Assembly (NCBI GenBank): GCA_013002345.1
Contig: JABDKH010000200.1
Span: forward strand, 664 to 64,663
Length of the DNA stretch: 64,000 nt
From: Rhodothermales bacterium
GTDB taxonomy: Bacteria > Bacteroidota > Rhodothermia > Rhodothermales > JABDKH01
Reading direction: 5' to 3'
Shown one piece after another: positions 1 to 64,000 of the stretch. The position numbers were made by a program, and so were the translations under genes. Within the stretch, counting starts at the first letter, position 1. Each line of letters opens with the position of its first letter. Under the pieces are notes generated by a model, which saw nothing but the letters and a program-made list of their open reading frames with translations, was not told where the DNA came from and made no database searches.

Positions 1-44
1 AGGCCCGCGTGGCATCTCAGGGCCGGCGCCGATACGTCGAGATA

Positions 45-194
45 CTAGCGGATCAGATCGCGTACACGGTCAGCTTGCTCTTGCTGAGCCGTGTCGACAG
101 GAGGCTTATCTCTCCAGTCGGCTAACTCCGCGTACAGGTAGTAACCACCTGCAAGGAGTACTATGAGGATCAATATGCGGTACCGCATCCTCAT
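45..194 (-). CDS. possible small single-pass membrane protein (49 aa), hypothetical
   Basis: Manual minus-strand translation from ATG 194-192 to TAG 47-45 gives MRMRYRILILIVLLAGGYYLYAELADWRDKPPVDTAQQEQADRVRDLIR. It has one hydrophobic helix. It is below the ORF-track length cutoff and I recognise no family. Confidence 0.2.
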   Translation of the reverse strand: MRMRYRILILIVLLAGGYYLYAELADWRDKPPVDTAQQEQADRVRDLIR

Positions 195-364
195 TTCTCA
201 TCTTTTGAAAGCCACAGAATCTGCTATGGTTATCGGCCTACGGCGACACGATTTCAAACCGTGCCACGTCTTCGGCGCCAGATGTTGCAGGCAACTACGC
301 CTCTAGCTAGCTTCAACCCGCAAAACCATCCCTTCTCGGCCGCCACGACCCCGAAATCCCGTCC

Positions 365-1240
365 ATGATCCCCAAAGAACTCTTTCAGAAGATCCGGCAG
401 ATCGAAATCCGGACGAAAGGGCTGGTCAACAGCGTGTTCGGTGGAGAGTACCATTCGGCGTTCAAGGGCCAGGGAATGGAGTTTTCGGAGGTGCGACCAT
501 ACCAGATCGGGGATGATATTCGTTCAATCGACTGGAACGTCTCGGCGCGAACCGGCGAGACGTACATCAAGATCTTCGAAGAAGAACGCGAGCAGACCGT
601 CATGCTGGCTGTCGACATCTCCGGATCGAGCAATTTCGGTTCTCAGGGCAAGTTCAAGCGAGAGATCGCGGCCGAAATCTGTGCCATCGTGGCGTTCAGC
701 GCTATTCAGAACAGCGACAAGGTGGGCCTGCTCCTGTTTTCTGATGAGATTGAGTTGTTCGTCCCTCCGAAAAAGGGAAAGCGTCACGTGCTCCGCCTGA
801 TCCGGGATCTGTTCGCCCACGAGCAGAAGTCGACCGGCACGTCCATTTCCACGGCCCTCGAACACCTGATACATGTACTCCGTCGTCACTCGGTCATTCT
901 GCTGATGAGCGATTTCTTCGACACGGCCTTTGAGAAACCGTTGCGCGCCCTCGCTCAGCGACACGACCTCGTCGCCGTGCACCTGCAGGATGCCAGGGAA
1001 CAGGAACTGCCGTCCGTAGGACTCATAGAGCTGACCGATGCGGAGTCCGGGAGAACGACTGTGCTGGACGCCGGTAGCAAGCGAGTCCGACGTGCGTTTG
1101 CCGCGAAAGCAGCGCAACGTCAGGACGACCTCGATGCGCTGTTCCGTCGACTGCAGCTTGACCGCGTACTCATTCGGACCGATGAAAGCTACGTGGACCC
1201 ACTTATCGCGTTCTTCCGCCACCGAAACCGCGCCCGATGA
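365..1240 (+). CDS. DUF58 domain protein (MoxR/vWA-associated), first gene of the Bat-type operon
   Basis: 291-aa ORF. The N-terminal IRQIEIRTKGLV...GEYHSAFKGQGMEFSEVRPYQIGDDIRSIDWNVSART signature is typical of DUF58. The stop overlaps the next start (ATGA at 1237-1240). Confidence 0.88.
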   Translation: MIPKELFQKIRQIEIRTKGLVNSVFGGEYHSAFKGQGMEFSEVRPYQIGDDIRSIDWNVSARTGETYIKIFEEEREQTVMLAVDISGSSNFGSQGKFKREIAAEICAIVAFSAIQNSDKVGLLLFSDEIELFVPPKKGKRHVLRLIRDLFAHEQKSTGTSISTALEHLIHVLRRHSVILLMSDFFDTAFEKPLRALAQRHDLVAVHLQDAREQELPSVGLIELTDAESGRTTVLDAGSKRVRRAFAAKAAQRQDDLDALFRRLQLDRVLIRTDESYVDPLIAFFRHRNRAR

Positions 1241-2253
1241 AGCGTATCTGCTCCTTCTCTCTCTTCCTTTCTGCTGCTTTGCTAGGGACGGCGCTTCTTC
1301 ACCCGCTGGTCGGTCCAGCCAGCGCACAGACAGCACGCGCCTACTCGAAAACCGATAGCACCTCGGTTGGCGAGCGGTTTGATCTGACGGTCGTCGTAGA
1401 ACGTCCCGTCTGGGCCCGCACGGTCTTCACCCATCCGCCGCACGACAGCACCGGACAGGTGCTTCAGATTGCAGACATCCTGATTCTGAGGACACTACTC
1501 GATACGTCGCCGGCCGCATCGGAGTCCGGCATCGACAGCGTGGTCTACGAAGTAACGACCTTCGCTCTGGATACCGCCATCGTGGGACCCGTTCCGGTTG
1601 GAGTCGTGGCGACCGGCGATACGCTGGCGATCTCGACCGATCCGTTCTGGATTCCCGTTCGGTCCGTGGTTCCAGGTGACGCCGAGGACATTCTCGATTT
1701 GATGCCGATCGCCGAGTTCCCTCCGGCAGTCTGGCCGTGGCTGGTCTTTCTGGGTCTGTTGATCGTCGCGACCGGTGCCTTCCTCTGGTGGTACCGGCGC
1801 TCGCCGCAAATCGTCAGTCTTCTGCGAAGCGAACCTGAAATCATCATATCGCCACTTGAGGAAGCTACGGAAAGACTCGCCGCGCTTGAGGTCGCCGATC
1901 TTTCCACGGACGAGTCCGTGAAAGCGTTCTTCGTGGAATTATCCGAAACATTGCGGACGTATATATCCCGACGCCTGGAGGTGCCGGCGCTCGAAAGAAC
2001 GTCGCGTGAAATGCTCGACGACATTCGTGATCGGGCGAACCAGGATCTGGCCCCACCGGAAATGATAGAAGTGGCATCCCTGGTTCTGCAAACCAGCGAC
2101 CTTGCAAAGTTTGCAGAACTCTTTCCGGCTCAAGTGGTCTGCCGTCAGTCGATCGAGCGCGTGAGGAACGTCCTGGAGATGACAGAGAAATTCCTCACGC
2201 CGGAGGATGAAGTGATTATCGATGAATCCGCGCTGATACCGGAGAGCGAATGA
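1237..2253 (+). CDS. membrane protein, DUF4381-like C-terminal part with an extra N-terminal periplasmic domain
   Basis: 338-aa ORF. It has a signal peptide (MKRICSFSLFLSAALLGTALL...ASAQ), one central TM helix (WPWLVFLGLLIVATGAFLWWY) and a helical C-terminal domain. It occupies the position between DUF58 and batA that DUF4381 proteins usually take. Confidence 0.6.
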   Translation: MKRICSFSLFLSAALLGTALLHPLVGPASAQTARAYSKTDSTSVGERFDLTVVVERPVWARTVFTHPPHDSTGQVLQIADILILRTLLDTSPAASESGIDSVVYEVTTFALDTAIVGPVPVGVVATGDTLAISTDPFWIPVRSVVPGDAEDILDLMPIAEFPPAVWPWLVFLGLLIVATGAFLWWYRRSPQIVSLLRSEPEIIISPLEEATERLAALEVADLSTDESVKAFFVELSETLRTYISRRLEVPALERTSREMLDDIRDRANQDLAPPEMIEVASLVLQTSDLAKFAELFPAQVVCRQSIERVRNVLEMTEKFLTPEDEVIIDESALIPESE

Positions 2254-3005
2254 GCCTATTCTCACCACAACTGGTTTTCCACCTGGCGAAGGCCAGAAGA
2301 GTGGCGGTCCTGACTGGCGCGGGTATAAGCGCCGAGAGCGGCGTTGCGACATTTCGCGATGCTGGCGGCCTGTGGGAAAAACTGAAGCCGGAAGAGCTCG
2401 CGAACTTCGAAGCGTTCATGTCGAATCCTGAAATGGTGCAGATGTGGTACGCCCATCGACGGGAAGTTCTGAATGACGTCGTTCCAAACCCGGCCCACAT
2501 TGCCCTGGCCGGGTTCGAAGATCTGTTCGACGAGTTCACCGTGATTACGCAGAATGTGGACGACCTTCATCGCCGCGCGGGCAGCCGGAGCATCGTCGAA
2601 CTGCACGGGAATATTCTGCGCAACTACTGTGTTGCCTGTCGGCAACCGGCCGGCGATCACGAACTGGACCGTCCGGCGCCGGACGGAGCTTACCGCTGTG
2701 CGAAGTGTTCCGGTTTGATACGTCCGGACGTCGTCTGGTTCGGGGAGATGCTTCCGGAGGGAGCAATCGAGCGTGCCGACTCCGCAGCAAGAACCGCCGA
2801 GGTGTTCCTGAGCGTCGGAACCAGCGCCGTTGTTTATCCGGCGGCGTCGATACCCATAACCGCCCGTATCACTGGTGCCTATGTGGCCGAAATAAACGTC
2901 GAGAAGAGTGCCATCGGCGACGACCTGGATGAGGTTATCCTCGGCCCCGCCGGTGTGGTGCTTCCGCAATTGCTGGAAGCGGTAGTAGCAAAACGAGCAC
3001 AGTAG
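2250..3005 (+). CDS. cobB: NAD-dependent protein deacylase, Sir2 family
   Basis: 251-aa ORF with GAGISAESGVATFRDAGGLWE, TQNVDDLHRRAG, zinc Cys pairs CVAC...CAKC, and VVWFGE. The start overlaps the upstream stop (ATGA). Confidence 0.9.
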   Translation: MSLFSPQLVFHLAKARRVAVLTGAGISAESGVATFRDAGGLWEKLKPEELANFEAFMSNPEMVQMWYAHRREVLNDVVPNPAHIALAGFEDLFDEFTVITQNVDDLHRRAGSRSIVELHGNILRNYCVACRQPAGDHELDRPAPDGAYRCAKCSGLIRPDVVWFGEMLPEGAIERADSAARTAEVFLSVGTSAVVYPAASIPITARITGAYVAEINVEKSAIGDDLDEVILGPAGVVLPQLLEAVVAKRAQ

Positions 3006-3027
3006 CGACCAGAACGAATCAGCGCGG

Positions 3028-4023
3028 ATGGAACTCCCGATCACTTTTGCCAACCCTGCATTTTTGTGGGTGCTGCTGCTGCTACCGCTCTTGCCGGGCT
3101 GGGAGTGGTACCGGGCGCGCAATGAGCGAGGCTTTGCATTCAGCACGACAGAATCTGCGAAATCGGTACACCCTTCGTTCTGGACCCGCATCAGAGGTCT
3201 GCCGACACTCCTTCGAACGCTCGGAATTGCTCTTGCGATCGTGGCACTGGCTCGCCCGCAGGAGCGCAACGTAATCCGGGAGCAGTTTGCGGAAGGCGTC
3301 GATATCATGATGGTGCTCGACACGTCAACCTCCATGCGCGCTCAGGATTTTCAGCCCAACCGATTTCAAGCGGCAAGAGAGGTGGGGGCCGAGTTCATCC
3401 AGGGACGGCTTTCTGACAGGGTTGGCCTGATCGTCTTTGCGGCCAAGGCGTACACACAGGCACCCCTGACCCTCGACTACGACTTCCTTCTCCGGATGAT
3501 GGAAGAAGTCGAGGTGGGTGTGATCGAGGACGGTACGGCCATCGGGACGGCACTGGCTATGGCTGTGAACAGGCTCAAGGAAACAGAAGCCGTCAGCAAG
3601 GTTGTGATCCTCCTTACAGACGGACAGAACAACCGCGGCGAAATAGATCCTGTCACGGCGTCCGAAGTGGCCGAAGCACTTGGAGTGCGCGTCTACGCGA
3701 TCGGCGTCGGCGCGTATGGCGAGGCACCCTTTGTAATCGACCACCCGTTCGCGGGAAAGCAGCGCCGAATGATGCCCGTGGAGATCGACGAAGACATGTT
3801 GCGATCGGTAGCAGAAAAGACGGGGGGCGCGTATTTCCGCGCCACGGACAATGAAGCATTGCGACAGATCTACGAGCAGATCGGGGATCTGGAAAAAACG
3901 AAAATAGAAGAGCGCACCTACATGGATTACGAGGAGCGGTTTGCGCTCTTTCTTTGGCCGGCCTTCGGACTGATACTCCTCGAGATCCTCCTTTCAAACA
4001 CGAGACTGAGGCGACTGCCCTGA
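3028..4023 (+). CDS. batA: vWA domain membrane protein BatA
   Basis: 331 aa. N-terminal FANPAFLWVLLLLPLL TM motif, MIDAS DTSTSM, vWA fold, C-terminal TM helix. Confidence 0.88.
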   Translation: MELPITFANPAFLWVLLLLPLLPGWEWYRARNERGFAFSTTESAKSVHPSFWTRIRGLPTLLRTLGIALAIVALARPQERNVIREQFAEGVDIMMVLDTSTSMRAQDFQPNRFQAAREVGAEFIQGRLSDRVGLIVFAAKAYTQAPLTLDYDFLLRMMEEVEVGVIEDGTAIGTALAMAVNRLKETEAVSKVVILLTDGQNNRGEIDPVTASEVAEALGVRVYAIGVGAYGEAPFVIDHPFAGKQRRMMPVEIDEDMLRSVAEKTGGAYFRATDNEALRQIYEQIGDLEKTKIEERTYMDYEERFALFLWPAFGLILLEILLSNTRLRRLP

Positions 4024-4032
4024 CCGATTTCC

Positions 4033-5055
4033 ATGGACTGGCTTAACCCGACCTATCTCGCGGCCCTGTCGACAATTCCTGCCGTCATCCTTCTGATGGT
4101 TTGGGCGGCTATGTCTCGAAAGTCGGCATACAAGCGCCTCGGCGATCCTGTCCTGATTGAAAAATTGGCGTCTGCGATCAATCCACGCCGCCGACGCTGG
4201 AAAAGCGGACTCCTGATCTGTGCGGTCGCGCTGCTGGCGCTTGCGCTGGCGGGGCCCCGATTCGGTACCAAACTTCGAGAGGTGAAACGAGAGGGCGTCG
4301 ATATCATTTTCGCTCTCGATGTATCGCTGTCCATGCAGGCACGCGACATCGCCCCCAACCGACTTGACCGTTCCAAGAACGAGCTTAAGAAGTTGCTGGA
4401 CGAATTGAGAGGCGACCGCGTTGGGCTGGTACTGTTCGCCGGAGACGCCTTCATTCAGTGTCCGTTGACCACCGACTACGCTGCGGTGCGTCTGTTTCTG
4501 GACGTCGCAAACCCTCGGCTCATCCCGACGCCCGGCACCGATTTCGGAGGCGCTCTTCAAATGGCACTGCAGGCGTTTAAGAGTCAAGCGCGCGACGCCG
4601 ACACGGACCGCACGAAGGTACTCCTTTATGTATCAGACGGAGAGAATCACGTTGGATCGATTGCCGAGATCAGATTGAAGGCACAGGAGGAGGGCGTGAT
4701 CATTTTTTCTGCCGGGGCAGGAGAAACCGAGGGCGTCCCGATTCCATTGGCTCGGGACCGCGTAAATCCTGGTTACAAGAAGGACCGTGAAGGACGAGTC
4801 GTGATGACGGCGCTGGAGGAAGGCCCGCTGCGGGAACTCGCCGGCGATGGGGCCTACTTCCGTATCGCGAAAACATCGAGCTCACTGAACAAAATAATAT
4901 CTTCGCTCGAACGTTTGGAACGAACGGAATTCGCTCGTGAGGAGTTTGAGGAATACGACGAAAAATTCCAGTGGCCTCTGGCGTTGGCATGCCTGTTCCT
5001 TATTGGCGAGGTCATATTGCGCGACAAGTCCGTTAACTCTCTCCCGCAGGTATGA
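4033..5055 (+). CDS. batB: vWA domain membrane protein BatB
   Basis: 340 aa. N-terminal TM helix, MIDAS DVSLSM, C-terminal TM helix. It is a paralogue of the adjacent batA. Confidence 0.85.
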   Translation: MDWLNPTYLAALSTIPAVILLMVWAAMSRKSAYKRLGDPVLIEKLASAINPRRRRWKSGLLICAVALLALALAGPRFGTKLREVKREGVDIIFALDVSLSMQARDIAPNRLDRSKNELKKLLDELRGDRVGLVLFAGDAFIQCPLTTDYAAVRLFLDVANPRLIPTPGTDFGGALQMALQAFKSQARDADTDRTKVLLYVSDGENHVGSIAEIRLKAQEEGVIIFSAGAGETEGVPIPLARDRVNPGYKKDREGRVVMTALEEGPLRELAGDGAYFRIAKTSSSLNKIISSLERLERTEFAREEFEEYDEKFQWPLALACLFLIGEVILRDKSVNSLPQV

Positions 5056-5705
5056 AAGCGACCTGGCTACTACTGTTTGCACTGGCGACGTCGCCTCCGT
5101 CTGACGGGGACGGCCGTGAGGGGAACGACCTCTTCCGTGAAGGCAGATATCGGGAAGCCGCTGACGCCTACCTGGCAGCGCTGGATGCACTGGGTCCCGA
5201 CGCACCGGTGGACGTGCAGGCATCGCTTCTGAACAATCTTGGCGCCTCTCTCTTCCGGATGGAGGATTACGAGACTGCCCTGCAGGCGTTCGTCCGATCG
5301 CTTTCGGTCGCCGACACCCCGGCCGATCGAAGTCGGGCTGCCTACAACGCCGGCAATGCAGCGTATCGTCAGGAAGACCTGAACGCGGCACTGTCGTTCT
5401 TCAAACAGGCCCTGCTGGAGGACGGACTCAACGACAGCGCCAGATACAACTTCGAGTTCGTTCGCCGACGAGTGAAGGACGACCAGCCGCAACAGCAGGA
5501 AGACAGTGGTGGAAAGATTGAACCGTCCGAGTATGCGAAAGCTCTCAAACGGCAAGCGGAAGAACTGGTAGCGAAAAAGCAGTACCGGCTAGCCCACAGT
5601 CTGATGCTCGACGGCCTGCGGGTCGACGACTCCGTGCGTGCGTTTCAGGACTTCATTGGTCGCACCGGCAACATTGCGGACATAGATCAACCCCAGGATT
5701 CATGA
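5052..5705 (+). CDS. batC: TPR-repeat protein BatC
   Basis: 217 aa. It has a signal-like N-terminus and TPR repeats (GNDLFREGRYREAADAYLAAL, YNAGNAAYRQEDLNAALSFFKQAL). ATGA overlaps at both ends. Confidence 0.75.
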   Translation: MKATWLLLFALATSPPSDGDGREGNDLFREGRYREAADAYLAALDALGPDAPVDVQASLLNNLGASLFRMEDYETALQAFVRSLSVADTPADRSRAAYNAGNAAYRQEDLNAALSFFKQALLEDGLNDSARYNFEFVRRRVKDDQPQQQEDSGGKIEPSEYAKALKRQAEELVAKKQYRLAHSLMLDGLRVDDSVRAFQDFIGRTGNIADIDQPQDS

Positions 5706-6283
5706 TGCGTCTGCTCATCTCACTGGCGACAGTCACACTTGCCGTCGTGTCTGCAGTGTCGGGACAGTCCCCCGAGCGTGCGTTTCACGACGGGGCGCGC
5801 GTCTATGTTGATGGCAAACTGGCTGAGGCGGGCGAAATAGTGGCCGGCGGCCTGGCCGAGTTTCCGACCGATCCGAAGCTCCTCGCTCTGAACGCACTCA
5901 TTGAGCAGGAGAAGGAGCGCCAGCAACAGTCTGGAGAGGGCAACTCCGAGCAACAGGAGCAGGAACAGAACCAGGACCAGGAGTCCCAGCAAAATCAATC
6001 CGGCGATGAAGAGGATCCTTCGCAGGAAGAGTCTGGCGAAGGCGAACAAGAGCAAGAGGAAGAGCAGCAGGGAGAGGGTGAGCCGGAACCTCAGGAGCCG
6101 TCCGAAGAGCAGCAGTCGGAGGACCGCGAACAGCAGAGTGTAGAGGCGGGAGAAAACCAGGATCAATTGAGCCGCGCCCAGGCCATCCGCATCTTGCAGG
6201 CACTTCAGAACGAGGAAGAGGAACTGCTGCGCGAAGTGCAGAAGATCAAGGGCCGGCCTCGTCGAGTAGAAAAGGACTGGTAG
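5702..6283 (+). CDS. secreted hyper-acidic Gln/Glu-rich protein (BatC-tail-like), hypothetical
   Basis: 193 aa. It has a signal peptide (MMRLLISLATVTLAVVSAVSGQ), a Q/E/S/G low-complexity core of about 90 aa, and a conserved-looking C-terminus LSRAQAIRILQALQNEEEELLREVQKIKGRPRRVEKDW. It is translationally coupled on both sides. Confidence 0.65.
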   Translation: MMRLLISLATVTLAVVSAVSGQSPERAFHDGARVYVDGKLAEAGEIVAGGLAEFPTDPKLLALNALIEQEKERQQQSGEGNSEQQEQEQNQDQESQQNQSGDEEDPSQEESGEGEQEQEEEQQGEGEPEPQEPSEEQQSEDREQQSVEAGENQDQLSRAQAIRILQALQNEEEELLREVQKIKGRPRRVEKDW

Positions 6284-8187
6284 TGACGATATTTATGGTG
6301 GGGAGCGGTATTCAGAGAAACGCCAGGAGGATAGTGGCATCCTGCTGGCTGTCACTCGTCATCCAGGGCGCCTGTTTTCTAAACCTGGCGGCACAGGATC
6401 TGTCCGTCCGTGCATCTGTCAGTGAGACGACCATCGGCGTCGAAGAGACGCTGACCTACACGTTGGAGATTAGCGGCCAGTCGATTCCCGAGATACCCTC
6501 TCCCAGCGCACCCGAGACCGACGGACTGGTACTCACGAACCGATTTCCGTTCACATCTCAGAACATGTCCATCACCAACGGCCGCGTGCAGCAGAGCACT
6601 GGCTTCAGTTGGACGTACAAACCTGTTCGAGAAGGCACAGCCCGGTTTGAGGCGGTCGAAATCGAGATCGGCGGCAAGGCGTACCGGGCGGATGCAATTA
6701 ATGTTACGGTTGTTGCGCAGGCGCAGCGCCCGCCGCGCGCGCAGAGAAGGAATCCGTTCCTCATCGATCCGTTCGGTCGCCAGCAGCCACCTCCGCAGGA
6801 GGATGCTCAGATCTCGGATCGTGATATGTTCATCCGGGCGTCACCGAGTAAACGCCAGGCCTATCAAAACGAGCAGCTCACAATTGAATACGCCCTCTTT
6901 TTTCGCTCCGGTATTCAGTTGAGACAAAGCCGGCTTGCCGATTCGTGGGATGCCGAAGGCTTCTGGCGTGAAGAACTGGAGATAGAGTCGCGACCAATCC
7001 CCAAGACCGTCGTCGTAGATGGTCTCCGATATAACACGATCATCTTGAAACGGGTCGCGGTCTTCCCGACCAGAACGGGTGAACTCCGGATCGACCCGCT
7101 CCGGATCGAGAGCGAGGCGTCACTGCCCTTCGGATCCGGTGATCCATTCTTCTCGTTGAGAAACCGATACCAGCCCGTGCGACTTGCCTCGCCTGCTATC
7201 ACGATCGATGTGAAGCCATGGCCCGGCAATCCTCCCACCTCGTTTGCGGGAGCGGTCGGCAACTTCACGATCGATGCGAATGTAGACAGAACCCGGCTCG
7301 ACGTTGGCGAATCCGTCCAGGTGACGGCGCGAATCCGAGGATCCGGAAACATCGCGACGCTTGAGGCTCCGGCATTCCGGCCACCGGGCGTGTTCGAGGC
7401 GTACGATCCGGAGATCGCTACAAGCGTGAACCGCTCGGGAAGCAGCGTGCGTGGAACGAAGACGTTCAGTTATGTGCTGGTACCCCGGGCCAATGGCAAT
7501 TTCGAGATACCCGGGATCGACTTCAGCTTCCTTGAGCCATCGTCCGGCGAATACCGGACCATTCGCTCGAATCCGGCGCCGATTGTTGTGACGGGCACGG
7601 CCGGAGAGGCAGCGATCGTCGCGACGACCTCAACCGGACTGCCGATTGACGACATCGCTCCGCTGAAGCTCGACGACGTTGTCTGGACCGCCGCTGACCG
7701 GACGCCGATCCACCGGCAACCGTGGGCATACGTGTTCGGCGCTCTGCCCCTCCTCGGTTTGCTGGGCATCGCTCTGTGGCAACGGCATAGCACAAAGCTG
7801 GCGACCGACCTCAAGTTTGCCCGAAATCGACGGGCACATCCCCTGGCGCGCAAACACTTGAAACGAGCCGAGCAGCTTCTGGCAAGCGATGATCTTGCGG
7901 CATTCTATGAGGAGACCGAACGCGCCGTTCTGGGTTTCGTCGGAAACCGACTGAATATCGCGGAGATCGGTCTCACCCGAAATCAGCTGGTGATGCGACT
8001 CAGGGACGTCGGAATCCCGGACGACACGCTCTCGGCTCTAACCACCCTTCTCGAAGAATGTGACAGGGCGCGTTTTGCACCGTCGGCACCGACAGGAATG
8101 ACGCCGGAGGATGCGCACACGACAGCCGCATCTCTCATCGTCTCGATTGATCAATCAGTGGCAAACCACCGGGCAGTTTCCACGTGA
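6283..8187 (+). CDS. batD: BatD oxygen-tolerance family protein
   Basis: 634 aa. N-terminal signal, large periplasmic beta-rich region, late TM helix (WAYVFGALPLLGLLGIALW), cytoplasmic tail. Its position after batC is as expected. The start is GTG 6283 or ATG 6295. Confidence 0.82.
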   Translation: MTIFMVGSGIQRNARRIVASCWLSLVIQGACFLNLAAQDLSVRASVSETTIGVEETLTYTLEISGQSIPEIPSPSAPETDGLVLTNRFPFTSQNMSITNGRVQQSTGFSWTYKPVREGTARFEAVEIEIGGKAYRADAINVTVVAQAQRPPRAQRRNPFLIDPFGRQQPPPQEDAQISDRDMFIRASPSKRQAYQNEQLTIEYALFFRSGIQLRQSRLADSWDAEGFWREELEIESRPIPKTVVVDGLRYNTIILKRVAVFPTRTGELRIDPLRIESEASLPFGSGDPFFSLRNRYQPVRLASPAITIDVKPWPGNPPTSFAGAVGNFTIDANVDRTRLDVGESVQVTARIRGSGNIATLEAPAFRPPGVFEAYDPEIATSVNRSGSSVRGTKTFSYVLVPRANGNFEIPGIDFSFLEPSSGEYRTIRSNPAPIVVTGTAGEAAIVATTSTGLPIDDIAPLKLDDVVWTAADRTPIHRQPWAYVFGALPLLGLLGIALWQRHSTKLATDLKFARNRRAHPLARKHLKRAEQLLASDDLAAFYEETERAVLGFVGNRLNIAEIGLTRNQLVMRLRDVGIPDDTLSALTTLLEECDRARFAPSAPTGMTPEDAHTTAASLIVSIDQSVANHRAVST

Positions 8188-8963
8188 GAAATATCATCGC
8201 ATCTGTTCTTGTGGCACTGGCCTTTTCAACGCCGCTTGCGGCTCAGACCGACGAGGCCGCACGTCTGCTCGATGAGGGTAATCGCCTCTTCCGCGAGGGC
8301 AACTTCGAGCAGGCCAGGATCGCCTACGAGGAGGTGACAGACCTCGGCGTCGAGAGTGGAAACGTCTACTACAACCTGGGAAACGCGTACTTCCGACTTG
8401 ACCGCCTTGGGAAAGCGATGCTGAACTATCAGCGGGCATTTCGCTACTTCCCGAAGGATGCCGCATTGACTCACAATATGGACCTGGTTAGATCGCGTTC
8501 GCGAGATCAACTTTCGGTCCTGCCCAAACCGATCTGGGCCAAATGGTGGAACGGCTTCGTCGACACGGTCGGCCTGAGACGTCTCTTCTGGCTGGGTGTT
8601 GTCGGGTGGCTCGCAGGTCTGGCCCTGTTCGGGCGACGACTTCATCTTAGGGCGATCTCAACGGCAGCAAGAAGGCTGGCCATCGTTCTGGTCGTGGTTG
8701 GAGGGCTTGCCGGTGCCGGAGCCGTGGCCACTTCTGCGGCCCGAACGGATAACGTGTCGGCTGTCGTTACGGCCGATCGCGCTGACGTCCACGAGGAGCC
8801 GTCCAGCGACAGTCGGGTCGTAATTGTCGTTCACGAAGCGCTTGTGGTGGATGTTCTCAGGAACGACGGCGACCTGCTACAGGTACGTCTGCCGAACGGA
8901 ATCACCGGATTCGTCGAGCCAGGGACGATCGAGACCATCCAGGCTGTCCGGCGTACCGAGTAA
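8184..8963 (+). CDS. batE: BatE: TPR plus C-terminal SH3b-like domain protein
   Basis: 259 aa. Signal peptide, TPR (GNRLFREGNFEQARIAYEEV, YYNLGNAYFRLDRLGKAMLNYQRA), TM segments, SH3-like end (RVVIVVHEALVVDVLRNDGDLLQVRLPNGITGFV). The GTG start overlaps the batD stop (GTGA). Confidence 0.78.
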   Translation: MRNIIASVLVALAFSTPLAAQTDEAARLLDEGNRLFREGNFEQARIAYEEVTDLGVESGNVYYNLGNAYFRLDRLGKAMLNYQRAFRYFPKDAALTHNMDLVRSRSRDQLSVLPKPIWAKWWNGFVDTVGLRRLFWLGVVGWLAGLALFGRRLHLRAISTAARRLAIVLVVVGGLAGAGAVATSAARTDNVSAVVTADRADVHEEPSSDSRVVIVVHEALVVDVLRNDGDLLQVRLPNGITGFVEPGTIETIQAVRRTE

Positions 8964-9008
8964 CGGAATTTCTTAGATTCCAGCAAGCGGAAGCATCACG
9001 CATGGATC

Positions 9009-9674
9009 ATGGAACCAGCATTTATCGGACATCATCGTCGGACGGGATGGATTGAGGTCGTGTGCGGATCCATGTTCAGCGGAAAGACGGAAGAGTTGAT
9101 CCGTCGGCTCAAGCGAGCCCGTTTTGCCCGTCAGAACGTGGAAATCTACAAGCCGGCTGTTGATTCGAGGTATAGCGTCTCCGAAGTCATCTCACACGAC
9201 GAGAATTCGATTCCGTCGGAGGTGGTCGACAGTGCGGGACAGATTCTGTTGATGGTGGGAAAGGCGGATGTCGTAGGTATCGACGAGGCGCAGTTCTTCG
9301 ACGAGGATCTGGTGGATGTGTGCCAGACACTGGCTCAGGATGGGCGGCGCGTTATTGTGGCAGGACTTGACCAGGATTACCTGAGGCGCCCATTTGAACC
9401 CATGCCGCAGGTGATGGCGATTGCGGAGTATGTGACGAAGCTCCACGCCGTTTGCGTGATATGCGGCTCACCGGCAAACCATTCGCAGCGAATTGTCGCT
9501 GGACGGTCCCGTGTTCTCCTCGGCGCCACCGACGTGTACGAGCCGCGCTGTCGGGACTGCTACGACCCGGAGCTTTCGGGAAGAATGAGTGATTCCGCCC
9601 TCGCGCCCGAGGCGGCTGCAGGGGACTCAGAGGTGCCGACGCCTTCGACGACGCCGGAGCCCGTAGAACGTTAG
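9009..9674 (+). CDS. tdk: thymidine kinase
   Basis: 221 aa. P-loop [21 protein letters not shown], zinc ribbon CVICG...CRDC, plus an acidic/Pro-rich tail. Confidence 0.93.
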
Positions 9675-9812
9675 TTGACCCGTTTCGGGCGTGGGATCCA
9701 ACCCCAGGCCGACGGGTTCTGCTGGTTGCGTGAGACGAATTCTCCCGCTATGTTCAAAGAGCACATGGGCGACCGGATTCAATACTACAATACCTGCCAT
9801 TCCCGGGGCTGA

Positions 9813-11831
9813 ATGTCCGATACCAAGTACCTCGTTGCCGCTCGAAAGTACCGTCCACAGCGCTTCGATGAGGTCGTCGCTCAGGAGCATGTCTGCGACA
9901 CCGTCAAGAACGCGATCGCACAGAACCGACTGGGACACGCATACCTGTTCAGTGGACCGCGCGGTGTAGGCAAGACCACCGTCGCGCGCATTCTGGCGAA
10001 ATCGATCAATTGCACGGCACCGGCGGATGAGCGGGACGGCTCCGAGCCGTGTCTGAAGTGCGAATCCTGTCTGTCGTTCGCTGAGGGCCGCAACCTCAAT
10101 GTGATCGAGATCGATGCGGCCTCGAATAACAAAGTGGACGACGTCCGTGAGCTGCGTGACACTGTCAGAATCCCGCCGCAGGGGGGTCTGAAAAAAGTGT
10201 ACATCGTGGACGAGGTCCACATGCTCACATCTCAGGCCTTTAACGCACTGTTGAAGACGCTGGAGGAACCGCCGCCCTACGTCCTGTTTATTTTCGCGAC
10301 GACCGAACCCAACAAAGTTCTTCCCACAATCCTCTCTCGATGCCAGCGATTTGATTTCCGTCGAATAGCAGTGCCCGAAATCGTCGAGCGCCTGGAGCAG
10401 ATTTGCCAGGAGGAGTCGATCACCGCCGACGAGGCCTCACTGCTGCTCATTGCTCGTAAGGGAGACGGTGCCCTGCGCGACGCGCTTTCCGTATTCGATC
10501 AGGCGGTGGCACTGTGCGGCGAAAATGTCACATACGATGTGCTCGCCGAGGCGTTGGGCGTCGTGGACATTGAACTGTTCTTTGAACTGACAAACTATGT
10601 GCACGAAAAGAACCCGGCTGGAGTGCTGAACCTCGTGCAGGGAATCGTCGCTTCAGGATTCGACTTTCGAGAATTTCTGACCGGCCTTGCCGAGCACCTG
10701 CGCAACCTGTTCGTCGCTGTCACGATGTCCGACACGCGTCTCATCGAAACGGCTGCTGCGACACGGGAACGCTACGCGGTTGAGGCAGGCAACTTCAATC
10801 GTTCAATGCTGCTTCGACTTCTCACCATTGCGTCAGACACGGACGGGGCGATTCGTAACAGCACCCGACCGCGACTGCAGCTTGAACTGGGTCTGTTGAA
10901 AATGACGGCCATGGCGGACAGCATTGACCTGAGGCAGGTCATCCAGAAGATCGACCAGATTCAGGGGACACCGGCAGCTCCGGTCACCGGACAAGAGCCA
11001 GCGACGCCCACCGTCCACAAGTCGACGACACGACCGACGACGAAAGCTCCAGCGAGAAAGTCCGCCGCGAAGGCGGCTTCCGTATCCAGCCCACTGCCGG
11101 ACACCGGTAAGGACGGTACCCCCGAGTCCCCGGCACCGGCTGAGCCCCCAGCGGAAAAGCCAGCGGCCAGGACCGCGAAGACACCAGCCCCCGAGCAAAA
11201 CACGACTCCTCTAATTCAGCCGGCAGTGGCACCGGTAGAGGAACAGGAAACGGCACTGCCGGCCAGGCCGCTCAAGCCCGCGCCCGTGGAACCGACCGAC
11301 GCGCCGCCCGCCGAATCGTCGAAGCCAAAGACATCCAGCGCGCCAGGATTCTTCGACCCGCCCGCTTTGTCGCGCCATACTTCGGCACCGAAGAAAAACG
11401 GCGGCACAATCGAAGGTTCGGCAGCTCGCTCGACAACGCCGCTCGCCCCAATTGCCATGGGCGATGCACAGAAAGTTTCTGAGTGGCTCCCCTTCGTGAT
11501 GGCGGTGAAGTCAGACCGGATCCACGTGGGATCACTCCTGCAACACGCGGCACCCCGAGACATGTCGGACGGTCACATCGAAATTGACGTCCCGGACGAC
11601 TTTCACAAAAGGCTCCTGGAGAACCAGCAAGACTTCCTTCTGAAGCATGCCAGAGGCATCATCGCTGACAGCGTTCAGTCGCTCCGCTTCAGCGTCCAGG
11701 CCAGCGTTAAGCCTCCATCGGGAGAAACCGCCAGTGATTTCGACCCGTACGAGTACATGCAGCAGAAGAGAAAAGACAACCCGGTAATACGAGCCATCTT
11801 CGATGAGTTCGGCGGCGAACTGGTCTGGTAG
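9813..11831 (+). CDS. dnaX: DNA polymerase III subunit gamma/tau
   Basis: 672 aa. Walker A GPRGVGKTT, zinc module CLKCESC, Walker B VYIVDEVHML, SRCQRFDF, Pro/Ala/Lys-rich linker, tau C-terminal domain. It is followed by ybaB-recR. Confidence 0.95.
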   Translation: MSDTKYLVAARKYRPQRFDEVVAQEHVCDTVKNAIAQNRLGHAYLFSGPRGVGKTTVARILAKSINCTAPADERDGSEPCLKCESCLSFAEGRNLNVIEIDAASNNKVDDVRELRDTVRIPPQGGLKKVYIVDEVHMLTSQAFNALLKTLEEPPPYVLFIFATTEPNKVLPTILSRCQRFDFRRIAVPEIVERLEQICQEESITADEASLLLIARKGDGALRDALSVFDQAVALCGENVTYDVLAEALGVVDIELFFELTNYVHEKNPAGVLNLVQGIVASGFDFREFLTGLAEHLRNLFVAVTMSDTRLIETAAATRERYAVEAGNFNRSMLLRLLTIASDTDGAIRNSTRPRLQLELGLLKMTAMADSIDLRQVIQKIDQIQGTPAAPVTGQEPATPTVHKSTTRPTTKAPARKSAAKAASVSSPLPDTGKDGTPESPAPAEPPAEKPAARTAKTPAPEQNTTPLIQPAVAPVEEQETALPARPLKPAPVEPTDAPPAESSKPKTSSAPGFFDPPALSRHTSAPKKNGGTIEGSAARSTTPLAPIAMGDAQKVSEWLPFVMAVKSDRIHVGSLLQHAAPRDMSDGHIEIDVPDDFHKRLLENQQDFLLKHARGIIADSVQSLRFSVQASVKPPSGETASDFDPYEYMQQKRKDNPVIRAIFDEFGGELVW

Positions 11832-11875
11832 GAACGAAGGACCGGGGCGAACGCTACCGAATACCAACAACCGCG

Positions 11876-12214
11876 ATGAATCAAGATTTCAACATGGCCG
11901 ATATGTTCGGCAAGATGATGGAGATGCAACAGAAGATCTCCGAAGCACAGGAGGAGCTCGGCAAGAAGTCGGCGACAGTCGAGGCGGGCGGCGGAATGGT
12001 TCGCGTTACGGCCAACGGCCTGCAGCGGGTAGTCTCGATCAAGATCGAGCCGGATGCGGTAGACCCGAACGATCTTGAGCTATTGGAAGACCTGGTCGTT
12101 GCCGGCGTGAACAAGGCGCTCGAGGAAGCCGCCGCTCTGGCCAAGACCGAGATGGGGAAAGCTGCCGGCGGCATGTTACCCCCAGGCTTCGATCTGAGTC
12201 AGCTCGGTCTCTAG
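11876..12214 (+). CDS. ybaB: nucleoid-associated protein YbaB/EbfC
   Basis: 112 aa. The pattern MMEMQQKISEAQEEL...VEAGGGMVRVTANG is typical of the family, and its position between dnaX and recR is conserved. Confidence 0.92.
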   Translation: MNQDFNMADMFGKMMEMQQKISEAQEELGKKSATVEAGGGMVRVTANGLQRVVSIKIEPDAVDPNDLELLEDLVVAGVNKALEEAAALAKTEMGKAAGGMLPPGFDLSQLGL

Positions 12215-12229
12215 GCGATCGGCGAATCT

Positions 12230-12874
12230 ATGGCCTTTACTTCTGAATCCGTCGAAGCACTTGTTGATCAACTCAGCAAGCTTCCAACGATCGGTCGCAA
12301 GACTGCGCAGCGCCTGGCCGCCTACATCCTCAAGATGTCGAGGGAGGACGTCGTCCAGATTGCGGAGGCCCTCGTCACCGTCAAGGATCGTGTCCGATTC
12401 TGCAGTATCTGTTTTAATGCGACTGACCACGAACCGTGCGCCATCTGCGAGTCCCCCAAGCGCGACCACTCGGTCATTTGCGTAGTCGAGGAAGCCAGCG
12501 ACGTGAGCGCTCTGGAGCGCACCAATGAGTTTCGCGGCGTCTACCACGTGCTGGGCGGCGCCATCTCGCCGCTGGATGGAATCGGACCGGAGGATCTGCG
12601 CATTCGCGAACTGGTTGGCCGTGTTCAGGACTTCGCTACTTCAGCCCATTCGAGCGACTCGGCCACGTCGAGCCTTGAAGTCATCCTGGCGATGAATCCG
12701 AATGTCGAGGGTGACACTACCGCGTACTATCTATCTCAACTGGTCAAGCCTCTCGGAGCGAGAGTCACTCGCATTGCGCGCGGTCTACCGATCGGTGGTG
12801 ACCTCGAGTATGCCGACGAAGCAACCCTGTCGCGCGCGATGGAAGACAGGCTGACCATGGACACCGACGCCTGA
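12230..12874 (+). CDS. recR: recombination protein RecR
   Basis: 214 aa. N-terminal [13 protein letters not shown] helix-hairpin-helix, Cys4 finger [16 protein letters not shown], Toprim region VCVVEEASD. Confidence 0.94.
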
Positions 12875-12897
12875 GTCGCGAAAGTACGATCCCCATC

Positions 12898-14574
12898 ATG
12901 TTCTTAGTCGGGCGCAGAACATCGATCGTCCTGTTCGTGTTCGTTCTGGCGGTTCTCGCCGGGTATGTCTTCTGGCCTGCACTTGAGGTGTTTAGTCAGG
13001 GTCTCCGGCCTTCGCTGATCGGGAAAATCTTCTCGTCCTGGCGTTCGGCCAATGTCAGGGCTCTCGTAAACTCGGTCGCGATCTCGGTCTACTCGGTCGC
13101 GGGTGCAGGCGTAGTTGGCACTTTTCTGGCCTACCTGTTCTACCGATTCGACTTTCCGCTACGTCGCTTCATGATGGGCGTCGCCGTCCTTCCTCTTGCT
13201 CTCCCCCCTCTCGTTGGCGTCCTGGCGTTCCTCTTTCTCTATGGTGAAAGCGGGATTTTGCCACGTACCGTACAGCTGCTTCTGGGTCTCGACGCCGTCC
13301 CATTCTCATTCGACGGCCTCTGGGCCGTATGGCTTGTACATGTCTACACCATGTACGTCTACTTTTATCTGTTCGTGGCTTCCGCGTTGCGGAGCATCGA
13401 TGGAGGATTACTTGAGGCGTCGGCCGATCTCGGCGCGCACGGATTCAGGACCTTTGTGCGCGTCATTCTTCCTCAGTTGCGGCCATCTCTGATCGGCGCC
13501 TCGCTGCTCGTATTCATGATCTCCATGGCCTCGTTTACGGCCCCCCTTCTCTTCGCAGGTAACGATCCGTTCCTGACGCTGCAGATCTTCAACTACAAGA
13601 CGAACGGCAATCTCGACCTTTCCGCCGCAGTCTCCTGTGTCCTGACCATCATTTGTCTGATCTTCCTCCTGGCAATCGAGCTGGGCGGCCGAAAGAAACT
13701 CCACCGTACGGCGTCGAAGGGAGTGGCGTCGAAACCCACGCCTGTCGGAAAAGGCCTCACAAGGATATTTCTCATGTCAGGTGTGGCCCTGTTCCTGACC
13801 CTCATTCTGCTTCCGATCGCGACCATCGTACTGATCTCGCTCGCCGAAACGGGAAGCTGGACCCTTCAGGTCATACCCGAGCGCTACACGTTCGAGAATT
13901 ATGCGAAGCTGTTCTCTGAACCGCAGATCTTGAAGCCGATTCTCAACAGCCTGAGGATGGCCGGTGTCGCGACCGCTGCCAACATCGTGTTCGGTGTGGC
14001 TGCCGGCCTGCTGATCTCCAAGGTCCGACTCAGGGGAACGACCCTGCTCCGAATTCTGACGGCCCTCCCGTTCGCCATCCCGGGAACAGTCATTGCCGTG
14101 AACCTGATACTTACGTTCAATACCCCCTCTCCTCTGTCTGCCGGTCAGGTGCTCGTGGGCACGTTCTGGATTCTACCGTTGGCCTATTTCATACGAAACA
14201 TCCCGCTCATCGTACGCGCAACCACGGCCGCGCTGGATGGTATGGACGACTCGCTGGTTGAGGCATCGGCGGATCTGGGCGCCCGGCCGCGAATGACATT
14301 CCGGCGGGTTGTGCTTCCTCTGATCCTGCCGGGTGTTCTCGCAGGAACGCTACTCACGTTCGTTGCCGCCCTGGGCGAGTTCGTCTCGTCCATCATGCTC
14401 TATGTATACTCGAACAGGCCGATCAGTGTCGAAATTCTCGCTCAGCTTCGGCTGTTTGATTTCGGCTCCGCCGCTGCGTACAGCGTACTTCTGATGATCA
14501 TGGTTGTGATCGCGTCGTTGTCGACCAGGTTGCTCAGCCGGGGAAGGAGTCAATTGGGCGAGGCATTCCTCTAG
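12898..14574 (+). CDS. fused two-domain ABC transporter permease (Fe3+/thiamine/polyamine-type binding-protein-dependent family)
   Basis: 558 aa with about 12 TM helices. There are two EAA-type loops (LLEASADLGAHGFRTFVRVILPQLRP and LVEASADLGARPRMTFRRVVLPLILP). No ATPase or binding-protein gene is adjacent. Confidence 0.85.
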   Translation: MFLVGRRTSIVLFVFVLAVLAGYVFWPALEVFSQGLRPSLIGKIFSSWRSANVRALVNSVAISVYSVAGAGVVGTFLAYLFYRFDFPLRRFMMGVAVLPLALPPLVGVLAFLFLYGESGILPRTVQLLLGLDAVPFSFDGLWAVWLVHVYTMYVYFYLFVASALRSIDGGLLEASADLGAHGFRTFVRVILPQLRPSLIGASLLVFMISMASFTAPLLFAGNDPFLTLQIFNYKTNGNLDLSAAVSCVLTIICLIFLLAIELGGRKKLHRTASKGVASKPTPVGKGLTRIFLMSGVALFLTLILLPIATIVLISLAETGSWTLQVIPERYTFENYAKLFSEPQILKPILNSLRMAGVATAANIVFGVAAGLLISKVRLRGTTLLRILTALPFAIPGTVIAVNLILTFNTPSPLSAGQVLVGTFWILPLAYFIRNIPLIVRATTAALDGMDDSLVEASADLGARPRMTFRRVVLPLILPGVLAGTLLTFVAALGEFVSSIMLYVYSNRPISVEILAQLRLFDFGSAAAYSVLLMIMVVIASLSTRLLSRGRSQLGEAFL

Positions 14575-14633
14575 CCCATCGACAGGAAGGGGCAGTATAT
14601 TTCCCAACAATTCAGGCAATTCGGACAAGATCT

Positions 14634-15842
14634 GTGAAGTTTACCATTATCGGAGCCGGTGCGATCGGGTCTCGAATCGCCGACGAGCTGGTGCGCCGCG
14701 AGGAGGTGGATGAGGTCCATGTATGTGATGCGGGCTCACGGGCGCTGAAACTCCTGCACGAAACGGTGGACAGTCCGAAGGTCCGATCGTATCAGGTTGA
14801 CGGGCGCGACGAACGGATCCTTAGGCCGATCATCCGCGGCAGCAATTGCGTGATCGGATGCGCAGATCCCGAACTGAACCCGCTGATGGCGGCGCTGAGC
14901 ATAGACGAGGGAAGCCATTTCTGCGATATGGGGGGAAGCGGTGGCATTCTGCATCAGGAGATGAGTCTCAACGACGAAGCACGAAACAGGGGCGTCTGGG
15001 TGCTGCCGAGCTGCGGCCTCGCGCCTGGACTCATCAATCTCCTATGCCTGCTCGGTGTCGAGCAGTTTGACGAGGTCGAAGCGGTTCACCTGAGGGTGGG
15101 AGACGTCCCGCTCCATCCCGAGCCGCCGTTCAATTTTCGGCTGAGCGTTTCGGCCAAGAAGTTGATCGATGATTACAGTATGCCGGCCCACCTGCTTCGC
15201 GATGGAAAGATTGTGGAGGTCGAGCCGCTATCGCACGTCGAGGACATCTACTTCCCTCCTCCTTTTGGACAGCTTGAAGCGTTTTGTACCGCCGGCACGC
15301 TCAACACGCTGGCGACCGAACTTCAGGGTCGTGTCAAAACGCTGGATCTAAAAACAGTGAGATGGCCCGGTCATGCGAGCCAGATGGAATTCCTGCTTGG
15401 CCTGGGCTTTGGTGAGAAGCGCATCATCGACGTGCGTACGCACCTGACATATAACGACGTCCTCGTTCGCCGACTGCAGCAGAAACTGGGTGGTGAACAC
15501 GAAGACGCGGTCCTTCTGCGAACGTGTATCGCCGGAAAGAAGGACGGCCAGGATAAGACGCTCGTTTATGAGATGATCGAGCGATACGATCAGGCGAATC
15601 ATGTGACTGCGATGCGCAAGTGTACGAGCATTCCGACTGCTACGATCGCCTATATGCTAGCGACAGGAACGCTTGAAGGCGGTGGCGTGGCGCCGCCGGA
15701 AACAGTTCTGCCGAAACGCGTCGTATTGGACGAACTCAATCGGATCGGGTTGACCATCGATGAAAGGTGGTACGATGGTTTTGCCGCTGCGACCGATCCG
15801 GACGGACTGAAGCACTCGATGGCTTCGGTTCAGACCCCGTAG
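14634..15842 (+). CDS. saccharopine dehydrogenase family NAD(P)-binding protein
   Basis: 402 aa, GTG start. N-terminal Rossmann IIGAGAIGSRIA. Length and C-terminal domain are typical of the saccharopine/homospermidine dehydrogenase-like family. Confidence 0.75.
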   Translation: MKFTIIGAGAIGSRIADELVRREEVDEVHVCDAGSRALKLLHETVDSPKVRSYQVDGRDERILRPIIRGSNCVIGCADPELNPLMAALSIDEGSHFCDMGGSGGILHQEMSLNDEARNRGVWVLPSCGLAPGLINLLCLLGVEQFDEVEAVHLRVGDVPLHPEPPFNFRLSVSAKKLIDDYSMPAHLLRDGKIVEVEPLSHVEDIYFPPPFGQLEAFCTAGTLNTLATELQGRVKTLDLKTVRWPGHASQMEFLLGLGFGEKRIIDVRTHLTYNDVLVRRLQQKLGGEHEDAVLLRTCIAGKKDGQDKTLVYEMIERYDQANHVTAMRKCTSIPTATIAYMLATGTLEGGGVAPPETVLPKRVVLDELNRIGLTIDERWYDGFAAATDPDGLKHSMASVQTP

Positions 15843-16531
15843 GCCCGGAGAGTTGAGCCGGACAGCGCGGCACCGTGAACGATCAAATAGGCGACAAGGT
15901 CAACGATGTCACTGGCATGTACGCCTCCGCCCTCGCCGTCGAAACGGATGGTCGACGGGGCAATAGCATGAGCGAAGATATCGCTACTGCCAAACTCGGC
16001 TGCCACGGACTCGACGAGACGAGCAACCCCGGCTTTCGCTGCTGAGTACGCAGACTGCTCCGCGACGCCGCCGTCTACACCCTGTCGCGAACTGATGCCG
16101 ACGAGCGTCCCGCGTCCTGACTTGATGAGGCGCACGGCCTCCCTGAAACAGAGGAATGTCGACGTCAGGTTGACCTGCAGCATGAGATCCCAGTCTTCCT
16201 GGGTGGTCTGCAGAAGTGGTGATGCTGACCACATCCCAACGGTATGGACAAGCGCATCAATCCGGCCAAATTCGTCCCCGATTTCCTCGAAGCACGCGAC
16301 TACACTGGACTCGACGATAAGGTCGGCACGCTTTACGGTCACGGACCCGCCGGAGACTTGCGGTACGCGACGCGCCTCGGCGTCCGATACAACCAGCGCG
16401 ACGACGTCGGCGCCGCGACCCGCAAACTCCTCGACCATACGCGCCCCGAGACGTCCGCCTCCTCCAGTAATCACGATACGCTTCGATGTAAGATCAATCC
16501 GGTCCATTCTCGATATCCTCGAATCAAACAC
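15830..16531 (-). CDS. SDR family oxidoreductase
   Basis: 233 aa. TGGGGRLG glycine motif and YSAAK catalytic motif. The start is probably the internal ATG at 16507 (MDRIDLTSKRIVITGGGG). The 3' end overlaps the convergent gene by 13 nt. Confidence 0.88.
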   Translation of the reverse strand: MFDSRISRMDRIDLTSKRIVITGGGGRLGARMVEEFAGRGADVVALVVSDAEARRVPQVSGGSVTVKRADLIVESSVVACFEEIGDEFGRIDALVHTVGMWSASPLLQTTQEDWDLMLQVNLTSTFLCFREAVRLIKSGRGTLVGISSRQGVDGGVAEQSAYSAAKAGVARLVESVAAEFGSSDIFAHAIAPSTIRFDGEGGGVHASDIVDLVAYLIVHGAALSGSTLRAYGV

Positions 16532-16838
16532 AGTATTTAGAAATATACCGTCTCGTCGACACTTGAAGGTATGCAGGTCCTGTTTTCAGGAACACGACCG
16601 GAACGATCTACCCGCCTTCGTCGTCATCAAGGTCAGTTCTAATCGTATGGCTCCGACCTCCATTCTGGTGTACATTACAACCCGGTTTCAGGCGACGAAC
16701 TGAGTCTATCAGATCCCACATTTCTCGATCAATCTGCAGCGCGTATAGGCATCTTCGGCTACGAATTCTGACAGGCGGCCCGAAATGACTTGGTAGCTCG
16801 AGTCGCCAAACCGTATCAAAAGCCAGATCGACCTGGAC

Positions 16839-19800
16839 GTGCAATCCGATCCGTCGACAATTCCTCAGCGAGAGGGCTCCCACCGCGTGTTGTGGCGCCG
16901 TGCGGCAGCCTTGTGCTATGCGGGTCTCGTGTTGATCTCTGCGGCGTGGATCTACGCCGGATCATCTGCACAACCTGCCGACCTTGCTCGATCCAGCTGG
17001 TACTTCGCGGCAGCCGACACGGACTCTGTCGCGGTGAACGACGATGACCTACTTCGTCGGGCGCGCCGCTTTCGCGCGCCGGCCGACACGGACTCGGTTG
17101 CGATGGATGACGATGACGACCTTCTCCGCGCCCGCCGCTCACTCGCACGCGTTGACAGCCTGACGTCCGACACGACCTTTGCTGACTCCACTGCGGCAGA
17201 CACAGTTGGTGTCGCCGCGGATACGCTGAAGTCGCTGCCCTTCATTCCCCTGTTCCGCAGGGACCGCCGATCGGCAAGTCTCTTCCCCCGAAGCCGACGG
17301 CCGCTGTCTTCCAAGCTGAGTCCGACGTGGAAGCACAGCATTCGACTGGACTCGACGACGGGTGGCTACATCGCTACCGAAACCGTTTCGAACCGAGATG
17401 TGCGAGACCCGGTGCTCCTGGATCGTGCCTCCTACCGAGTGTCGAGAGGTCGAAAGGGCATGAGGCAGAACTGGTCGGCCCTCGTCGAGCAGCGCGAGCG
17501 CCAGCGACGGCAGCGGCGCCGCGGCGGACTTGGTTTCAACATTGTGGTGCCCGGCGGTCGTCAAAGTGCCTTCACCACAATATTCGGAAAGCCGGAGGTC
17601 GACCTGCGCGTAAACGGGCAGGCAGATATCCGCGCCGGCTTCGACTATCGAAAGAGCGACCAGCAAGTCTCGGTAACAGGCAAAGCTGCACAGCTGGACC
17701 CGGACTTCAAGCAGGATCTTCGGCTCGGCATCACCGGCTCCATCGGAGACAAGATGCGTGTCGACGTCAACTACGACACGAACAATCAGTTTGACTTCCA
17801 GAACCAGCTCAAGCTGCAATACACCGGCTACGAAGACGAGATCATCCAGAGTATCGAAGCCGGAAACGTCTTCCTGCAGACACCTTCGACGCTTATCAGA
17901 GGCGGTCAGAGTCTATTCGGTATCAAGAGTCAGTTCCAGCTTGGCGGGCTGCACCTCACAACCGTGATGAGCCAGCAGGAGGGCCAGTCGAACTCCCTCA
18001 GTATCAACGGTGGTTCGGAAGCAAGCAAGTTCGATCTCAAGCCCACCGACTATGACGAAGGCAAGCACTTCTACCTTGCCTACTACTTTCGTAACCGGTG
18101 GCAGGACGCACTCGCGGATCCGCCCAACATTCGCGTCGCTCATGGCTTTACCAGGATCAATGAGGTGGAAGTCTGGAAGTTCGAGCTGACCTCACCCGAG
18201 GATGAGAATGTGCGCGACATCGTGGCGATGGTTGACCTCGGCGAATCGGATGAGGTGCTGACGCTGGCCAATCGTTTTACTCGCGCCTCTGCCAGTGACC
18301 TCCCGCGGAACCAGGGCGACCGGTACCTCGATACGGAAATCGAGACGCTGCGCGATACGGAAACTCTACCGAATTCCTTCCTGCGAGACGTGAAAGGGCT
18401 GTCCGACAACGACTTCCAGACCGGTCGGTTTCGCAAGTTGGAGTCCGGACGTGACTACGTGATTGATGAGGTGCTCGGATACATTTCGCTGAATCAGCGG
18501 CTTCAGGACAACGAAGCGCTCTCCATCGCCTACCGGTACATTGCTGGCGGCCAGGTATTCCAGGTCGGGGATTTCTCTTCGGACGGATTTGGCGGAGACC
18601 AGCGGCTGGTCCAGAAACTTCTGCGACCCAATCAGCCCCGGCAGCCGAATCTGACAGCCGACCCTCCCTTTAATCCAGCTGCGTGGTATCTCGAACTCCG
18701 CAATATCTATCCAATAGGCGGGCGGGGAGTAAATCCCAGCGATTTCCAACTGGACGTTGAGTTCCAACCTGCCGGCAAGACGGCCCAGACGAAACTGCCC
18801 GGAGTGGGAGAACCGCAGACCCTCATTCAGCTCCTCGGTCTTGACCGGCTGAACGAAGACGGCGCCCCCCGACCCGACAACCTCTTCGACTATCTGCCGG
18901 GATACACCATCGAGTCGAGCAAAGGCTTACTGATTTTCTCATACCTGGAGCCGTTTGGCGGACGCATTGATTCGCTGATCAGCGAGTCCAATGCGACGCC
19001 GGCAGAGAAGTCGGAGCTCCGCCGCGTTTACGTTTTTTCCCGCCTCTACACCGAAAAGAAACAGAACGCGCGTCTGGATACTCAGCTTGACGTCTATCGG
19101 ATAAGAGGTTCGTTCAAGGGTGCCGCGCAGGACTTCTACGACCTTCGAGCATATGCGGGTCTGGTTCCCGGTTCCGTTCGCGTGAGTTCGGCCGGCAGTG
19201 AGCTGCGCGAGAACGTGGACTTCGTTGTTGATTATCAGAGTGGGACGGTGACCATAACGAATCCCACTTTCTTGACGAAGGATGTCGAGATCTCGTACGA
19301 ACAGAACTCGTTCTTCAACCTTCAGAAAAAGACCCTCCTTGGTGCGCGTGCAGACTACGATCTCGACGAGCGTTTGTCGCTGGGTGCTACGGTCATGCGG
19401 TTGAGCCAGAAGTCCCCGATCGACAAGTTCCGGATCGGTGAGGAGCCGATCTCCAACACGATCTGGGGTGTTGATGGAGCGATCAACCTCGAACCGCGCT
19501 GGCTCACCCGTTTTGTTGACGCCATTCCATTCATCAACACGAAAGCCAAGAGCTCCATTTCTATCACGGGTGAATTTGCTCAGCTCCGGCCGGGCCACAC
19601 GGAGACGGCCGCGTTCGACCGAACGCGGAAGGAGCTCGAGCGCGAGGGTCAGGACTTCAAGCCCGACGAACTCGCCGGAATATCCTACGTCGATGACTTT
19701 GAGGGTTTCGAAAACACGTACTCCCTGGCTCAACCGGGAACGTGGCAGATGGCCGCACCTCCGGATTCCATCGGCGCTATCGACCGCGTCGGCGTACAGA

Positions 19801-22800
19801 CCGGACCTGTCGGCGACTCACTCCGAACGACATGGCGCGGTAACTTCGCCTGGTATCGTGTGAACCAGAACATCATCTCAGAACTCTCAGGAAGCACAAC
19901 CGTCCGCCCGGATGCCGTGCGCGTCGTGCTGATAGAAGAAGTCTTCCCGAATCGTGACATCAGCGGCGAGATCGACCGGACACAGCCTACCCTTGATCTG
20001 TATTTCAACCCGGGAGAGCGAGGGCCCTATAACTACACGACGGAGCTGCGCAACTTCCTGAATAACCCGAAGGATGCCTGGGGCGGTATGATCCAGCGAC
20101 TCCCGGACGGCTTCAATGACTTCAGCCTGAAGAACATCGAGTTCGTGGAGTTCATCATGCAGGCCTATCCTGAGAATCTATCTAACGATGCAGGGCCTGA
20201 TGCGAAACTGTTTGTCGACCTGGGATTCATCTCCGAAGACCTCCTCCCAAATGAGCGTCTTAATGACGAAGACGGATTGTCGACGGCCACAATTGGAGAG
20301 ACGTCAGTGTCGTCGTGGGGTCGTGTGCCCGTCGTTGCACCGGACCGCGTGCTGAAGGTCGACACGGACAGTCGCCGGACGGAAGATGTCGGCATCGATG
20401 GTCTTGCATCGTACGGCGGCGATTACCCGGCGTTCGCTACAGAGCAGGGACACTTCATTGACTTTCTGAATGCCCTTGATCGTACGGAGACCGACCCCCG
20501 CTATCTGGCCGAGATTGCACGAGCGGAAGTCGATCCGTCGGGAGACGATTATCACTTCTACGGAAACAATCGATATTTCGAAGACACTCGATTCTATCCG
20601 GGTGGCGCGACGTTCCAGCAGCGCATGACACGGTACTTCGCCGGTCATGAGCTCAACTCATTTGAAGGGCAGACCGAACTGGCGGAGAACACCTCCGTAC
20701 GCAGGGGCAACTCCCGCTTCCCGGACAGTGAGGATATCAATCTCAACTCGACCGTCGACACGGAGAACAGCTACTTCCAGTACAGCCTTCCCTTGTCGAA
20801 AGCGGCCCTCGATTCGCTTGCCCGACCCGATCGTGTCGATGACTTCGTCGTCGGGCAGATCAAGGATGGAGATACCGGGCGCGAGACCGGCTGGTATCAG
20901 ATTCGGATACCTATTCGGTCGTTTTCCCGTCGAGTCGGGTCGATCCAGGACTTCAGCAAGATAGAATCGATTCGCATCTGGACAACCGGACATGAAGTGC
21001 CGGCCACGCTGCGATTCGCCACGCTTGAACTCGTTGGAAGTCAGTGGCAAAAATCGGAGCAGATCAAGCTTGAGCGCGAACCGCCCGGCGAGGAAGACGC
21101 CCGTGACACAAGATTGAGCATCTCCAGCGTCAACAACGAAGAGAATGCAGATGTTTACCTGTCGCCACTCGGGACCGTAGTCAGTTTGACCAGACTCGCG
21201 AGTGGGGGAACACAGAACGCGCGGGAGCAGGCGATGGTGCTGCGCAGCGAGAATCTCTATCCGGGTAGACAGCGGGGCATATTCAAGACATACAGCCAGG
21301 GTCTCGATTTCCTCAAGTACTCCAATGTTCGAATGTTCGCCCACCTTCACGGGGACCTTGGTGATGGTCGAAAGCTGGCGGATCTCCCAATCGAAGAGGG
21401 GCGATCAAAGGCCTCCCTGTTTATCCGGCTTGGCGCCAACGAGACAAACGACTACTACGAGTACGAGCAGCCTCTGACGCCGAGCAGCGAGCTCTCACGA
21501 AACTCAGGTGTACTCTGGCAGACGGGACAAGATTTTAACGGTCAGACGGTCGACCTGAATTCCATCAACATAGAACTCGCGGCGCTGAACCAGCTCAAGG
21601 TGACACGTGACCAACGCGGAGTTCGAACCGACTCTGTGTTCTGGGCAAGCGCCGACGATTTCGCCCCGCCCGGAACGAGGATCGGTATCATTGGCACACC
21701 TTCGCTCAGTCGTATCAATACGATTGCAATCGGCATTCGCAATCCGGCGGATACATCGAGCGTCAGTACCAGCGACATACTTTCCGATGTCACGGTGTGG
21801 ATCAACGAGCTGCGGGTAGCGGGATACGATGAGAAGGCCGGCTGGTCTGCACTCGCCAATGCATCGATCCAGCTGGCGGACCTGGGTCGAGTGCGAGCCA
21901 ACATCCAGACCCAGACAGATGGATTCGGATCGTTGTCCAGCTCACTCGGCGAGCGAGATCAACAGGCGATAACCAACTGGAGCGTGACCACGGAATTGAA
22001 TGCTGACAAACCGATCCCTGAGCGGTTTGGATGGAAGATTCCGCTCTCGTATCAGATTCAGTCAAACACGACCACTCCGCGCTTCGCACCGAGTCGCGGA
22101 GACGTGCGCCTCAAGGAAATCCTCGCTCAGATTGACGATCGAGAGCAGGACGGAGAGATCTCAGCCGAAGAGGCGCAGTTCGAGCGGGACGAGGCGAAGC
22201 TGGCGGCGGAGACCCACAGTGAATCGCAGTCCTTCACGGGCCGGATTGGCAAGAGCGGCTCGAAGTCGAAGGTCCTGAAGTACACGCTTGATGGCATTTC
22301 GGCGTCGTATTCGTTTACGGATTCGAAGGCGCGCAATCCGTCGCTCGAACTGAATGACTCCTGGCGATGGTCGAACACGCTTGGTTACCGACTCAATATT
22401 CGAAAACCCCGAACCGTCCGGCCGTTCTGGTTTCTGGATGATATTCCGGTGCTCGCAGCGCTCGGAAGCATTCGATTTAACTATCTGCCTCAGTCTCTCA
22501 GTGCATCGGCCACTACGTCCCGCAGTCTCACTGAAACGAGGGAGCGCCCGCGGTTGCTGGGCACCGACACGCGCAACGCGACGGAGGTGCTGGTCGACAA
22601 TCCACTCCGCGGCAAGCACTCTTTCAGCCACTCGCGCAATTTCAGTCTTCAGTACAATCCCTTCCAGTTCCTCAACCTGAGTTTTGACACAAACACCGGT
22701 CTAAGCCTCAATGCCGCCGGCGTCGACACGCTGTCGGTGGTCGCGGACACCCAGCTCGACACCGTCTATACCAACGCTGATGGCAAGTTCACTCTGGAGG

Positions 22801-24842
22801 ACTATTTGCAGCTCCCGGGCGCCGATCCGGATGCGATCGGATCTACGGTTTTCGAACTTAACGAGTTGGATGTGCGCGGAACACGAAGTGTACTGGGCAA
22901 GCTGGTCACCAAAGGCGAGGGGGTCCGTGCAGAGCGGCACGGCCAGCGATTCACTGCCACGTTGCGGCCCCGGTTGACGAGTAGCAAGGCGCTCGACTGG
23001 TTGAACATCCAGGACATTGTTTACAGCGTTCAGTACTCTTGGCAGAACGGATCACTGGGTCGAAATACTGGCGCGTCTGTCAGCAACCGCGTAGACATTC
23101 GAACCGGCGTGAGCCTCAGGATACAGGACCTCTGGCGCAAGTTCGGATTCTACCGCAAACTCGAGGAGGCACAGCGCAAAGCCGACAGCGAGAAGACGGC
23201 ACAGCGTCGCCAACGCGAACAGGAACGTGCGCGACAGAAGAAGGAGGCGGAACGTCGCAGAGAAGAGGCCGAGACCCTGGCGCTCAAACTTGCAGAGCAG
23301 AACGACGAGGCCGATGAGACCGATCAGCCTGACGCCGAGCAAGTGGAAGAACCGGAAGCCCCGAAAATGGAGGCCCAGGAAGAGGCCGTTGAGAGCGAAG
23401 ACGAAGGCAACCGTCGGCGCTTCCCGATTCCTCTGCCCAACCCCGTCTCGATCCTGCGCAAGACGGCTCTTGCCTTGACCGGAATTCGAGATCTCTCTCT
23501 CACATATACGGGCACTCGCGGCTCGCGATCAGGAAATGTCGGCGACCCGCTCACCGGTGAGTCCGCATACGGACTCATCGATGCATTCAAGGGCAAGGGT
23601 CCATCGCTAGGATATCGATTCGGCTTCGCGCGCACTGTGCCCAGCGAGGAACGCATTAATGATCCCACCCTTCAGGTGACAGACGTCATCGAGAACTCCG
23701 ATCAGTTCCAGGGCCGAACGTCCCTCAATCCTAGCAAGGCTCTTTCAATCAACCTGACATGGTCCCTCAATCAGGCCGAGAACACAACAAGGACGTACAG
23801 TCAGCAAGATCTGATCGGCATTCCCCCGTCACTCAACCGGACGGGCACGAGTCGAGCCTCGATATGGACGTTCGGTGCATCTTATCTGAGTCTGCTCGAA
23901 TCGCAGTTGGAGATCTTTGCAGCGGACGTTGCCGCGGCACAGGCCAATGGTACCGGCACCGCGCTGCTGGGTGACGAATCGGGCGATGGGCAGGTTATTC
24001 TCACCAACAAGAGCGTGGTCGCGGGCTTCAAGGAGGCGTTCACTACGAGTTTTGGGAGCATCGGCAGCCAGAAGATTCCGTTTCCACTGCCGGGATGGAA
24101 TGTGAACTACACGGGATTCGGCAACTGGCCGATCATCCGAAAGCTCGTACAGTCGGCTACAATCCGCCATGGATACACGGCCGACTACAGTTCGGACTTC
24201 CGAACAAATTCCCTTGCCGCTGCCGTCGCGCCGAGCGACACCAGTCTTGTCTTTGCATTCGTTCCAGGAACGAACATCTCTTACGTCGTGCCGCGCACCG
24301 AAGCGGGTGCGGTACGCATTAACCAGAGATACCAGCCGTTTATTGGTCTCGATTTGAATTGGAAGGGACGCGTTCAGACAAACATCGCGTGGAACAAGAG
24401 CACGTCCTATTCACTGAGCACAAGCAACTATGAGATCAGCGAGAGTTCGACGAACGAGCTGACCGTCAGTGCGAACTTCCAGAAGGTCGGTCTTCGCATT
24501 CCGCTTCTGGGCAAGAAGCTCAACAATCGAGTGAGTATCGGTCTGTCCGTCTCACGTTCTGTAACACTTGATCAACGATTCCTGATGCAGAAGGCCCTCG
24601 CGACGGCGGCGGCTGCCGGGCCGTCGTTCGATCTGGCGGAGGCGCTCAGCGGCGATCTTGTGAGTGTCATCACGGCGCACACACGGCTCTCCATGTCACC
24701 CCAGGTTTCCTATCAGTTTAGCAATCGCGTCACCGCAAACTTCACCTTGCGGTATGAGAAACTGGACTCCGAAATTAGCCGGCAGCCGTCCTCAACGAAC
24801 ATGACCGGTACATTCAACGTTCGAGTCAACATCACGAACTGA
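16839..24842 (+). CDS. sprA: type IX secretion system translocon SprA
   Basis: 2667-codon ORF. The conserved SprA block reads KMRVDVNYDTNNQFDFQNQLKLQYTGYEDEIIQSIEAGNVFLQTPSTLIRGGQSLFGIKSQFQLGGLHLTTVMSQQEGQS, with beta-barrel-like composition throughout. The likely true start is GTG 16887, giving signal peptide MLWRRAAALCYAGLVLISAAWIYAGSSAQ. Confidence 0.93.
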   Translation: MQSDPSTIPQREGSHRVLWRRAAALCYAGLVLISAAWIYAGSSAQPADLARSSWYFAAADTDSVAVNDDDLLRRARRFRAPADTDSVAMDDDDDLLRARRSLARVDSLTSDTTFADSTAADTVGVAADTLKSLPFIPLFRRDRRSASLFPRSRRPLSSKLSPTWKHSIRLDSTTGGYIATETVSNRDVRDPVLLDRASYRVSRGRKGMRQNWSALVEQRERQRRQRRRGGLGFNIVVPGGRQSAFTTIFGKPEVDLRVNGQADIRAGFDYRKSDQQVSVTGKAAQLDPDFKQDLRLGITGSIGDKMRVDVNYDTNNQFDFQNQLKLQYTGYEDEIIQSIEAGNVFLQTPSTLIRGGQSLFGIKSQFQLGGLHLTTVMSQQEGQSNSLSINGGSEASKFDLKPTDYDEGKHFYLAYYFRNRWQDALADPPNIRVAHGFTRINEVEVWKFELTSPEDENVRDIVAMVDLGESDEVLTLANRFTRASASDLPRNQGDRYLDTEIETLRDTETLPNSFLRDVKGLSDNDFQTGRFRKLESGRDYVIDEVLGYISLNQRLQDNEALSIAYRYIAGGQVFQVGDFSSDGFGGDQRLVQKLLRPNQPRQPNLTADPPFNPAAWYLELRNIYPIGGRGVNPSDFQLDVEFQPAGKTAQTKLPGVGEPQTLIQLLGLDRLNEDGAPRPDNLFDYLPGYTIESSKGLLIFSYLEPFGGRIDSLISESNATPAEKSELRRVYVFSRLYTEKKQNARLDTQLDVYRIRGSFKGAAQDFYDLRAYAGLVPGSVRVSSAGSELRENVDFVVDYQSGTVTITNPTFLTKDVEISYEQNSFFNLQKKTLLGARADYDLDERLSLGATVMRLSQKSPIDKFRIGEEPISNTIWGVDGAINLEPRWLTRFVDAIPFINTKAKSSISITGEFAQLRPGHTETAAFDRTRKELEREGQDFKPDELAGISYVDDFEGFENTYSLAQPGTWQMAAPPDSIGAIDRVGVQTGPVGDSLRTTWRGNFAWYRVNQNIISELSGSTTVRPDAVRVVLIEEVFPNRDISGEIDRTQPTLDLYFNPGERGPYNYTTELRNFLNNPKDAWGGMIQRLPDGFNDFSLKNIEFVEFIMQAYPENLSNDAGPDAKLFVDLGFISEDLLPNERLNDEDGLSTATIGETSVSSWGRVPVVAPDRVLKVDTDSRRTEDVGIDGLASYGGDYPAFATEQGHFIDFLNALDRTETDPRYLAEIARAEVDPSGDDYHFYGNNRYFEDTRFYPGGATFQQRMTRYFAGHELNSFEGQTELAENTSVRRGNSRFPDSEDINLNSTVDTENSYFQYSLPLSKAALDSLARPDRVDDFVVGQIKDGDTGRETGWYQIRIPIRSFSRRVGSIQDFSKIESIRIWTTGHEVPATLRFATLELVGSQWQKSEQIKLEREPPGEEDARDTRLSISSVNNEENADVYLSPLGTVVSLTRLASGGTQNAREQAMVLRSENLYPGRQRGIFKTYSQGLDFLKYSNVRMFAHLHGDLGDGRKLADLPIEEGRSKASLFIRLGANETNDYYEYEQPLTPSSELSRNSGVLWQTGQDFNGQTVDLNSINIELAALNQLKVTRDQRGVRTDSVFWASADDFAPPGTRIGIIGTPSLSRINTIAIGIRNPADTSSVSTSDILSDVTVWINELRVAGYDEKAGWSALANASIQLADLGRVRANIQTQTDGFGSLSSSLGERDQQAITNWSVTTELNADKPIPERFGWKIPLSYQIQSNTTTPRFAPSRGDVRLKEILAQIDDREQDGEISAEEAQFERDEAKLAAETHSESQSFTGRIGKSGSKSKVLKYTLDGISASYSFTDSKARNPSLELNDSWRWSNTLGYRLNIRKPRTVRPFWFLDDIPVLAALGSIRFNYLPQSLSASATTSRSLTETRERPRLLGTDTRNATEVLVDNPLRGKHSFSHSRNFSLQYNPFQFLNLSFDTNTGLSLNAAGVDTLSVVADTQLDTVYTNADGKFTLEDYLQLPGADPDAIGSTVFELNELDVRGTRSVLGKLVTKGEGVRAERHGQRFTATLRPRLTSSKALDWLNIQDIVYSVQYSWQNGSLGRNTGASVSNRVDIRTGVSLRIQDLWRKFGFYRKLEEAQRKADSEKTAQRRQREQERARQKKEAERRREEAETLALKLAEQNDEADETDQPDAEQVEEPEAPKMEAQEEAVESEDEGNRRRFPIPLPNPVSILRKTALALTGIRDLSLTYTGTRGSRSGNVGDPLTGESAYGLIDAFKGKGPSLGYRFGFARTVPSEERINDPTLQVTDVIENSDQFQGRTSLNPSKALSINLTWSLNQAENTTRTYSQQDLIGIPPSLNRTGTSRASIWTFGASYLSLLESQLEIFAADVAAAQANGTGTALLGDESGDGQVILTNKSVVAGFKEAFTTSFGSIGSQKIPFPLPGWNVNYTGFGNWPIIRKLVQSATIRHGYTADYSSDFRTNSLAAAVAPSDTSLVFAFVPGTNISYVVPRTEAGAVRINQRYQPFIGLDLNWKGRVQTNIAWNKSTSYSLSTSNYEISESSTNELTVSANFQKVGLRIPLLGKKLNNRVSIGLSVSRSVTLDQRFLMQKALATAAAAGPSFDLAEALSGDLVSVITAHTRLSMSPQVSYQFSNRVTANFTLRYEKLDSEISRQPSSTNMTGTFNVRVNITN
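17013..17139 (+). repeat. tandem imperfect 69-nt (23-aa) coding repeat, two copies, in the SprA N-terminus
   Basis: gccgacacggactctgtcgcggtgaacgacgatgac... (17013-17070) recurs as gccgacacggactcggttgcgatggatgacgatgac... (17082-17139). The copies encode ADTDSVAVNDDDLLRRARRFRAP and ADTDSVAMDDDDDLLRARRSLAR. Confidence 0.8.
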
Positions 24843-24862
24843 TTGTTTGACGTCGCGGGCGG

Positions 24863-25672
24863 ATGGAACCGGAAGAAAACAAGCCGAACGAAGTCGTAGT
24901 CTGCCATCTCGGTCGCGCCGAGTATGAGCCCACCTGGGATCTCCAGCGACGGCTTCAATCCTCGCTTGCCGCGGCAAAACGGATCGACCCGAACCACCGG
25001 GAGCCACACGTCATACTCACGGTAGAGCATCCGCCGGTCTATACGCTCGGCAAGAGCGGAGATGTCAGTAATCTCCTGATCGGCTCAGAGGAGTTATCCG
25101 CGGAAGGTGCGACGTTCATTCAGATCGATCGCGGCGGTGACATCACGTTTCATGGGCCCGGGCAACTGGTGGTCTATCCGATACTTGATCTGGGACACTT
25201 CTTCCTGGACATTCATCGATATCTCCGGACGCTTGAGGATGTCGTGATCGCGACGTGCCGGGATTTCGGCATCGGCGCAGGCCGGAGCACCGGCCGAACG
25301 GGCGTGTGGGTCGGACCGGACGCTCGAGGTGCCGAACGAAAGATCTGTGCCATGGGTATCAAGTGTTCGCGATGGGTGACCAGTCATGGACTGGCACTGA
25401 ACGTGAGAACAGATTTGAAGTACTTCCAGAACATCGTGCCGTGTGGAATCGCGGACCGCGGCGTTACGTCCCTGTCTGCCGAGATGGGCAGGAAGGTGGA
25501 AATCTCCGACGTGGCTCCAGTTCTCATCGGCCACATGGCACGGCTTTTTGAGATGTCCGTTCAGCAGTTCTCCGGTGAACCCGCGCATGAATACCTTCGC
25601 GAGCGTCTGGGCGAGCAGGAAGAACTGGCAGGTCCGATCAGTGAAGAGCGCCCGAAAACATCTGCGGTGTAG
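24863..25672 (+). CDS. lipB: lipoyl(octanoyl) transferase
   Basis: 269 aa. RGGDITFHGPGQLVVYPILDL, KICAMGIKCSRWVTSHGLALNV and VPCGI motifs, plus an acidic C-terminal extension. Confidence 0.93.
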   Translation: MEPEENKPNEVVVCHLGRAEYEPTWDLQRRLQSSLAAAKRIDPNHREPHVILTVEHPPVYTLGKSGDVSNLLIGSEELSAEGATFIQIDRGGDITFHGPGQLVVYPILDLGHFFLDIHRYLRTLEDVVIATCRDFGIGAGRSTGRTGVWVGPDARGAERKICAMGIKCSRWVTSHGLALNVRTDLKYFQNIVPCGIADRGVTSLSAEMGRKVEISDVAPVLIGHMARLFEMSVQQFSGEPAHEYLRERLGEQEELAGPISEERPKTSAV

Positions 25673-25754
25673 CCGATTGTTTTTGACGACACTCGGCGAT
25701 AGACTAAACTACAGTGGATAGGTCGTACTCACTCCAACCGAAGCACGGACTCAC

Positions 25755-26114
25755 ATGGGTTCTTACAATCTAGGCTCGTTCTCTGTCCGCCTTGTGGCCG
25801 AGACGCTTTTCTACGACGAAGAGTACGGGGCCCTCGGTAACCTCAGCCTGATCGATGAAATCGGGTCAAAGGAGCGTTACATCGCTGCCTATTCGCCCGA
25901 GGATCAGCATTTTGTAATCGACGAGGCGACGGAGTGGGAGCAATTCGAGCCCGAAGAAAACGACGATATCGGCTACGCGCTGGCGAATCACACGTCAGAA
26001 CACGGAACCTATCTGACGGCTGAAGAGGCCGCCGCCGAAATTCTGAAACTGGCTGAGAGCCATGATCTCACGCCCAGTATCACACTCCTCTTTGAGCAGG
26101 ACGACGTCGTTTAG
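25755..26114 (+). CDS. hypothetical acidic cytoplasmic protein
   Basis: 119-aa ORF with good coding appearance and no signal or TM segment. It is very acidic (EEYG, EWEQFEPEENDD). I recognise no family. Confidence 0.55.
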   Translation: MGSYNLGSFSVRLVAETLFYDEEYGALGNLSLIDEIGSKERYIAAYSPEDQHFVIDEATEWEQFEPEENDDIGYALANHTSEHGTYLTAEEAAAEILKLAESHDLTPSITLLFEQDDVV

Positions 26115-26118
26115 TCTC

Positions 26119-26520
26119 CTACCGCGAGTAGTATGACGGTGTGGATGTGGGCGGAGCTTTCCACACGCCGACTCCCATCATCAGCCACGCCGCCACGAAG
26201 AGAACTCCTCCTACCGGCGTAACGGCGCCCCAGAGGCCATCATTCGTTATGGCCAGAGTGTAGAGACTCCCGCTGAAGACGATGATACCCGCCAGAAACA
26301 GCCATCCGGCGTTTCTGATCATCTTGCTTTCGTAACGACGAACCAGCAACCCCACCAGAACCAGCGCAAGGGCGTGGTACATGTGATAACGCGCCGCTGT
26401 CTCGTACACATCCGCCCGCTCTCCAAGCACGTCTGAGAGTGCATGAGCGCCGAATGCGCCGGCCAGAACACTAATACTTGCGGCAATACTGCCGATAAGA
26501 ATAAAAACCCGTCCAGACAT
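26119..26520 (-). CDS. DUF423 family membrane protein
   Basis: 133 aa with four TM helices. AGAFGAHAL near the N-terminus and a YHMYHALAL motif are typical of DUF423/YgdD. Confidence 0.85.
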   Translation of the reverse strand: MSGRVFILIGSIAASISVLAGAFGAHALSDVLGERADVYETAARYHMYHALALVLVGLLVRRYESKMIRNAGWLFLAGIIVFSGSLYTLAITNDGLWGAVTPVGGVLFVAAWLMMGVGVWKAPPTSTPSYYSR

Positions 26521-26560
26521 GGGTCACCGCTTGTTGTGAACGACTTTTACCGGCGTGGGG

Positions 26561-26578
26561 GCGCGGAGTTCACCGCGC
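26561..26578 (+). promoter_or_regulatory. GC hairpin in the csp leader, with a strong Shine-Dalgarno at 26626-26631
   Basis: gcgcgg (26561-66) pairs with ccgcgc (26573-78) around loop agttca. AGGAGG lies 6 nt before the ATG at 26638. Confidence 0.35.
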
Positions 26579-26637
26579 AGTTCGTCGAAATGCCGGTCAG
26601 TCGTTGCACGAATGGCAGGAACATCAGGAGGCATTCG

Positions 26638-26922
26638 ATGGCAACCAGAAGAAGTGTTGTCAAATGGTTCGACGCCAAGAAGGGCTACGGCTTCGTCGTA
26701 GATCCTGCCGGAGGGCCTGACATCTTCGTTCACTACTCTCAGATTGAATCAGACGAACGATTCAAATCCCTGAAGACGGGCCAGGAGGTCGAGTTCGAGA
26801 TCTCCGAAGGACCGAAGGGAAATCACGCGTTACACGTCGTCGGACTCGAAGACCCCCCGGATTCTTCCGAAGGAACGGAGTCGGAACTCCAGACGCATAA
26901 CGGACAAGAGCAGGCCCATTGA
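26638..26922 (+). CDS. cold-shock domain protein with acidic C-terminal tail
   Basis: Internal ATG of ORF 26443-26922. VKWFDAKKGYGFV (RNP1), IFVHYS (RNP2), then the tail DPPDSSEGTESELQ. AGGAGG precedes the ATG. Confidence 0.9.
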   Translation: MATRRSVVKWFDAKKGYGFVVDPAGGPDIFVHYSQIESDERFKSLKTGQEVEFEISEGPKGNHALHVVGLEDPPDSSEGTESELQTHNGQEQAH

Positions 26923-27016
26923 CCCTTAGCGAAGCGTTGGTATTTTCGCAGTAGCGAGACTATCTTTCCCGCCGCCTGTGTCGCGTCCAGAATCCGAACG
27001 GATGGTCTGAATTGGA

Positions 27017-27514
27017 GTGGCCGGGTGTTCGTCCATCGCTGTTTTTGAACGTCGTCGTGAGATGTCTTTTAGCTTCTCGCAGAAAGATCTGGATCGGATC
27101 GCTGAAGTCCTGAACGCAGAGCCAAAGCACGATGGCTCGGCATTGCGGTTTGACCTCAGAGATCATTCGTCCGGGCGCAGCATTGCGCTGGAAATCCGAA
27201 CAGCCATCCAGGCGCCGGGCGTAGCGGACGGAGATCCCTACACGCTTGTCTCAGTGTACGCCGCGAGTTCGTTTCTGCAGCTTCAGAATTGCACCGGCTA
27301 CATTGCCAGCGCCGAGCTCGGAGAAGTCATCTTCTTCGGGAAGCATGGCGGGGTTACGAATGGACTTGTGGTCGAGCGCGAAGCGGGCTGTTCGCTGTAC
27401 GCGAACGTCGACGATCGCCTTCTGTCGGCCGACTTCACGCTTCTGCCGCCCGAGCTGATCATGTGCAGCGTTGCACTTTCGATGTCCGATACCCTCTTCG
27501 ACGACCTTGGTTAG
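27017..27514 (+). CDS. hypothetical protein
   Basis: 165-aa ORF (GTG start; alternative ATG at 27062 giving MSFSFSQKDL). No TM segment and no recognised family. Its stop abuts the ybeY start. Confidence 0.5.
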   Translation: MAGCSSIAVFERRREMSFSFSQKDLDRIAEVLNAEPKHDGSALRFDLRDHSSGRSIALEIRTAIQAPGVADGDPYTLVSVYAASSFLQLQNCTGYIASAELGEVIFFGKHGGVTNGLVVEREAGCSLYANVDDRLLSADFTLLPPELIMCSVALSMSDTLFDDLG

Positions 27515-27528
27515 CCATCACGGCATCG

Positions 27529-27969
27529 TTGGTCACAGTCTACAATAGCCATCCGGTCGAAACGGTCGCCGGAGACGAGCTCACTGTCCTCGTTGAGCAG
27601 GTTCTTCATGGCGAGAGCGCAGGCGACGCCATCGTGACCGTAATCCTGTGTGACCACGACGAACACCAGGAATTACACCTCAAGTACCTCGGCCACGACT
27701 ATCCAACCGACGTCCTGGCGTTCTCGCTTGGCGAAGGCGATCAGCTTGAAGGTGAGGTCTACGTGGATCTCGACACGGCCCGCGAGCGCCACAGCGAATT
27801 TGAGTCGTCCTTTGAAATGGAGGTTGCCAGGTATGCGATCCACGGCACGCTTCATCTCCTCGGGTTCGACGACCACGATTCTGACAGCCGATCAAGGATG
27901 AAAACCAGGGAGGACCATTATGTCAATGCACTCGCTAAGCGGCGATCTCACGGGGGCACGGAACCTTGA
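27529..27969 (+). CDS. ybeY: rRNA maturation endoribonuclease YbeY
   Basis: The C-terminal two thirds of ORF 27289-27969 carry DYPTDVLAF and the zinc motif HGTLHLLGFDDHD. TTG 27529 is the only nearby in-frame ATG/GTG/TTG codon that does not overlap the upstream gene (GTG 27463 overlaps it by 52 nt). It would give 146 aa. Confidence 0.85.
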   Translation: MVTVYNSHPVETVAGDELTVLVEQVLHGESAGDAIVTVILCDHDEHQELHLKYLGHDYPTDVLAFSLGEGDQLEGEVYVDLDTARERHSEFESSFEMEVARYAIHGTLHLLGFDDHDSDSRSRMKTREDHYVNALAKRRSHGGTEP

Positions 27970-28053
27970 CTTCCCAGAAGTGTGAAGACTAGTGACCCCA
28001 ACTGAATTGCATCGTGTCAGACCAGCAATCGATCATAGTCACATCAAGCCTAT

Positions 28054-28368
28054 ATGAAGCCGAGAATCACTGCGCGTCACTTCTCGCTTACGGACAAACT
28101 GCGAGATGTCGTGCACGAGAAATACGCCAAGATTGAAAAATATTACGACGGAATAACGGACGCTCGCGTCATACTCACTGTGGAGCGAGGTCGACCAAAA
28201 GAGAAGACGGCGGAGATCATTATTACGGTGTTTCGGCAGACACTTTCCTCACGCGACGTTGGCCCCAGTCACGAAAAAGCACTGGACAACTGCGTTGAGG
28301 GCCTTCGACGGCAGCTACTCAAATACAAGGGCAAGTTGAAGGACACGACGAAAGACGTTCATCGCTAG
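28054..28368 (+). CDS. hpf: ribosome hibernation promoting factor (short HPF/RaiA)
   Basis: 104 aa. MKPRITARHFSLTDKLRDVVHEKYAKIEKYYDGITDARVILTVE matches the sigma-54 modulation/S30EA family pattern. Confidence 0.9.
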   Translation: MKPRITARHFSLTDKLRDVVHEKYAKIEKYYDGITDARVILTVERGRPKEKTAEIIITVFRQTLSSRDVGPSHEKALDNCVEGLRRQLLKYKGKLKDTTKDVHR

Positions 28369-28378
28369 TCCGTCAAAC

Positions 28379-29341
28379 TCACGCAAGTTTTCGAAGGCGG
28401 GAGACGACCTCTTTGACGTGCCGGGCCGTTTTCATGATGTAGAAGTGCAGGCACGGCACACCGGCCTCGATCAGCTCGCGGCTCTGCTCGACAGCCCAGG
28501 CGACGCCGATCTCCGCCACGTGCTCGTCGGCAGCAGCCTCGATTTCGGCGGCCAGCGCCTCCGGAATCTCCAGAGCAAACCTCGATGGAAGCGATTTCAG
28601 TTGCTTCCGGGATGTGATGATCTTCAACCCCGGCAATATCGGGACATCGACACCCGCTTCCCTGCACCGATCTACGAAGCTGAAATAGTGCCGGTTGTCG
28701 AAAAACATCTGCGTGGTTACGTAGTGTGCACCCGCGTCGACTTTCTGCCTGAGATGCAGAACGTCCCAGGCCATATTGGGCGCTTCGAAGTGCTTTTCGG
28801 GGTAGCCGGCAATACCGATGCAGAAGTCGGTCGGATCAGCGTCTATCAACTCTTCCAGAAAGCGGCCGTGGTTCATCGAGCTAATCTGCGCGACGAGATC
28901 GACGGCCTGCTTATTGACTGACTTGTCCGGCGGGAAGGTCTTTTCGTAGCCGTGGTTGTCTCCACGCAAAGCCATCACGTTCTGAATACCGAGGTAGTTC
29001 AGCTCGATCAGCGCATCCTCGGTCTCCTGCCGGGTGAATCCGTGACACAACAGGTGAGGGACCGCCTCGACGCCGAAACGTCCCTTAATCGCCGCACACA
29101 GGCCCAGCGTCCCAGGCCGCTTTCGCTTGATTCGACGCATCCATGACCCATCCGGCATCTCCTCGTAGTATACTTGAGCGGCATGACTGGTCACATCGAT
29201 GAAGGGCGGCTCAAATTCCATCAGAGACGAAATAATCTCGAAAATCTCCCCTGCAGACCCACCCCGCTCGGGCGGAATAATCTCATAGGAGATTAAAGTC
29301 TCTTTCCTTCGGTCTATAAGTTCCGTTATTTTCATCGGCAC
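28379..29341 (-). CDS. metF: 5,10-methylenetetrahydrofolate reductase
   Basis: 320 aa. ISYEIIPPERG, FIDVTSH, LRGD and HFYIMK-type motifs of the MTHFR TIM barrel. Confidence 0.9.
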   Translation of the reverse strand: MPMKITELIDRRKETLISYEIIPPERGGSAGEIFEIISSLMEFEPPFIDVTSHAAQVYYEEMPDGSWMRRIKRKRPGTLGLCAAIKGRFGVEAVPHLLCHGFTRQETEDALIELNYLGIQNVMALRGDNHGYEKTFPPDKSVNKQAVDLVAQISSMNHGRFLEELIDADPTDFCIGIAGYPEKHFEAPNMAWDVLHLRQKVDAGAHYVTTQMFFDNRHYFSFVDRCREAGVDVPILPGLKIITSRKQLKSLPSRFALEIPEALAAEIEAAADEHVAEIGVAWAVEQSRELIEAGVPCLHFYIMKTARHVKEVVSRLRKLA

Positions 29342-29435
29342 CTAAACAAGCGGTCAATATCGCCGAACCTACTACGGTATCCTCCCCCGTCCGAGCAGCA
29401 GGGGGTCGTCTTACTTCTAGATCGTACCGGAGTTC

Positions 29436-30059
29436 ATGATAGGAATAGTCTTTTCGACGGAAGAGGAAGCCAAGCCGTTCCTGACCAAATACGAGCGGGG
29501 ACGGTTTGACGGCCTTGTTGAGGGCGAGGCCTACCATGACGATCACGTCCTGGTGACCCTCCTGGGAACGGGCAAGATCAAGGCTACGCTGCGGACAGAG
29601 CGATTGCTCAATTCGTACGACCTCGACCGGCTCCTCCACGTTGGGACATGCACGGCCCTGAGCAGTGATCTCAAGATCGGAACGCTGGTTGCCGCATCGC
29701 AGGTATTCGAGGGTGATCGAATCGAGATGTCTTCACCCAGCTATCCCCGGATGCCTCTCGAGCAACCCCTCGTCGCCACGAAGAAGGCTACGCTGGTCAC
29801 GCAGGATCATACGATATCCGACGAGTCAGAGATGAACTACTGGCAGCGCATCGCCGACGTCGTCGACATGACCGGATATGCCGTGGCGTATGTCGCTGCG
29901 ACTCACGGCCTGCAGTGCCATATCGTGAAGGCCGTTTCGGCGCGTGTCCTGGAAGAAGATGCGACGCTACAGAAGACGCTCAACAAGTCGTACAAGACGA
30001 TCGCGGATTTCCTTGTCCGCGAACTCGCGGCGCAGCAGCAGTTGCCCGGAAAGAACTAG
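29436..30059 (+). CDS. nucleoside phosphorylase-I superfamily protein (MTA/SAH nucleosidase- or futalosine hydrolase-like)
   Basis: 207 aa. N-terminal IGIVFSTEEEAKPF, GTGKIKA and VDMTGYAVAYVA patterns fit the PNP_UDP_1 fold. I cannot determine the specificity. Confidence 0.65.
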   Translation: MIGIVFSTEEEAKPFLTKYERGRFDGLVEGEAYHDDHVLVTLLGTGKIKATLRTERLLNSYDLDRLLHVGTCTALSSDLKIGTLVAASQVFEGDRIEMSSPSYPRMPLEQPLVATKKATLVTQDHTISDESEMNYWQRIADVVDMTGYAVAYVAATHGLQCHIVKAVSARVLEEDATLQKTLNKSYKTIADFLVRELAAQQQLPGKN

Positions 30060-30061
30060 TA

Positions 30062-30391
30062 CTAGTTCCGACGAATCCACAGGTCATCGACCCAGGCACT
30101 CGGGACTCCTGATGACCTTGATGATCCTGATGATCCGGAAGTCCCGAAGTCATAGGTTAGCAGCAGCCGGGTTTCCTCCCCATACTGCTGATCCTCATGG
30201 ATCTCCCGTGCGCCGACCGGCATCGTGAGGCCGGCCCGTGCAGCCTGGCGACGCACATGGACGGACTCCCGCTCCAGCGCACCGGGGTCGTCAGTCTCCC
30301 AGATCTTGAGACTGATAATAATGGTCCATATCAGCAGGCAGGCCAGCAGGGCCACACCAACTGCAGCAAATACAGCCGCCATGGTAGTCAC
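30062..30391 (-). CDS. hypothetical single-pass membrane protein
   Basis: 109 aa. N-terminal TM helix (AAVFAAVGVALLACLLIWTIIISL) and a Ser/Gly-rich tail (GTSGSSGSSRSSG). It lies downstream of coxIV on the same strand after a 96-nt gap. Confidence 0.45.
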   Translation of the reverse strand: MTTMAAVFAAVGVALLACLLIWTIIISLKIWETDDPGALERESVHVRRQAARAGLTMPVGAREIHEDQQYGEETRLLLTYDFGTSGSSGSSRSSGVPSAWVDDLWIRRN

Positions 30392-30487
30392 GGTGGAATT
30401 GACTACTGTAAAGTAGTAAGACCAAACGACTTTTCGTACAACCGTCCTGCCGGCACTTCAGCCAAAAGCGGGTGCATGGCCAGAATT

Positions 30488-30895
30488 CTACTCATCCGGG
30501 GTCGCGGTCGGGGCTGGAACGGCCTCCGGTTCCTGCGCCCTGAGCACCTCTTCCTGCAGGTTTCGCTCCTCGATCGTCTGCGAGTCCACGTTGCCGAGGT
30601 CACCCCTGAAAGCAGTATCAAGAAGCGTGAAGATGATAAATACCATCACCATCATGATGCCCACCAGAAGGACGAGCAGGTTCACCTTGTTGTCGTACTT
30701 GAGTCCCATGAAGAAGGCGACAACAAGTGATGCTTTGCCGACCGCAATGGACAGAGCCAGCGGGACATTGAAGGCGCCAAGATCAATCTGCGACGTTACA
30801 ACCGTTACAACGGTGAGTATGACCAGCGCGATAAACGTGGCCAGCAGCGTCCGATACGCGGTTATATGATGATCGTGGCTTCCAGCGTGTGCCAT
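30488..30895 (-). CDS. cytochrome c oxidase subunit IV (prokaryotic COX4 family)
   Basis: 135 aa. HHITAYRTLLATFIALVILTVVTV start, three TM helices, directly after coxIII. Confidence 0.82.
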   Translation of the reverse strand: MAHAGSHDHHITAYRTLLATFIALVILTVVTVVTSQIDLGAFNVPLALSIAVGKASLVVAFFMGLKYDNKVNLLVLLVGIMMVMVFIIFTLLDTAFRGDLGNVDSQTIEERNLQEEVLRAQEPEAVPAPTATPDE

Positions 30896-30913
30896 GAAAA
30901 GTCCGAGATTCGA

Positions 30914-31576
30914 TTAGATCAGATAAAGGAGCGGAAACAGGAAGATCCAGATGATGTCGACGATGTGCCAGTAGAGCCCCACCAGTTCTACCGGAGTGTA
31001 CCAGGCCGACGAAAAATGTCCCTTCGTAGCGCGGACGGTCAGCCAGATGAAAAGCCCGATTCCGATAATAACGTGCAGCCCGTGGATGCCCGTCATGATG
31101 TAATAGATGCTGAAGAACTGGGCGACGTAGGGGCCGGCCACCTCTGAATAGGAGTAATGCTCTCCCGGGAATACACCCAGGTGGAATTTGTGCGTGTACT
31201 CAAAGTACTTGACGACAAGGAATGCAATTGCGGCAGCCATCGTCAGCGCAAGGTTGATGATTAACCCTTTGCGGTTGTCATTCTGGATGAAGTGAATAGA
31301 CAGCGCCACCGTAAAGGAAGAGCCAAGAAGGACAAGTGTGTTGAGGCCGCCGAGCCACGGATTGAGGAGCGTGGAACTCTGTACAAAGACCTCCGGATAC
31401 CATACCCGGTACACGGTATAGGCCACGAACATGCCCGCGAATAGCAGGATCTCCGTCACGAGGAAGAGCCACATTCCCATCTTCGCTGCGTCGAACTGCT
31501 GCTCGGACGAAACGAAGTGATGCTGGAGATGCGCCGGGTGCGAATCAGCGTGTGCAGGCGAAGAGGATGACGCCAT
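30914..31576 (-). CDS. ctaE: cytochrome c oxidase subunit III
   Basis: 220 aa. MGMWLFLVTEILLFAGMF and YWHIVDIIWIFLFPLLY motifs. Confidence 0.93.
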   Translation of the reverse strand: MASSSSPAHADSHPAHLQHHFVSSEQQFDAAKMGMWLFLVTEILLFAGMFVAYTVYRVWYPEVFVQSSTLLNPWLGGLNTLVLLGSSFTVALSIHFIQNDNRKGLIINLALTMAAAIAFLVVKYFEYTHKFHLGVFPGEHYSYSEVAGPYVAQFFSIYYIMTGIHGLHVIIGIGLFIWLTVRATKGHFSSAWYTPVELVGLYWHIVDIIWIFLFPLLYLI

Positions 31577-31614
31577 CTATGATCGTTGTGTTTGGGTTTA
31601 CGGGCGGCGACGGA

Positions 31615-33300
<1,686 letters not shown>

Positions 33301-33330
33301 ATCAGGTAACGATAATACTGTGACCGGTAG

Positions 33331-34269
33331 CTACTCGAGCGACTTGATGTAAGCCACGAGAGCATCGAGTTGCTGCGGTTGAAGCGTCGAATAGGTTGCG
33401 GGCATCGCAGGCGGATACGTATCGACGATCTTCGCTGCCGGGTTGATGATAGACTCGAGGATGTAGTTGTCGTCAGCGATCAGGCTCGTACCATCTGTAA
33501 ACTGCTCCGGGCGCCCGAGGAGCCCTTTGAGCGTTGGCCCTACTCCGCGGGTTCCGTCAACGGAGTGACACACGGCACAGTTCTGTTGACTGAACAATAC
33601 TGACCCGTACTCGACAGGAGTCATGTCGCCCATCCCGCTGGTCGCTACCCAGGCCTTGAAGTCTTCTTCGCTCTGCACGATAACTTTCGCGAGCATCGCC
33701 GAGTGCCCCGTACCGCAATACTCGGTACAGAATATGTCGAACTCCCCCACCTCGGTTGCCTCGAACCATACAGACGTATAGCGATTGGGCAATACATCAA
33801 ACTTGACCCGGAAAGACGGCACGAAGAAGCTATGCAGGACGTCGTCGCTGCTCATGGTCAGTTTGACCGGACGATCAACGGGGACTCGCAGCTCCGATCC
33901 GACCGACGTCCCGTTTGGATACGTGAAGTTCCAGGCCCAGCTCGATGCACGAACCTGTATCTGGTATGCATCTGCGGGTGCGATGCTTTGCTTCAGAAAC
34001 GCCTTGAATCCCCAGGTGAATACCAGGAGGCACAGGATCAGGGGGCCGGCAATCCAGGCGATCTCGACGACCTTCCGCTCGGCCAACGGCGCCGGGATGT
34101 GCTCCCCGTCACCGCGCCGGCGATATCGAAATACGAAGTACACCATCGCGCCAATCACAGCCACGAACAGAATCAGGCTGATCCAGAACACGAAGTAGAA
34201 CAGGCCGTCGATCTCCGACGCGAGTGTCGAAGCCTGTTCCGGCATCCAGAAAGTACCCTTGTCACCCAT
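33331..34269 (-). CDS. ctaC: cytochrome c oxidase subunit II with fused C-terminal cytochrome c (caa3 type)
   Basis: 312 aa. Two N-terminal TM helices, CuA motif CTEYCGTGHSAM, C-terminal heme site CAVCH. Confidence 0.95.
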   Translation of the reverse strand: MGDKGTFWMPEQASTLASEIDGLFYFVFWISLILFVAVIGAMVYFVFRYRRRGDGEHIPAPLAERKVVEIAWIAGPLILCLLVFTWGFKAFLKQSIAPADAYQIQVRASSWAWNFTYPNGTSVGSELRVPVDRPVKLTMSSDDVLHSFFVPSFRVKFDVLPNRYTSVWFEATEVGEFDIFCTEYCGTGHSAMLAKVIVQSEEDFKAWVATSGMGDMTPVEYGSVLFSQQNCAVCHSVDGTRGVGPTLKGLLGRPEQFTDGTSLIADDNYILESIINPAAKIVDTYPPAMPATYSTLQPQQLDALVAYIKSLE

Positions 34270-34310
34270 TTCTTACGGCGCGTTTCCGTGAATCTAGTGG
34301 AGTCAAACTG

Positions 34311-35162
34311 TTACGCCGCCACGGCATGATGGCGGGGGCGTACTTCCCGACGCCACAGCGAATATAGGACGACTACCAGAAGCCCGAGCGTCAAAAGGCC
34401 GCCTAGCTTCATGACGTTTGTCGCATGAATCACATACGAGTTCGATCCCGGGTCGAACTGATAGCAGTACAGGACGATTCGATCAACTACCGATGCGACT
34501 GAACCCTGTGACGCCTCGATCAACGCCTTTTCCAGATTGCCGGCCTTGTAGTCCATGCCGTGCAAATACCGCGTGATCTTACCGTCAGAACTCAGAAAGA
34601 TGAGTGCCGCGGGGTGAGCGAATTCTTCGGTCTCCTCCACCCACTGAAACTCGAATCCCACAGCGTCCGCAAGAGCGCGTATTGACGGTTCGTCACCGGT
34701 CAGGAAATGCCATCCGCTTCCGGCTCCCGATCGGTCCAGTATGGCCAGATATCGTTCCTTCTGCTTACGAGCCAGGTCAGTCGTCTCGTATGCCGCCATG
34801 CTGACGGTGATAATCTGAAAGTCGTCTCCGGGCGTGCGATCCAGATCCTTGAGTCCGTCCACCAGCTGATCGAGCAGAATGCTACAGAGCATGGGGCAGG
34901 TGTGGTAAACAAAATTCAGGACGACGGGCTGTCCGTCTGGAACAAGAGACGAAAACGACACCTGTTCTCCGTCCTCGTTCAGAAAGACAATATCTGTCGG
35001 AATGTGGTCGCCGAGGTGCTCGGTTATCCCCACACCTTCGAACACTGCCGGCAGATCGTCAGCGACCTGTGCCTCACTCTGCGCCGGCGCTACGAGCCGC
35101 AGCGCAAGCACAACGAGAACTAGAAATCGGCCGCTACTGTTCATACAACTGACCCTGCACAC
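34311..35162 (-). CDS. SCO1/SenC family copper chaperone
   Basis: 283 aa. Signal/anchor, thioredoxin-like CPMLC motif and conserved His (FAHPAA), C-terminal TM helix. It sits between the ACIII and cox genes. An alternative start is ATG 35144. Confidence 0.88.
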   Translation of the reverse strand: MCRVSCMNSSGRFLVLVVLALRLVAPAQSEAQVADDLPAVFEGVGITEHLGDHIPTDIVFLNEDGEQVSFSSLVPDGQPVVLNFVYHTCPMLCSILLDQLVDGLKDLDRTPGDDFQIITVSMAAYETTDLARKQKERYLAILDRSGAGSGWHFLTGDEPSIRALADAVGFEFQWVEETEEFAHPAALIFLSSDGKITRYLHGMDYKAGNLEKALIEASQGSVASVVDRIVLYCYQFDPGSNSYVIHATNVMKLGGLLTLGLLVVVLYSLWRREVRPRHHAVAA

Positions 35163-35167
35163 AGTCC

Positions 35168-35581
35168 CTACTTATTCGGGAGAAGCGTAACCTCGTTCGT
35201 GTAGTCGTCTTTCGGCTGTTGATACGTCTCGTCCGTGATCAGTTCGATCGCGCGGTCGATAGGAATCTGGTACGTTCCGGACGCGGCGTCGATCACGGCA
35301 TATTGCGTCAATTTCTCAGCCGCAGCCAGCTCCACTTCCATGAGGGCCGTTCGGCCGACATCCTGCGCCATCTCGGACCGCACGGACTGAACCTCCAGAT
35401 TCATAAGCTGAAAGAGCCCGATTACAAGGACCACGACGACGATGGTGACACCCAGAACGACCTGGATAAGCATACCCGGGTTCATTTCCTCTGGTTCTAC
35501 GCCGGCAGCGATAGATGCCGGGGTCGGCGATATCGCCTGCACGTTCGATGTCGAATCCAGATGTCCGTGCTTCTTCGCCAT
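35168..35581 (-). CDS. single-pass membrane protein at the ActG position of the ACIII cluster (function unproven)
   Basis: ORF 35168-35647. The likely start is ATG 35581 (MAKKHGHLD...). It has one TM helix (MLIQVVLGVTIVVVVLVIGLF). It follows actF and lies 5 nt before SCO. Confidence 0.55.
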   Translation of the reverse strand: MAKKHGHLDSTSNVQAISPTPASIAAGVEPEEMNPGMLIQVVLGVTIVVVVLVIGLFQLMNLEVQSVRSEMAQDVGRTALMEVELAAAEKLTQYAVIDAASGTYQIPIDRAIELITDETYQQPKDDYTNEVTLLPNK

Positions 35582-35733
35582 ATGGGAGGTTCGAATCTGA
35601 GTGAATACAACGATTACGTTCGACCGGCTACCTGAACGCTGTCGCACCAGTCGGGATCAAGAAAGGCCATGAAACTCAAATGAAATAGGCCGTGCCATCG
35701 CATTGCCAAAATACCACAAACCGGACCACACGC

Positions 35734-36996
35734 CTACATGTTCGCGAATTTCAGCGACTTCGCGAGGTTCGGATCGTTTTGCGGCACAAGGCTATGCCGC
35801 GAAAGGCGAAACAGCACGAGGCCGAGAAACACTCCGAACAGGCCAAGCCAGGCCGAGAAATCCATCCAGTGGAAGCCTGCCTGATCTGGATGCAGAACGG
35901 GCATCGCAATCCAGTGGAAGTCAAACCAGTTCATGACCAGGAACCAGACAGCCATGATGCTCATCACGGGCACGGAGCGTTTGGCACGGCGGGGAAGAAG
36001 TACCCAGAACGGGATTACAAAGTGTGCGATCAGGAGGGCTGCCGAATGAGCTTCCCAGCCATGCTGAAGCCTGTGGCGGTACCAGATCGTCTCCTCCGGC
36101 AGATTCCCGTACCAGATCAACATGTACTGGCTGAACGCGATATACGCCCAGAACACCGTGAAGCCGAACATCATTTTGCCCAGATCATGGTAATGCTCCG
36201 GACTGATGATCCCGCGCAAACCCCGCCGTCGTTGAAGCAGAATAGCAATGAGCGCGATCATCGCATGTGCTACCCAGAACGAGGCCGCAAAGAAGTACAC
36301 ACCAAAGATTGTTGAAAACCAGTGTGGATCCAGCGACATCAGAATGTCGAAGCTGGCGAACGACGTGGTTACGGCCGTGATCGCAAGACCCACTGCGCTC
36401 ACCTTGCGCATTTTGAAGCCCGTATTGACATCTCCGTCGACATCTTGCCGGACTGATAGCGCATAAAGGCGATACGAGATTGCGGTCCATGCCACGAAAT
36501 AGACGGCCAGCCGAACAAGAAAGAACGGCGTATTCAAGTAATCGCGCTTGCCGGCCAGTATCGGGTCGTAGTGACTGTCCGCCGGATCATAAACCTCAAC
36601 ATGGGTCCAGTGGTACAGATCGTGCATGCCGATCAGAATCGGGACCGACAGAACGGCGAGCACAGGGAAAGACCACGTAAGCGCCTCAGGAATTCTGCGA
36701 AGCACTATGCTCCATCTGGCACGCGTAAGGTGATTGATGAGCAGGAAGAATAGCGCACCGAGGGCAATGGACAGACAGAACGTCCAGCCAACCAGATACG
36801 AGAAGTAGAACTGCCTGGGGTTGGTCGCCCAACCGACGGCAGTCAGCACGAGCAAGCCGATGCCAATGGCTGCCGGGATGAACCACGGCAACACCTTCCC
36901 CGTCGGCTTGAATACTTCCCGAGTTGAGTCAACTGTAGACCTGAACGGGTCCGCGAGCCACGTCGAAATCGAGTTGGATCTGACTGAATTCGTCAT
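35734..36996 (-). CDS. actF: Alternative Complex III subunit ActF (NrfD-like membrane subunit)
   Basis: 420 aa, polytopic. It is a paralogue of ActC and sits after actE as in Rhodothermus-type clusters. Confidence 0.85.
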   Translation of the reverse strand: MTNSVRSNSISTWLADPFRSTVDSTREVFKPTGKVLPWFIPAAIGIGLLVLTAVGWATNPRQFYFSYLVGWTFCLSIALGALFFLLINHLTRARWSIVLRRIPEALTWSFPVLAVLSVPILIGMHDLYHWTHVEVYDPADSHYDPILAGKRDYLNTPFFLVRLAVYFVAWTAISYRLYALSVRQDVDGDVNTGFKMRKVSAVGLAITAVTTSFASFDILMSLDPHWFSTIFGVYFFAASFWVAHAMIALIAILLQRRRGLRGIISPEHYHDLGKMMFGFTVFWAYIAFSQYMLIWYGNLPEETIWYRHRLQHGWEAHSAALLIAHFVIPFWVLLPRRAKRSVPVMSIMAVWFLVMNWFDFHWIAMPVLHPDQAGFHWMDFSAWLGLFGVFLGLVLFRLSRHSLVPQNDPNLAKSLKFANM

Positions 36997-37025
36997 CTTG
37001 TCTCTTCAGCTACGATTCGTGGCTT

Positions 37026-37652
37026 CTACTCCATTTGAGCGATTACGTCCGCCGGCACATCGGCGCGGTCGGCATTCTGACTCCGCTGCAGGGCGCGAAC
37101 ATAACTGACGATCGCCCATCGATCGGCGACCGGTATCTGAGTTCCGTAGCCGGGCATGGTTCGTACGCCGTTGACGACGACGTTGTACAGGTAGCCATCG
37201 GGCTGGGCACGGAGCTCGTCCGAGTGGTACGTAGGCGCCGGCACGTAGCCGTACTCCCCCGTCATGATGATTCCCAATCCATCACCAACGGGTCCATGGC
37301 AGACGCTGCAAAAAATCTTGTACCGTTCTTGCCCCCTGACGAGGAGCTCGCGGGTCATCGGCAGCGGAATGTCGCGCACGAAGGCGCCCGTCTCGTCACG
37401 CCCGAAATAGAACCTGACGTCTTCGCGCAGGAAGCCTCTCGCCACGGTACCGGCCACAAGTGGGCGCATGGCACGACCGTCAGCGAAAAACGGGTTGGCC
37501 GACTGGGGATCGAACCGTTGCTGCCAGTCCATGTTGGGGCTCACGTGTACGGGCGGCTCAGGCGTCGTCGTGCCGCGGCACCCCGCGAGCACGAGCACCG
37601 CCAGGATCGCAGCACCAAATGGCAGGCGTATGATGTATCTGGTTCGGGTCAT
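37026..37652 (-). CDS. actE: Alternative Complex III subunit ActE (monoheme cytochrome c lipoprotein)
   Basis: 208 aa. Lipobox LVLAGC, single CSVCH heme site. The start overlaps the actD stop (ATGA). Confidence 0.88.
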   Translation of the reverse strand: MTRTRYIIRLPFGAAILAVLVLAGCRGTTTPEPPVHVSPNMDWQQRFDPQSANPFFADGRAMRPLVAGTVARGFLREDVRFYFGRDETGAFVRDIPLPMTRELLVRGQERYKIFCSVCHGPVGDGLGIIMTGEYGYVPAPTYHSDELRAQPDGYLYNVVVNGVRTMPGYGTQIPVADRWAIVSYVRALQRSQNADRADVPADVIAQME

Positions 37653-38308
37653 ACGGATTGTTCGGTCTCGGCCACATCCGACGCGGTTTCGTCAACATCT
37701 TCGGGGTCGACCTCCGCTTCCCCGGTATCTTCGATCCATTCCACCATCAGGGCGCCGGCATCTTCCAGGAACTGGCTCGTGCCCGCCCGATCGAACAACC
37801 GGTCGCTCGCTGCTATGTGCAGAAAGAAGGCATCGTCCGTCGCGGCCGCGAATCGCTTGCTGTAGAAGAGTGGGTTGTACGGTCTCGGCAGGCCGTTGAG
37901 TAAAAACATTCCCGCAGCAGCACCCAGCGCTGCAAAAAGAATAGTGAGTTCAAAGATGACCGGGATCGAAGGCTCATATGCGAAGAACGGCTTACCCGAG
38001 ATGTTGAGCGGGTAGTCGACAGCGCCGGTCCACCACTGCAGCAGAATGCCTGCTGCCAGACCCGTCAATCCGCCGCCAAGAGTCAGCAGACCGACCTTCG
38101 AATTGCCGAGCCCCATGGCCCCGTCCATGCCATGGATCGGGAACGGAGTGTGCGTGTCAAAATGCTTGTACCCGGCATCCCTCACAGCCCTGGCTGCGCG
38201 GACCAGCGTTGCCGGATTTGAAAACTCCGCAAGCAGGCCGTAGCCCCCGTCATGCGCGGGCTCGTAGATCCCCATCGTCGCCTTGATAGCACGTATGATC
38301 GCTTTCAT
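37649..38308 (-). CDS. actD: Alternative Complex III subunit ActD (DUF3341)
   Basis: 219 aa. GLLAEF...AARAVRDAGY start and two TM helices. Acidic tail EDTGEAEVDPEDVDETASDVAETEQSV. Confidence 0.85.
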   Translation of the reverse strand: MKAIIRAIKATMGIYEPAHDGGYGLLAEFSNPATLVRAARAVRDAGYKHFDTHTPFPIHGMDGAMGLGNSKVGLLTLGGGLTGLAAGILLQWWTGAVDYPLNISGKPFFAYEPSIPVIFELTILFAALGAAAGMFLLNGLPRPYNPLFYSKRFAAATDDAFFLHIAASDRLFDRAGTSQFLEDAGALMVEWIEDTGEAEVDPEDVDETASDVAETEQSV

Positions 38309-38335
38309 CAGTGTTGATCTCGTTGCATACTCAGC

Positions 38336-39772
38336 CTAATGCGGATGCTCGGAGTGGCCGTGTTCATAGTAGTGCGGATCCGCCTGAGGCATGACGACCT
38401 TGATTTCTGCCATCGCCACCATGGGCAGGAACCGCAGGAACAGGAGGAAGAGGGTGAAGAACAATCCGAACGAACCGACAAGTGTCAGCACGTCAACCCA
38501 GGTCGGGGAATAGTAATCCCACGAACTCGGCAGGTAGTCACGATGCAGCGACGTGACGGTGATGACGAATCGCTCGAACCACATCCCGATGTTCACGATG
38601 ATCGATAGCACGAACATGAATGGAATGCTGCGCCGCAACTTCTTGAACCAGAAGAACTGGGGAAAGAAGAGGTTGCACAACATCATGGTCCAGTAGGCCC
38701 AGGCATACGGGCCGGTCGCTCTGTTGAGAAACGCATACTGTTCGTACTCGACGCCCGAATACCATGCGATGAAGAACTCCGTGATGTACGCGAAGCCGAC
38801 CATGGACCCCGTAAGCAGGATGATCATGTTCATCCTCTCCAGGTGGTTCACCGTGATGATATTCTCCAGGTTGTACGCTTTGCGAGCGATGACGAGAAGA
38901 GTCACCACCATGGCGAAGCCGGAGAAGATGGCACCGGCGACGAAGTACGGGGGGAAGATGGTAGTGTGCCACCCCGGGACAACCGATACCGCGAAGTCAA
39001 ACGACACGACGGAGTGAACCGAAAGGACCAGCGGCGTCGCCAGCGCAGCCAGTAGCAAGTACGCCTTCTCGTAGTTCCGCCAGTGGCGATTCGATCCCGA
39101 CCAGCCAAGAGCCAGGAACGCAAATACGCGACGGCGCAGCAGCGACTTCGCTCGGTCTCGCAGCGTGGCCACATCCGGAACCAGACCGATGTACCAGAAC
39201 ATCAACGACACCGTGAAATACACGGAGACCGCGAACACGTCCCACAACAGCGGGCTCTTGAACTGGGGCCACATCTCCATCTGATTCGGGATGGGCAACA
39301 TCCAGTAGGCGACCCACACACGACCCACGTGGATACCCGGAAAGAGCAGCGCGCAAATGACCGCGAAGATGGTCATGGCCTCTGCCGACCGGTTGATGGC
39401 CGTCCTCCACTGCTGCCGGAAGAGGTATAGAATTGCCGAGATCAGTGTCCCGGCGTGTCCGATACCGACCCAGAAAACGAAGTTGACAATCGCGTAGCCC
39501 CAGCCAACCGGATTGTTCAGGCCCCAGACACCCGTGCCATTCCAGAACAGGTAGGCCACCATGACGCCCAGCAGCAACAGCCCCACGTTTGCAAGGGCGA
39601 ACGCTGCCAGCCAGGTCGTCGGTGTCTTCTTCTCGGTGTGATACGACACCAACTCCGTGACATCGTGAAAACCAAGATTGCCGGCCACCAGAGGCGGATC
39701 TTCGACGTGTCCGTCGCCGCTATGTCCGGGCAGCACGTCTGATGACAAAGCCATGTTCTTCTTGTCCTTCAC
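38336..39772 (-). CDS. actC: Alternative Complex III subunit ActC (NrfD/PsrC-like quinol-interacting membrane subunit)
   Basis: 478 aa with about 10 TM helices. NrfD-like pattern ([31 protein letters not shown]). Confidence 0.9.
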
Positions 39773-39808
39773 GTTGCCAGAATTCGGTTGTTGTCCGCCT
39801 CAGGCTTG

Positions 39809-42800
39809 CTAAACATCTTGTCCTGCAAGAGCAGGATTCGGATTCGTGATTCTTCCGAGATAGGAGGTCCTCGGCTTAACACTGAGTTCGGCGAGTAATT
39901 CGTATCGTCGGTCGCTCTGCCGCATTCGCGTAATCTCGCTCTCGGGATCCCGCATATTCCCAAAAGCAATTGCGCGGGTCGGGCAGGACTGCTGGCAGGC
40001 CGTTCGCACTTCCCCGTCGCGAATCGCACGATCCTCCAGATTGGCCTGCTGGTTGACGGCGCGAACGCGCTGTATGCAGTACGAACACTTCTCCATCACT
40101 CCGCGAGACCGGACCGTAACATCCGGGTTCTGCGTCATGTGAAGACTGGCCGGAAGTGTCTTGACCCAGTTATAAAAATTGAACCGACGAACCTTGTAGG
40201 GACAGTTGTTGGCGCAGTAGCGCGTCCCTATGCATCGGTTGTATATCATCTGATTCGTGCCATCCGGCGAGTGCACCGTCGCTGCCACCGGGCAAACGGA
40301 CTCGCATGGCGCATTTTCGCAGTGCTGGCACGGAAGCGGCTGAAAGACCATCGAAGGACTTGCATCACCTTCAGGTCCGCTGACGAAATAGCGATCGGTG
40401 CGGATCCAGTGCATCTCACGCCCGAGACTCACTTCTTCCTTTCCGACAACCTGGATGTTGTTCTCCGATTGACACGCAACAACGCAGGCCCCGCATCCGG
40501 TACATGCGTTGAGATCGATGGTCATCGCCCACTGCTGTTCGTAGTACGGGTTGTCCTTCGACGGCGCCTGGTCTGCCGGGTGCTGGGATTGCCACAGGGC
40601 CGGATAATCTTCCCAGTCCTCCCCTCCCGGAATGGGTGGCTTCGCGTCGCGCGCGAAAGTAGGATTCGCACGATACTCCTCGATCGTGGCTCGCTGAACC
40701 GGCGCTCGTTTCTCGACCTGCTCAAGATCTGTTTCCAGGGCGCCATGATCCTGCGTAGTCGCGATCATATAGCCGCCGCTTGCACGAGATACGCGCGTCG
40801 CTACACCGATGCCCGGAGCGGCGATTGACCGAAGCGGACCGACGTTCATTCCAACGCCGTTTGACAGCGGGCCCTGACCATAGATGTCGGTGTAATGGTC
40901 GAGGTCAAAGAAGATCCTCCCCCGCTGCTTCCGCGTCGAAGCAATTTCGCGACCGTAACCGAGGTTCAAGGAAATCGAATTGTCGGCGTGTCCCGGGAGC
41001 ACCCAGATCGGAAGCTGCACGGATTGCCCGTCGATCTCGATCTCAGCAACATCGACAAAGTAGCGACCCTTGGACAGCTCCCATTCGAGGCCGAGCCGAT
41101 CCGCTGTGGCGGGACTCATCAGCGCGACATTATCCCAGACCACCTTCGTCGTCGGGTCAGGGAGCTCCTGCAGCCACGAGTTGTTGGCAAAGGAGCCATC
41201 GAAAACGGTAGGATCGAGCCGGAACACGACTTCGACGTCGTTTACGTCCGAGGCGTTGCGGCCAGGCACGGGTGGAATCTGCTGAAGCCGGGGCGTGACG
41301 GGCTCATACGTGGTGCCGGGCAGGAATCCATCATGGAGAACCTTGCGCCAGCCTTTCTCAAAGTCGCCGGATATCATTCGTCGCCACTCCTGTCGGACGA
41401 GATCATAGCCACTACGATCGACTCCCGTGGCCAGAAGATTCAGCAACTCGATATCAGATCTTGAGTCGTAAAGTGGCGCAATGAGCGGCTGGATGACCGA
41501 ATGAGTGCCGTCGAGGGCGCGACCGTCCCCCCAGGCCTCGAGATAGTGCGACGCCGGGATATGCCACATCGCCGCCTGCGCGGTCTCGTCGACGTGCGTG
41601 CCAAGATGGATGGTTTCGCTAACCCGCTTCAGCGCCTCTGAAAATCCCAGCGAGGCCGGCGCATTGTAGACCGGATTTACACCGATCATTACCAGGACGT
41701 CAACGCGACCTGCGTTCAGGTTCTGTACGAGGGCGGGCAGATTTGTCGTGTCCCGAGGCGCATCGATCGCCAGAAGTTCGACCGTATTACCGGGCGCACC
41801 CAGATGCGAGTTGATCGCTGCGCACAGTGCGTGCACTTCGGGAGGTTGCGTCTCTCCGGCGAGCACGACACCGGAACTCCCCGCCTTTCGTAAATCGGCC
41901 GCTATCGCGACAGCATGCGCATCATCCTGAAAGGCGGTCGCGGCCGCGCCAGGAACGCCGAGCAGGGATGCCACGGCTTGCGCGAACGCTCCGATCTCCG
42001 ATGATCGGAGAGGCAGCCGGTGGTCAGCCATCGCGCCGGTAAGCGAGTAGGCGCTCTCGATCGAATACAAGCGGCTCATCGAGTCGTCCGGGCTCTCGAG
42101 CCGTCGGCTATCCGCGAATTCTCGGCTATTGGCCAAAAAATGGCGACTTGTTGGCGCCAGAAAATCGGCGTCAAGACTGACGATCACATTCGCCTGAGAG
42201 AATCGGTAGCGCGGCCGCACATCGCGACCATAGGCCATCTGCATCCCCGCCGCTTCAGCATCAATCCCTGTCGGACTGTGCGTGACCCACTCCAGATCCG
42301 TAAATCGCGATTCCAGCGCCGATCGTACTGCCCGTCGCGTCGGTGAGGAACTCTCGTCTGCGATAACCGCGACCCGTCGTCCTTCGAGCGTCCTGCTAAA
42401 TGCAACAAAGTCAGCCCAGGTCGACGGATTACCGTCACGAAGTACGTTGGTCGAACGGTCCGGATCATAGAGATTCAGCACCGATGCCTGTTCGAACACG
42501 CCGGCCGCACCGAGGCTTACAGGATGCTCCGGATTCCCCTCTACTTTCGTCGGACGGCCCTCATGACTTTCGACAAGCAGTCCGTGGACTGCGCCCCGGA
42601 ATGGCATCGCCGTCGCAAAGAAGAGCGGGATCCCCGGAGTAATCTCCTCCGGCTTTCGAGCATACGGGAGAATCATCTCGACCGGCTTGCGACAGGCCGT
42701 CAGACCCGCCAGAGCCATCGAGGCACCCATCAGCTGAAGGAACTGCCGGCGCGAACTCGCGCCCGGCGTCCCACTGGCACCCGGGAGGAACTCCTCCTTC

Positions 42801-42916
42801 AGAAAGTCCCGATAGGCAGGATCCTTCGTCAGCTGGCTGATACTTCTCCAGAACCGGTCGCGGGGAGTACGGTCGCTGGATTCGACAGCATCTATGATCG
42901 GAAGCTCAATCATCAC
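39809..42916 (-). CDS. actB: Alternative Complex III subunit ActB (molybdopterin-oxidoreductase-like domain fused to an Fe-S domain)
   Basis: 1035 aa. Tat motif SRRQFLQLMGASMALAGLTAC. C-terminal ferredoxin-type clusters CTGCGACVVACQSENN, CQHCENAPCESVCP, CIGTRYCANNCPYKVRRFN. Confidence 0.93.
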   Translation of the reverse strand: MMIELPIIDAVESSDRTPRDRFWRSISQLTKDPAYRDFLKEEFLPGASGTPGASSRRQFLQLMGASMALAGLTACRKPVEMILPYARKPEEITPGIPLFFATAMPFRGAVHGLLVESHEGRPTKVEGNPEHPVSLGAAGVFEQASVLNLYDPDRSTNVLRDGNPSTWADFVAFSRTLEGRRVAVIADESSSPTRRAVRSALESRFTDLEWVTHSPTGIDAEAAGMQMAYGRDVRPRYRFSQANVIVSLDADFLAPTSRHFLANSREFADSRRLESPDDSMSRLYSIESAYSLTGAMADHRLPLRSSEIGAFAQAVASLLGVPGAAATAFQDDAHAVAIAADLRKAGSSGVVLAGETQPPEVHALCAAINSHLGAPGNTVELLAIDAPRDTTNLPALVQNLNAGRVDVLVMIGVNPVYNAPASLGFSEALKRVSETIHLGTHVDETAQAAMWHIPASHYLEAWGDGRALDGTHSVIQPLIAPLYDSRSDIELLNLLATGVDRSGYDLVRQEWRRMISGDFEKGWRKVLHDGFLPGTTYEPVTPRLQQIPPVPGRNASDVNDVEVVFRLDPTVFDGSFANNSWLQELPDPTTKVVWDNVALMSPATADRLGLEWELSKGRYFVDVAEIEIDGQSVQLPIWVLPGHADNSISLNLGYGREIASTRKQRGRIFFDLDHYTDIYGQGPLSNGVGMNVGPLRSIAAPGIGVATRVSRASGGYMIATTQDHGALETDLEQVEKRAPVQRATIEEYRANPTFARDAKPPIPGGEDWEDYPALWQSQHPADQAPSKDNPYYEQQWAMTIDLNACTGCGACVVACQSENNIQVVGKEEVSLGREMHWIRTDRYFVSGPEGDASPSMVFQPLPCQHCENAPCESVCPVAATVHSPDGTNQMIYNRCIGTRYCANNCPYKVRRFNFYNWVKTLPASLHMTQNPDVTVRSRGVMEKCSYCIQRVRAVNQQANLEDRAIRDGEVRTACQQSCPTRAIAFGNMRDPESEITRMRQSDRRYELLAELSVKPRTSYLGRITNPNPALAGQDV

Positions 42917-42954
42917 TGAGTGCTCAGCGCAAGGCGAAGGATTTTGAAAAACTC

Positions 42955-43602
42955 TTAATAGTGACAGGCCGAACAGTTGGTAGGCGGCCGAATGCCCTCC
43001 TCCACAATTCGGTCCAGATTTCTGTCGACAAAGTCGACAGGGTGTACGTAACCCATCGTCGTGATCTCATCGGACGGCCGAAGATAGAGCTCGGGCTGGC
43101 GATGACACTCCAGGCACCATCCCATCGACAGCGGCTCTTTTAACAGGACGACCTCCATCTGGTCAACGCGGCCGTGGCATGTCTCGCAGCCCACTCCATT
43201 CTTGACGTGAACCGCGTGACTGAACCGGGCATAATCGGGCAGTTGGTGAACGTTCACCCAGTTTACCGGATCTCCGGTGGCCCAACTCGCCCTGACAGGG
43301 AGAAGCTTGAGGCTCTCCGTCTTGATCTGGTTGTGACAGTTCATGCACGTCTGCGTGGCCGGCACGTTCGCGTGCGACGAGTACTCTACGGCGCTGTGGC
43401 AATAGCGACAGTCCATGCCCAGCTGACCAACGTGTGTCAGATGGCTGTACTGGGTCGGCTGCTCTGGTTCATATCCGACGTCCGTGAATTCGGGCGAGAA
43501 ATAGTACCAGACGAGGAAGATGGTCAGGATACCGCCCCCTGTCGCGCCGAGAAGTGATAATAGCGGCAGGGCGTTCGCCCTCTTCGGAAATACCTGAGGC
43601 AT
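42955..43602 (-). CDS. actA: Alternative Complex III subunit ActA (pentaheme cytochrome c)
   Basis: 215 aa. N-terminal TM anchor and five CxxCH sites (CRYCH, CMNCH, CETCH, CLECH, CSACH). Confidence 0.93.
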   Translation of the reverse strand: MPQVFPKRANALPLLSLLGATGGGILTIFLVWYYFSPEFTDVGYEPEQPTQYSHLTHVGQLGMDCRYCHSAVEYSSHANVPATQTCMNCHNQIKTESLKLLPVRASWATGDPVNWVNVHQLPDYARFSHAVHVKNGVGCETCHGRVDQMEVVLLKEPLSMGWCLECHRQPELYLRPSDEITTMGYVHPVDFVDRNLDRIVEEGIRPPTNCSACHY

Positions 43603-43757
43603 ACAGAAACGTCAGATCAACCAGAACCAACAAGCGCGGAATTCCATGAGAGCGTGCTAAGGTACACCAACAGCAGGACAGATATTATGGGATCGCGCTT
43701 GAATTATCTACAAAACCGCACGGATTCGACCCGCATAAATCACACTGCCAGCCGGTG

Positions 43758-45131
43758 TCATTCAACGTCAAGAGCCACAGGAACGAAATCGTCGATCCGT
43801 GCTCGGACGCGAATCCCAAAGCGGATTGACAGAAGGATCGCCGCCGCGACAAGCCCTAACACGAGACCCCACCACAACCCGATCGGTCCGTAGTCGAAGC
43901 CGAATCCGAGTACGTATCCGGTGGACAGACCGACGACCCAGTACGACACGAACCCGATTAGCATGGGCACCCGGGTGTCCTTAAGTCCACGGAGTGCGCC
44001 GGCCGCCGAAACTTGAATGCCGTCGAAGATCTGGAACACGGCGGCGACGACAAGTAGCGCTGCCGCCAGCCGGATTACATCCGCATTCGCCGGATCTGCA
44101 AGGTCGAGATACAGACCGACAATAGCCCGCGGCATTATCCAGAAGAGGGTAGCTGCAAAGAGCATGAAGACGGCAGCGAGTCCAATTCCGACAAAGCCGG
44201 CGATCGTCGCACCATCCGAGTCCTGGCGACCCACTGCCTGACCTACTCGAACTGATGTCGCAATACCGATCCCGAGAGGTACCATGAATGTGAACGCCGC
44301 GCACTGTATCGCAACCTGGTGCGCGGCCAGTGCCACCGTGCCCAGAAGACCCATCATGAGGGCCGTAATAAGAAAAAGCCCCGACTCAACCCCGTAACCG
44401 ATACCGATAGGCCAGCCGATCCGGAAGATCTCTGCCAGATAGCGTGGGTCCGGGCGTCGAATGTGCTTGAATACGCCGTATTCGGCGAACGTCGGGCTCA
44501 GCTGCGTCACGAACACTAGCGTGATCAACATAAACCAGAACACAATCGAACTTGCCCAGCCAGTACCGACCAGTCCCAGTGCGGGAAACCCCAGCTTCCC
44601 GTACATCAGAACATAGTTCGCGAGTATGTTCAGGCCGACGGCCGCAACGCTGATCACCGTCGCCGGTCGCGGTCTTGAAACACCCTCAATGAAACTCCGC
44701 AGCGCGACGAAGCCCAGAAACGGGAAGGCTCCCCACGAGATCGCTCGCAGATACGCTTGCGACAGACTCACTGTCTCGGCATCCTGTCCCATCCACATGA
44801 GCAGCACTCCGGCATTGCGGACGATCAACATCGATGGAACGGTAAGAATGGCCGCCAACCAGAGTCCCTGCCTCACAGATCGAGCGAGTCCGGAGTCGTC
44901 TCCTGCGCCGAACGCCTGGGAGACCATGGGGCCGACGGCCATGACGACGCCCATGGCGATAACGATGGTCGTGAAGAAGATGGAATTGCCGAGGGCAATT
45001 CCTGCCAGAGCCGTGCTGCTCAGATGCCCGACCATCACGGTGTCGACAAACCCCATGGAGATCTGCGCCACCTGCGTAGCCACTACAGGTGTAGCGAGCA
45101 CAATCGTAGCCTTGATTTCGCGCGTCAGCAT
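43758..45131 (-). CDS. MATE family efflux transporter
   Basis: 457 aa with 12 TM helices. N-terminal LATPVVATQVAQISMGFVDTVMVGHL is typical of NorM/DinF-like MATE proteins. Confidence 0.9.
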   Translation of the reverse strand: MLTREIKATIVLATPVVATQVAQISMGFVDTVMVGHLSSTALAGIALGNSIFFTTIVIAMGVVMAVGPMVSQAFGAGDDSGLARSVRQGLWLAAILTVPSMLIVRNAGVLLMWMGQDAETVSLSQAYLRAISWGAFPFLGFVALRSFIEGVSRPRPATVISVAAVGLNILANYVLMYGKLGFPALGLVGTGWASSIVFWFMLITLVFVTQLSPTFAEYGVFKHIRRPDPRYLAEIFRIGWPIGIGYGVESGLFLITALMMGLLGTVALAAHQVAIQCAAFTFMVPLGIGIATSVRVGQAVGRQDSDGATIAGFVGIGLAAVFMLFAATLFWIMPRAIVGLYLDLADPANADVIRLAAALLVVAAVFQIFDGIQVSAAGALRGLKDTRVPMLIGFVSYWVVGLSTGYVLGFGFDYGPIGLWWGLVLGLVAAAILLSIRFGIRVRARIDDFVPVALDVE

Positions 45132-45187
45132 AGCAATGCGGAATAGACCGACTTTCTGGCTTTGCCGATAATACGCTCGCTCTTTCC

Positions 45188-45209
45188 CGATCCGAAGCCA
45201 TGCGGATCG
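45188..45209. promoter_or_regulatory. perfect 7-bp inverted repeat (cgatccg N8 cggatcg) in a divergent promoter region
   Basis: 45188-45194 cgatccg is the reverse complement of 45203-45209 cggatcg. It lies between the MATE start (45131, minus) and the GT2-fusion start (45280, plus). Confidence 0.3.
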
Positions 45210-45279
45210 AAGTCCCGACCAATTTGTACTAGCCGTCCTCCATTTTCACAACGCGCCAGCACCTCACGCGAATCGACTC

Positions 45280-47358
45280 GTGTCTACACGGAACCCTGCA
45301 CTGACACCCGAGACATCGCCCCCGCCCTCGTCCTTGACGCACAAGGTCGATGTCTCCGTGATCATTGTTAACTACAACGTGCGCGAGTTTCTCGAGCAGG
45401 CTCTGGCTTCGGTCCTCAGTGCAGCCGACGGACTGCGAGTAGAAGTCATCGTCGTCGACAACGACTCTGTCGATGGATCCGCGGAGTCTGTTCGAAACAA
45501 CTTTCCGCAGGTCCGCTTGATTGCAAACACGTCCAACGTCGGATTCGGCGCCGCGAATAATCAGGCGATCGAAGTATCGTCCGGCAGGTTTCTGCTGATC
45601 CTCAATCCTGATACGATTATTCAGGAGGACACGCTTGAGACGCTCGTCGACTTCATGCAACGTCATCCCGACGCGGGCGCGGTCGGTTGCAAGATTCTGA
45701 ATCCGGACGGCACGTTCGCTCGCGAAAGCCGCCGGGCCTTTCCTACCCCGCGAGTGGCCTCGTATCGCATCACCGGGCTGAGCCGGCTGTTCCCCCGTAG
45801 TCCCCGGTTCGGTCGATACAATATGACGTACCTGCCCATCGACGAGGTGGCAGAGGTGGACGCTCTCAGCGGCTCGTGTATGATGATTCGACGCACAGCC
45901 CTCTGCTCAGCCTACGGGGCCGAGTCATCCGGCCCGACTGATCAACGACTCGTCCGCCTGTTCGACGAGGATTTTTTCATGTATGGCGAAGATCTTGACC
46001 TGTGCTATCGAATACAGGCCGCCGGCTGGAAGATCTACTATACCCCCGAGACTCAGATCATTCACTACAAGGGAGAAAGCACGAGAAAGGGTGATCTTAG
46101 ATACGTTCGGCTTTTTTATGGTGCGATGTTGCACTTCGCTGACAAGCATTTTACAAAGCGCTCCCGCATGCTGCGATTCGGATTGCGGATGGCGATCGTC
46201 GTTCGGGCCACGATCTCCGTTGTCCGTCGAACAGTCCGGCGACTTGCCTTTCCGGCGTTGGATCTTGTTTTTGTTTACGCTTCGGTTGTGGGCATAGCCG
46301 CCGTCTGGCCCGCGACGGCGAATACGGCGTCGACCTCTCGATTCCTTCTGACAATCCCGCTCATTTACGCCGCTGCTGCGGTCGCAAGCATCCGCCTGGC
46401 CGGTGGCTACGAGCGTACGAGACAACGCCTCCGACCGGTTGCGATCGGCCTCACAGGTGCTTTCGCGTTTACCGCGTCTCTGTCGTTCTTTATCAAAGCG
46501 ATTGCGTTCTCGCGGCTCGTCATTGCCGTGAGTCTGGTCCCGGCCGCAATTCTATTGTTGGGATGGAGGATCGCGGTGAACAAACGGAACAGCGGCGTGA
46601 GGCGCGCGATCGTCGTCGGTGACAGCGCTGAAGCCGTTCAACTGGAACAGACGATTTCATCCCAGTATCGACCCCCGTTCGTCGTCGCAGGGTACGTCGA
46701 GAACGAGGCGGCCACGGATCCCGACGCAAGCATGTCCGTCCGCCGCCTGGGATCAATCGCGCAGCTGCGCGACGTCGTTCGCATTCATCGGATCGACGAC
46801 GTCATCTTCGCCACCAGTGGACTTTCAAACAGAACAGTGTTGTCGCTGATGCAATCGCTGAGGGACCTGCCGGTCGAATTCAAGACGCTGGTGCCAGGCG
46901 GGAGCCACGTGATCGGAAAGGCTCGTGTAGAGGACCTCTCTGTACCACTTGTCCCCTCCGAGATCACCCACGGCAGAGCAGCCGGTTTCGCAGGGCAAAA
47001 GCTTGCGCATCGACTCATCGCACTCATTGGCATTCTCCTGTGGCCAATTGCAGAGGTGTTGTCGGCCGTAATCTCAAGCCCGAGGTTGGCTCGCCTCACA
47101 AACAAACTGCGAATGACGCCTCGAGTCCTTTGGGGCAAGGACGCGCTGGTGGGATTTCTGCCGCATGACGAGTTCGTTCCACCCGATGAGTGGCGAATCG
47201 AGCGAGGGCTGTTTTCGGTGTCAGAAACCCTCCCGATCATCCACCCCGGTGCGGCAGACCTTGAGCGCGCCTGGCTATTCTACATGCATAATCGGTCGAT
47301 ATCTCTCGACATCGACATCATTGCAAGAAGTCTGAGACGCGATCAGGCAACTGACTGA
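45280..47358 (+). CDS. family 2 glycosyltransferase fused to a WbaP-like membrane/Rossmann scaffold with a degenerate sugar-transferase C-terminus
   Basis: 692 aa, GTG start. GT2 N-terminus (VSVIIVNYNVREFL, VVDNDSVDGS, FMYGEDLDLCYR). TM helices at about residues 300-440. RRAIVVGDSAEAVQLEQ Rossmann-like region. The C-terminus aligns only partly with the bacterial sugar transferase domain of ORF 50009-51397. Confidence 0.85.
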   Translation: MSTRNPALTPETSPPPSSLTHKVDVSVIIVNYNVREFLEQALASVLSAADGLRVEVIVVDNDSVDGSAESVRNNFPQVRLIANTSNVGFGAANNQAIEVSSGRFLLILNPDTIIQEDTLETLVDFMQRHPDAGAVGCKILNPDGTFARESRRAFPTPRVASYRITGLSRLFPRSPRFGRYNMTYLPIDEVAEVDALSGSCMMIRRTALCSAYGAESSGPTDQRLVRLFDEDFFMYGEDLDLCYRIQAAGWKIYYTPETQIIHYKGESTRKGDLRYVRLFYGAMLHFADKHFTKRSRMLRFGLRMAIVVRATISVVRRTVRRLAFPALDLVFVYASVVGIAAVWPATANTASTSRFLLTIPLIYAAAAVASIRLAGGYERTRQRLRPVAIGLTGAFAFTASLSFFIKAIAFSRLVIAVSLVPAAILLLGWRIAVNKRNSGVRRAIVVGDSAEAVQLEQTISSQYRPPFVVAGYVENEAATDPDASMSVRRLGSIAQLRDVVRIHRIDDVIFATSGLSNRTVLSLMQSLRDLPVEFKTLVPGGSHVIGKARVEDLSVPLVPSEITHGRAAGFAGQKLAHRLIALIGILLWPIAEVLSAVISSPRLARLTNKLRMTPRVLWGKDALVGFLPHDEFVPPDEWRIERGLFSVSETLPIIHPGAADLERAWLFYMHNRSISLDIDIIARSLRRDQATD

Positions 47359-47462
47359 AATAGGATCATTTAGTATTATTCCGTACGATTCGCCGGTTGT
47401 CGACAGTCATCCGGGGCCGAACTCCGGAATCGGCGCGAATCAAGCAAATCACTCGACGCTGA

Positions 47463-48527
47463 TTGATGTCTAAGCTCCAGGAACAGCATTTGTTGGATTT
47501 CGAGAGGCCGTTGCACGACCTCGAGCAGAAGCTCATCGAAATGCGATCGGTCGACGACGCCGACGTCGAGGTGGACCTCAGTCCGCAGATCGAGGCCCTC
47601 GAGAGACGCGTAGACGAGCTCCGGACATCGATCTACCGAAATTTGACGCGGTGGCAGCGGGTCCAGATTGCCCGACATCCGCTTCGGCCGTACACGCTCG
47701 ACTATATCGAGGCGCTGACCGACGGCTTCGTAGAACTTCACGGAGACCGTCTATTCATGGATGACCCGGCCATAGTCGGCGGGTTGACGAAGTTCAAGGG
47801 TTCGCGGTTCGGATATCGCGATCGGACTGTCGTGATAATCGGTCACCAGAAGGGTCGGGACACGAAGAGCCGGAAGTACCGTCGATTTGGCATGCCGAAT
47901 CCGGAGGGCTACCGCAAAGCACTGCGGCTAATGAAGATGGCCGCGAAATATGGCAAGCCTGTCGTCACACTCCTCGACACACCGGGCGCATTCCCCGGCC
48001 TGGAAGCGGAAGAGCGAGGACAGGCGGAAGCCATCGCACGCAATCTGTTCGAAATGGCGAGATTGCCGGTACCCGTCGTGGTTATCGTAATCGGCGAAGG
48101 AGCGTCGGGTGGTGCACTGGGGATCGGTGTCGGCAACCGCGTTCTTATGCTCGAGAACTCGTGGTACTCGGTCATCTCCCCTGAGAGTTGTTCGTCCATC
48201 TTGTGGCGATCGTGGGATCACAAGGAAGATGCAGCCCGGGCACTCAAGCTCACGGCACCCGATCTCGCCGAGGTGGGTATCATCGATGAGATCATCCCGG
48301 AACCCAAAGGTGGTGCGCATCGCAACGTCAATGCCACCTTCGATGCAGTGGGGCATGCACTTGCGAGCGCTCTCAAGAAACTGGAAAAAATGTCTCCTGC
48401 AAAACTCGTCTCCTCTCGAATCGAGAAGTTCGATGCCATCGGTGCATATGAAACGAGTCAGATCGGAGAGACTCCGGCTACTGCTCCGCTGGCGGACAAT
48501 CTGAAGGTTGATCGGCCCACGGACTAG
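47463..48527 (+). CDS. accA: acetyl-CoA carboxylase carboxyltransferase subunit alpha
   Basis: 354 aa. [38 protein letters not shown]. An ATG at 47466 immediately follows the TTG at 47463. Confidence 0.94.
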
Positions 48528-48553
48528 CCGCGCGGATACGGCGGGAACGGACC

Positions 48554-48976
48554 ATGCTCTCTTTCGACTACCGGCACCGGGTACGCTATCGTGAATGCGA
48601 TCCCATGGGTGTCGTTTACCACACGCACTACCTCGACTACTTCGAGATCGCTCGAACAGAGGCCCTCCGGGACCTTGGTTTACCGTACGCCGAGCTGGAG
48701 GAAGCGGGAATCAGCATGCCGGTCACGGACGTTTCGGTGCAGTATCGCAGATCTGCAACCTATGACGATGTCCTTATTATCCGATCGATCTTTCCGGAAA
48801 CTGTACCGGTGGCAAGGGTAAAGATCGAATACGTCGTCTTCCGGGAAGACGTGCCAGACGACGTTATCGCGACGGGACATGTAACGCTGTGCTTCATGGA
48901 CACGGCCCGCGGGCGCCCCACCAGGGCTCCTCGACGCCTGGTCGAAATTATTGAGCGGGAACTCGCAAGAACCTGA
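48554..48976 (+). CDS. acyl-CoA thioesterase, YbgC/4HBT hotdog family
   Basis: 140 aa. RVRYRECDPMGVVYHTHYLDYFEIARTEALRDLG. Confidence 0.88.
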   Translation: MLSFDYRHRVRYRECDPMGVVYHTHYLDYFEIARTEALRDLGLPYAELEEAGISMPVTDVSVQYRRSATYDDVLIIRSIFPETVPVARVKIEYVVFREDVPDDVIATGHVTLCFMDTARGRPTRAPRRLVEIIERELART

Positions 48977-49882
48977 ATGCCGCAGATCGATCGACCCGAG
49001 TATATCTCCGATGAATATCTAACCGACGTTATCCGCACCGGCCTGGCGGAGGACGTCGGAGACGGCGACGTGACTTCGTTGGCCACCGTATCACCGGACA
49101 CACGCGCCGAAGGAGATTTCGTTTGCAAGCAGGACGGAGTATTGGCCGGCCTGTCGGTGGCCTCACAGGTCTTTCGGATGGTAGATGACAGCATTGGCGT
49201 TTCGTGGAAGATCTCGGATGGCGCGAACGTGAGGGCGGGCGATGTGGCGGGAACGGTCCGTGGACCCGCGATCAGCATTCTTACAGCCGAACGGCTCGCC
49301 TTGAACATCCTCCAGCGCATGGGCGGAATTGCGACGATGACACGAGAGATGGTGGATGCCGTCGCGTCGTATCGCACGAAGATTCTTGACACGCGAAAAA
49401 CGGCCCCGGGACTTCGACTCCTTGACAAGTGGGCGGTCCTCCTCGGTGGCGGGACAAATCACAGAATCGGCCTCTACGACATGATTCTCATCAAGGAGAA
49501 TCATATCTCGTCGGCCGGTGGAATTGAGAACGCCATCTCCGCTGCACGGAAGTACGCCAACAACAGCGCTACTCCGCTGAAGATCGAAGTTGAAGTCACG
49601 ACGCTCGATGAAGTGAGACGGGCGCTTCGGATGGGAGGGATTGACTATCTCTTGCTGGATAATATGACTTCGGTCGATCCTGACGGCCATCTTGATACGT
49701 CCCTGCTCACCGCCGCGGTCGAACTGGTGGACGGCGCAGTCGAGACGGAGGCATCCGGCAACGTGACTCTTGAGACCGTCACCCGCATCGCCCGGACCGG
49801 CGTGAACAACATCTCCTGCGGCGCATTGACCCATTCGGTACAGGCTCTCGACATCTCGCTACTGCTAAACCTCCACGATTAG
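48977..49882 (+). CDS. nadC: nicotinate-nucleotide diphosphorylase (carboxylating), quinolinate phosphoribosyltransferase
   Basis: 301 aa. AERLALNILQRMGGIAT, TRKTAPGLR, HRIGLYDMILIKENH, LLDNM. The ATG follows the upstream stop with no gap. Confidence 0.93.
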   Translation: MPQIDRPEYISDEYLTDVIRTGLAEDVGDGDVTSLATVSPDTRAEGDFVCKQDGVLAGLSVASQVFRMVDDSIGVSWKISDGANVRAGDVAGTVRGPAISILTAERLALNILQRMGGIATMTREMVDAVASYRTKILDTRKTAPGLRLLDKWAVLLGGGTNHRIGLYDMILIKENHISSAGGIENAISAARKYANNSATPLKIEVEVTTLDEVRRALRMGGIDYLLLDNMTSVDPDGHLDTSLLTAAVELVDGAVETEASGNVTLETVTRIARTGVNNISCGALTHSVQALDISLLLNLHD

Positions 49883-49904
49883 CCGCCAATTCGTAGAAGT
49901 GAGC

Positions 49905-49931
49905 TGCACGGGCTGTTATCTTGGCCGTGCA
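49905..49931 (+). terminator. possible terminator-like hairpin after nadC (no U-tract)
   Basis: tgcacgg (49905-11) pairs with ccgtgca (49925-31) around a 13-nt loop. It is 23 nt after the nadC stop. The downstream sequence is not T-rich, so support is weak. Confidence 0.25.
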
Positions 49932-50008
49932 ATTCATGGTCCTTTCGGGATCCTCTTCGGCGGAATCCGGACAGGTCATCAAACAGCCTCATCAACCAGA
50001 ACGATTTC

Positions 50009-51397
50009 ATGCTACAGGAGCATAGCCGACTGTTCCAGCGCATGATGTTCGCCGGCGATTTCGTGCTGACGATTGTCGCATGGATCCTGGCCTATCTCAT
50101 CCGGTTCGAGCTGCTCGTTCCCCCTGAGTGGGTGCCCTTCGAGCGGTATCTGTATTTGTTGCCGTGGGTTCTGATCGTCGCGTCGCTGGTTTTCTGGTCC
50201 ACGGGCCTGTATGCGGCTGACCGGGCTCAACGTATATCCAGCCTCGTCTTTGCGGTGGCGAAGGCGGTGGCCGTTGAATTGCTGGTTGTCGCCGCGTCCC
50301 TCTCTTTCTATCGAGCACTCTCCTTTTCCCGGCTGATGCTCATCCTGTTCGGGGTGCTGACCCCAACACTGATGATCCTCTACCGGCTCGCCATCTACTC
50401 CTACGTACGTCGGGCACGACGCCAGGGGAAGTTCGTGCGGCGCGTGCTGATTGTGGGAGCGGGAACAGTGGGTCGCAGACTCCAGCAAGCCCTGGAGCAA
50501 TTCCCCTGGATGGGCCTGGTCGTCGTCGGATTTGCGGACGACGAAAAGCAGGGCCCGGATATCCTGTCGGGGGTCGCGGATGTGGCACGGATCGTCGACG
50601 AATCACACGACACGGACGAGCCCGTCGACTACGTCTTCATCGCGTTGTCTCTGTCGGCGGCGGACCATATTGCCAATCTCATCGAAGACCTCTCAAGCCG
50701 CCTCGTGCACGTTTGCATGGTTCCGGACCTGTTTCAGTTTGATGTCCTGAATAGTCGGGTCACTCATCTTGCCGGGCTTCCCGTCATTCATGTGATTGAC
50801 GAGGCTCCGATTCAGATGGGTCGTTTCTGGAAACGGGCTGTCGATATCGTGTTTTCGGCCGTTGTTCTGACCCTCACATCGCCGCTTCTGCTTGTTCTGG
50901 CGATCGCGGTCAAGCTGTCATCCTCCGGTCCTGTTTTTTACCGGCAGGAACGGATGGGACTGAACGGGCGAAAGTTCCAGATGCTGAAGTTTCGCTCGAT
51001 GCCCGTGAATGCGGAGCGCGACACGGGTCCGGTGTGGGCCAAGGCTGGCGAGGCGCGCGCAACTCGGGTGGGCGCATTTCTGAGACGGTCGTCGCTGGAT
51101 GAGCTTCCGCAATTTATCAATGTGATCAGGGGCGATATGTCTGTCGTGGGTCCTCGACCTGAACGGCCGGTATTCATCGATGAGTTCAAGGAGCGAATTC
51201 CCGGATACATGTTGCGACACATGACCAAGGCAGGTATCACCGGCTGGGCTCAGGTTCACGGATGGCGTGGCAATACGTCACTCGAGAAGCGTATCGAATA
51301 CGACCTGTACTACATACAGAATTGGTCCCTCGTCCTTGATCTGAAGATTATGTGGATGACGGTATGGGGCGGACTCGCGAGCGAGAATGCGTACTAG
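50009..51397 (+). CDS. undecaprenyl-phosphate hexose-1-phosphate transferase (WbaP/WcaJ-type polyprenyl glycosylphosphotransferase)
   Basis: 462 aa. N-terminal TM bundle and Rossmann-like RRVLIVGAGTVGRRL. Catalytic domain PVFYRQERMGLNGRKFQMLKFRSM, DELPQFINVIRGDMSVVGPRPERP, YDLYYIQNWSLVLDLKI. Confidence 0.92.
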   Translation: MLQEHSRLFQRMMFAGDFVLTIVAWILAYLIRFELLVPPEWVPFERYLYLLPWVLIVASLVFWSTGLYAADRAQRISSLVFAVAKAVAVELLVVAASLSFYRALSFSRLMLILFGVLTPTLMILYRLAIYSYVRRARRQGKFVRRVLIVGAGTVGRRLQQALEQFPWMGLVVVGFADDEKQGPDILSGVADVARIVDESHDTDEPVDYVFIALSLSAADHIANLIEDLSSRLVHVCMVPDLFQFDVLNSRVTHLAGLPVIHVIDEAPIQMGRFWKRAVDIVFSAVVLTLTSPLLLVLAIAVKLSSSGPVFYRQERMGLNGRKFQMLKFRSMPVNAERDTGPVWAKAGEARATRVGAFLRRSSLDELPQFINVIRGDMSVVGPRPERPVFIDEFKERIPGYMLRHMTKAGITGWAQVHGWRGNTSLEKRIEYDLYYIQNWSLVLDLKIMWMTVWGGLASENAY

Positions 51398-52655
51398 CGG
51401 CATGATCAAGAGCCACGGACGGTGTTCCGTAAGGTCCGGGCGACCGACGAGAACTGCGTTCGCGCCGCGAACGCTCGGGATGATCGTGATGGCGTGCCTT
51501 CTCTGCACGGACGTCGCGCTGAGCCAGATCTATCGCCTTCCGAATCCAGCCGAGCGGGCCGGCGACTTTTTCGGGGTGTCGGTCGATATCGAGGGTCATC
51601 GTGCCGCAGTGGGAGCAAGTGGTGCTGACGGCTGCGGTGCGGATTCCGGAGCGACATACGTCTATGAATCAGACAGCACAACCGGCCACTGGAATCATGT
51701 GGCCACGCTAGTACCAGACGACTGCACGCCGGGAGATTTCTTCGGTAGATCGCTGGACATGAGCGGAGACCGCATCGTCGTCGCAGCGTTCAGGCCGGCG
51801 CATCTGGCGAATCGCCCGAATGCCGCCTACCTGTTCGAGCGCGACTCGCTGACGGGCGCGTGGATCCAGCGAGCACGGTTCACGGAGGTACCTGAACGCG
51901 AAGAGGGAGCGTACGCGGCAGCCGTTGCGATTGACGGGGACAACGTTCTGGTTACGTCGTCGGGAGACGCCATCAACGAACAGTACCACGGAACGGGATA
52001 CCTGTACCGGCCTTCGCCGAACGCGCCTGACACGTGGCGATTGACGCAACGGATTGTCCCGGCGACGAGTCCCTCGCTCGGGGTTTTCGGGTCCTCAGCC
52101 GTGATCCGGAATGATGTGATGGTCGTAGGTGCCTCTACCTACCTTGCAGCCCGCCCCGGCTCCGTCTATTTCCTCGGACTCGATGAGTCGACCGGTCGAT
52201 GGAAATTCCAGCAGCGATTTGGGGGCCTCGACGATTTCTTCCTTCCACTTGACGTCAACGGACGTCGAGCGATCGTCGGCGAGCGACGGGCTGGAAGTGA
52301 CGAATCCGGACGGGCGACGCTATTTGAACGTGACGCCGAAGGTGCGTGGATTCGATCGGGAGTTCTATACCCGGCGCGGGATTTCGAGTACGGAGCGTTC
52401 GGATCAAACGTCGCGCTGGGCGACGACCGAGCGCTTGTGGTCGGCTTCGACGAACAGCTTCGGTTCGAGTTCAACATCGACCGGGTCGTGTACGTGTTCG
52501 AGAAGACCGGACCCTCAGCATGGCGACAACGACACATCGTGGACGTGGGTGATGTTGCGTTCGGGTCTGATCTGGCCGTGGACGGGTCGCTGGCGCTGAT
52601 CGGCCAGGCCGCCGATTCAAAACCAGGCGCTGCGTACATCGTCCAGTTGCACTAG
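51387..52655 (+). CDS. secreted seven-bladed FG-GAP-like beta-propeller protein
   Basis: Seven repeats of the type FFGVSVDIEGHRAAVGASG, FFGRSLDMSGDRIVVAA, YAAAVAIDGDNVLVTS, VFGSSAVIRNDVMVVGAS, FFLPLDVNGRRAIVGE, AFGSNVALGDDRALVVG, AFGSDLAVDGSLALIGQ. The start is ambiguous (ATG 51387, 51402 or 51480); ATG 51480 gives signal peptide MIVMACLLCTDVALSQ. Confidence 0.8.
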   Translation: MRTSGMIKSHGRCSVRSGRPTRTAFAPRTLGMIVMACLLCTDVALSQIYRLPNPAERAGDFFGVSVDIEGHRAAVGASGADGCGADSGATYVYESDSTTGHWNHVATLVPDDCTPGDFFGRSLDMSGDRIVVAAFRPAHLANRPNAAYLFERDSLTGAWIQRARFTEVPEREEGAYAAAVAIDGDNVLVTSSGDAINEQYHGTGYLYRPSPNAPDTWRLTQRIVPATSPSLGVFGSSAVIRNDVMVVGASTYLAARPGSVYFLGLDESTGRWKFQQRFGGLDDFFLPLDVNGRRAIVGERRAGSDESGRATLFERDAEGAWIRSGVLYPARDFEYGAFGSNVALGDDRALVVGFDEQLRFEFNIDRVVYVFEKTGPSAWRQRHIVDVGDVAFGSDLAVDGSLALIGQAADSKPGAAYIVQLH

Positions 52656-52667
52656 AGGAATGACACT

Positions 52668-53618
52668 ATGAGACTTCGCGACTGCGCCGCTATTGCCAGA
52701 CTGTCGTGTCTTGCACTCGCATTCGTTCTCTTCTCCGGCTGCAAAACGATCGGAGTTGAGCAGAGCTCAGCCCCGTCATACGTTCGGGCGGCCGAGAACT
52801 ATCGCCACTTCAAGGATGCCGGTGCACTCTCCGCGTACCTGCGGTACTCATCCGATGCGGGTCCCCTTCTCAGCGCGCACCGCGGGGGTCCAACCCCGGG
52901 TTACCCGGAGAACTGCCTCGCAACCATGGATAGAGTCTTGCAGACGGCTCCGGCGCTGCTTGAAGTAGATGTACGCATGACAGCCGACAGCACTCTAATC
53001 CTGATTCACGACGACGAACTTGCACGGACGACGACCGGAAGCGGGTTGGTCGAGAAGCATTCGCTGGCGGAAATTCGTGCGCTTCTTCTGCGAGACGAGC
53101 GCGGGATCATTACCCCCTTTCGGGTTCCGACGCTTGCCGAGGCCCTGGACTGGGCTGAAGCACGTGCTGTTCTGACGCTGGACGTCAAGCCGGGCCTCGC
53201 TCCAGAGTTGCTCATCAACGCAATACGCAAGCACGAGGCGGGGGGACGTGTCGTCATCATCGTTTACAGTATCCCGGATCTGATGGCGTTCACAGGGACA
53301 GCTCCTGATCTGATGTACTCTGTGCCGGCAGAATCCGAGCGGGACCTTCTCGCGGCTCTAGACTCCGGTGTGGATGCCGAAAGAATCGTTGTGTGGACGG
53401 GAGTCGGCGAAATTCGACCTGAAGTGATTCGTCTGGCACACGCTCGCGGCATTCGCACCATGATGGGCACGTTCGGGGAAATCGACGAGCGGGCAGCCGC
53501 TGCGGGCGCGACGATCTACGAGGCCCTGCTGCAATCCGGAGTCGATGTCATTGCGACAGATCGCGTCGCGGATGTAGCCGGGGCGATCAACACATTCACC
53601 GGATTCGAAACTCCGTGA
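52668..53618 (+). CDS. glycerophosphodiester phosphodiesterase family lipoprotein
   Basis: 316 aa. Lipobox VLFSGC. GDPD motifs LLSAHRGGP..YPENC, LEVDVRMTADSTLILIHDD. Confidence 0.85.
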   Translation: MRLRDCAAIARLSCLALAFVLFSGCKTIGVEQSSAPSYVRAAENYRHFKDAGALSAYLRYSSDAGPLLSAHRGGPTPGYPENCLATMDRVLQTAPALLEVDVRMTADSTLILIHDDELARTTTGSGLVEKHSLAEIRALLLRDERGIITPFRVPTLAEALDWAEARAVLTLDVKPGLAPELLINAIRKHEAGGRVVIIVYSIPDLMAFTGTAPDLMYSVPAESERDLLAALDSGVDAERIVVWTGVGEIRPEVIRLAHARGIRTMMGTFGEIDERAAAAGATIYEALLQSGVDVIATDRVADVAGAINTFTGFETP

Positions 53619-53652
53619 CGATCCTGTCAGACGGGTTTTGCCTGTACTCGTT

Positions 53653-53732
53653 GCGACATGGCGACATGCAGGCCTGTCATTGCGGAATCATTAATTGTGT
53701 AGTTTGCACGACGTTCCTGGCGACATTGTCGC
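53653..53732 (+). promoter_or_regulatory. cluster of GCGACAT motifs (tandem pair plus palindrome) upstream of the SLC12-like transporter gene
   Basis: gcgacatg occurs twice in tandem at 53653-53668. The palindrome gcgacattgtcgc lies at 53720-53732. Both sit in the 159-nt gap before ATG 53778. Confidence 0.3.
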
Positions 53733-53777
53733 TGCACTGTGCCTCTCCCACGCAATCCACCACCCGGGCGCCAGCAG

Positions 53778-56000
53778 ATGAGTGATCGACCCAACCAGGG
53801 AACCGGGTTGACCACGTTTCAGGGTGTATTCACACCTTCGATTCTGACGATCCTCGGCGTAATCATGTACCTGAGATTCGGGTGGGTGGTTGGTAGCGTC
53901 GGGCTGACAGGGACCCTTGCCATCGTCACCCTTTCCACAGGGATAACGTTTCTGACGGCGCTATCGATATCATCGATAGCAACAGCGCAGCAAGTCAAGG
54001 TCGGCGGCGCGTACTACATGATCAGCCGCACACTCGGCATCGAGAGTGGTGGCGCCGTCGGCATTCCCCTTTACATCGCCCAGGCGCTGTCGGTGGCACT
54101 TTACACCATCGGTTTTGCCGAGAGTGTCGTTCGCGTGTTCCCTACGCTCGACGAGAAACTGGTCGGAATGGTAACGACGGTCGGCGTGGCGCTTCTGGCG
54201 ATGAAGTCGGCCCGAGCGGCCATCCGGGCCCAGTACGTCATCATGGGCGCGATCGGTCTGTCGCTTGTGTCCCTCTTGCTTGGTGGACCGATAGACGGCG
54301 GCGAGTTCGTGAGTTCGACTACTCCGGTAACCGACGGGCCCGGATTCTGGGTAGTCTTTGCAGTGTTCTTCCCGGCCGTAACCGGAATCATGGCCGGCGT
54401 GAACATGTCCGGTGATCTCCGTGATCCGGGTCGATCGATTCCCCGCGGCACCCTCGCCGCCGTAGGTGCGGGCTACGCGATATACATGATCGTTCCGCTG
54501 TTTCTCGTTCGGTGGGCGCCGGCAAGCGAACTCGTTTCCGACCCGCTTATCATGAAGAGGATGGCGTTCTGGGGCGACGCCATCCTTCTCGGTGTTTGGG
54601 GCGCAACACTCTCCAGCGCCGTCGGCAGCATCCTGGGCGCCCCGCGGGTTCTACAGGCTCTGGCCCGCGATGGGGTCCTGCCAGATTCGTTTCGCTGGTT
54701 GGGACGCGGGACCGGGCCGGAAGATGAACCGCGCATCGGAACAGCCGTGACCTTCGCCATCGCGCTCATCACTGTGATGCTCGGCAACCTCAACGCGATC
54801 GCGCCCGTGCTGACCATGTTTTTCCTGACGACCTACGGCGTTCTGAACGTCGCAGCAGGGCTGGAGCGCTTCCTTCGAAACCCCTCGTTTCGCCCCAAAT
54901 TCCAGGTGCACTGGACGGTCTCATTTCTGGGCGCCATCGGATGCGGGGCAGTGATGTTTCTCATCAATCCGCTGGCGACGACCATCGCAGTTATCACCGT
55001 GGCGGGGATCTATTTCTGGCTGGAGAGAAAGGAACTCCGAAGCGAGTGGGGTGACGTTCGCAGGGGAATCTGGATGACCCTTACGCGAACCGGACTGTTT
55101 CACCTTCGAGACACCCCCGACCCAAAAAACTGGCGTCCCCATATCCTTGTGCTCTCCGGTGCACCGACGCGGCGATGGCACTTGATCGATCTTGCCTCGG
55201 CGATTTCCCACAACAAGGCCCTGATGACAGTATCTACCGTCGTCACAAGCCCTACGGTGGATCAGGCACGGATTGCCGCCCTCGAGAATACGATTCACGA
55301 GTTCATGGATCGAAAAGGCGTTCGATGCCTGGTACGAGCCGTTTCGGCCGCCACGCCGTTTGATGGTGCGACTGCTCTGGTCGACCTGTATGGATTGGGT
55401 GCTCTCGTGCCGAACACGATCCTCATGGGCGACAGCGAATCCAAAGAGCGCAGAGCCGAGTACTGCCGCATGATCGAACATTTCTTCCGGTCTAAACGGA
55501 ACACGGCGATCGTGCGCCACAACAGCGACCGGGGATTCGGAAGACGCCGACACATCGACGTCTGGTGGGGCGGCCTCAAGGGCAACGGGGCGCTGATGAT
55601 GATCCTTGCCTACTTGCTCAAAACCAGCCTGTCGTGGCGTGGCGCACAGGTAACGGTCAAGATGGTCGTTCCTTCGGCCGATGCTGCTCCGACTGTGAGT
55701 CAGAATTTGCATCAGCTTGTCGATAGCGCACGAACCGGAGCGGTGAGCGACGTGATTGTCGCGGACGGCCGATCTTTTGATGAGATTCTTCGCGACTCCT
55801 CAAGCGAGGCAGACCTGATATTCATGGGTATGGCGGAACCTCATCTTGGCTTCGTGGAATACTACGAACGCCTGCAGGTGCGCCTCGAAGGCCTTGCGTC
55901 GACCGTCCTCGTACTTAGCGCGGAGGACATCTCGTTTGGAGATGTCCTGATCGAGAAGGACCAGGGTGCGCAAGAGGACCCTCGAGCCACTCGAAACTGA
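53778..56000 (+). CDS. SLC12-like cation-chloride cotransporter (APC superfamily) with a large cytoplasmic C-terminal domain
   Basis: LTTFQGVFTPSILTILGVIMYLRFGWVVGSVG signature and about 12 TM helices, then NWRPHILVLSG and a regulatory domain of about 270 aa. The ORF track begins at 53739, but ATG 53778 (MSDRPNQ) is more likely. Confidence 0.87.
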   Translation: MSDRPNQGTGLTTFQGVFTPSILTILGVIMYLRFGWVVGSVGLTGTLAIVTLSTGITFLTALSISSIATAQQVKVGGAYYMISRTLGIESGGAVGIPLYIAQALSVALYTIGFAESVVRVFPTLDEKLVGMVTTVGVALLAMKSARAAIRAQYVIMGAIGLSLVSLLLGGPIDGGEFVSSTTPVTDGPGFWVVFAVFFPAVTGIMAGVNMSGDLRDPGRSIPRGTLAAVGAGYAIYMIVPLFLVRWAPASELVSDPLIMKRMAFWGDAILLGVWGATLSSAVGSILGAPRVLQALARDGVLPDSFRWLGRGTGPEDEPRIGTAVTFAIALITVMLGNLNAIAPVLTMFFLTTYGVLNVAAGLERFLRNPSFRPKFQVHWTVSFLGAIGCGAVMFLINPLATTIAVITVAGIYFWLERKELRSEWGDVRRGIWMTLTRTGLFHLRDTPDPKNWRPHILVLSGAPTRRWHLIDLASAISHNKALMTVSTVVTSPTVDQARIAALENTIHEFMDRKGVRCLVRAVSAATPFDGATALVDLYGLGALVPNTILMGDSESKERRAEYCRMIEHFFRSKRNTAIVRHNSDRGFGRRRHIDVWWGGLKGNGALMMILAYLLKTSLSWRGAQVTVKMVVPSADAAPTVSQNLHQLVDSARTGAVSDVIVADGRSFDEILRDSSSEADLIFMGMAEPHLGFVEYYERLQVRLEGLASTVLVLSAEDISFGDVLIEKDQGAQEDPRATRN

Positions 56001-56035
56001 ACGAAACAAAAAGGAGACTACTTCTCCCTTCTGGC

Positions 56036-56950
56036 ATGCTAACGGTCTCCGCTGTTACAAAGAAATATGCGACAAAGCTGGCCGTTGACCGGGTCAGCTT
56101 TAGCGTTGATAAGGGTCGGATTTTCGGACTCCTTGGCCCCAACGGCGCCGGGAAGACGTCAACGATTCGGATGATCGCCTTCATCACGATGCCCGACGAG
56201 GGTGAGATCCGGTTTCAGGATCGCACGGTCGGCGCCTGGAGCCAACGCGTCATGGGCTATCTCCCTGAGGAGCGCGGCCTGTACAAGAAGATGCGCGTGC
56301 GAGACCAACTAGAGTATCTCGCGGCTCTGAAAGGCATGTCCAGTTCAGATGCAAGCGACGCCATTACATACTGGCTGGATCGGTTCGAAGCCTCCTCATG
56401 GGGGAGCAAGAAGATCGAGGAGCTGTCCAAGGGGATGCAGCAAAAAGTTCAGTTCATCGCAACAGTCGCCCACAAACCACAGTTGCTGATTTTCGATGAA
56501 CCGTTCAGTGGACTCGATCCGCTAAACGCCGAGCTGCTGCAGGAAGTCATTTTCGAACTGAAGGAGGACGGCCGCACCATTCTCTTCGCGTCGCACCGCA
56601 TGGAGCAGGTCGAGCAACTTTGCGACGATATCTGCCTCGTCTCCGATGGCCGCGTTGTCCTCGACGGAGCACTGCGTGACGTCAAGAACTCCTTCGGGAG
56701 AGATGTTATCAATCTTGAGTTCAGCGGTAGCACAGACTTTCTAACGCAGCTTGAAACCGTTGGAAATATCCGCGTGATCAACAAGACCCAGAATCGAGCC
56801 GAGGTGCGGCTGCTGGATGGAACCGAACCGCGAGTAGTCCTCGAGGCATCGATAGCCAACCTCGACGAGATTCATAAATTCGAACTTGTTGAGCCTAGCC
56901 TCAATGAGATCTTTATCGCTGTGGTTTCGGGGGCAGATGTCCATGCGTAG
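56036..56950 (+). CDS. ABC transporter ATP-binding protein (NatA/ABC-2 type)
   Basis: 304 aa. Walker A GPNGAGKTS, signature LSKGMQQK, Walker B LLIFDEP, and a C-terminal domain typical of NatA-like ATPases. Confidence 0.93.
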   Translation: MLTVSAVTKKYATKLAVDRVSFSVDKGRIFGLLGPNGAGKTSTIRMIAFITMPDEGEIRFQDRTVGAWSQRVMGYLPEERGLYKKMRVRDQLEYLAALKGMSSSDASDAITYWLDRFEASSWGSKKIEELSKGMQQKVQFIATVAHKPQLLIFDEPFSGLDPLNAELLQEVIFELKEDGRTILFASHRMEQVEQLCDDICLVSDGRVVLDGALRDVKNSFGRDVINLEFSGSTDFLTQLETVGNIRVINKTQNRAEVRLLDGTEPRVVLEASIANLDEIHKFELVEPSLNEIFIAVVSGADVHA

Positions 56951-56989
56951 CCAGCATATACCTTTCGTGCGTTACAGCGTGCCAGTCTT

Positions 56990-58279
56990 ATGAAAAGTGC
57001 CCTGTGGGTAATTGCGCAACGCGAGTACATTCAGCGGGTGAAGACCAAAGGTTTTGTCATCGGCACATTGCTCGGTCCGATCTTTATGATCGCCCTGATC
57101 GCTATCCCCGTCTTTGTCATGGTCGCCGTCGATGAGCAGGTGACGCGAAAGATCGCGATCGTCGATGAGACCGGCGTACTGGCCGATGCCCTGGATTTCC
57201 CTGTCGAGTTTGAGATGGTTCAGCTCGACGTTCCCGTTGACACGATTCGGTTCATGGTGGAAGAACAACTGCTTGACGGGTATTTGTTGCTTCCGGCCGA
57301 TGTTCTTCAGGGACTAGGGCCCGCTTCCTTCTACTCGCGAGGGGGAGGAGGCTTGATGTTTTCCACCCAGCTCCAGCAGGTCGTAGATCGTGCCGTGAGG
57401 CAACGCCGACTGGTAGACGCCGGGGCGCCGGATGCCGTGCTACGGATTCTGAACGACAACGTCGACGTTCGAATGGTAAAGCTTACCGATCAGGGTGAGG
57501 AGGCCGATGCTGCAACGGCGCTTGCCGGCATCGGCTATGTCATGGGATTCGTCATCTATATCTGCATGTTCATCTACGGCGCCTTTGTGATGCGCGGAGT
57601 TATTGAGGAGAAGACAAACCGCATCGCCGAACTCATCGCATCATCAGCCAGACCATTTCAATTGATGATGGGCAAGGTACTTGGCATCGGAGCGATGGGC
57701 CTGACGCAGTTTCTCGTCTGGTGCATTCTTGGCATGGGTATCATGGCGTTTGGCGGCGCCATTGCAGCGCTGTTTATCGATCCAGCCGAATACGGTCTGA
57801 CCGAGACAACCAATCAGCAGGCCGTACTCGACGCGGCGGGCGTGACGATCCCGCAGATCCCGTTCAGCGCGTTTGTTCTTTTCGTTCTCTTTTTCATTGG
57901 CGGATACCTGCTGTACGCCAGCCTGTTTGCAGCCGTAGGAAGCGCAGTAGAGCAGGAGTCCGATGCACAGCAGTTCGTCCTTCCAATCGCCGCACCCATC
58001 ATCGTTCCCATGTTGATGATCGGGCACGTAATCGAGAGCCCGGACAGTGCGCTGTCATTCTGGCTTTCGATCGTCCCGTTCTTCTCACCCATTCTGATGA
58101 CGGTGAGAATCGCAGCCACCAACGTGCCCCTGTGGCAAACAATACTGGCACTTGCGCTTCTGGGCGGCGCCTTCCTTGGATCAATCTGGATATCGTCCAG
58201 GATCTATCGCGTGGGGATTCTGATGTACGGCAAGAAACCCAGCTTCACCGACATCATCCGCTGGCTGCGGCAGGGCTAG
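56990..58279 (+). CDS. ABC-2 family transporter permease (NatB-like)
   Basis: 429 aa. N-terminal TM helix, large extracytoplasmic loop, five C-terminal TM helices. It directly follows the ATPase gene. Confidence 0.88.
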
Positions 58280-58329
58280 AGCGGCCGATTGGGATTGCAC
58301 CGTCGCGTCCGCGGACCTAGACTACCCAC

Positions 58330-60639
58330 ATGAATACGCCCGGTCGCATTTCTGTACTTGTCGCCCTTCTGACTGCCGTTCTGGTCAACCTTGTCGTCGT
58401 AGAGGCCACGGGACAGACGGCCACGCTTCGAGGATTCGTTCGTGACTCGCAGACTATGCGGCCTCTACAGGGCGCCTCGATTGTTCTGCAACAGGAAGGA
58501 AGATTACGCTTCGGCACGGCTACCGATGGAGATGGATACTTTATCCTGCCGAGGGTAACTCCAGATCGGTACGAGATGGTAGTTACGTACGTGGGGTATG
58601 CGCCGGCTCGCGAGTCCGTTGACGTTCGAGCAGATCGGCAGGAGTTCATGCGGATCGTGCTCGTGCCTGCAGCACAGAGCATGGAGGAAGTGATCGTTGA
58701 GGTCCAGGCCGAGGGCGGCATCACAGCGGTGAGTGCCGGATTGCAAGTCGTCCAGCCGGCGGATATCCAGCGCGTTCCGGTGCTGGGCGCAAGCGGAGAT
58801 CTGGCCGGGTATCTTCAGACCATACCGGGCGTCGCAATACAGGGTGATCGTGGCGGGCAGTTCTTCGTCCGCGGGGGTTCGACCGACCAGAATCTGGCGC
58901 TTCTGGATGGTATCCCGATTTATCAGCCCTTCCACATTGTCAGCTTCTATTCAGCGTTCCCGGAAGAGATCGTCGATCACGCCGACGTGTACACCGCCGG
59001 GTTCGGAGCCGCCTACTCAACGCGGCTCTCCTCGGTGATGGATGTATCAACGCGGAATGGTAACAAGGAGCGTTTCGCCGGATCGGCCGCAATCGCTCCA
59101 TTCCTGAGCGGAGCACGGCTGGAAGGTCCGATTATTCCCGAACGCGTTTCGTTCGTTGCATCGGCTCGACAGTCGCTCGTGGAAGAGCTGACGCCCAATC
59201 TCTACGGCCAGCGTTTGCCATACCGGTTCGGGGATCGCTTCGCTAAACTGCATGCGTTTGTCGGTGCGAGTCACACGGTCTCCGTGACTGGGCTCAGCAC
59301 GACAGATCGTGGCAATATCGCCGGGACGGTCACGAACTTCGACGGAAGTTTCGTCCCGCGTGAATCCGACGAGGATTCAGAGCGAGAGGTCTCGTGGACG
59401 AATCGCGCGGTCGGCGGACGGTATGCATATCGCTCCCGGCGGCTGCCGCTGTTCCTGGAGATGCATACATCGACTTCCCGATCCACCAACGAGATCGGAC
59501 CAAAAGATGTCCCGGAGCGATCGGCTTCCATCGAGAGCACGGATGCGAGTCTCGTTGCCTCGGTATTTGGCAAACCTGGCGAATTCAAAGTCGGTGCCCG
59601 CTGGCGAGAATCCACCATGGCGTACGAACTGGGCGGACAGTTCCAGGATCTCGAAGAGGGCTCCGTCAAGACGACTGAGATCAATGCGTTTGCGGAGGCT
59701 GTCAGCAATGTTGGCAATGACCGCCTCAGCGTGAACCCCGGAGTTAATGTGTATGTCATCCCGGATCGCGACGACCTCAAGGTTGACCCGCGACTCCGCA
59801 TGACGTGGTCGGTCCCGTTGGCGTTCGGTCTACATACGGCACATGCCGCGTTCGGGCGATTCCATCAACTCATTGTCGGACTGTCCGACGAGCGTGACGT
59901 CGGCAATGTATTCACAGCCTGGGTCCCTGCCGCTGACTCGCTGGAGTTGCCGGCCGCCTGGCACGCTGTGAGTGGATGGTCCTCACAATTTCCCGGAGGA
60001 ATCGGTTTCGCGGTGGAGGGATACGTGAAGACATTTTCCAGTCTGTCGGTGCCGGTCTTCAGCCCCTTTCCAGGTTTTACGACGGCCCTGCAGCCCGCCG
60101 ATGGAACCGCACGAGGACTTGACGTGCGCATCGAAACAGATGCTCGCCCATTTATCAACCGGTCCACATTTTCCGGATACGTGAGCTATGCACTATCCGA
60201 TGTAGAATACCGAACCGACACGTTCTCGTACCATCCGGCGCAGCATCGAACGCATCAAGTGAATGCCATGGTCAGAGTGGAACGTGACGGACTGGGAGTG
60301 ATCATACAATGGCAGTACGGGTCCGGATTTCCGCTGACGAAATCAGCAGGGTTCGATGTCTGGCAATACCTGACTCCGGCGTCGCAGGTATCAAGCGACC
60401 CCGGTACCATCAGGGTCCTGTATCTGGAGCCGTTCGGCGGTCGCCAACCCAACTACGAGCGGGTCGATGTGTGGCTGGACAAGGTTGTCGATCTTGGACG
60501 TGCGCGCGCAACCGTGCGGGCCGGAATCGTGAACCTGCTGAATCGCAACAACCTGTTCTACTTCGACCTCTTCACGCTCAGACGAGTCGATCAGATGCCG
60601 CTCACACCGTCGGTCGGATTCAAGATCGAGTTGCTATGA
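58330..60639 (+). CDS. TonB-dependent receptor with N-terminal CarboxypepD_reg-like domain
   Basis: 769 aa. Signal peptide, carboxypeptidase-regulatory-like domain (TLRGFVRDSQTMRPLQGASIVL...GYFILPRVTPDRYEMVVTYVGY), plug (IPGVAIQGDRGGQFFVRGGSTDQNLALLDGIPIYQPFH), beta-barrel ending in VGFKIELL. Confidence 0.9.
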   Translation: MNTPGRISVLVALLTAVLVNLVVVEATGQTATLRGFVRDSQTMRPLQGASIVLQQEGRLRFGTATDGDGYFILPRVTPDRYEMVVTYVGYAPARESVDVRADRQEFMRIVLVPAAQSMEEVIVEVQAEGGITAVSAGLQVVQPADIQRVPVLGASGDLAGYLQTIPGVAIQGDRGGQFFVRGGSTDQNLALLDGIPIYQPFHIVSFYSAFPEEIVDHADVYTAGFGAAYSTRLSSVMDVSTRNGNKERFAGSAAIAPFLSGARLEGPIIPERVSFVASARQSLVEELTPNLYGQRLPYRFGDRFAKLHAFVGASHTVSVTGLSTTDRGNIAGTVTNFDGSFVPRESDEDSEREVSWTNRAVGGRYAYRSRRLPLFLEMHTSTSRSTNEIGPKDVPERSASIESTDASLVASVFGKPGEFKVGARWRESTMAYELGGQFQDLEEGSVKTTEINAFAEAVSNVGNDRLSVNPGVNVYVIPDRDDLKVDPRLRMTWSVPLAFGLHTAHAAFGRFHQLIVGLSDERDVGNVFTAWVPAADSLELPAAWHAVSGWSSQFPGGIGFAVEGYVKTFSSLSVPVFSPFPGFTTALQPADGTARGLDVRIETDARPFINRSTFSGYVSYALSDVEYRTDTFSYHPAQHRTHQVNAMVRVERDGLGVIIQWQYGSGFPLTKSAGFDVWQYLTPASQVSSDPGTIRVLYLEPFGGRQPNYERVDVWLDKVVDLGRARATVRAGIVNLLNRNNLFYFDLFTLRRVDQMPLTPSVGFKIELL

Positions 60640-61565
60640 CAGCAAGATCCGCCATACGAGGACTGGTCATTCTCTTTCTTTGCGCCACGCCTGTGAGCTG
60701 CGAGATGTTTGAGGATACGAAGATCGACCCGTTTGAAGGCCAGGGAGCGTACTTCACGATGTACGGGTTTCTGGACGCGACAAGAGTGGAGCAGGAGATT
60801 CGCATCAGTCCCGTCCGACGCACGCCCGAGGTTATCCGATCGCCCACAGACGATAACGCGTTCATCGATGCAGCGGTGACCAGTACCGATCTGGAGACGG
60901 GGGTTTCCGTTGTGTGGCGCCACGAGCTCTCACAGCTCTCGGACGGTGCATACGCACATATCTTTCGGTCGTCACAGGTGCCGCGACCGGGTCGTGCGTA
61001 TCGCATAGACGTCGTGCGATCCGACGGAAAGGGCAGCAGCGCCACGACAGTGATACCTCTGTTGACATCGCTTTCGGAGCCCGTCCGCAGCCAGTTTCGC
61101 GAGGACTCGGGGATCCTCTTTCAGGACATTGCCCTGCCGGGCGTGACGCTGGCAGCAAATATCGAGGTGTTTTACGATGTAACAGATGGGGGCGTGTCGC
61201 ATTTCTTTCGTGTCACGCGATCGTATGATGCCGAGGGTGCGGGGAACGGGAACGGAGGATGGCAATTCACGCTCGACCTTTCGAGAGACGCCGCGTTCGT
61301 TCGGACTGTGGCCGAGCCCGTTCTTGGCCCGCGTTTGTCGCTCAACGGCATGGGCGTCCGCGTCCGCTGGGCAGATGAACAGTGGCCGCTTGTCGATGGA
61401 CCGATAGATATCGAGATCCTTGCGCAGCCCGGTGGATTATCCAATGTGGAAAACGGTTTCGGCTTCATCGGATCGATTGGAGACTACCTGCGGTTCTGGG
61501 ACATTACCGACGAAGCAATGAGGGCTGCCCTTGGCCTGGACGGCTCGGATCCAGCCCCGAGATAA
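60636..61565 (+). CDS. lipoprotein coupled to the TonB-dependent receptor (DUF4249-like by context)
   Basis: Internal ATG 60636 of ORF 60309-61565 overlaps the receptor stop (ATGA). Lipoprotein signal MTARSAIRGLVILFLCATPVSC. 309 aa. The family assignment comes from context and size only. Confidence 0.7.
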   Translation: MTARSAIRGLVILFLCATPVSCEMFEDTKIDPFEGQGAYFTMYGFLDATRVEQEIRISPVRRTPEVIRSPTDDNAFIDAAVTSTDLETGVSVVWRHELSQLSDGAYAHIFRSSQVPRPGRAYRIDVVRSDGKGSSATTVIPLLTSLSEPVRSQFREDSGILFQDIALPGVTLAANIEVFYDVTDGGVSHFFRVTRSYDAEGAGNGNGGWQFTLDLSRDAAFVRTVAEPVLGPRLSLNGMGVRVRWADEQWPLVDGPIDIEILAQPGGLSNVENGFGFIGSIGDYLRFWDITDEAMRAALGLDGSDPAPR

Positions 61566-61664
61566 GGCCGCTTCCAACATGAATCTCAAGCCAACCGCGA
61601 TATCGTCGCAACCTGGAACGCACGCACCTGTATCAGGCAGCGAATCAGAAGCAGGCCATTGTGA

Positions 61665-63734
61665 ATGCCCCACAGTTCCACTGACAAGAAGTCTTTCAAA
61701 CTCACCTCGCCGTTTGAGCCCACCGGTGATCAGCCCTCAGCGATCGTGGAGCTCGTCTCCGGACTGAAACGCGGCGATGATCAGCAAGTGCTTCTCGGAG
61801 CGACGGGCACTGGCAAGACGTTCACACTCAGTCACGTCATCGCACAGCACGGCAAGCCGACGCTCGTGATGAGCCACAACAAGACGCTCGCGGCACAGCT
61901 CTATGCAGAGTTCACCCAGTTCTTCCCGGACAATGCGGTCGAGTTCTTCATCTCCTATTACGACTACTACCAGCCGGAGGCATACATCGTCCATTCCGAC
62001 ACTTACATCGAAAAGGACATGTCTATCAACGACCGCATAGACCGGCTGCGGCTGCGGGCAACGAGTATGCTGACCTCGGGCCGAGAGGACGTGATCGTAG
62101 TAGCCAGCGTTTCGTGCATATACGGCATAGGTTCGCCCGACGAGTATCGGTCTCAGATTGTCCAGTTTCGCGCTGGCCAGGAATATGACAGAAACCAGCT
62201 GCTGCGCGACCTGGTCGGAATCCACTACAGCAGAAACGACGTCGAATTCGTTCCGGGCAATTTTCGCGTTCGCGGCGATGTCGTTGAAGTGTTCCCCGCG
62301 TATATGGAGGACCTCGCGTATCGTATCGAGTTCTGGGGAGACGAGATCGAGCAGGTCAGCGTTTTCGAACCGGTATCGGGCCAGACCGAGTCGGAAGAAG
62401 AGTTCTTGACCATTTATCCCGCGAAGCTGTTTGTTACGCCGCGGGACGAACTCGACAAGGCACTCAAGTCGATCCAGGAGGAGTTGAACTGGCGGCTCGC
62501 CGTGCTCCGGGAGGAAAACCGACTGCTGGAAGCCCAGCGCCTTGAGCAGCGAACCCTGTTTGATCTTGAGATGATGCGCGAGGTAGGCTACTGCGCGGGA
62601 ATCGAGAACTATTCGCGTCACCTTTCCCGCCGCGACCCGGGCGAGCGGCCGTATTGCCTGCTGGACTACTTCCCCGATGACTTCCTCATGATTATAGACG
62701 AGAGCCATGTGACGCTGCCTCAGGTGCGCGCCATGTACAACGGCGATCGAGCGCGGAAGCTCAACCTGGTTGAACACGGATTTCGTCTCCCCTCCGCCCT
62801 CGATAATCGGCCAATGACGTTCGAGGAATTCGAGGCGGCCCAGAATCAGGTGATCTACGCCAGCGCCACCCCCGCGGACCACGAACTCGAACGAAGCGCC
62901 GGTGTGGTGGTCGAGCAGATAATCAGGCCGACGGGAATTCCGGACCCCGTGGTGGAGATCAGACCGACCAGGAATCAGATCGATGATCTTCTCGAAGAGA
63001 TACGACGCACCGTCAAGGAATCTGAACGATGTCTTGTCACCACGCTCACCAAACGGATGGCCGAGGACCTTTCCGACTATCTGGAGTCATACGGCATCGG
63101 GGTCCGATACCTCCACTCAGACATTGATGCGCTCGAGCGCGTGGAGATTCTGCGGGATCTCCGTCTTGGTGAGTTTGACGTGCTTGTCGGGGTCAACCTT
63201 CTCCGGGAAGGCCTCGACCTTCCTGAAGTGTCTCTGATTGCAATCCTCGACGCTGACAAGGAGGGATTTCTACGCAGCGAACGTTCGCTCATTCAGACTG
63301 CAGGTCGGGCGGCCAGAAACGTAAACGGTCTGATCGTCATGTATGCCGACAAGATGACGGGCTCGATGCAACGGATGATCTCGGAAACGAATAGAAGGCG
63401 AAAGATTCAGATCGCCTACAACGAGGAGCATGGGATCATCCCGAAGACCGTTCTGAAGTCGAGAGATCAGATACTTCAGGGCACGATTATCGCCGAGGAA
63501 AAGCAGATACCGGTCGGAGGTCCGTCGTCGGGTCGCGGTGACGGGGATGGGCAGGCACGGCGTGTGGCCGACCCGGTGGCGCGCTACCTGACGGACGAGC
63601 AGCGTCGGGATCTGATCGAGAACCTCAGGGAAGAGATGCTGGAGGCCAGCGACAACCTCGATTTTGAGCGTGCAGCAGAGCTTCGAGACAGTATTCAGCA
63701 GCTCGAAGAGCCCATTGGAGGCGATGAAGGCTGA
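61665..63734 (+). CDS. uvrB: excinuclease ABC subunit B
   Basis: 689 aa. Walker [19 protein letters not shown] beta-hairpin region, DESHVT, helicase motifs, C-terminal UVR domain [14 protein letters not shown]. Confidence 0.97.
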
Positions 63735-63830
63735 TAACGACGTTCGGGCGTGGAATCGGCGGATTGCTTTCAGCGACAGAAAATCGTATACTTGCAGGCT
63801 GCTAGAAGAGAAGAATCTGGAATCAGGACG

Positions 63831-64000
63831 ATGAAAAAGGGCATACATCCCGACTACAAGATGGTCAAGGTTCGCCTTGCGGACGGCACGATCATCCAGA
63901 CGCGTTCCACCATGGACGTCGATACGTACGTGTCGGAGGTCGACAAGACCAACCATCCTTTCTACACGGGTCGGCGCCAGTACGTCGACACCGCCGGTCG
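63831..64000 (+). CDS. rpmE: 50S ribosomal protein L31 (5' partial, runs off the window), Cys-less form
   Basis: Manual translation from ATG 63831 gives MKKGIHPDYKMVKVRLADGTIIQTRSTMDVDTYVSEVDKTNHPFYTGRRQYVDTAG. The MKKGIHP and HPFYTG hallmarks are present. It is not in the ORF track because no stop falls inside the window. Confidence 0.88.
   Translation, partial: MKKGIHPDYKMVKVRLADGTIIQTRSTMDVDTYVSEVDKTNHPFYTGRRQYVDTAG

Follow-up and report, generated by a model that had tools for sequence, protein, structure and literature searches.

The locus described here raises the question of why a gene for a sirtuin is embedded in an operon of Bat proteins, and whether the enzyme acts on these proteins or simply travels with them. 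Bat operons occur widely among Bacteroidota and spirochaetes. The function of the Bat system is unresolved, and its role in aerotolerance is contested, even in Leptospira (PMC3557215). Published descriptions of Bat operons name MoxR and HtpG as neighbours and no sirtuin (PMC3557215, PMC5700661); nor is the arrangement described anywhere in the literature searched on sirtuins, Bat/aerotolerance, DUF58 and MoxR-vWA, which agrees with the novelty claimed in an earlier reading of this DNA from its letters alone (hereafter, the sequence-only reading). We put the probability of the following overall answer at about one half: the gene encodes a class III sirtuin that entered the operon in a single ancestral insertion and has since been a co-expressed passenger, with no required partnership with the Bat proteins.

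The window, i.e., the whole 64 kb stretch of DNA that was analysed, carries the following features around the sirtuin gene:

45..194, minus strand: small divergent ORF of 49 aa, or 47 aa if the second ATG is used, whose product has a single hydrophobic helix; bounds the operon on its upstream side
195..364, plus strand: non-coding leader with no plus-strand ORF, presumed to be the promoter region
365..1240, plus strand: DUF58 (vWA-like), first operon gene, product predicted to be cytoplasmic and soluble (Pfam DUF58, 2e-82)
1237..2253, plus strand: DUF4381-like membrane protein (weak DUF4381 match, 1.3e-05; hydropathy)
2250..3005, plus strand: class III sirtuin, predicted NAD+-dependent lysine deacylase, 251 aa (Pfam SIR2)
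3028..4023, plus strand: BatA, with BatA_N, vWA and three hydrophobic segments (Pfam/NCBIfam, hydropathy)
4033..5055, plus strand: BatB-like vWA membrane protein (Pfam/NCBIfam)
5052..5705, plus strand: BatC-like TPR protein (Pfam/NCBIfam)
5702..6283, plus strand: 193-aa product in which a signal peptide is followed by an extremely acidic body, rich in E and Q (no matching family)
6283..8187, plus strand: BatD (Pfam BatD, 1.4e-34)
8184..8963, plus strand: BatE-like TPR protein that also matches SH3 weakly; closes the run (Pfam)
9009..9674, plus strand: thymidine kinase (TK), an unrelated downstream neighbour used as a synteny control (Pfam TK, 2.5e-52)

The architecture is as the sequence-only reading had described it. 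Nine plus-strand ORFs are packed over 365-8963, and they are joined by 4-nt overlaps (1237/1240, 2250/2253, 5052/5055, 5702/5705 and 8184/8187), one 1-nt overlap (6283) and gaps of 22 and 9 nt. The sirtuin ATG (2250-2252) overlaps the TGA (2251-2253) of the DUF4381-like gene in the context gcgaATGAgc, and the 22-nt gap separates the end of the sirtuin ORF at 3005 from the batA start at 3028. BatA, BatB, a TPR BatC, BatD and a TPR/SH3 BatE thus stand in a single same-strand cluster with DUF58 and a DUF4381-type gene 5' of batA, the composition by which a Bat operon is recognised; the Bat proteins score under the Leptospira-specific 'exception' cutoffs, as expected for a different phylum. The DUF58 protein has no TM segment and is 60-97% identical in relatives. 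For the DUF4381-like protein, a signal peptide, a periplasmic domain, a TM segment at residues 165-183 and a cytoplasmic tail of ~155 aa are predicted; it scores 26 bits against the DUF4381 profile, just below the cutoff of 27.2, and its outgroup equivalents, composed of a BatD-like N-terminus and DUF4381, pass more clearly. The acidic 193-aa gene is also present in relatives (L001, L109, L110 and L111). The wider context is a housekeeping chromosome, with TK, DnaX, YbaB, RecR and SprA. High-GC DNA gives many spurious ORFs, such as that at 2262-3335 on the minus strand.

Upstream of the operon, a 47-aa gene is called at the site of the divergent ORF in L110, L111 and L112, and a short stretch containing TAGCTT, ~60 nt 5' of the DUF58 ATG, is common to the window, L001, L110 and L111. 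A consensus scan gave no sigma-70-like hit in the leader (195-364). Such scans also found no internal promoter or terminator on the plus strand at 2250 and 3005-3028, with counts not above those of shuffles, and they would be uninformative if the promoters of the host are not of the sigma-70 type. The Bacteroidetes-type -7 motif TAnnTTTG had 0 matches in the window, so no promoter was placed by it. Many relatives keep the sirtuin in this position and in tight coupling (see below), so that its co-expression with the operon can reasonably be inferred; NAD+/redox sensing, also put forward in the sequence-only reading, is pure inference.

The domain matches and residues of the 2250-3005 product identify it as an intact sirtuin of class III (CobB/SIRT5/Sir2-Af1-like). 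The Pfam domain SIR2 (PF02146) is matched over its full length (E 4.9e-52; residues 23-197 against profile positions 1-180 of 180). It scores 276.5 bits against the subfamily model NF001753 of NCBIfam (cutoff 243) and 258.9 bits against the CobB equivalog NF040867 (cutoff 320), so its class membership holds at the subfamily level only. The closest solved structure is Sir2-Af1 (1ICI, E 2.5e-58). As had been claimed from the letters, the motifs are intact: GAGISAESGVATFR occupies residues 23-36 and TQNVDDLH residues 100-107, NAD+-binding stretches run over G23-G31 and T100-H107, the catalytic His is H119, and the zinc Cys pairs are CVAC (127-130) and CAKC (150-153), i.e., C127/C130/C150/C153. 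GAGxSxxSG, TFR, QNxD, H119 and the four Cys are invariant in 30/30 operon sirtuins, and so is the YxxR pair Y67 and R70, a class III signature for the recognition of acidic acyl-lysine that aligns with WYAWR of Sir2-Af1. The domain search revealed no extra domain, leaving a plain class III enzyme. The sirtuin and five neighbours had no PADLOC match at E<=1e-3 to defence-type SIR2 proteins (Thoeris ThsA, DSR, SIR2-HerA and similar). The dN/dS of 0.094 between the window sirtuin and that of L001 indicates purifying selection.

This selection and the strong domain match, together with the same layout in complete genomes of independent isolates and in dozens of MAGs or contigs from metagenomes, refute the idea that the genes adjoin by chance or through an error of assembly or annotation, which had nothing in its favour except the spurious ORFs of high-GC DNA. 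SIR2 domains and MoxR-vWA modules are both known from defence and conflict systems. It might be supposed on this ground that the gene encodes a defence-type SIR2 NADase effector placed on a vWA-based conflict system, and the terms do co-occur in one publication (PMC8195603). However, the lack of a PADLOC match, the full set of deacylase motifs, the Cys4 zinc module and the YxxR pair, the closest relatives (Sir2-Af1, CobB and SIRT5) and the housekeeping surroundings effectively refute such a reading.

In the gene-neighbourhood comparison, an orthologue of the window sirtuin adjoins the DUF4381-like gene and/or batA in 38/38 orthologue-bearing loci, among them those of Rhodocaloribacter litoris (CP076718), Rhodothermaceae bacterium RA (CP020382), Rhodothermus marinus and a Salinibacteraceae MAG, and down to 48% identity no orthologue in these loci lies outside the slot; in contrast, 0/32 outgroup Bat operons contain a sirtuin and 0/14 sirtuin loci from other phyla have Bat genes nearby. 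Because the arrangement recurs in every locus with an orthologue of the window sirtuin, it is more than chance. The operon sirtuins are monophyletic, and together with the counts from outgroups and other phyla this indicates that their association with Bat genes has a single origin.

The slot has also been emptied. In 12 ingroup loci, there is no sirtuin and the stop of the DUF4381-like gene overlaps the batA start; a relaxed tblastn search for a sirtuin remnant at these junctions returned only noise (best E 0.03 over 52 aa). The sirtuin-less clade is nested inside the sirtuin-bearing group (197/200 bootstraps) as the sister of the window's lineage (185/200), and L044 represents a second loss. 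Such a topology indicates that the sirtuin was lost at least twice while the remainder of the operon stayed unchanged. The sequence-only reading had treated absence of the sirtuin from close relatives as fatal to its proposal, and this objection applies in part, namely to the sister clade and one further lineage, both of which keep the operon. Elsewhere, the coupling is persistent: the 4-nt ATGA overlap between the sirtuin and the DUF4381-like gene is found in the window, L001, L002, L110, L111 and R. marinus. In R. marinus, the operon is broken at the junction of the sirtuin and batA, and the sirtuin is still coupled to DUF58 and the DUF4381-like gene; it is likewise kept with these two in L117, truncated after batA. 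Unrelated flanking genes are also largely syntenic in the clade, TK following BatE in 9/14 assessable ingroup loci and GATase_5/YceI lying upstream in 15/24, which weakens the argument from conservation. Overall, the distribution indicates a lineage-specific operon variant inherited across most of Rhodothermales.

On one point, the expectations of the sequence-only reading failed: no MoxR gene precedes DUF58. There is no plus-strand ORF in 1-364, the whole window contains neither a MoxR-type Walker A nor a tblastn match to MoxR, and the upstream 8-10 kb of every ingroup locus are free of MoxR. The canonical order in the recovered outgroup loci is MoxR-DUF58-(BatD-like/DUF4381)-BatA, with MoxR (AAA_3) directly before DUF58 in 26/26 loci having upstream sequence. 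As the absence of MoxR and the gain of the sirtuin map to the same stem branch, one might imagine that, once the gene for the AAA+ chaperone had gone from the operon, control of the vWA proteins passed to the sirtuin. We consider this very improbable: sirtuin-less ingroup loci keep the operon with neither gene in cis, a deacylase and an AAA+ remodeller have no common activity, and MoxR may be encoded elsewhere in Rhodothermales genomes. The lack of MoxR in the Rhodothermales operon type in itself calls into question the MoxR-DUF58-vWA coupling that is assumed to be obligatory.

In the scenario that we prefer, a Bat operon without MoxR would have received the sirtuin gene once, in the common ancestor of Rhodothermales, at the boundary of the DUF4381-like gene and batA, and the gene would have descended vertically in this slot ever since. 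It is most likely transcribed from the promoter of the DUF58-led operon, with its translation most likely coupled to that of the DUF4381-like gene. The enzyme, predicted to be cytoplasmic and competent, would be one of several paralogues and probably a general deacylase of cytoplasmic proteins, its YxxR pair being suited to succinyl and other acidic acyl groups. Joint expression and common descent would then account for its tie to the Bat proteins, of which it would not be a required mechanistic partner. According to a review, Rhodothermia average >3 PF02146 sirtuins per genome (PMC8603916), so losing one copy would plausibly be buffered; the window and all fetched loci contain no second sirtuin. 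Among the lysines of DUF58 and the DUF4381-like protein, none is conserved in sirtuin-bearing loci alone, which is a weak test, since the groups are confounded with phylogeny.

The same reported abundance of sirtuins (PMC8603916) can be turned against this scenario, as it leaves room for specialisation: the copy in the slot need not be a general deacylase. Keeping this in mind, it is tempting to suppose that this paralogue has become specialised, is produced in a constant proportion to the cytoplasmic components and strips acetyl or succinyl groups from DUF58 and/or the DUF4381-like tail. The NAD+/acyl-CoA state would then govern how the Bat envelope complex assembles or how active it is. In a BatA-like protein, the vWA domain lies on the periplasmic side (PMC5700661), which leaves DUF58 and the DUF4381-like tail as the only parts within reach of a cytoplasmic sirtuin and weakens the proposal of the sequence-only reading; these two and the sirtuin are predicted to share the cytoplasm. 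The fidelity of the slot in 38 loci across an order-level clade with the orthologue nowhere else, the ATGA overlaps in several lineages and the company kept in the split R. marinus operon and in L117 would favour such a role and speak against a mere passenger. The single origin without outgroup recurrence, the two clean losses, the synteny of unrelated flanking genes and the plain build of the enzyme argue against it, as does the finding that loci without the sirtuin preserve the conserved lysines in DUF58 and the DUF4381-like protein just as well. A dedicated regulatory role is thus possible but unproven, and we hold it to be the less probable of the two, though a serious contender. Somewhat more doubtful is its fullest version, in which one of several Rhodothermales paralogues would have turned into a regulatory subunit, cytoplasmic and dedicated to an envelope machine of DUF58, DUF4381 and Bat proteins that lacks MoxR; it would deacylate DUF58 or the DUF4381-like tail so that periplasmic vWA assembly follows NAD+/acyl-CoA. 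If true, the Bat system, obscure for so long, would become accessible to biochemistry for the first time. The passenger role itself is a null hypothesis beyond proof by sequence data.

Either way, a conserved and coupled sirtuin in the Rhodothermales version of the Bat operon gives a concrete hypothesis testable in cultured organisms, and a natural experiment is at hand, as R. marinus strains have the locus either intact or split and sister lineages have lost the sirtuin. If the link consists of co-expression only, the locus would illustrate that an unrelated enzyme gene can stay fixed in mid-operon for the lifetime of an order.

Finally, we would like to set the locus beside known systems. 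In SirTM-type operons, a class M sirtuin is accompanied by a macrodomain protein, GcvH-L and LplA2, and acts as an ADP-ribosyltransferase. They provide a precedent for a bacterial sirtuin dedicated to the proteins of its own operon and recur with their partners in several phyla. The window sirtuin belongs to a different class, being a predicted plain class III deacylase whose linkage has one origin. Sir2-Af1 (1ICI), E. coli CobB (1S5P) and human SIRT5 align with it end to end (E 2.5e-58 to ~1e-47) and share its NAD+ motifs, catalytic His, Cys4 zinc module and YxxR pair; unlike this comparison set, it is embedded in an operon, and it falls below the CobB equivalog cutoff. As for the operon, the Bacteroides fragilis BatI operon and its equivalents in spirochaetes, the Leptospira bat cluster and Borrelia BB0170-BB0176, show the same gene order and tight packing, with DUF58, a DUF4381-type gene, BatA, BatB (vWA), a BatC-like TPR protein, BatD and a BatE-like TPR/SH3 protein in common. 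The window operon differs from them in lacking MoxR 5' of DUF58, in having the additional acidic 193-aa gene and in carrying a sirtuin between the DUF4381-like gene and batA.

The operon that harbors the sirtuin fills window positions 365-8963 with nine plus-strand ORFs, whose junctions are overlaps of 4 nt, a single 1-nt overlap or gaps of 9 and 22 nt, which bears out the dense same-strand packing claimed in the sequence-only reading.

Genes of the operon in the window, with Pfam/NCBIfam assignments
Gene 1, + strand: DUF58
Gene 2, 1237-2253, + strand: DUF4381-like (weak match)
Gene 3, 2250-3005, + strand: SIR2
Gene 4, 3028-4023, + strand: BatA (BatA_N and vWA)
Gene 5, + strand: BatB-like vWA protein
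Gene 6, + strand: BatC-like TPR protein
Gene 7, 5702-6283, + strand: acidic 193-aa protein without family assignment
Gene 8, + strand: BatD
Gene 9, + strand: BatE-like TPR protein (weak SH3 match)

The sirtuin ATG at 2250, preceded 5 nt upstream by GGAG, overlaps the TGA of the DUF4381-like gene (gcgaATGAgc), and 22 nt separate its stop (3005) from the batA ATG at 3028; both junctions had been proposed earlier, and the ORF coordinates agree. The minus-strand ORF 2262-3335, overlapping the sirtuin, was rejected as a high-GC artefact, since the strong domain match belongs to the plus-strand product. The 193-aa protein, encoded between the BatC-like and BatD genes, combines a signal peptide with a low-complexity body that is extremely acidic and rich in E/Q, and has no match in Pfam/NCBIfam; its gene recurs in four related loci (L001, L109, L110 and L111) and is missing from some relatives. 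Elsewhere in the window, a 2667-aa SprA-family protein of the type IX secretion translocon (16839-24842, +) precedes a lipoyl ligase-type gene (24863-25672), in housekeeping surroundings (TK, DnaX, YbaB, RecR).

The sirtuin is predicted to be a functional class III deacylase of ordinary type, located in the cytoplasm. Its Pfam match spans the full SIR2 domain (E 4.9e-52). By the NCBI models, it is an NAD-dependent protein deacylase at subfamily level (276.5 bits, cutoff 243) and fails the CobB equivalog model (258.9, cutoff 320). The closest solved structures, namely Archaeoglobus Sir2-Af1 (2.5e-58), E. coli CobB and human SIRT5, are all class III. All motifs quoted from the sequence alone were located in the translated ORF. 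Across 30 aligned operon-embedded copies, GAGxSxxSG, TFR, TQNxD, the class III pair Y67/R70, catalytic H119 and the four zinc cysteines were invariant. The dN/dS between the window sirtuin and its 94% identical copy in L001, the closest relative of the window, was 0.094. Neither a signal peptide nor an internal TM segment was found in the sirtuin, and no defence-system model matched it.

With the sirtuin as query, a scan covering a single genome for each GTDB species yielded 24 loci. Ten of them shared at least 60% identity, all from Rhodothermales, including a Salinibacteraceae MAG. The order DUF58, DUF4381-like gene, SIR2 was present in all ten, and BatA came next in 7/7 of those whose contig extends past the sirtuin. 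Near sirtuin homologues of other phyla (at most 53% identity), Bat genes were found in 0/14 loci. Eleven added look-ups, corresponding to twelve distinct places (L025/L026, L107-L111/L112, L113-L117), showed the same slot throughout; among these places are sites in the complete genomes of Rhodocaloribacter litoris (CP076718.1), Rhodothermaceae bacterium RA (CP020382.1) and Rhodothermus marinus. With 80 further loci from metagenome contigs scanned around BatA, the overall tally reached 38 loci with a sirtuin orthologue, adjoining the DUF4381-like gene and/or batA in 38/38; the neighbourhood survey suggested earlier finds the slot conserved among carriers. Another 12 loci carry the same operon type without a sirtuin, and 0/32 more distant Bat operons contain one. 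From the DUF4381-like stop to the sirtuin start, spacing ranges (L004 left out) from a 4-nt overlap (window, L001, L002, L110, L111, R. marinus) to about 190 nt in L109, where the spacer holds an extra 152-aa ORF (6349-6807); the sirtuin-batA gap spans -4 to about 220 nt. In R. litoris (L107), a SIR2_2 gene (PF13289; 1731-2795, -) unrelated to the class III sirtuin lies on the opposite strand ~1.7 kb 5' of the operon.

One might suppose that the sirtuin is an accessory regulator dedicated to the DUF58/DUF4381-like module, a reading we consider tentative. In its favor, no orthologue was found outside the slot (38 loci), the slot persists over deep divergence (DUF4381-like protein down to 30% identity), and the apparent translational coupling by ATGA overlap recurs in several lineages. 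Moreover, according to a review, Rhodothermia genomes average over three PF02146 sirtuins, against one in other Bacteroidetes classes (PMC8603916), so that the operon copy need not be a general CobB.

Distance (neighbour-joining) trees of concatenated DUF58+BatA(+BatB), in which the metagenome loci lack an independent taxonomic assignment, united Rhodothermales-type operons in a single clade (200/200 bootstraps). Nested within it (197/200) was the main sirtuin-less group, as sister to the window and L001 (185/200); L044 represented a second lineage without sirtuin, and the operon-embedded sirtuins were monophyletic. This topology is most simply explained by a single insertion at the clade's base and at least two subsequent losses. 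The sequence-only reading had made its case depend on the sirtuin being kept here in close relatives; that stands for the 38 carrier loci and fails for the 12 without it. In these loci without the sirtuin, the end of the DUF4381-like gene and the beginning of batA overlap by 2-16 nt, and the junction holds no detectable trace of a sirtuin. Such a history weighs against a dedicated regulator: the sirtuin-Bat linkage has a single origin with no recurrence elsewhere, and the operon stayed intact after two clean losses. Likewise, no lysine of DUF58 or the DUF4381-like protein was found to track sirtuin presence. Separately, batA of L001 (~11560-11570, window ~3816) carries a 1-nt insertion (GCAGAGAAAG vs GCAGA-AAAG) that puts the last ~60 codons out of frame; since the C-terminus of the window's BatA agrees with the conserved version in other relatives, this is likely a sequencing error or a pseudogene in that MAG.

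The MoxR-DUF58 operon start assumed earlier did not hold, DUF58 being the first gene, with a ~170-nt non-coding stretch and a divergent ORF upstream. Queried with the MoxR of outgroup locus L075 (Pfam AAA_3, 2.1e-67), 26/26 outgroup loci with upstream sequence showed MoxR directly 5' of DUF58; none was found in Rhodothermales-type loci (e.g., L001 1-8115, L113 1-6160) or anywhere in the 64-kb window. It is unlikely that the sirtuin replaces MoxR, since Rhodothermales-type loci without sirtuin also lack it. The divergent ORF (45-194, -) encodes 47-49 aa with one hydrophobic helix; three relatives (L110, L111, L112) have a predicted 47-aa gene in the equivalent position. The Bacteroidetes-type -7 promoter consensus TAnnTTTG is absent from both strands of window 1-64000 (8.7 +/- 3.0 expected from dinucleotide-preserving shuffles); TAnnTTT occurs 13 times, followed by G in 0/13.

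In R. marinus CP172416.1 (L113), DUF58, the DUF4381-like gene and SIR2 (ATGA overlap) are followed by an opposite-strand 128-aa gene and then BatA-BatB-BatC-BatD. In SG0.5JP17-172 and hot-spring assemblies, BatA-D lie far from the trio and the 128-aa gene; the BatA-D locus L052 belongs to R. marinus by exact protein matches (e.g., BatC = Rmar_0440). Such differences between strains point to a recent rearrangement with a putative breakpoint just before batA. The upstream flank also differs (L113 vs L025/L114 and L052). One locus, L117, is truncated after batA. Operon breaks were seen at SIR2|batA and batA|batB, and none inside the DUF58/DUF4381-like/SIR2 stretch among the loci compared; the sirtuin's operon partner, if any, would be the cytoplasm-facing DUF58/DUF4381-like module, with which it remains after the R. 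marinus split, as a dedicated regulator might. DUF58 has no TM segment; for the DUF4381-like protein, the predicted layout is signal peptide, periplasmic domain, single TM helix and ~155-aa cytoplasmic tail. The BatA-like BB0173 exposes its vWA domain to the periplasm (PMC5700661); the window's BatA and BB0173 both have three hydrophobic segments. Directly 5' of DUF58 in L113, on the same strand, lies an ADP-ribosylglycohydrolase gene (PF03747; 4765-5793, +), whose NAD-related chemistry so near a sirtuin is probably coincidental.

Gene content between DUF58 and batA changes among lineages.

Loci with a variable DUF58-batA stretch
L084, 7836-9881
L099, 2293-3672
L089, 9196-9963
L109, 6349-6807
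L004, 8186-9832
L107, 5342-6925

The DUF4381-like genes of L004 and L107 are much longer (527-548 aa). In outgroup loci, PPIase/SurA-like or TPR genes separate DUF58 from the DUF4381-type gene. Given these different accessory genes, this stretch of the operon tolerates insertions, which again speaks against a dedicated regulator. So does local synteny, which is high in the clade anyway: thymidine kinase, unrelated to the operon, comes next after BatE in 9/14 assessable loci, and a GATase_5 or YceI gene lies upstream in 15/24. Overall, we favor, with a probability of about 0.5, the sirtuin as a passenger paralogue co-expressed within a shared operon; the dedicated regulator is somewhat less probable, and minor rivals share the remainder.

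The genes of this arrangement are already annotated in public genomes. The earlier claim that a sirtuin in Bat operons is undescribed agrees with the full-text literature searched, the Bat papers and the relevant passages of a sirtuin review, where we found no description. Both the enzyme class and the kind of operon are already known; what is new is a sirtuin inside a Bat operon combined with an absent MoxR, an arrangement typical of Rhodothermales.

Follow-up and report, generated by a model that had tools for sequence, protein, structure and literature searches.

The window analysed here, a 64,000-nucleotide stretch of a Rhodothermales bacterium contig, contains an open reading frame (ORF) with a GTG start that encodes a fusion protein of five consecutive parts: a GT2 glycosyltransferase domain, an interface helix followed by four transmembrane (TM) helices, a CoA_binding_3 domain (the "DUF"), a beta-hairpin, and a tail of 120 residues (Table 1). 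Four genes follow on the same strand, the last of which encodes a WcaJ-type large monotopic phosphoglycosyltransferase (LgPGT). Monotopic phosphoglycosyltransferases (PGTs), which carry out the first, committed step in the synthesis of bacterial glycoconjugates, have been closely studied. The peptide strings quoted in the original prediction for this locus were all found in the products of the fusion and LgPGT genes. The AF2 model of the fusion protein has a mean pLDDT of 86 and a pTM of 0.79.

Table 1. Features of the fusion gene and of the genes downstream, with coordinates in the window.
Feature	Coordinates	Strand	Evidence
Whole fusion ORF, 692 aa	45280..47358	+	ORF call, Pfam, AF2
GT2 (GT-A fold) catalytic domain, residues 25-290	45352..46149	+	PF00535, conservation, Foldseek
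Arg-rich interface helix (residues 296-317) into four-TM bundle (about 322-438)	46165..46593	+	AF2, TIGR03025, BLASTP
CoA_binding_3/"DUF" Rossmann-like domain, residues 440-537	46597..46890	+	PF13727, AF2
Beta-hairpin GSHVIGKARVEDL, residues 541-553	46900..46938	+	AF2 strands, conservation
Re-entrant-membrane-helix remnant, residues 570-597, with K574 and P589	46987..47070	+	Profile alignments
Deletion junction, residues 598-609	47071..47106	+	Several alignment methods
VLWGKDALVG, remnant of NVLxGDMSxVGPRP	47125..47154	+	Profile alignments
ERGLFSV (residues 641-647), degenerate PGxTGxxQ loop	47200..47220	+	HHalign register
C-terminal helices AWLFYMHNRSISLDIDIIARSLR, remnant of YDxYYxxNxSxxxDxxI	47269..47337	+	Alignments
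accA	47463-48527	+	Pfam
4HBT thioesterase	48554-48976	+	Pfam
nadC	48977-49882	+	Pfam
WcaJ-type LgPGT, DELPQ intact	50009..51397	+	TIGR03023, PDB match

The GT2 domain is complete, as had been predicted. Glycos_transf_2 (PF00535) matches residues 26-205 with 95.6 bits (cut-off 23.3), pLDDT exceeds 90 across most of the domain, and all Foldseek matches of this part are GT2/GT-A enzymes (e.g., 6p61, TMt 0.82). In an alignment of 111 sequences, D60/D65, N109-P110-D111, E237-D238, H262, and K264 are invariant or nearly so; by analogy, we take the acidic motifs to be the nucleotide-binding Asp after strand 2, the DXD-type motif, and the (E)D base. The closest named NCBIfam GT2 families are HpsE, EpsD, TuaG, PglI, WcaE, WcaA, and AglG, which are mostly enzymes of lipid-PP-linked oligosaccharides or polysaccharide GT2s. 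Across the family, the GT2 part is 57-72% identical, compared with 20-45% for the scaffold, which indicates that the constraint on the GT2 is much stronger.

The segment that follows resembles the N-terminal half of an LgPGT. TIGR03025 aligns residues 327-591 with its profile positions 2-277 of 445, that is, with the N-terminal half of LgPGTs and the beginning of the re-entrant helix only, and scores remain far under the NCBIfam cut-offs (75.8 versus 295.55 for TIGR03025, 61.1 versus 410.75 for TIGR03023). AF2 places helices at residues 296-342, 352-373, 385-404, and 411-438, and the LgPGT hallmark FSR of TM4 is present as F410-S411-R412, with S411 conserved in 100% and R412 in 99% of the family. 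BLASTP aligns this scaffold with the product of the downstream LgPGT gene at 30% identity over 91 aa. The TM helices and Rossmann-like segment noted in the original prediction are thus recovered, the latter as a CoA_binding_3 (PF13727) match at residues 377-534 (60.2 bits, cut-off 25) with alternating strands and helices at residues 441-537 in the AF2 model. In WbaP, the DUF dimerises and binds UMP/UDP, and the inter-domain hairpin forms a domain-swapped dimer (PMC10942596). The hairpin GSHVIGKARVEDL occupies the same position in the fusion; AF2 predicts its strands at residues 543-545 and 550-552, with a lower pLDDT there in the monomer model, and its residues I545 and G546 are 88% and 98% conserved family-wide. 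The Arg/Lys-rich loops 374-384 and 436-442 are consistent with a topology in which the soluble parts of the fusion would all be cytoplasmic.

The truncated PGT domain

Pfam yields no Bac_transf (PF02397) match for the tail, nor does one emerge when the tail is searched alone at E<=10. HHalign of the family-wide tail profile with a PGT profile gives a probability of 98.6% (E 1.4e-15) over 131 aligned columns, with about 65 template columns missing, and a PGT-domain HMM matches family members from other phyla with E 4e-15 to 1e-8, always in two pieces (positions 2-45 and about 110-200). Against the sequences of the PDB, the tail profile has only five matches, all of them WbaP or PglC, in three collinear pieces. 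These profiles indicate that the tail is a true Bac_transf homologue, and the three stretches that the original prediction had aligned with the sugar-transferase domain reflect homology. The tail-only model has no Foldseek match in the PDB, so the case for a PGT remnant rests on sequence profiles.

The remnant begins with the re-entrant helix, which aligns with the KRxxD motif and helix of WbaP 264-305 and with PGT HMM positions 2-45; position 574 is K in the window and R in 91% of members, and P589 is 93% conserved. The junction that comes next lacks approximately 65 PGT core residues (PxFxQxRxG...KFRSM...R..G.FLR..SLDE), and it is the least conserved stretch of the fusion protein. Beyond it, the glycine G625 of VLxGxxxLVG is invariant in Rhodothermales-type alignments and 93% conserved family-wide, the PGxTG loop is plainly recognisable as PGITGL in members from Cytophagia and Ignavibacteria (G643 is 91% conserved), and Y668 and D677 of the C-terminal helices are each 99% conserved. 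The tail had been described as aligning only with the ends of the sugar-transferase domain; the ends do match, but the helix after the dyad and the degenerate PGxTG loop are kept as well.

The absence of the catalytic block, including its Asp-Glu dyad, withstood a search for an overlooked dyad. The dyad position falls in a gap in HHalign, or opposite N608-K609 in other alignments, and the deletion of about 65 residues was found by every alignment method. Among the 150 family members that could be anchored, with the dyad column located under a positional constraint, none (0/150) has Asp-Glu at this position.

Family distribution and gene neighbourhood

A homology search with the fusion returned more than 6800 matches, the best 120 of which are near full length. 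Counted by species, at least 594 genomes of the FCB group (Fibrobacteres-Chlorobi-Bacteroidetes) encode a relative, and these come from Rhodothermales, Balneolales, Bacteroidia, Flavobacteriales, Chitinophagales, Cytophagia, Ignavibacteriota, Kryptonia, and Marinimicrobia. At the 80 loci examined, the complete ORFs share one truncated tail size (450-530 residues beyond FFMYGED), with two exceptions, and none of these ORFs encodes a full-size PGT domain or has a PGT-sized insertion. The full-length recurrence and near-constant tail length rule out a frameshift or a chimera, the caveat attached to the original prediction. An assembly artefact or an HGT island is ruled out by a uniform GC content of 57-60% and by synteny shared with distant relatives. 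The family is thus old and spread throughout the FCB group, not peculiar to this locus, and its core was probably lost before the FCB lineages diverged.

Stand-alone scaffold proteins were also considered. The matches of 370-410 aa mostly start at an internal Met of the GT2 C-terminus (MYGED... and AM(L)xFxxKHF starts) and look like contig-edge fragments, so no split version is claimed.

The identity of the downstream transferase is clear: it scores 482.7 bits with TIGR03023 (cut-off 410.75), matches WbaP in the PDB with 2e-36, and retains DELPQ, as expected of the bona fide LgPGT that it was predicted to be. The intervening gene order, fusion-accA-thioesterase-nadC, is shared with other Rhodothermales, Kryptonia, and Ignavibacteriota. 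Of 81 loci, 18 (the window included) have a dyad-bearing LgPGT gene within 6 kb of the fusion gene and co-directional with it, and 17 of these 18 LgPGTs contain DE[LIVF]PQ; the loci show three different gene orders and are phylogenetically clustered, and thus amount to perhaps three independent observations. In Ca. Kryptonium (L010), the fusion gene ends a cluster of Wzy_C - GT4 - LgPGT - DegT - small GT2 - fusion, and a Wzx-like gene is found downstream of the fusion in 13 loci. A different situation exists at the loci of Bacteroidia, Flavobacteriales, and Chitinophagales (42/81), where recR and other housekeeping genes are the neighbours and no LgPGT or glycan gene was found nearby; an LgPGT is also absent from the vicinity in two Rhodothermales relatives. 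The link to a glycan pathway therefore rests on the deeper-branching lineages, and the predicted coupling to the downstream transferase is partly supported, by proximity in the LgPGT-linked loci but not in these other groups. A promoter and terminator scan gave counts at or under the shuffle expectation.

Comparison with known glycan enzymes

LgPGTs such as WbaP, WcaJ, and CpsE (TIGR03022/03023/03025; PDB 8T53) share with the fusion the four-TM bundle with FSR, the CoA_binding_3/DUF domain, and the inter-domain hairpin, followed in the same order by the Pro-bearing re-entrant helix and the VLxGxxxLVG, PGxTG-like, and YYxxNxSxxxDxxI-like motifs. The fusion differs from them by its additional N-terminal GT2, and by the lack of the core residues, the dyad, and a Bac_transf match. 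A glycosyltransferase likewise shares one polypeptide with a PGT-derived domain in the BiPGTs, bifunctional monoPGTs of lipid-linked glycan pathways whose PGT core carries a fused glycosyltransferase or acetyltransferase (PMC11626204). However, BiPGTs are defined by an active monoPGT core, whereas the PGT part of the fusion is degenerate and accompanied by LgPGT accessory domains. Thus, the fusion has the second catalytic domain of a BiPGT (the GT2) but a deleted PGT core, and no description of a dyad-less BiPGT was found in the literature.

The 4TMH-DUF module is reused N-terminally in PglF-like UDP-sugar dehydratases (PMC10942596), where it similarly serves as a non-catalytic membrane and dimerisation part for another glycan enzyme. 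In PglF, the module precedes the dehydratase and lacks a PGT remnant, while in the fusion it is C-terminal to the GT2 and the re-entrant and C-terminal PGT helices are kept. The GT2s of Wzx/Wzy pathways (WcaA/WcaE, PglI, HpsE, EpsD) have the GT-A fold and GT2 motifs in common with the fusion, and the fusion context in Kryptonia and Ignavibacteriota contains LgPGT, DegT, GT4, Wzy_C, and Wzx genes. In contrast to Wzx/Wzy GT2s, which are peripheral proteins of 250-330 aa and strain-variable, the fusion is membrane-integral, has about 650-720 aa, and keeps its GT2 identity range over phylum-level distances.

Although the components are of known kinds, as far as could be found, the fusion of a GT2 to a dyad-less LgPGT scaffold is not described in the literature searched, and these searches found no description, biochemistry, or genetics of any family member. 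The database names of members are generic; when a Bacteroidales MAG member (L047, "uncultured Bacteroidaceae") served as the query in a search for a characterised orthologue, every match was a MAG protein with such a name.

Possible roles of the fusion protein

We consider it probable, though well short of certain, that the protein is a membrane-anchored GT2 of an LgPGT-initiated lipid-linked glycan pathway, carried on a non-catalytic LgPGT-derived scaffold. The fusion would be an active, inverting GT2, permanently tethered at the cytoplasmic face of the inner membrane by a module descended from a WbaP/WcaJ-type LgPGT. This module retains the four-helix bundle, the re-entrant and C-terminal helices of the PGT fold, and, along with the swap hairpin, the DUF, which would bind nucleotides and dimerise. 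Since the core residues with the Asp-Glu dyad are lost, the fusion itself should be unable to make a polyprenyl-diphosphate sugar. The dead PGT module may instead act as an anchor and dimerisation platform that holds the active site of the GT2 at the membrane surface. There, the GT2 would attach a sugar to an intermediate linked to polyprenyl-(di)phosphate, the synthesis of which another, active LgPGT would have started; the WcaJ-like gene is the candidate for this in the window. A Wzx-type flippase would then flip the product. Here we infer that the GT2 is active and on which acceptor it works, that the module dimerises and senses nucleotides, that the fusion cooperates with an LgPGT and is physically coupled to it, and that PGT activity is lost. 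The original proposal of an inactive PGT kept as a scaffold fits the retention of the structural or membrane-related hallmarks FSR, K/R574, P589, VLxGxxxLVG, Y668, D677, and I545-G546; its activity loss and dimerisation are presumed. Because the GT2 part is so highly conserved, the donor and acceptor may be the same across the FCB group, which suggests a glycoconjugate with a housekeeping role and not an O-antigen that varies between strains. The acceptor could also be something other than a polyprenyl-linked glycan.

It is tempting to extend this to an obligate heterodimer, in which the dead-PGT scaffold pairs with an active LgPGT paralogue, and not with a second copy of itself, by swapping of the 4TMH/DUF hairpin. 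Initiation and the second step would then be united in a complex of two enzymes, and the Und-PP-sugar would be channelled to the GT2. Pairing of a pseudoenzyme with its active paralogue is a common pattern, the hairpin and DUF are conserved in the fusion family and are exactly the elements that mediate WbaP dimerisation, and an LgPGT stays close to the fusion gene in three different gene orders. However, no LgPGT is nearby in most Bacteroidia-type loci or in L001 and L002, and the identity between the scaffold and the LgPGT of the window reaches only about 30%, over 91 aa; we regard such a heterodimer as doubtful. This is the strong form of the coupling idea in the original prediction. A pseudo-PGT that was fixed before the FCB split and heterodimerises with an active LgPGT by means of the hairpin and DUF, so that the initiation and first elongation of a housekeeping glycoconjugate conserved universally in the FCB group take place in one membrane complex, is likewise rather unlikely. 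Another possibility is a GT2 that makes Und-P-sugar as a polyprenyl-phosphate glycosyltransferase (GtrB/ArnC/DPMS type), with the PGT remnant retained for its re-entrant helix, which would still capture polyprenyl phosphate and hand it to the GT2. The combination of a GT2, an interface helix, and TM helices does resemble DPMS and GtrB, DPMS (5mlz) and PcManGT (6yv7) are among the sequence or fold matches, the re-entrant-helix hallmarks K/R574 and P589 are kept, and the gene is solitary and housekeeping-like in many lineages. Yet the best NCBIfam matches are of other kinds (PpgS reaches only E 0.02), the TM bundle is homologous to that of LgPGTs and not to the GtrB helices, and the FFMYGEDLDWCYR-type motif with a long insertion at 150-200 points to COG1216-type GT2s, of which these features are typical and which act on lipid-PP-linked or polymer acceptors. 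This makes a synthase of Und-P-sugars quite improbable.

Two further readings concern the membrane part and the tail. A processive polysaccharide synthase of the BcsA/HAS/PgaC type, with the TM helices as a translocation channel, might be suggested by the long Foldseek alignments with hyaluronan, chitin, and cellulose synthases, by a weak PF13632 match in the Pfam search, and by PgaC and NodC among the NCBIfam matches. The superpositions are poor (rmsd 15-19 A, TM about 0.25-0.35), the Q(Q/R)xRW motif is absent from the fusion sequence, and the TM bundle and the parts downstream of it are homologous to LgPGTs, so that this explanation can hardly be sustained. The survival of several PGT motifs, and a marginal precomputed PF02397 match in three members, could be taken to mean that the tail is a working PGT with non-canonical residues, and the protein a true bifunctional BiPGT. 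This is extremely unlikely, since in PglC the active site is built around Asp93-Glu94 (PMC10186338), while none of the members examined has the core residues, no conserved acidic pair occurs at or near the dyad position in the 150 anchored members, and variation along the protein is greatest at the junction.

Surveys of the PGT superfamily gather sequences by the intact catalytic domain, and would thus probably miss this core-deleted fusion family. The accessory architecture of LgPGTs, with its four-helix bundle, DUF, hairpin, and re-entrant helix, appears to have been kept in the family for hundreds of millions of years without catalysis, which argues for a function of these parts in their own right, be it as an anchor, in dimerisation, in the sensing of nucleotides, or in dealing with the lipid carrier. 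The family also provides a "catalysis-free" LgPGT scaffold of natural origin for studies of structure and interactions. The extreme conservation of the GT2 in Rhodothermales, Bacteroidia, Ignavibacteriota, Kryptonia, and Marinimicrobia points to a common, uncharacterised glycoconjugate of the FCB group. If the heterodimer were real, the fusion would be, as far as the literature searches reach, the first pseudoenzyme in the monotopic PGT superfamily, and would provide an entry point to a conserved glycan pathway in Bacteroidota and related lineages.

Domain organisation and neighbourhood of the fusion gene

The fusion protein joins a GT2 domain to a part of a large monotopic phosphoglycosyl transferase (LgPGT, WbaP/WcaJ type). 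Its residues 327-591 correspond to positions 2-277 of 445 in NCBIfam TIGR03025, which represent the N-terminal half of an LgPGT and stop where the re-entrant helix begins. At 75.8 bits, the match falls well short of the 295.55 cut-off. Bac_transf has no Pfam match in the protein, even with the C-terminal tail searched in isolation (E<=10). From an alignment of 111 homologs, AlphaFold2 gave a high-confidence model (mean pLDDT 86, pTM 0.79), in which the tail is compact with a pLDDT >90. The basic loops 374-384 and 436-442 are consistent with a cytoplasmic location of all soluble parts, as in WbaP. Processive synthases carry a Q(Q/R)xRW motif, which is absent from this sequence. The GT2 domain can contain a variable, low-complexity stretch of as many as ~90 residues, inserted after the D194 strand and before FFMYGED (alignment columns ~245-350, after window residue ~213), as in members P0012, P0047, and P0113; the window protein has only a short version, and the model confidence drops there.

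Features of the fusion protein and of neighbouring genes in the window
Feature	Position	Strand	Basis or remark
Fusion ORF	45280-47358	+	GTG start, 692 aa
GT2 domain	residues 26-205		Pfam, 95.6 bits
CoA_binding_3 domain	residues 377-534		Pfam, 60.2 bits
GT-A domain	residues 25-290		AlphaFold2 model
Long Arg-rich interface helix continuing into TM1	residues 296-342		AlphaFold2 model
TM helices 2-4	residues 352-373, 385-404, 411-438		AlphaFold2 model
Rossmann-like domain	residues 441-537		AlphaFold2 model
Hairpin	residues 543-552		AlphaFold2 model
Linker, low confidence	residues 554-566		AlphaFold2 model
Tail helices	residues 570-597, 601-611, 613-617, 658-670, 674-686		AlphaFold2 model
Tail strands	residues 622-624, 642-645		AlphaFold2 model
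WcaJ-type LgPGT	50009-51397	+	Complete; TIGR03023 482.7 bits, above cut-off
FG-GAP repeat protein	51387-52655	+	
GDPD-family phosphodiesterase	52668-53618	+	
Multihaem cytochrome c	42955-43602	-	Alternative-complex-III-like operon
Fe-S subunit, 1035 aa	39809-42916	-	Alternative-complex-III-like operon
NrfD-type membrane subunit	38336-39772	-	Alternative-complex-III-like operon

Downstream of the fusion and co-directional with it lie accA, a 4HBT thioesterase gene, nadC, and the LgPGT, FG-GAP, and GDPD genes. No terminator is predicted between the fusion and these genes (scan counts are at or below shuffle expectation), and the window has no glycan cluster farther downstream. The LgPGT product matches WbaP structures at 2e-36, with DELPQ intact. 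Its gene overlaps the start of the FG-GAP gene by 11 nt; together with the GDPD gene (50009-53618) this is odd company for an initiating transferase, with no other glycan gene near. Just upstream is an Alternative-complex-III-like operon (37649-43602, minus strand); in the distant relative L001, too, the family gene has the Fe-S and cytochrome genes upstream.

The C-terminal tail and its relation to phosphoglycosyl transferases

Profile comparisons indicate that the tail is indeed a PGT remnant. A profile of 23 tails, compared with PDB sequences at E<=10, has only five matches, to four WbaP entries and to PglC, all of which are PGTs. The alignment falls into three collinear segments: RRAFE and a helix align with WbaP 264-305, 'artrqlpkVlaGrraLvGyrp' with 'DELPQLFNVLKGEMSLVGPRP' (WbaP 382-402), and 'fYvrNqSasLDldIi' with WbaP 448-467. 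A PGT-domain HMM built on 105 relatives of the window WcaJ is significant in members of other lineages (L027 4e-15, L042 3e-13, L055 4e-12, L024 1e-11, L018 6e-11), and its matches to family members are always split into positions 2-45 and about 110-200. HHalign of a family-wide profile (194 tails) to the PGT profile gives a probability of 98.6% (E 1.4e-15), with 131 columns aligned and ~65 template columns without a counterpart.

The absent block comprises the PxFxQxRxG...KFRSM hairpin, the next variable loop, and the helix ending SLDE. The active site of PglC is centred on Asp93-Glu94 (PMC10186338). Where this catalytic dyad would fall in the tail is aligner-dependent: in the gap with HHalign, or opposite N608-K609 in the comparison with the PDB. 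With VLxGxxxLVG as the anchor for the register, D-E stands at the dyad position in 0 of 150 family members, and both residues there vary (first A/R/E/S, second R/A/K/F). The tail also keeps the helix following the dyad and, as ERGLFSV, a PGxTG loop in degenerate form. The original prediction, whose quoted peptide strings are all found in the sequence, held that the PGT core and dyad are missing and that the tail matches only the ends of the sugar-transferase domain. The loss is borne out; given the profile matches and the additional retained elements, the description of the tail is right, if slightly conservative.

Distribution and conservation of the family

The fusion matches >6800 database proteins. 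The best 120 of these, from MAGs of Rhodothermales or Bacteroidota, agree with the fusion in Pfam architecture; they are 660-775 aa long and 43-94% identical, and nearly all align over almost the entire query. In a survey of one genome per GTDB species, at least 594 relatives were confirmed; the best 80 belong to Rhodothermales, Balneolales, Bacteroidia, Flavobacteriales, Chitinophagales, Cytophagia, Ignavibacteriota, Ca. Kryptonia, and Marinimicrobia, with a typical identity of 33-46% across residues ~23-687. Nearly all complete ORFs have 444-494 residues after FFMYGED (531 in L005 and 515 in L011; early stops in L067 and L070), and by this length and the PGT-domain HMM none of those examined has a full-size PGT domain. 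Since tail size is near-constant across lineages and no full-size domain occurs, the core deletion is ancient and fixed. The alternative of a frameshifted or chimeric assembly is ruled out by the same constancy, and by the recurrence of the architecture near full length in both the protein match set and the species genomes.

Conservation is uneven. Compared with the window protein, close and distant relatives are, respectively, 72% and 57% identical in GT2, 45% and 26% in the CoA_binding_3 domain (DUF), 36% and 22% in the four-TM bundle, and 32% and 20% in the tail. Family-wide, conservation is weakest at the deletion junction (residues 591-610). Family-wide conserved positions of the C-terminal half are R309, D328, G375, Y377, F410-S411-R412, R430, G447, G471, G491, F510, I545-G546, K/R574, P589, V616, G619, G625, G643, Y668, and D677. 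These residues mark the membrane and dimer architecture of LgPGTs rather than catalysis. P0369 (1359 aa), P0352 (678 aa), and L005 (1031-aa ORF) have long extra C-terminal or N-terminal regions outside the common architecture. L064 is labelled Comamonadaceae (a betaproteobacterial MAG), yet has a Bacteroidia-type context (recR, TPR/PD40); it has more likely been misbinned or mislabelled than come from outside the Fibrobacteres-Chlorobi-Bacteroidetes (FCB) group.

Gene context across the family and possible function

In 18 of 81 loci, a true LgPGT (>100 bits) is encoded on the same strand within ~6 kb, with DE[LIVF]PQ in 17 of them. In Ignavibacteriota, Kryptonia, and several unclassified Bacteroidota this LgPGT precedes the fusion by 2-3 genes; in the window, a Rhodothermales MAG (L053), and an unclassified Bacteroidota MAG (L005) it lies 4-5 genes downstream, and in one Balneolales genome 2 genes downstream. 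Taking a few LgPGT genes per 4 Mb of genome as a rough guide, 18 in ~1 Mb of flanks is a strong enrichment; because these loci are phylogenetically clustered, the independent observations are few. A Wzx-like gene follows the fusion in 13/81 loci. The Ca. Kryptonium locus reads Wzy_C - GT4 - LgPGT - DegT - small GT2 - fusion - accA - 4HBT - nadC - nadB, with the fusion as the last gene of a classical Wzx/Wzy-type glycan cluster. Two Rhodothermales relatives (~50% identity) keep MatE(-), fusion, accA, and 4HBT, with no LgPGT nearby. In Bacteroidia, Flavobacteriales, and Chitinophagales the fusion adjoins recR and other housekeeping genes, and no LgPGT is near.

The Kryptonium order shows that the fusion-accA-4HBT-nadC block is common to the window and this distant lineage. 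The block is found at 45280-49882 in the window, at 5998-10421 in L010 (Ca. Kryptonium), and in L001 and L002, reaching Ignavibacteriota; such synteny of a glycosyltransferase gene with fatty-acid and NAD housekeeping genes is unusually deep. The block may be a single operon or may have functional meaning, e.g., a lipid link. In Bacteroidia-type loci (L006, L012, L015, and others) the family gene is beside recR in 19 cases, often with a large TPR and PD40 (TolB-like) protein or a lipoyl/E2-type protein adjacent, and many members fall below even a CoA_binding_3 Pfam match.

WbaP is a dimer, mainly via a domain-swapped hairpin between DUFs, its DUF binds UMP, UDP, and UTP, and the 4TMH-DUF module is reused in PglF-like dehydratases (PMC10942596). 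In comparison with WbaP, the family keeps exactly this four-helix bundle, DUF, and hairpin, and the re-entrant helix as well, while the catalytic core is deleted. Because the dimerisation and binding parts are kept and the core is lost, we infer that a non-catalytic, LgPGT-derived scaffold, probably a dimer, would hold an active GT2 on the cytoplasmic side of the membrane, where it would act on a polyprenyl-(di)phosphate-linked intermediate started by a separate LgPGT. The scaffold may pair either with itself or with the active LgPGT, its DUF may sense UDP released by the GT2, and its re-entrant helix may still bind the lipid carrier. The nearest named GT2 families (NCBIfam) are largely enzymes of lipid-PP-linked oligosaccharide assembly.

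Three classes of monoPGT are known: small, large, and bifunctional. Bifunctional enzymes join an active PGT core to a GT or acetyltransferase (PMC11626204). The fusion shares its accessory domains with the large class and resembles the bifunctional class in having a GT and a PGT-derived part on one chain, but it lacks the features that define a PGT: it has neither a complete Bac_transf domain nor the dyad, and it scores below curated cut-offs. Database names are generic ('GT2 family glycosyltransferase', 'O-antigen biosynthesis protein'). No description of a dyad-less PGT-derived scaffold, or of this family, was found in the literature searched, a PNAS 2021 network study lying outside the search. 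The family is of interest to specialists in bacterial glycoconjugate assembly, and the unusually strong conservation of the GT2 domain argues that its product is conserved across the FCB group.
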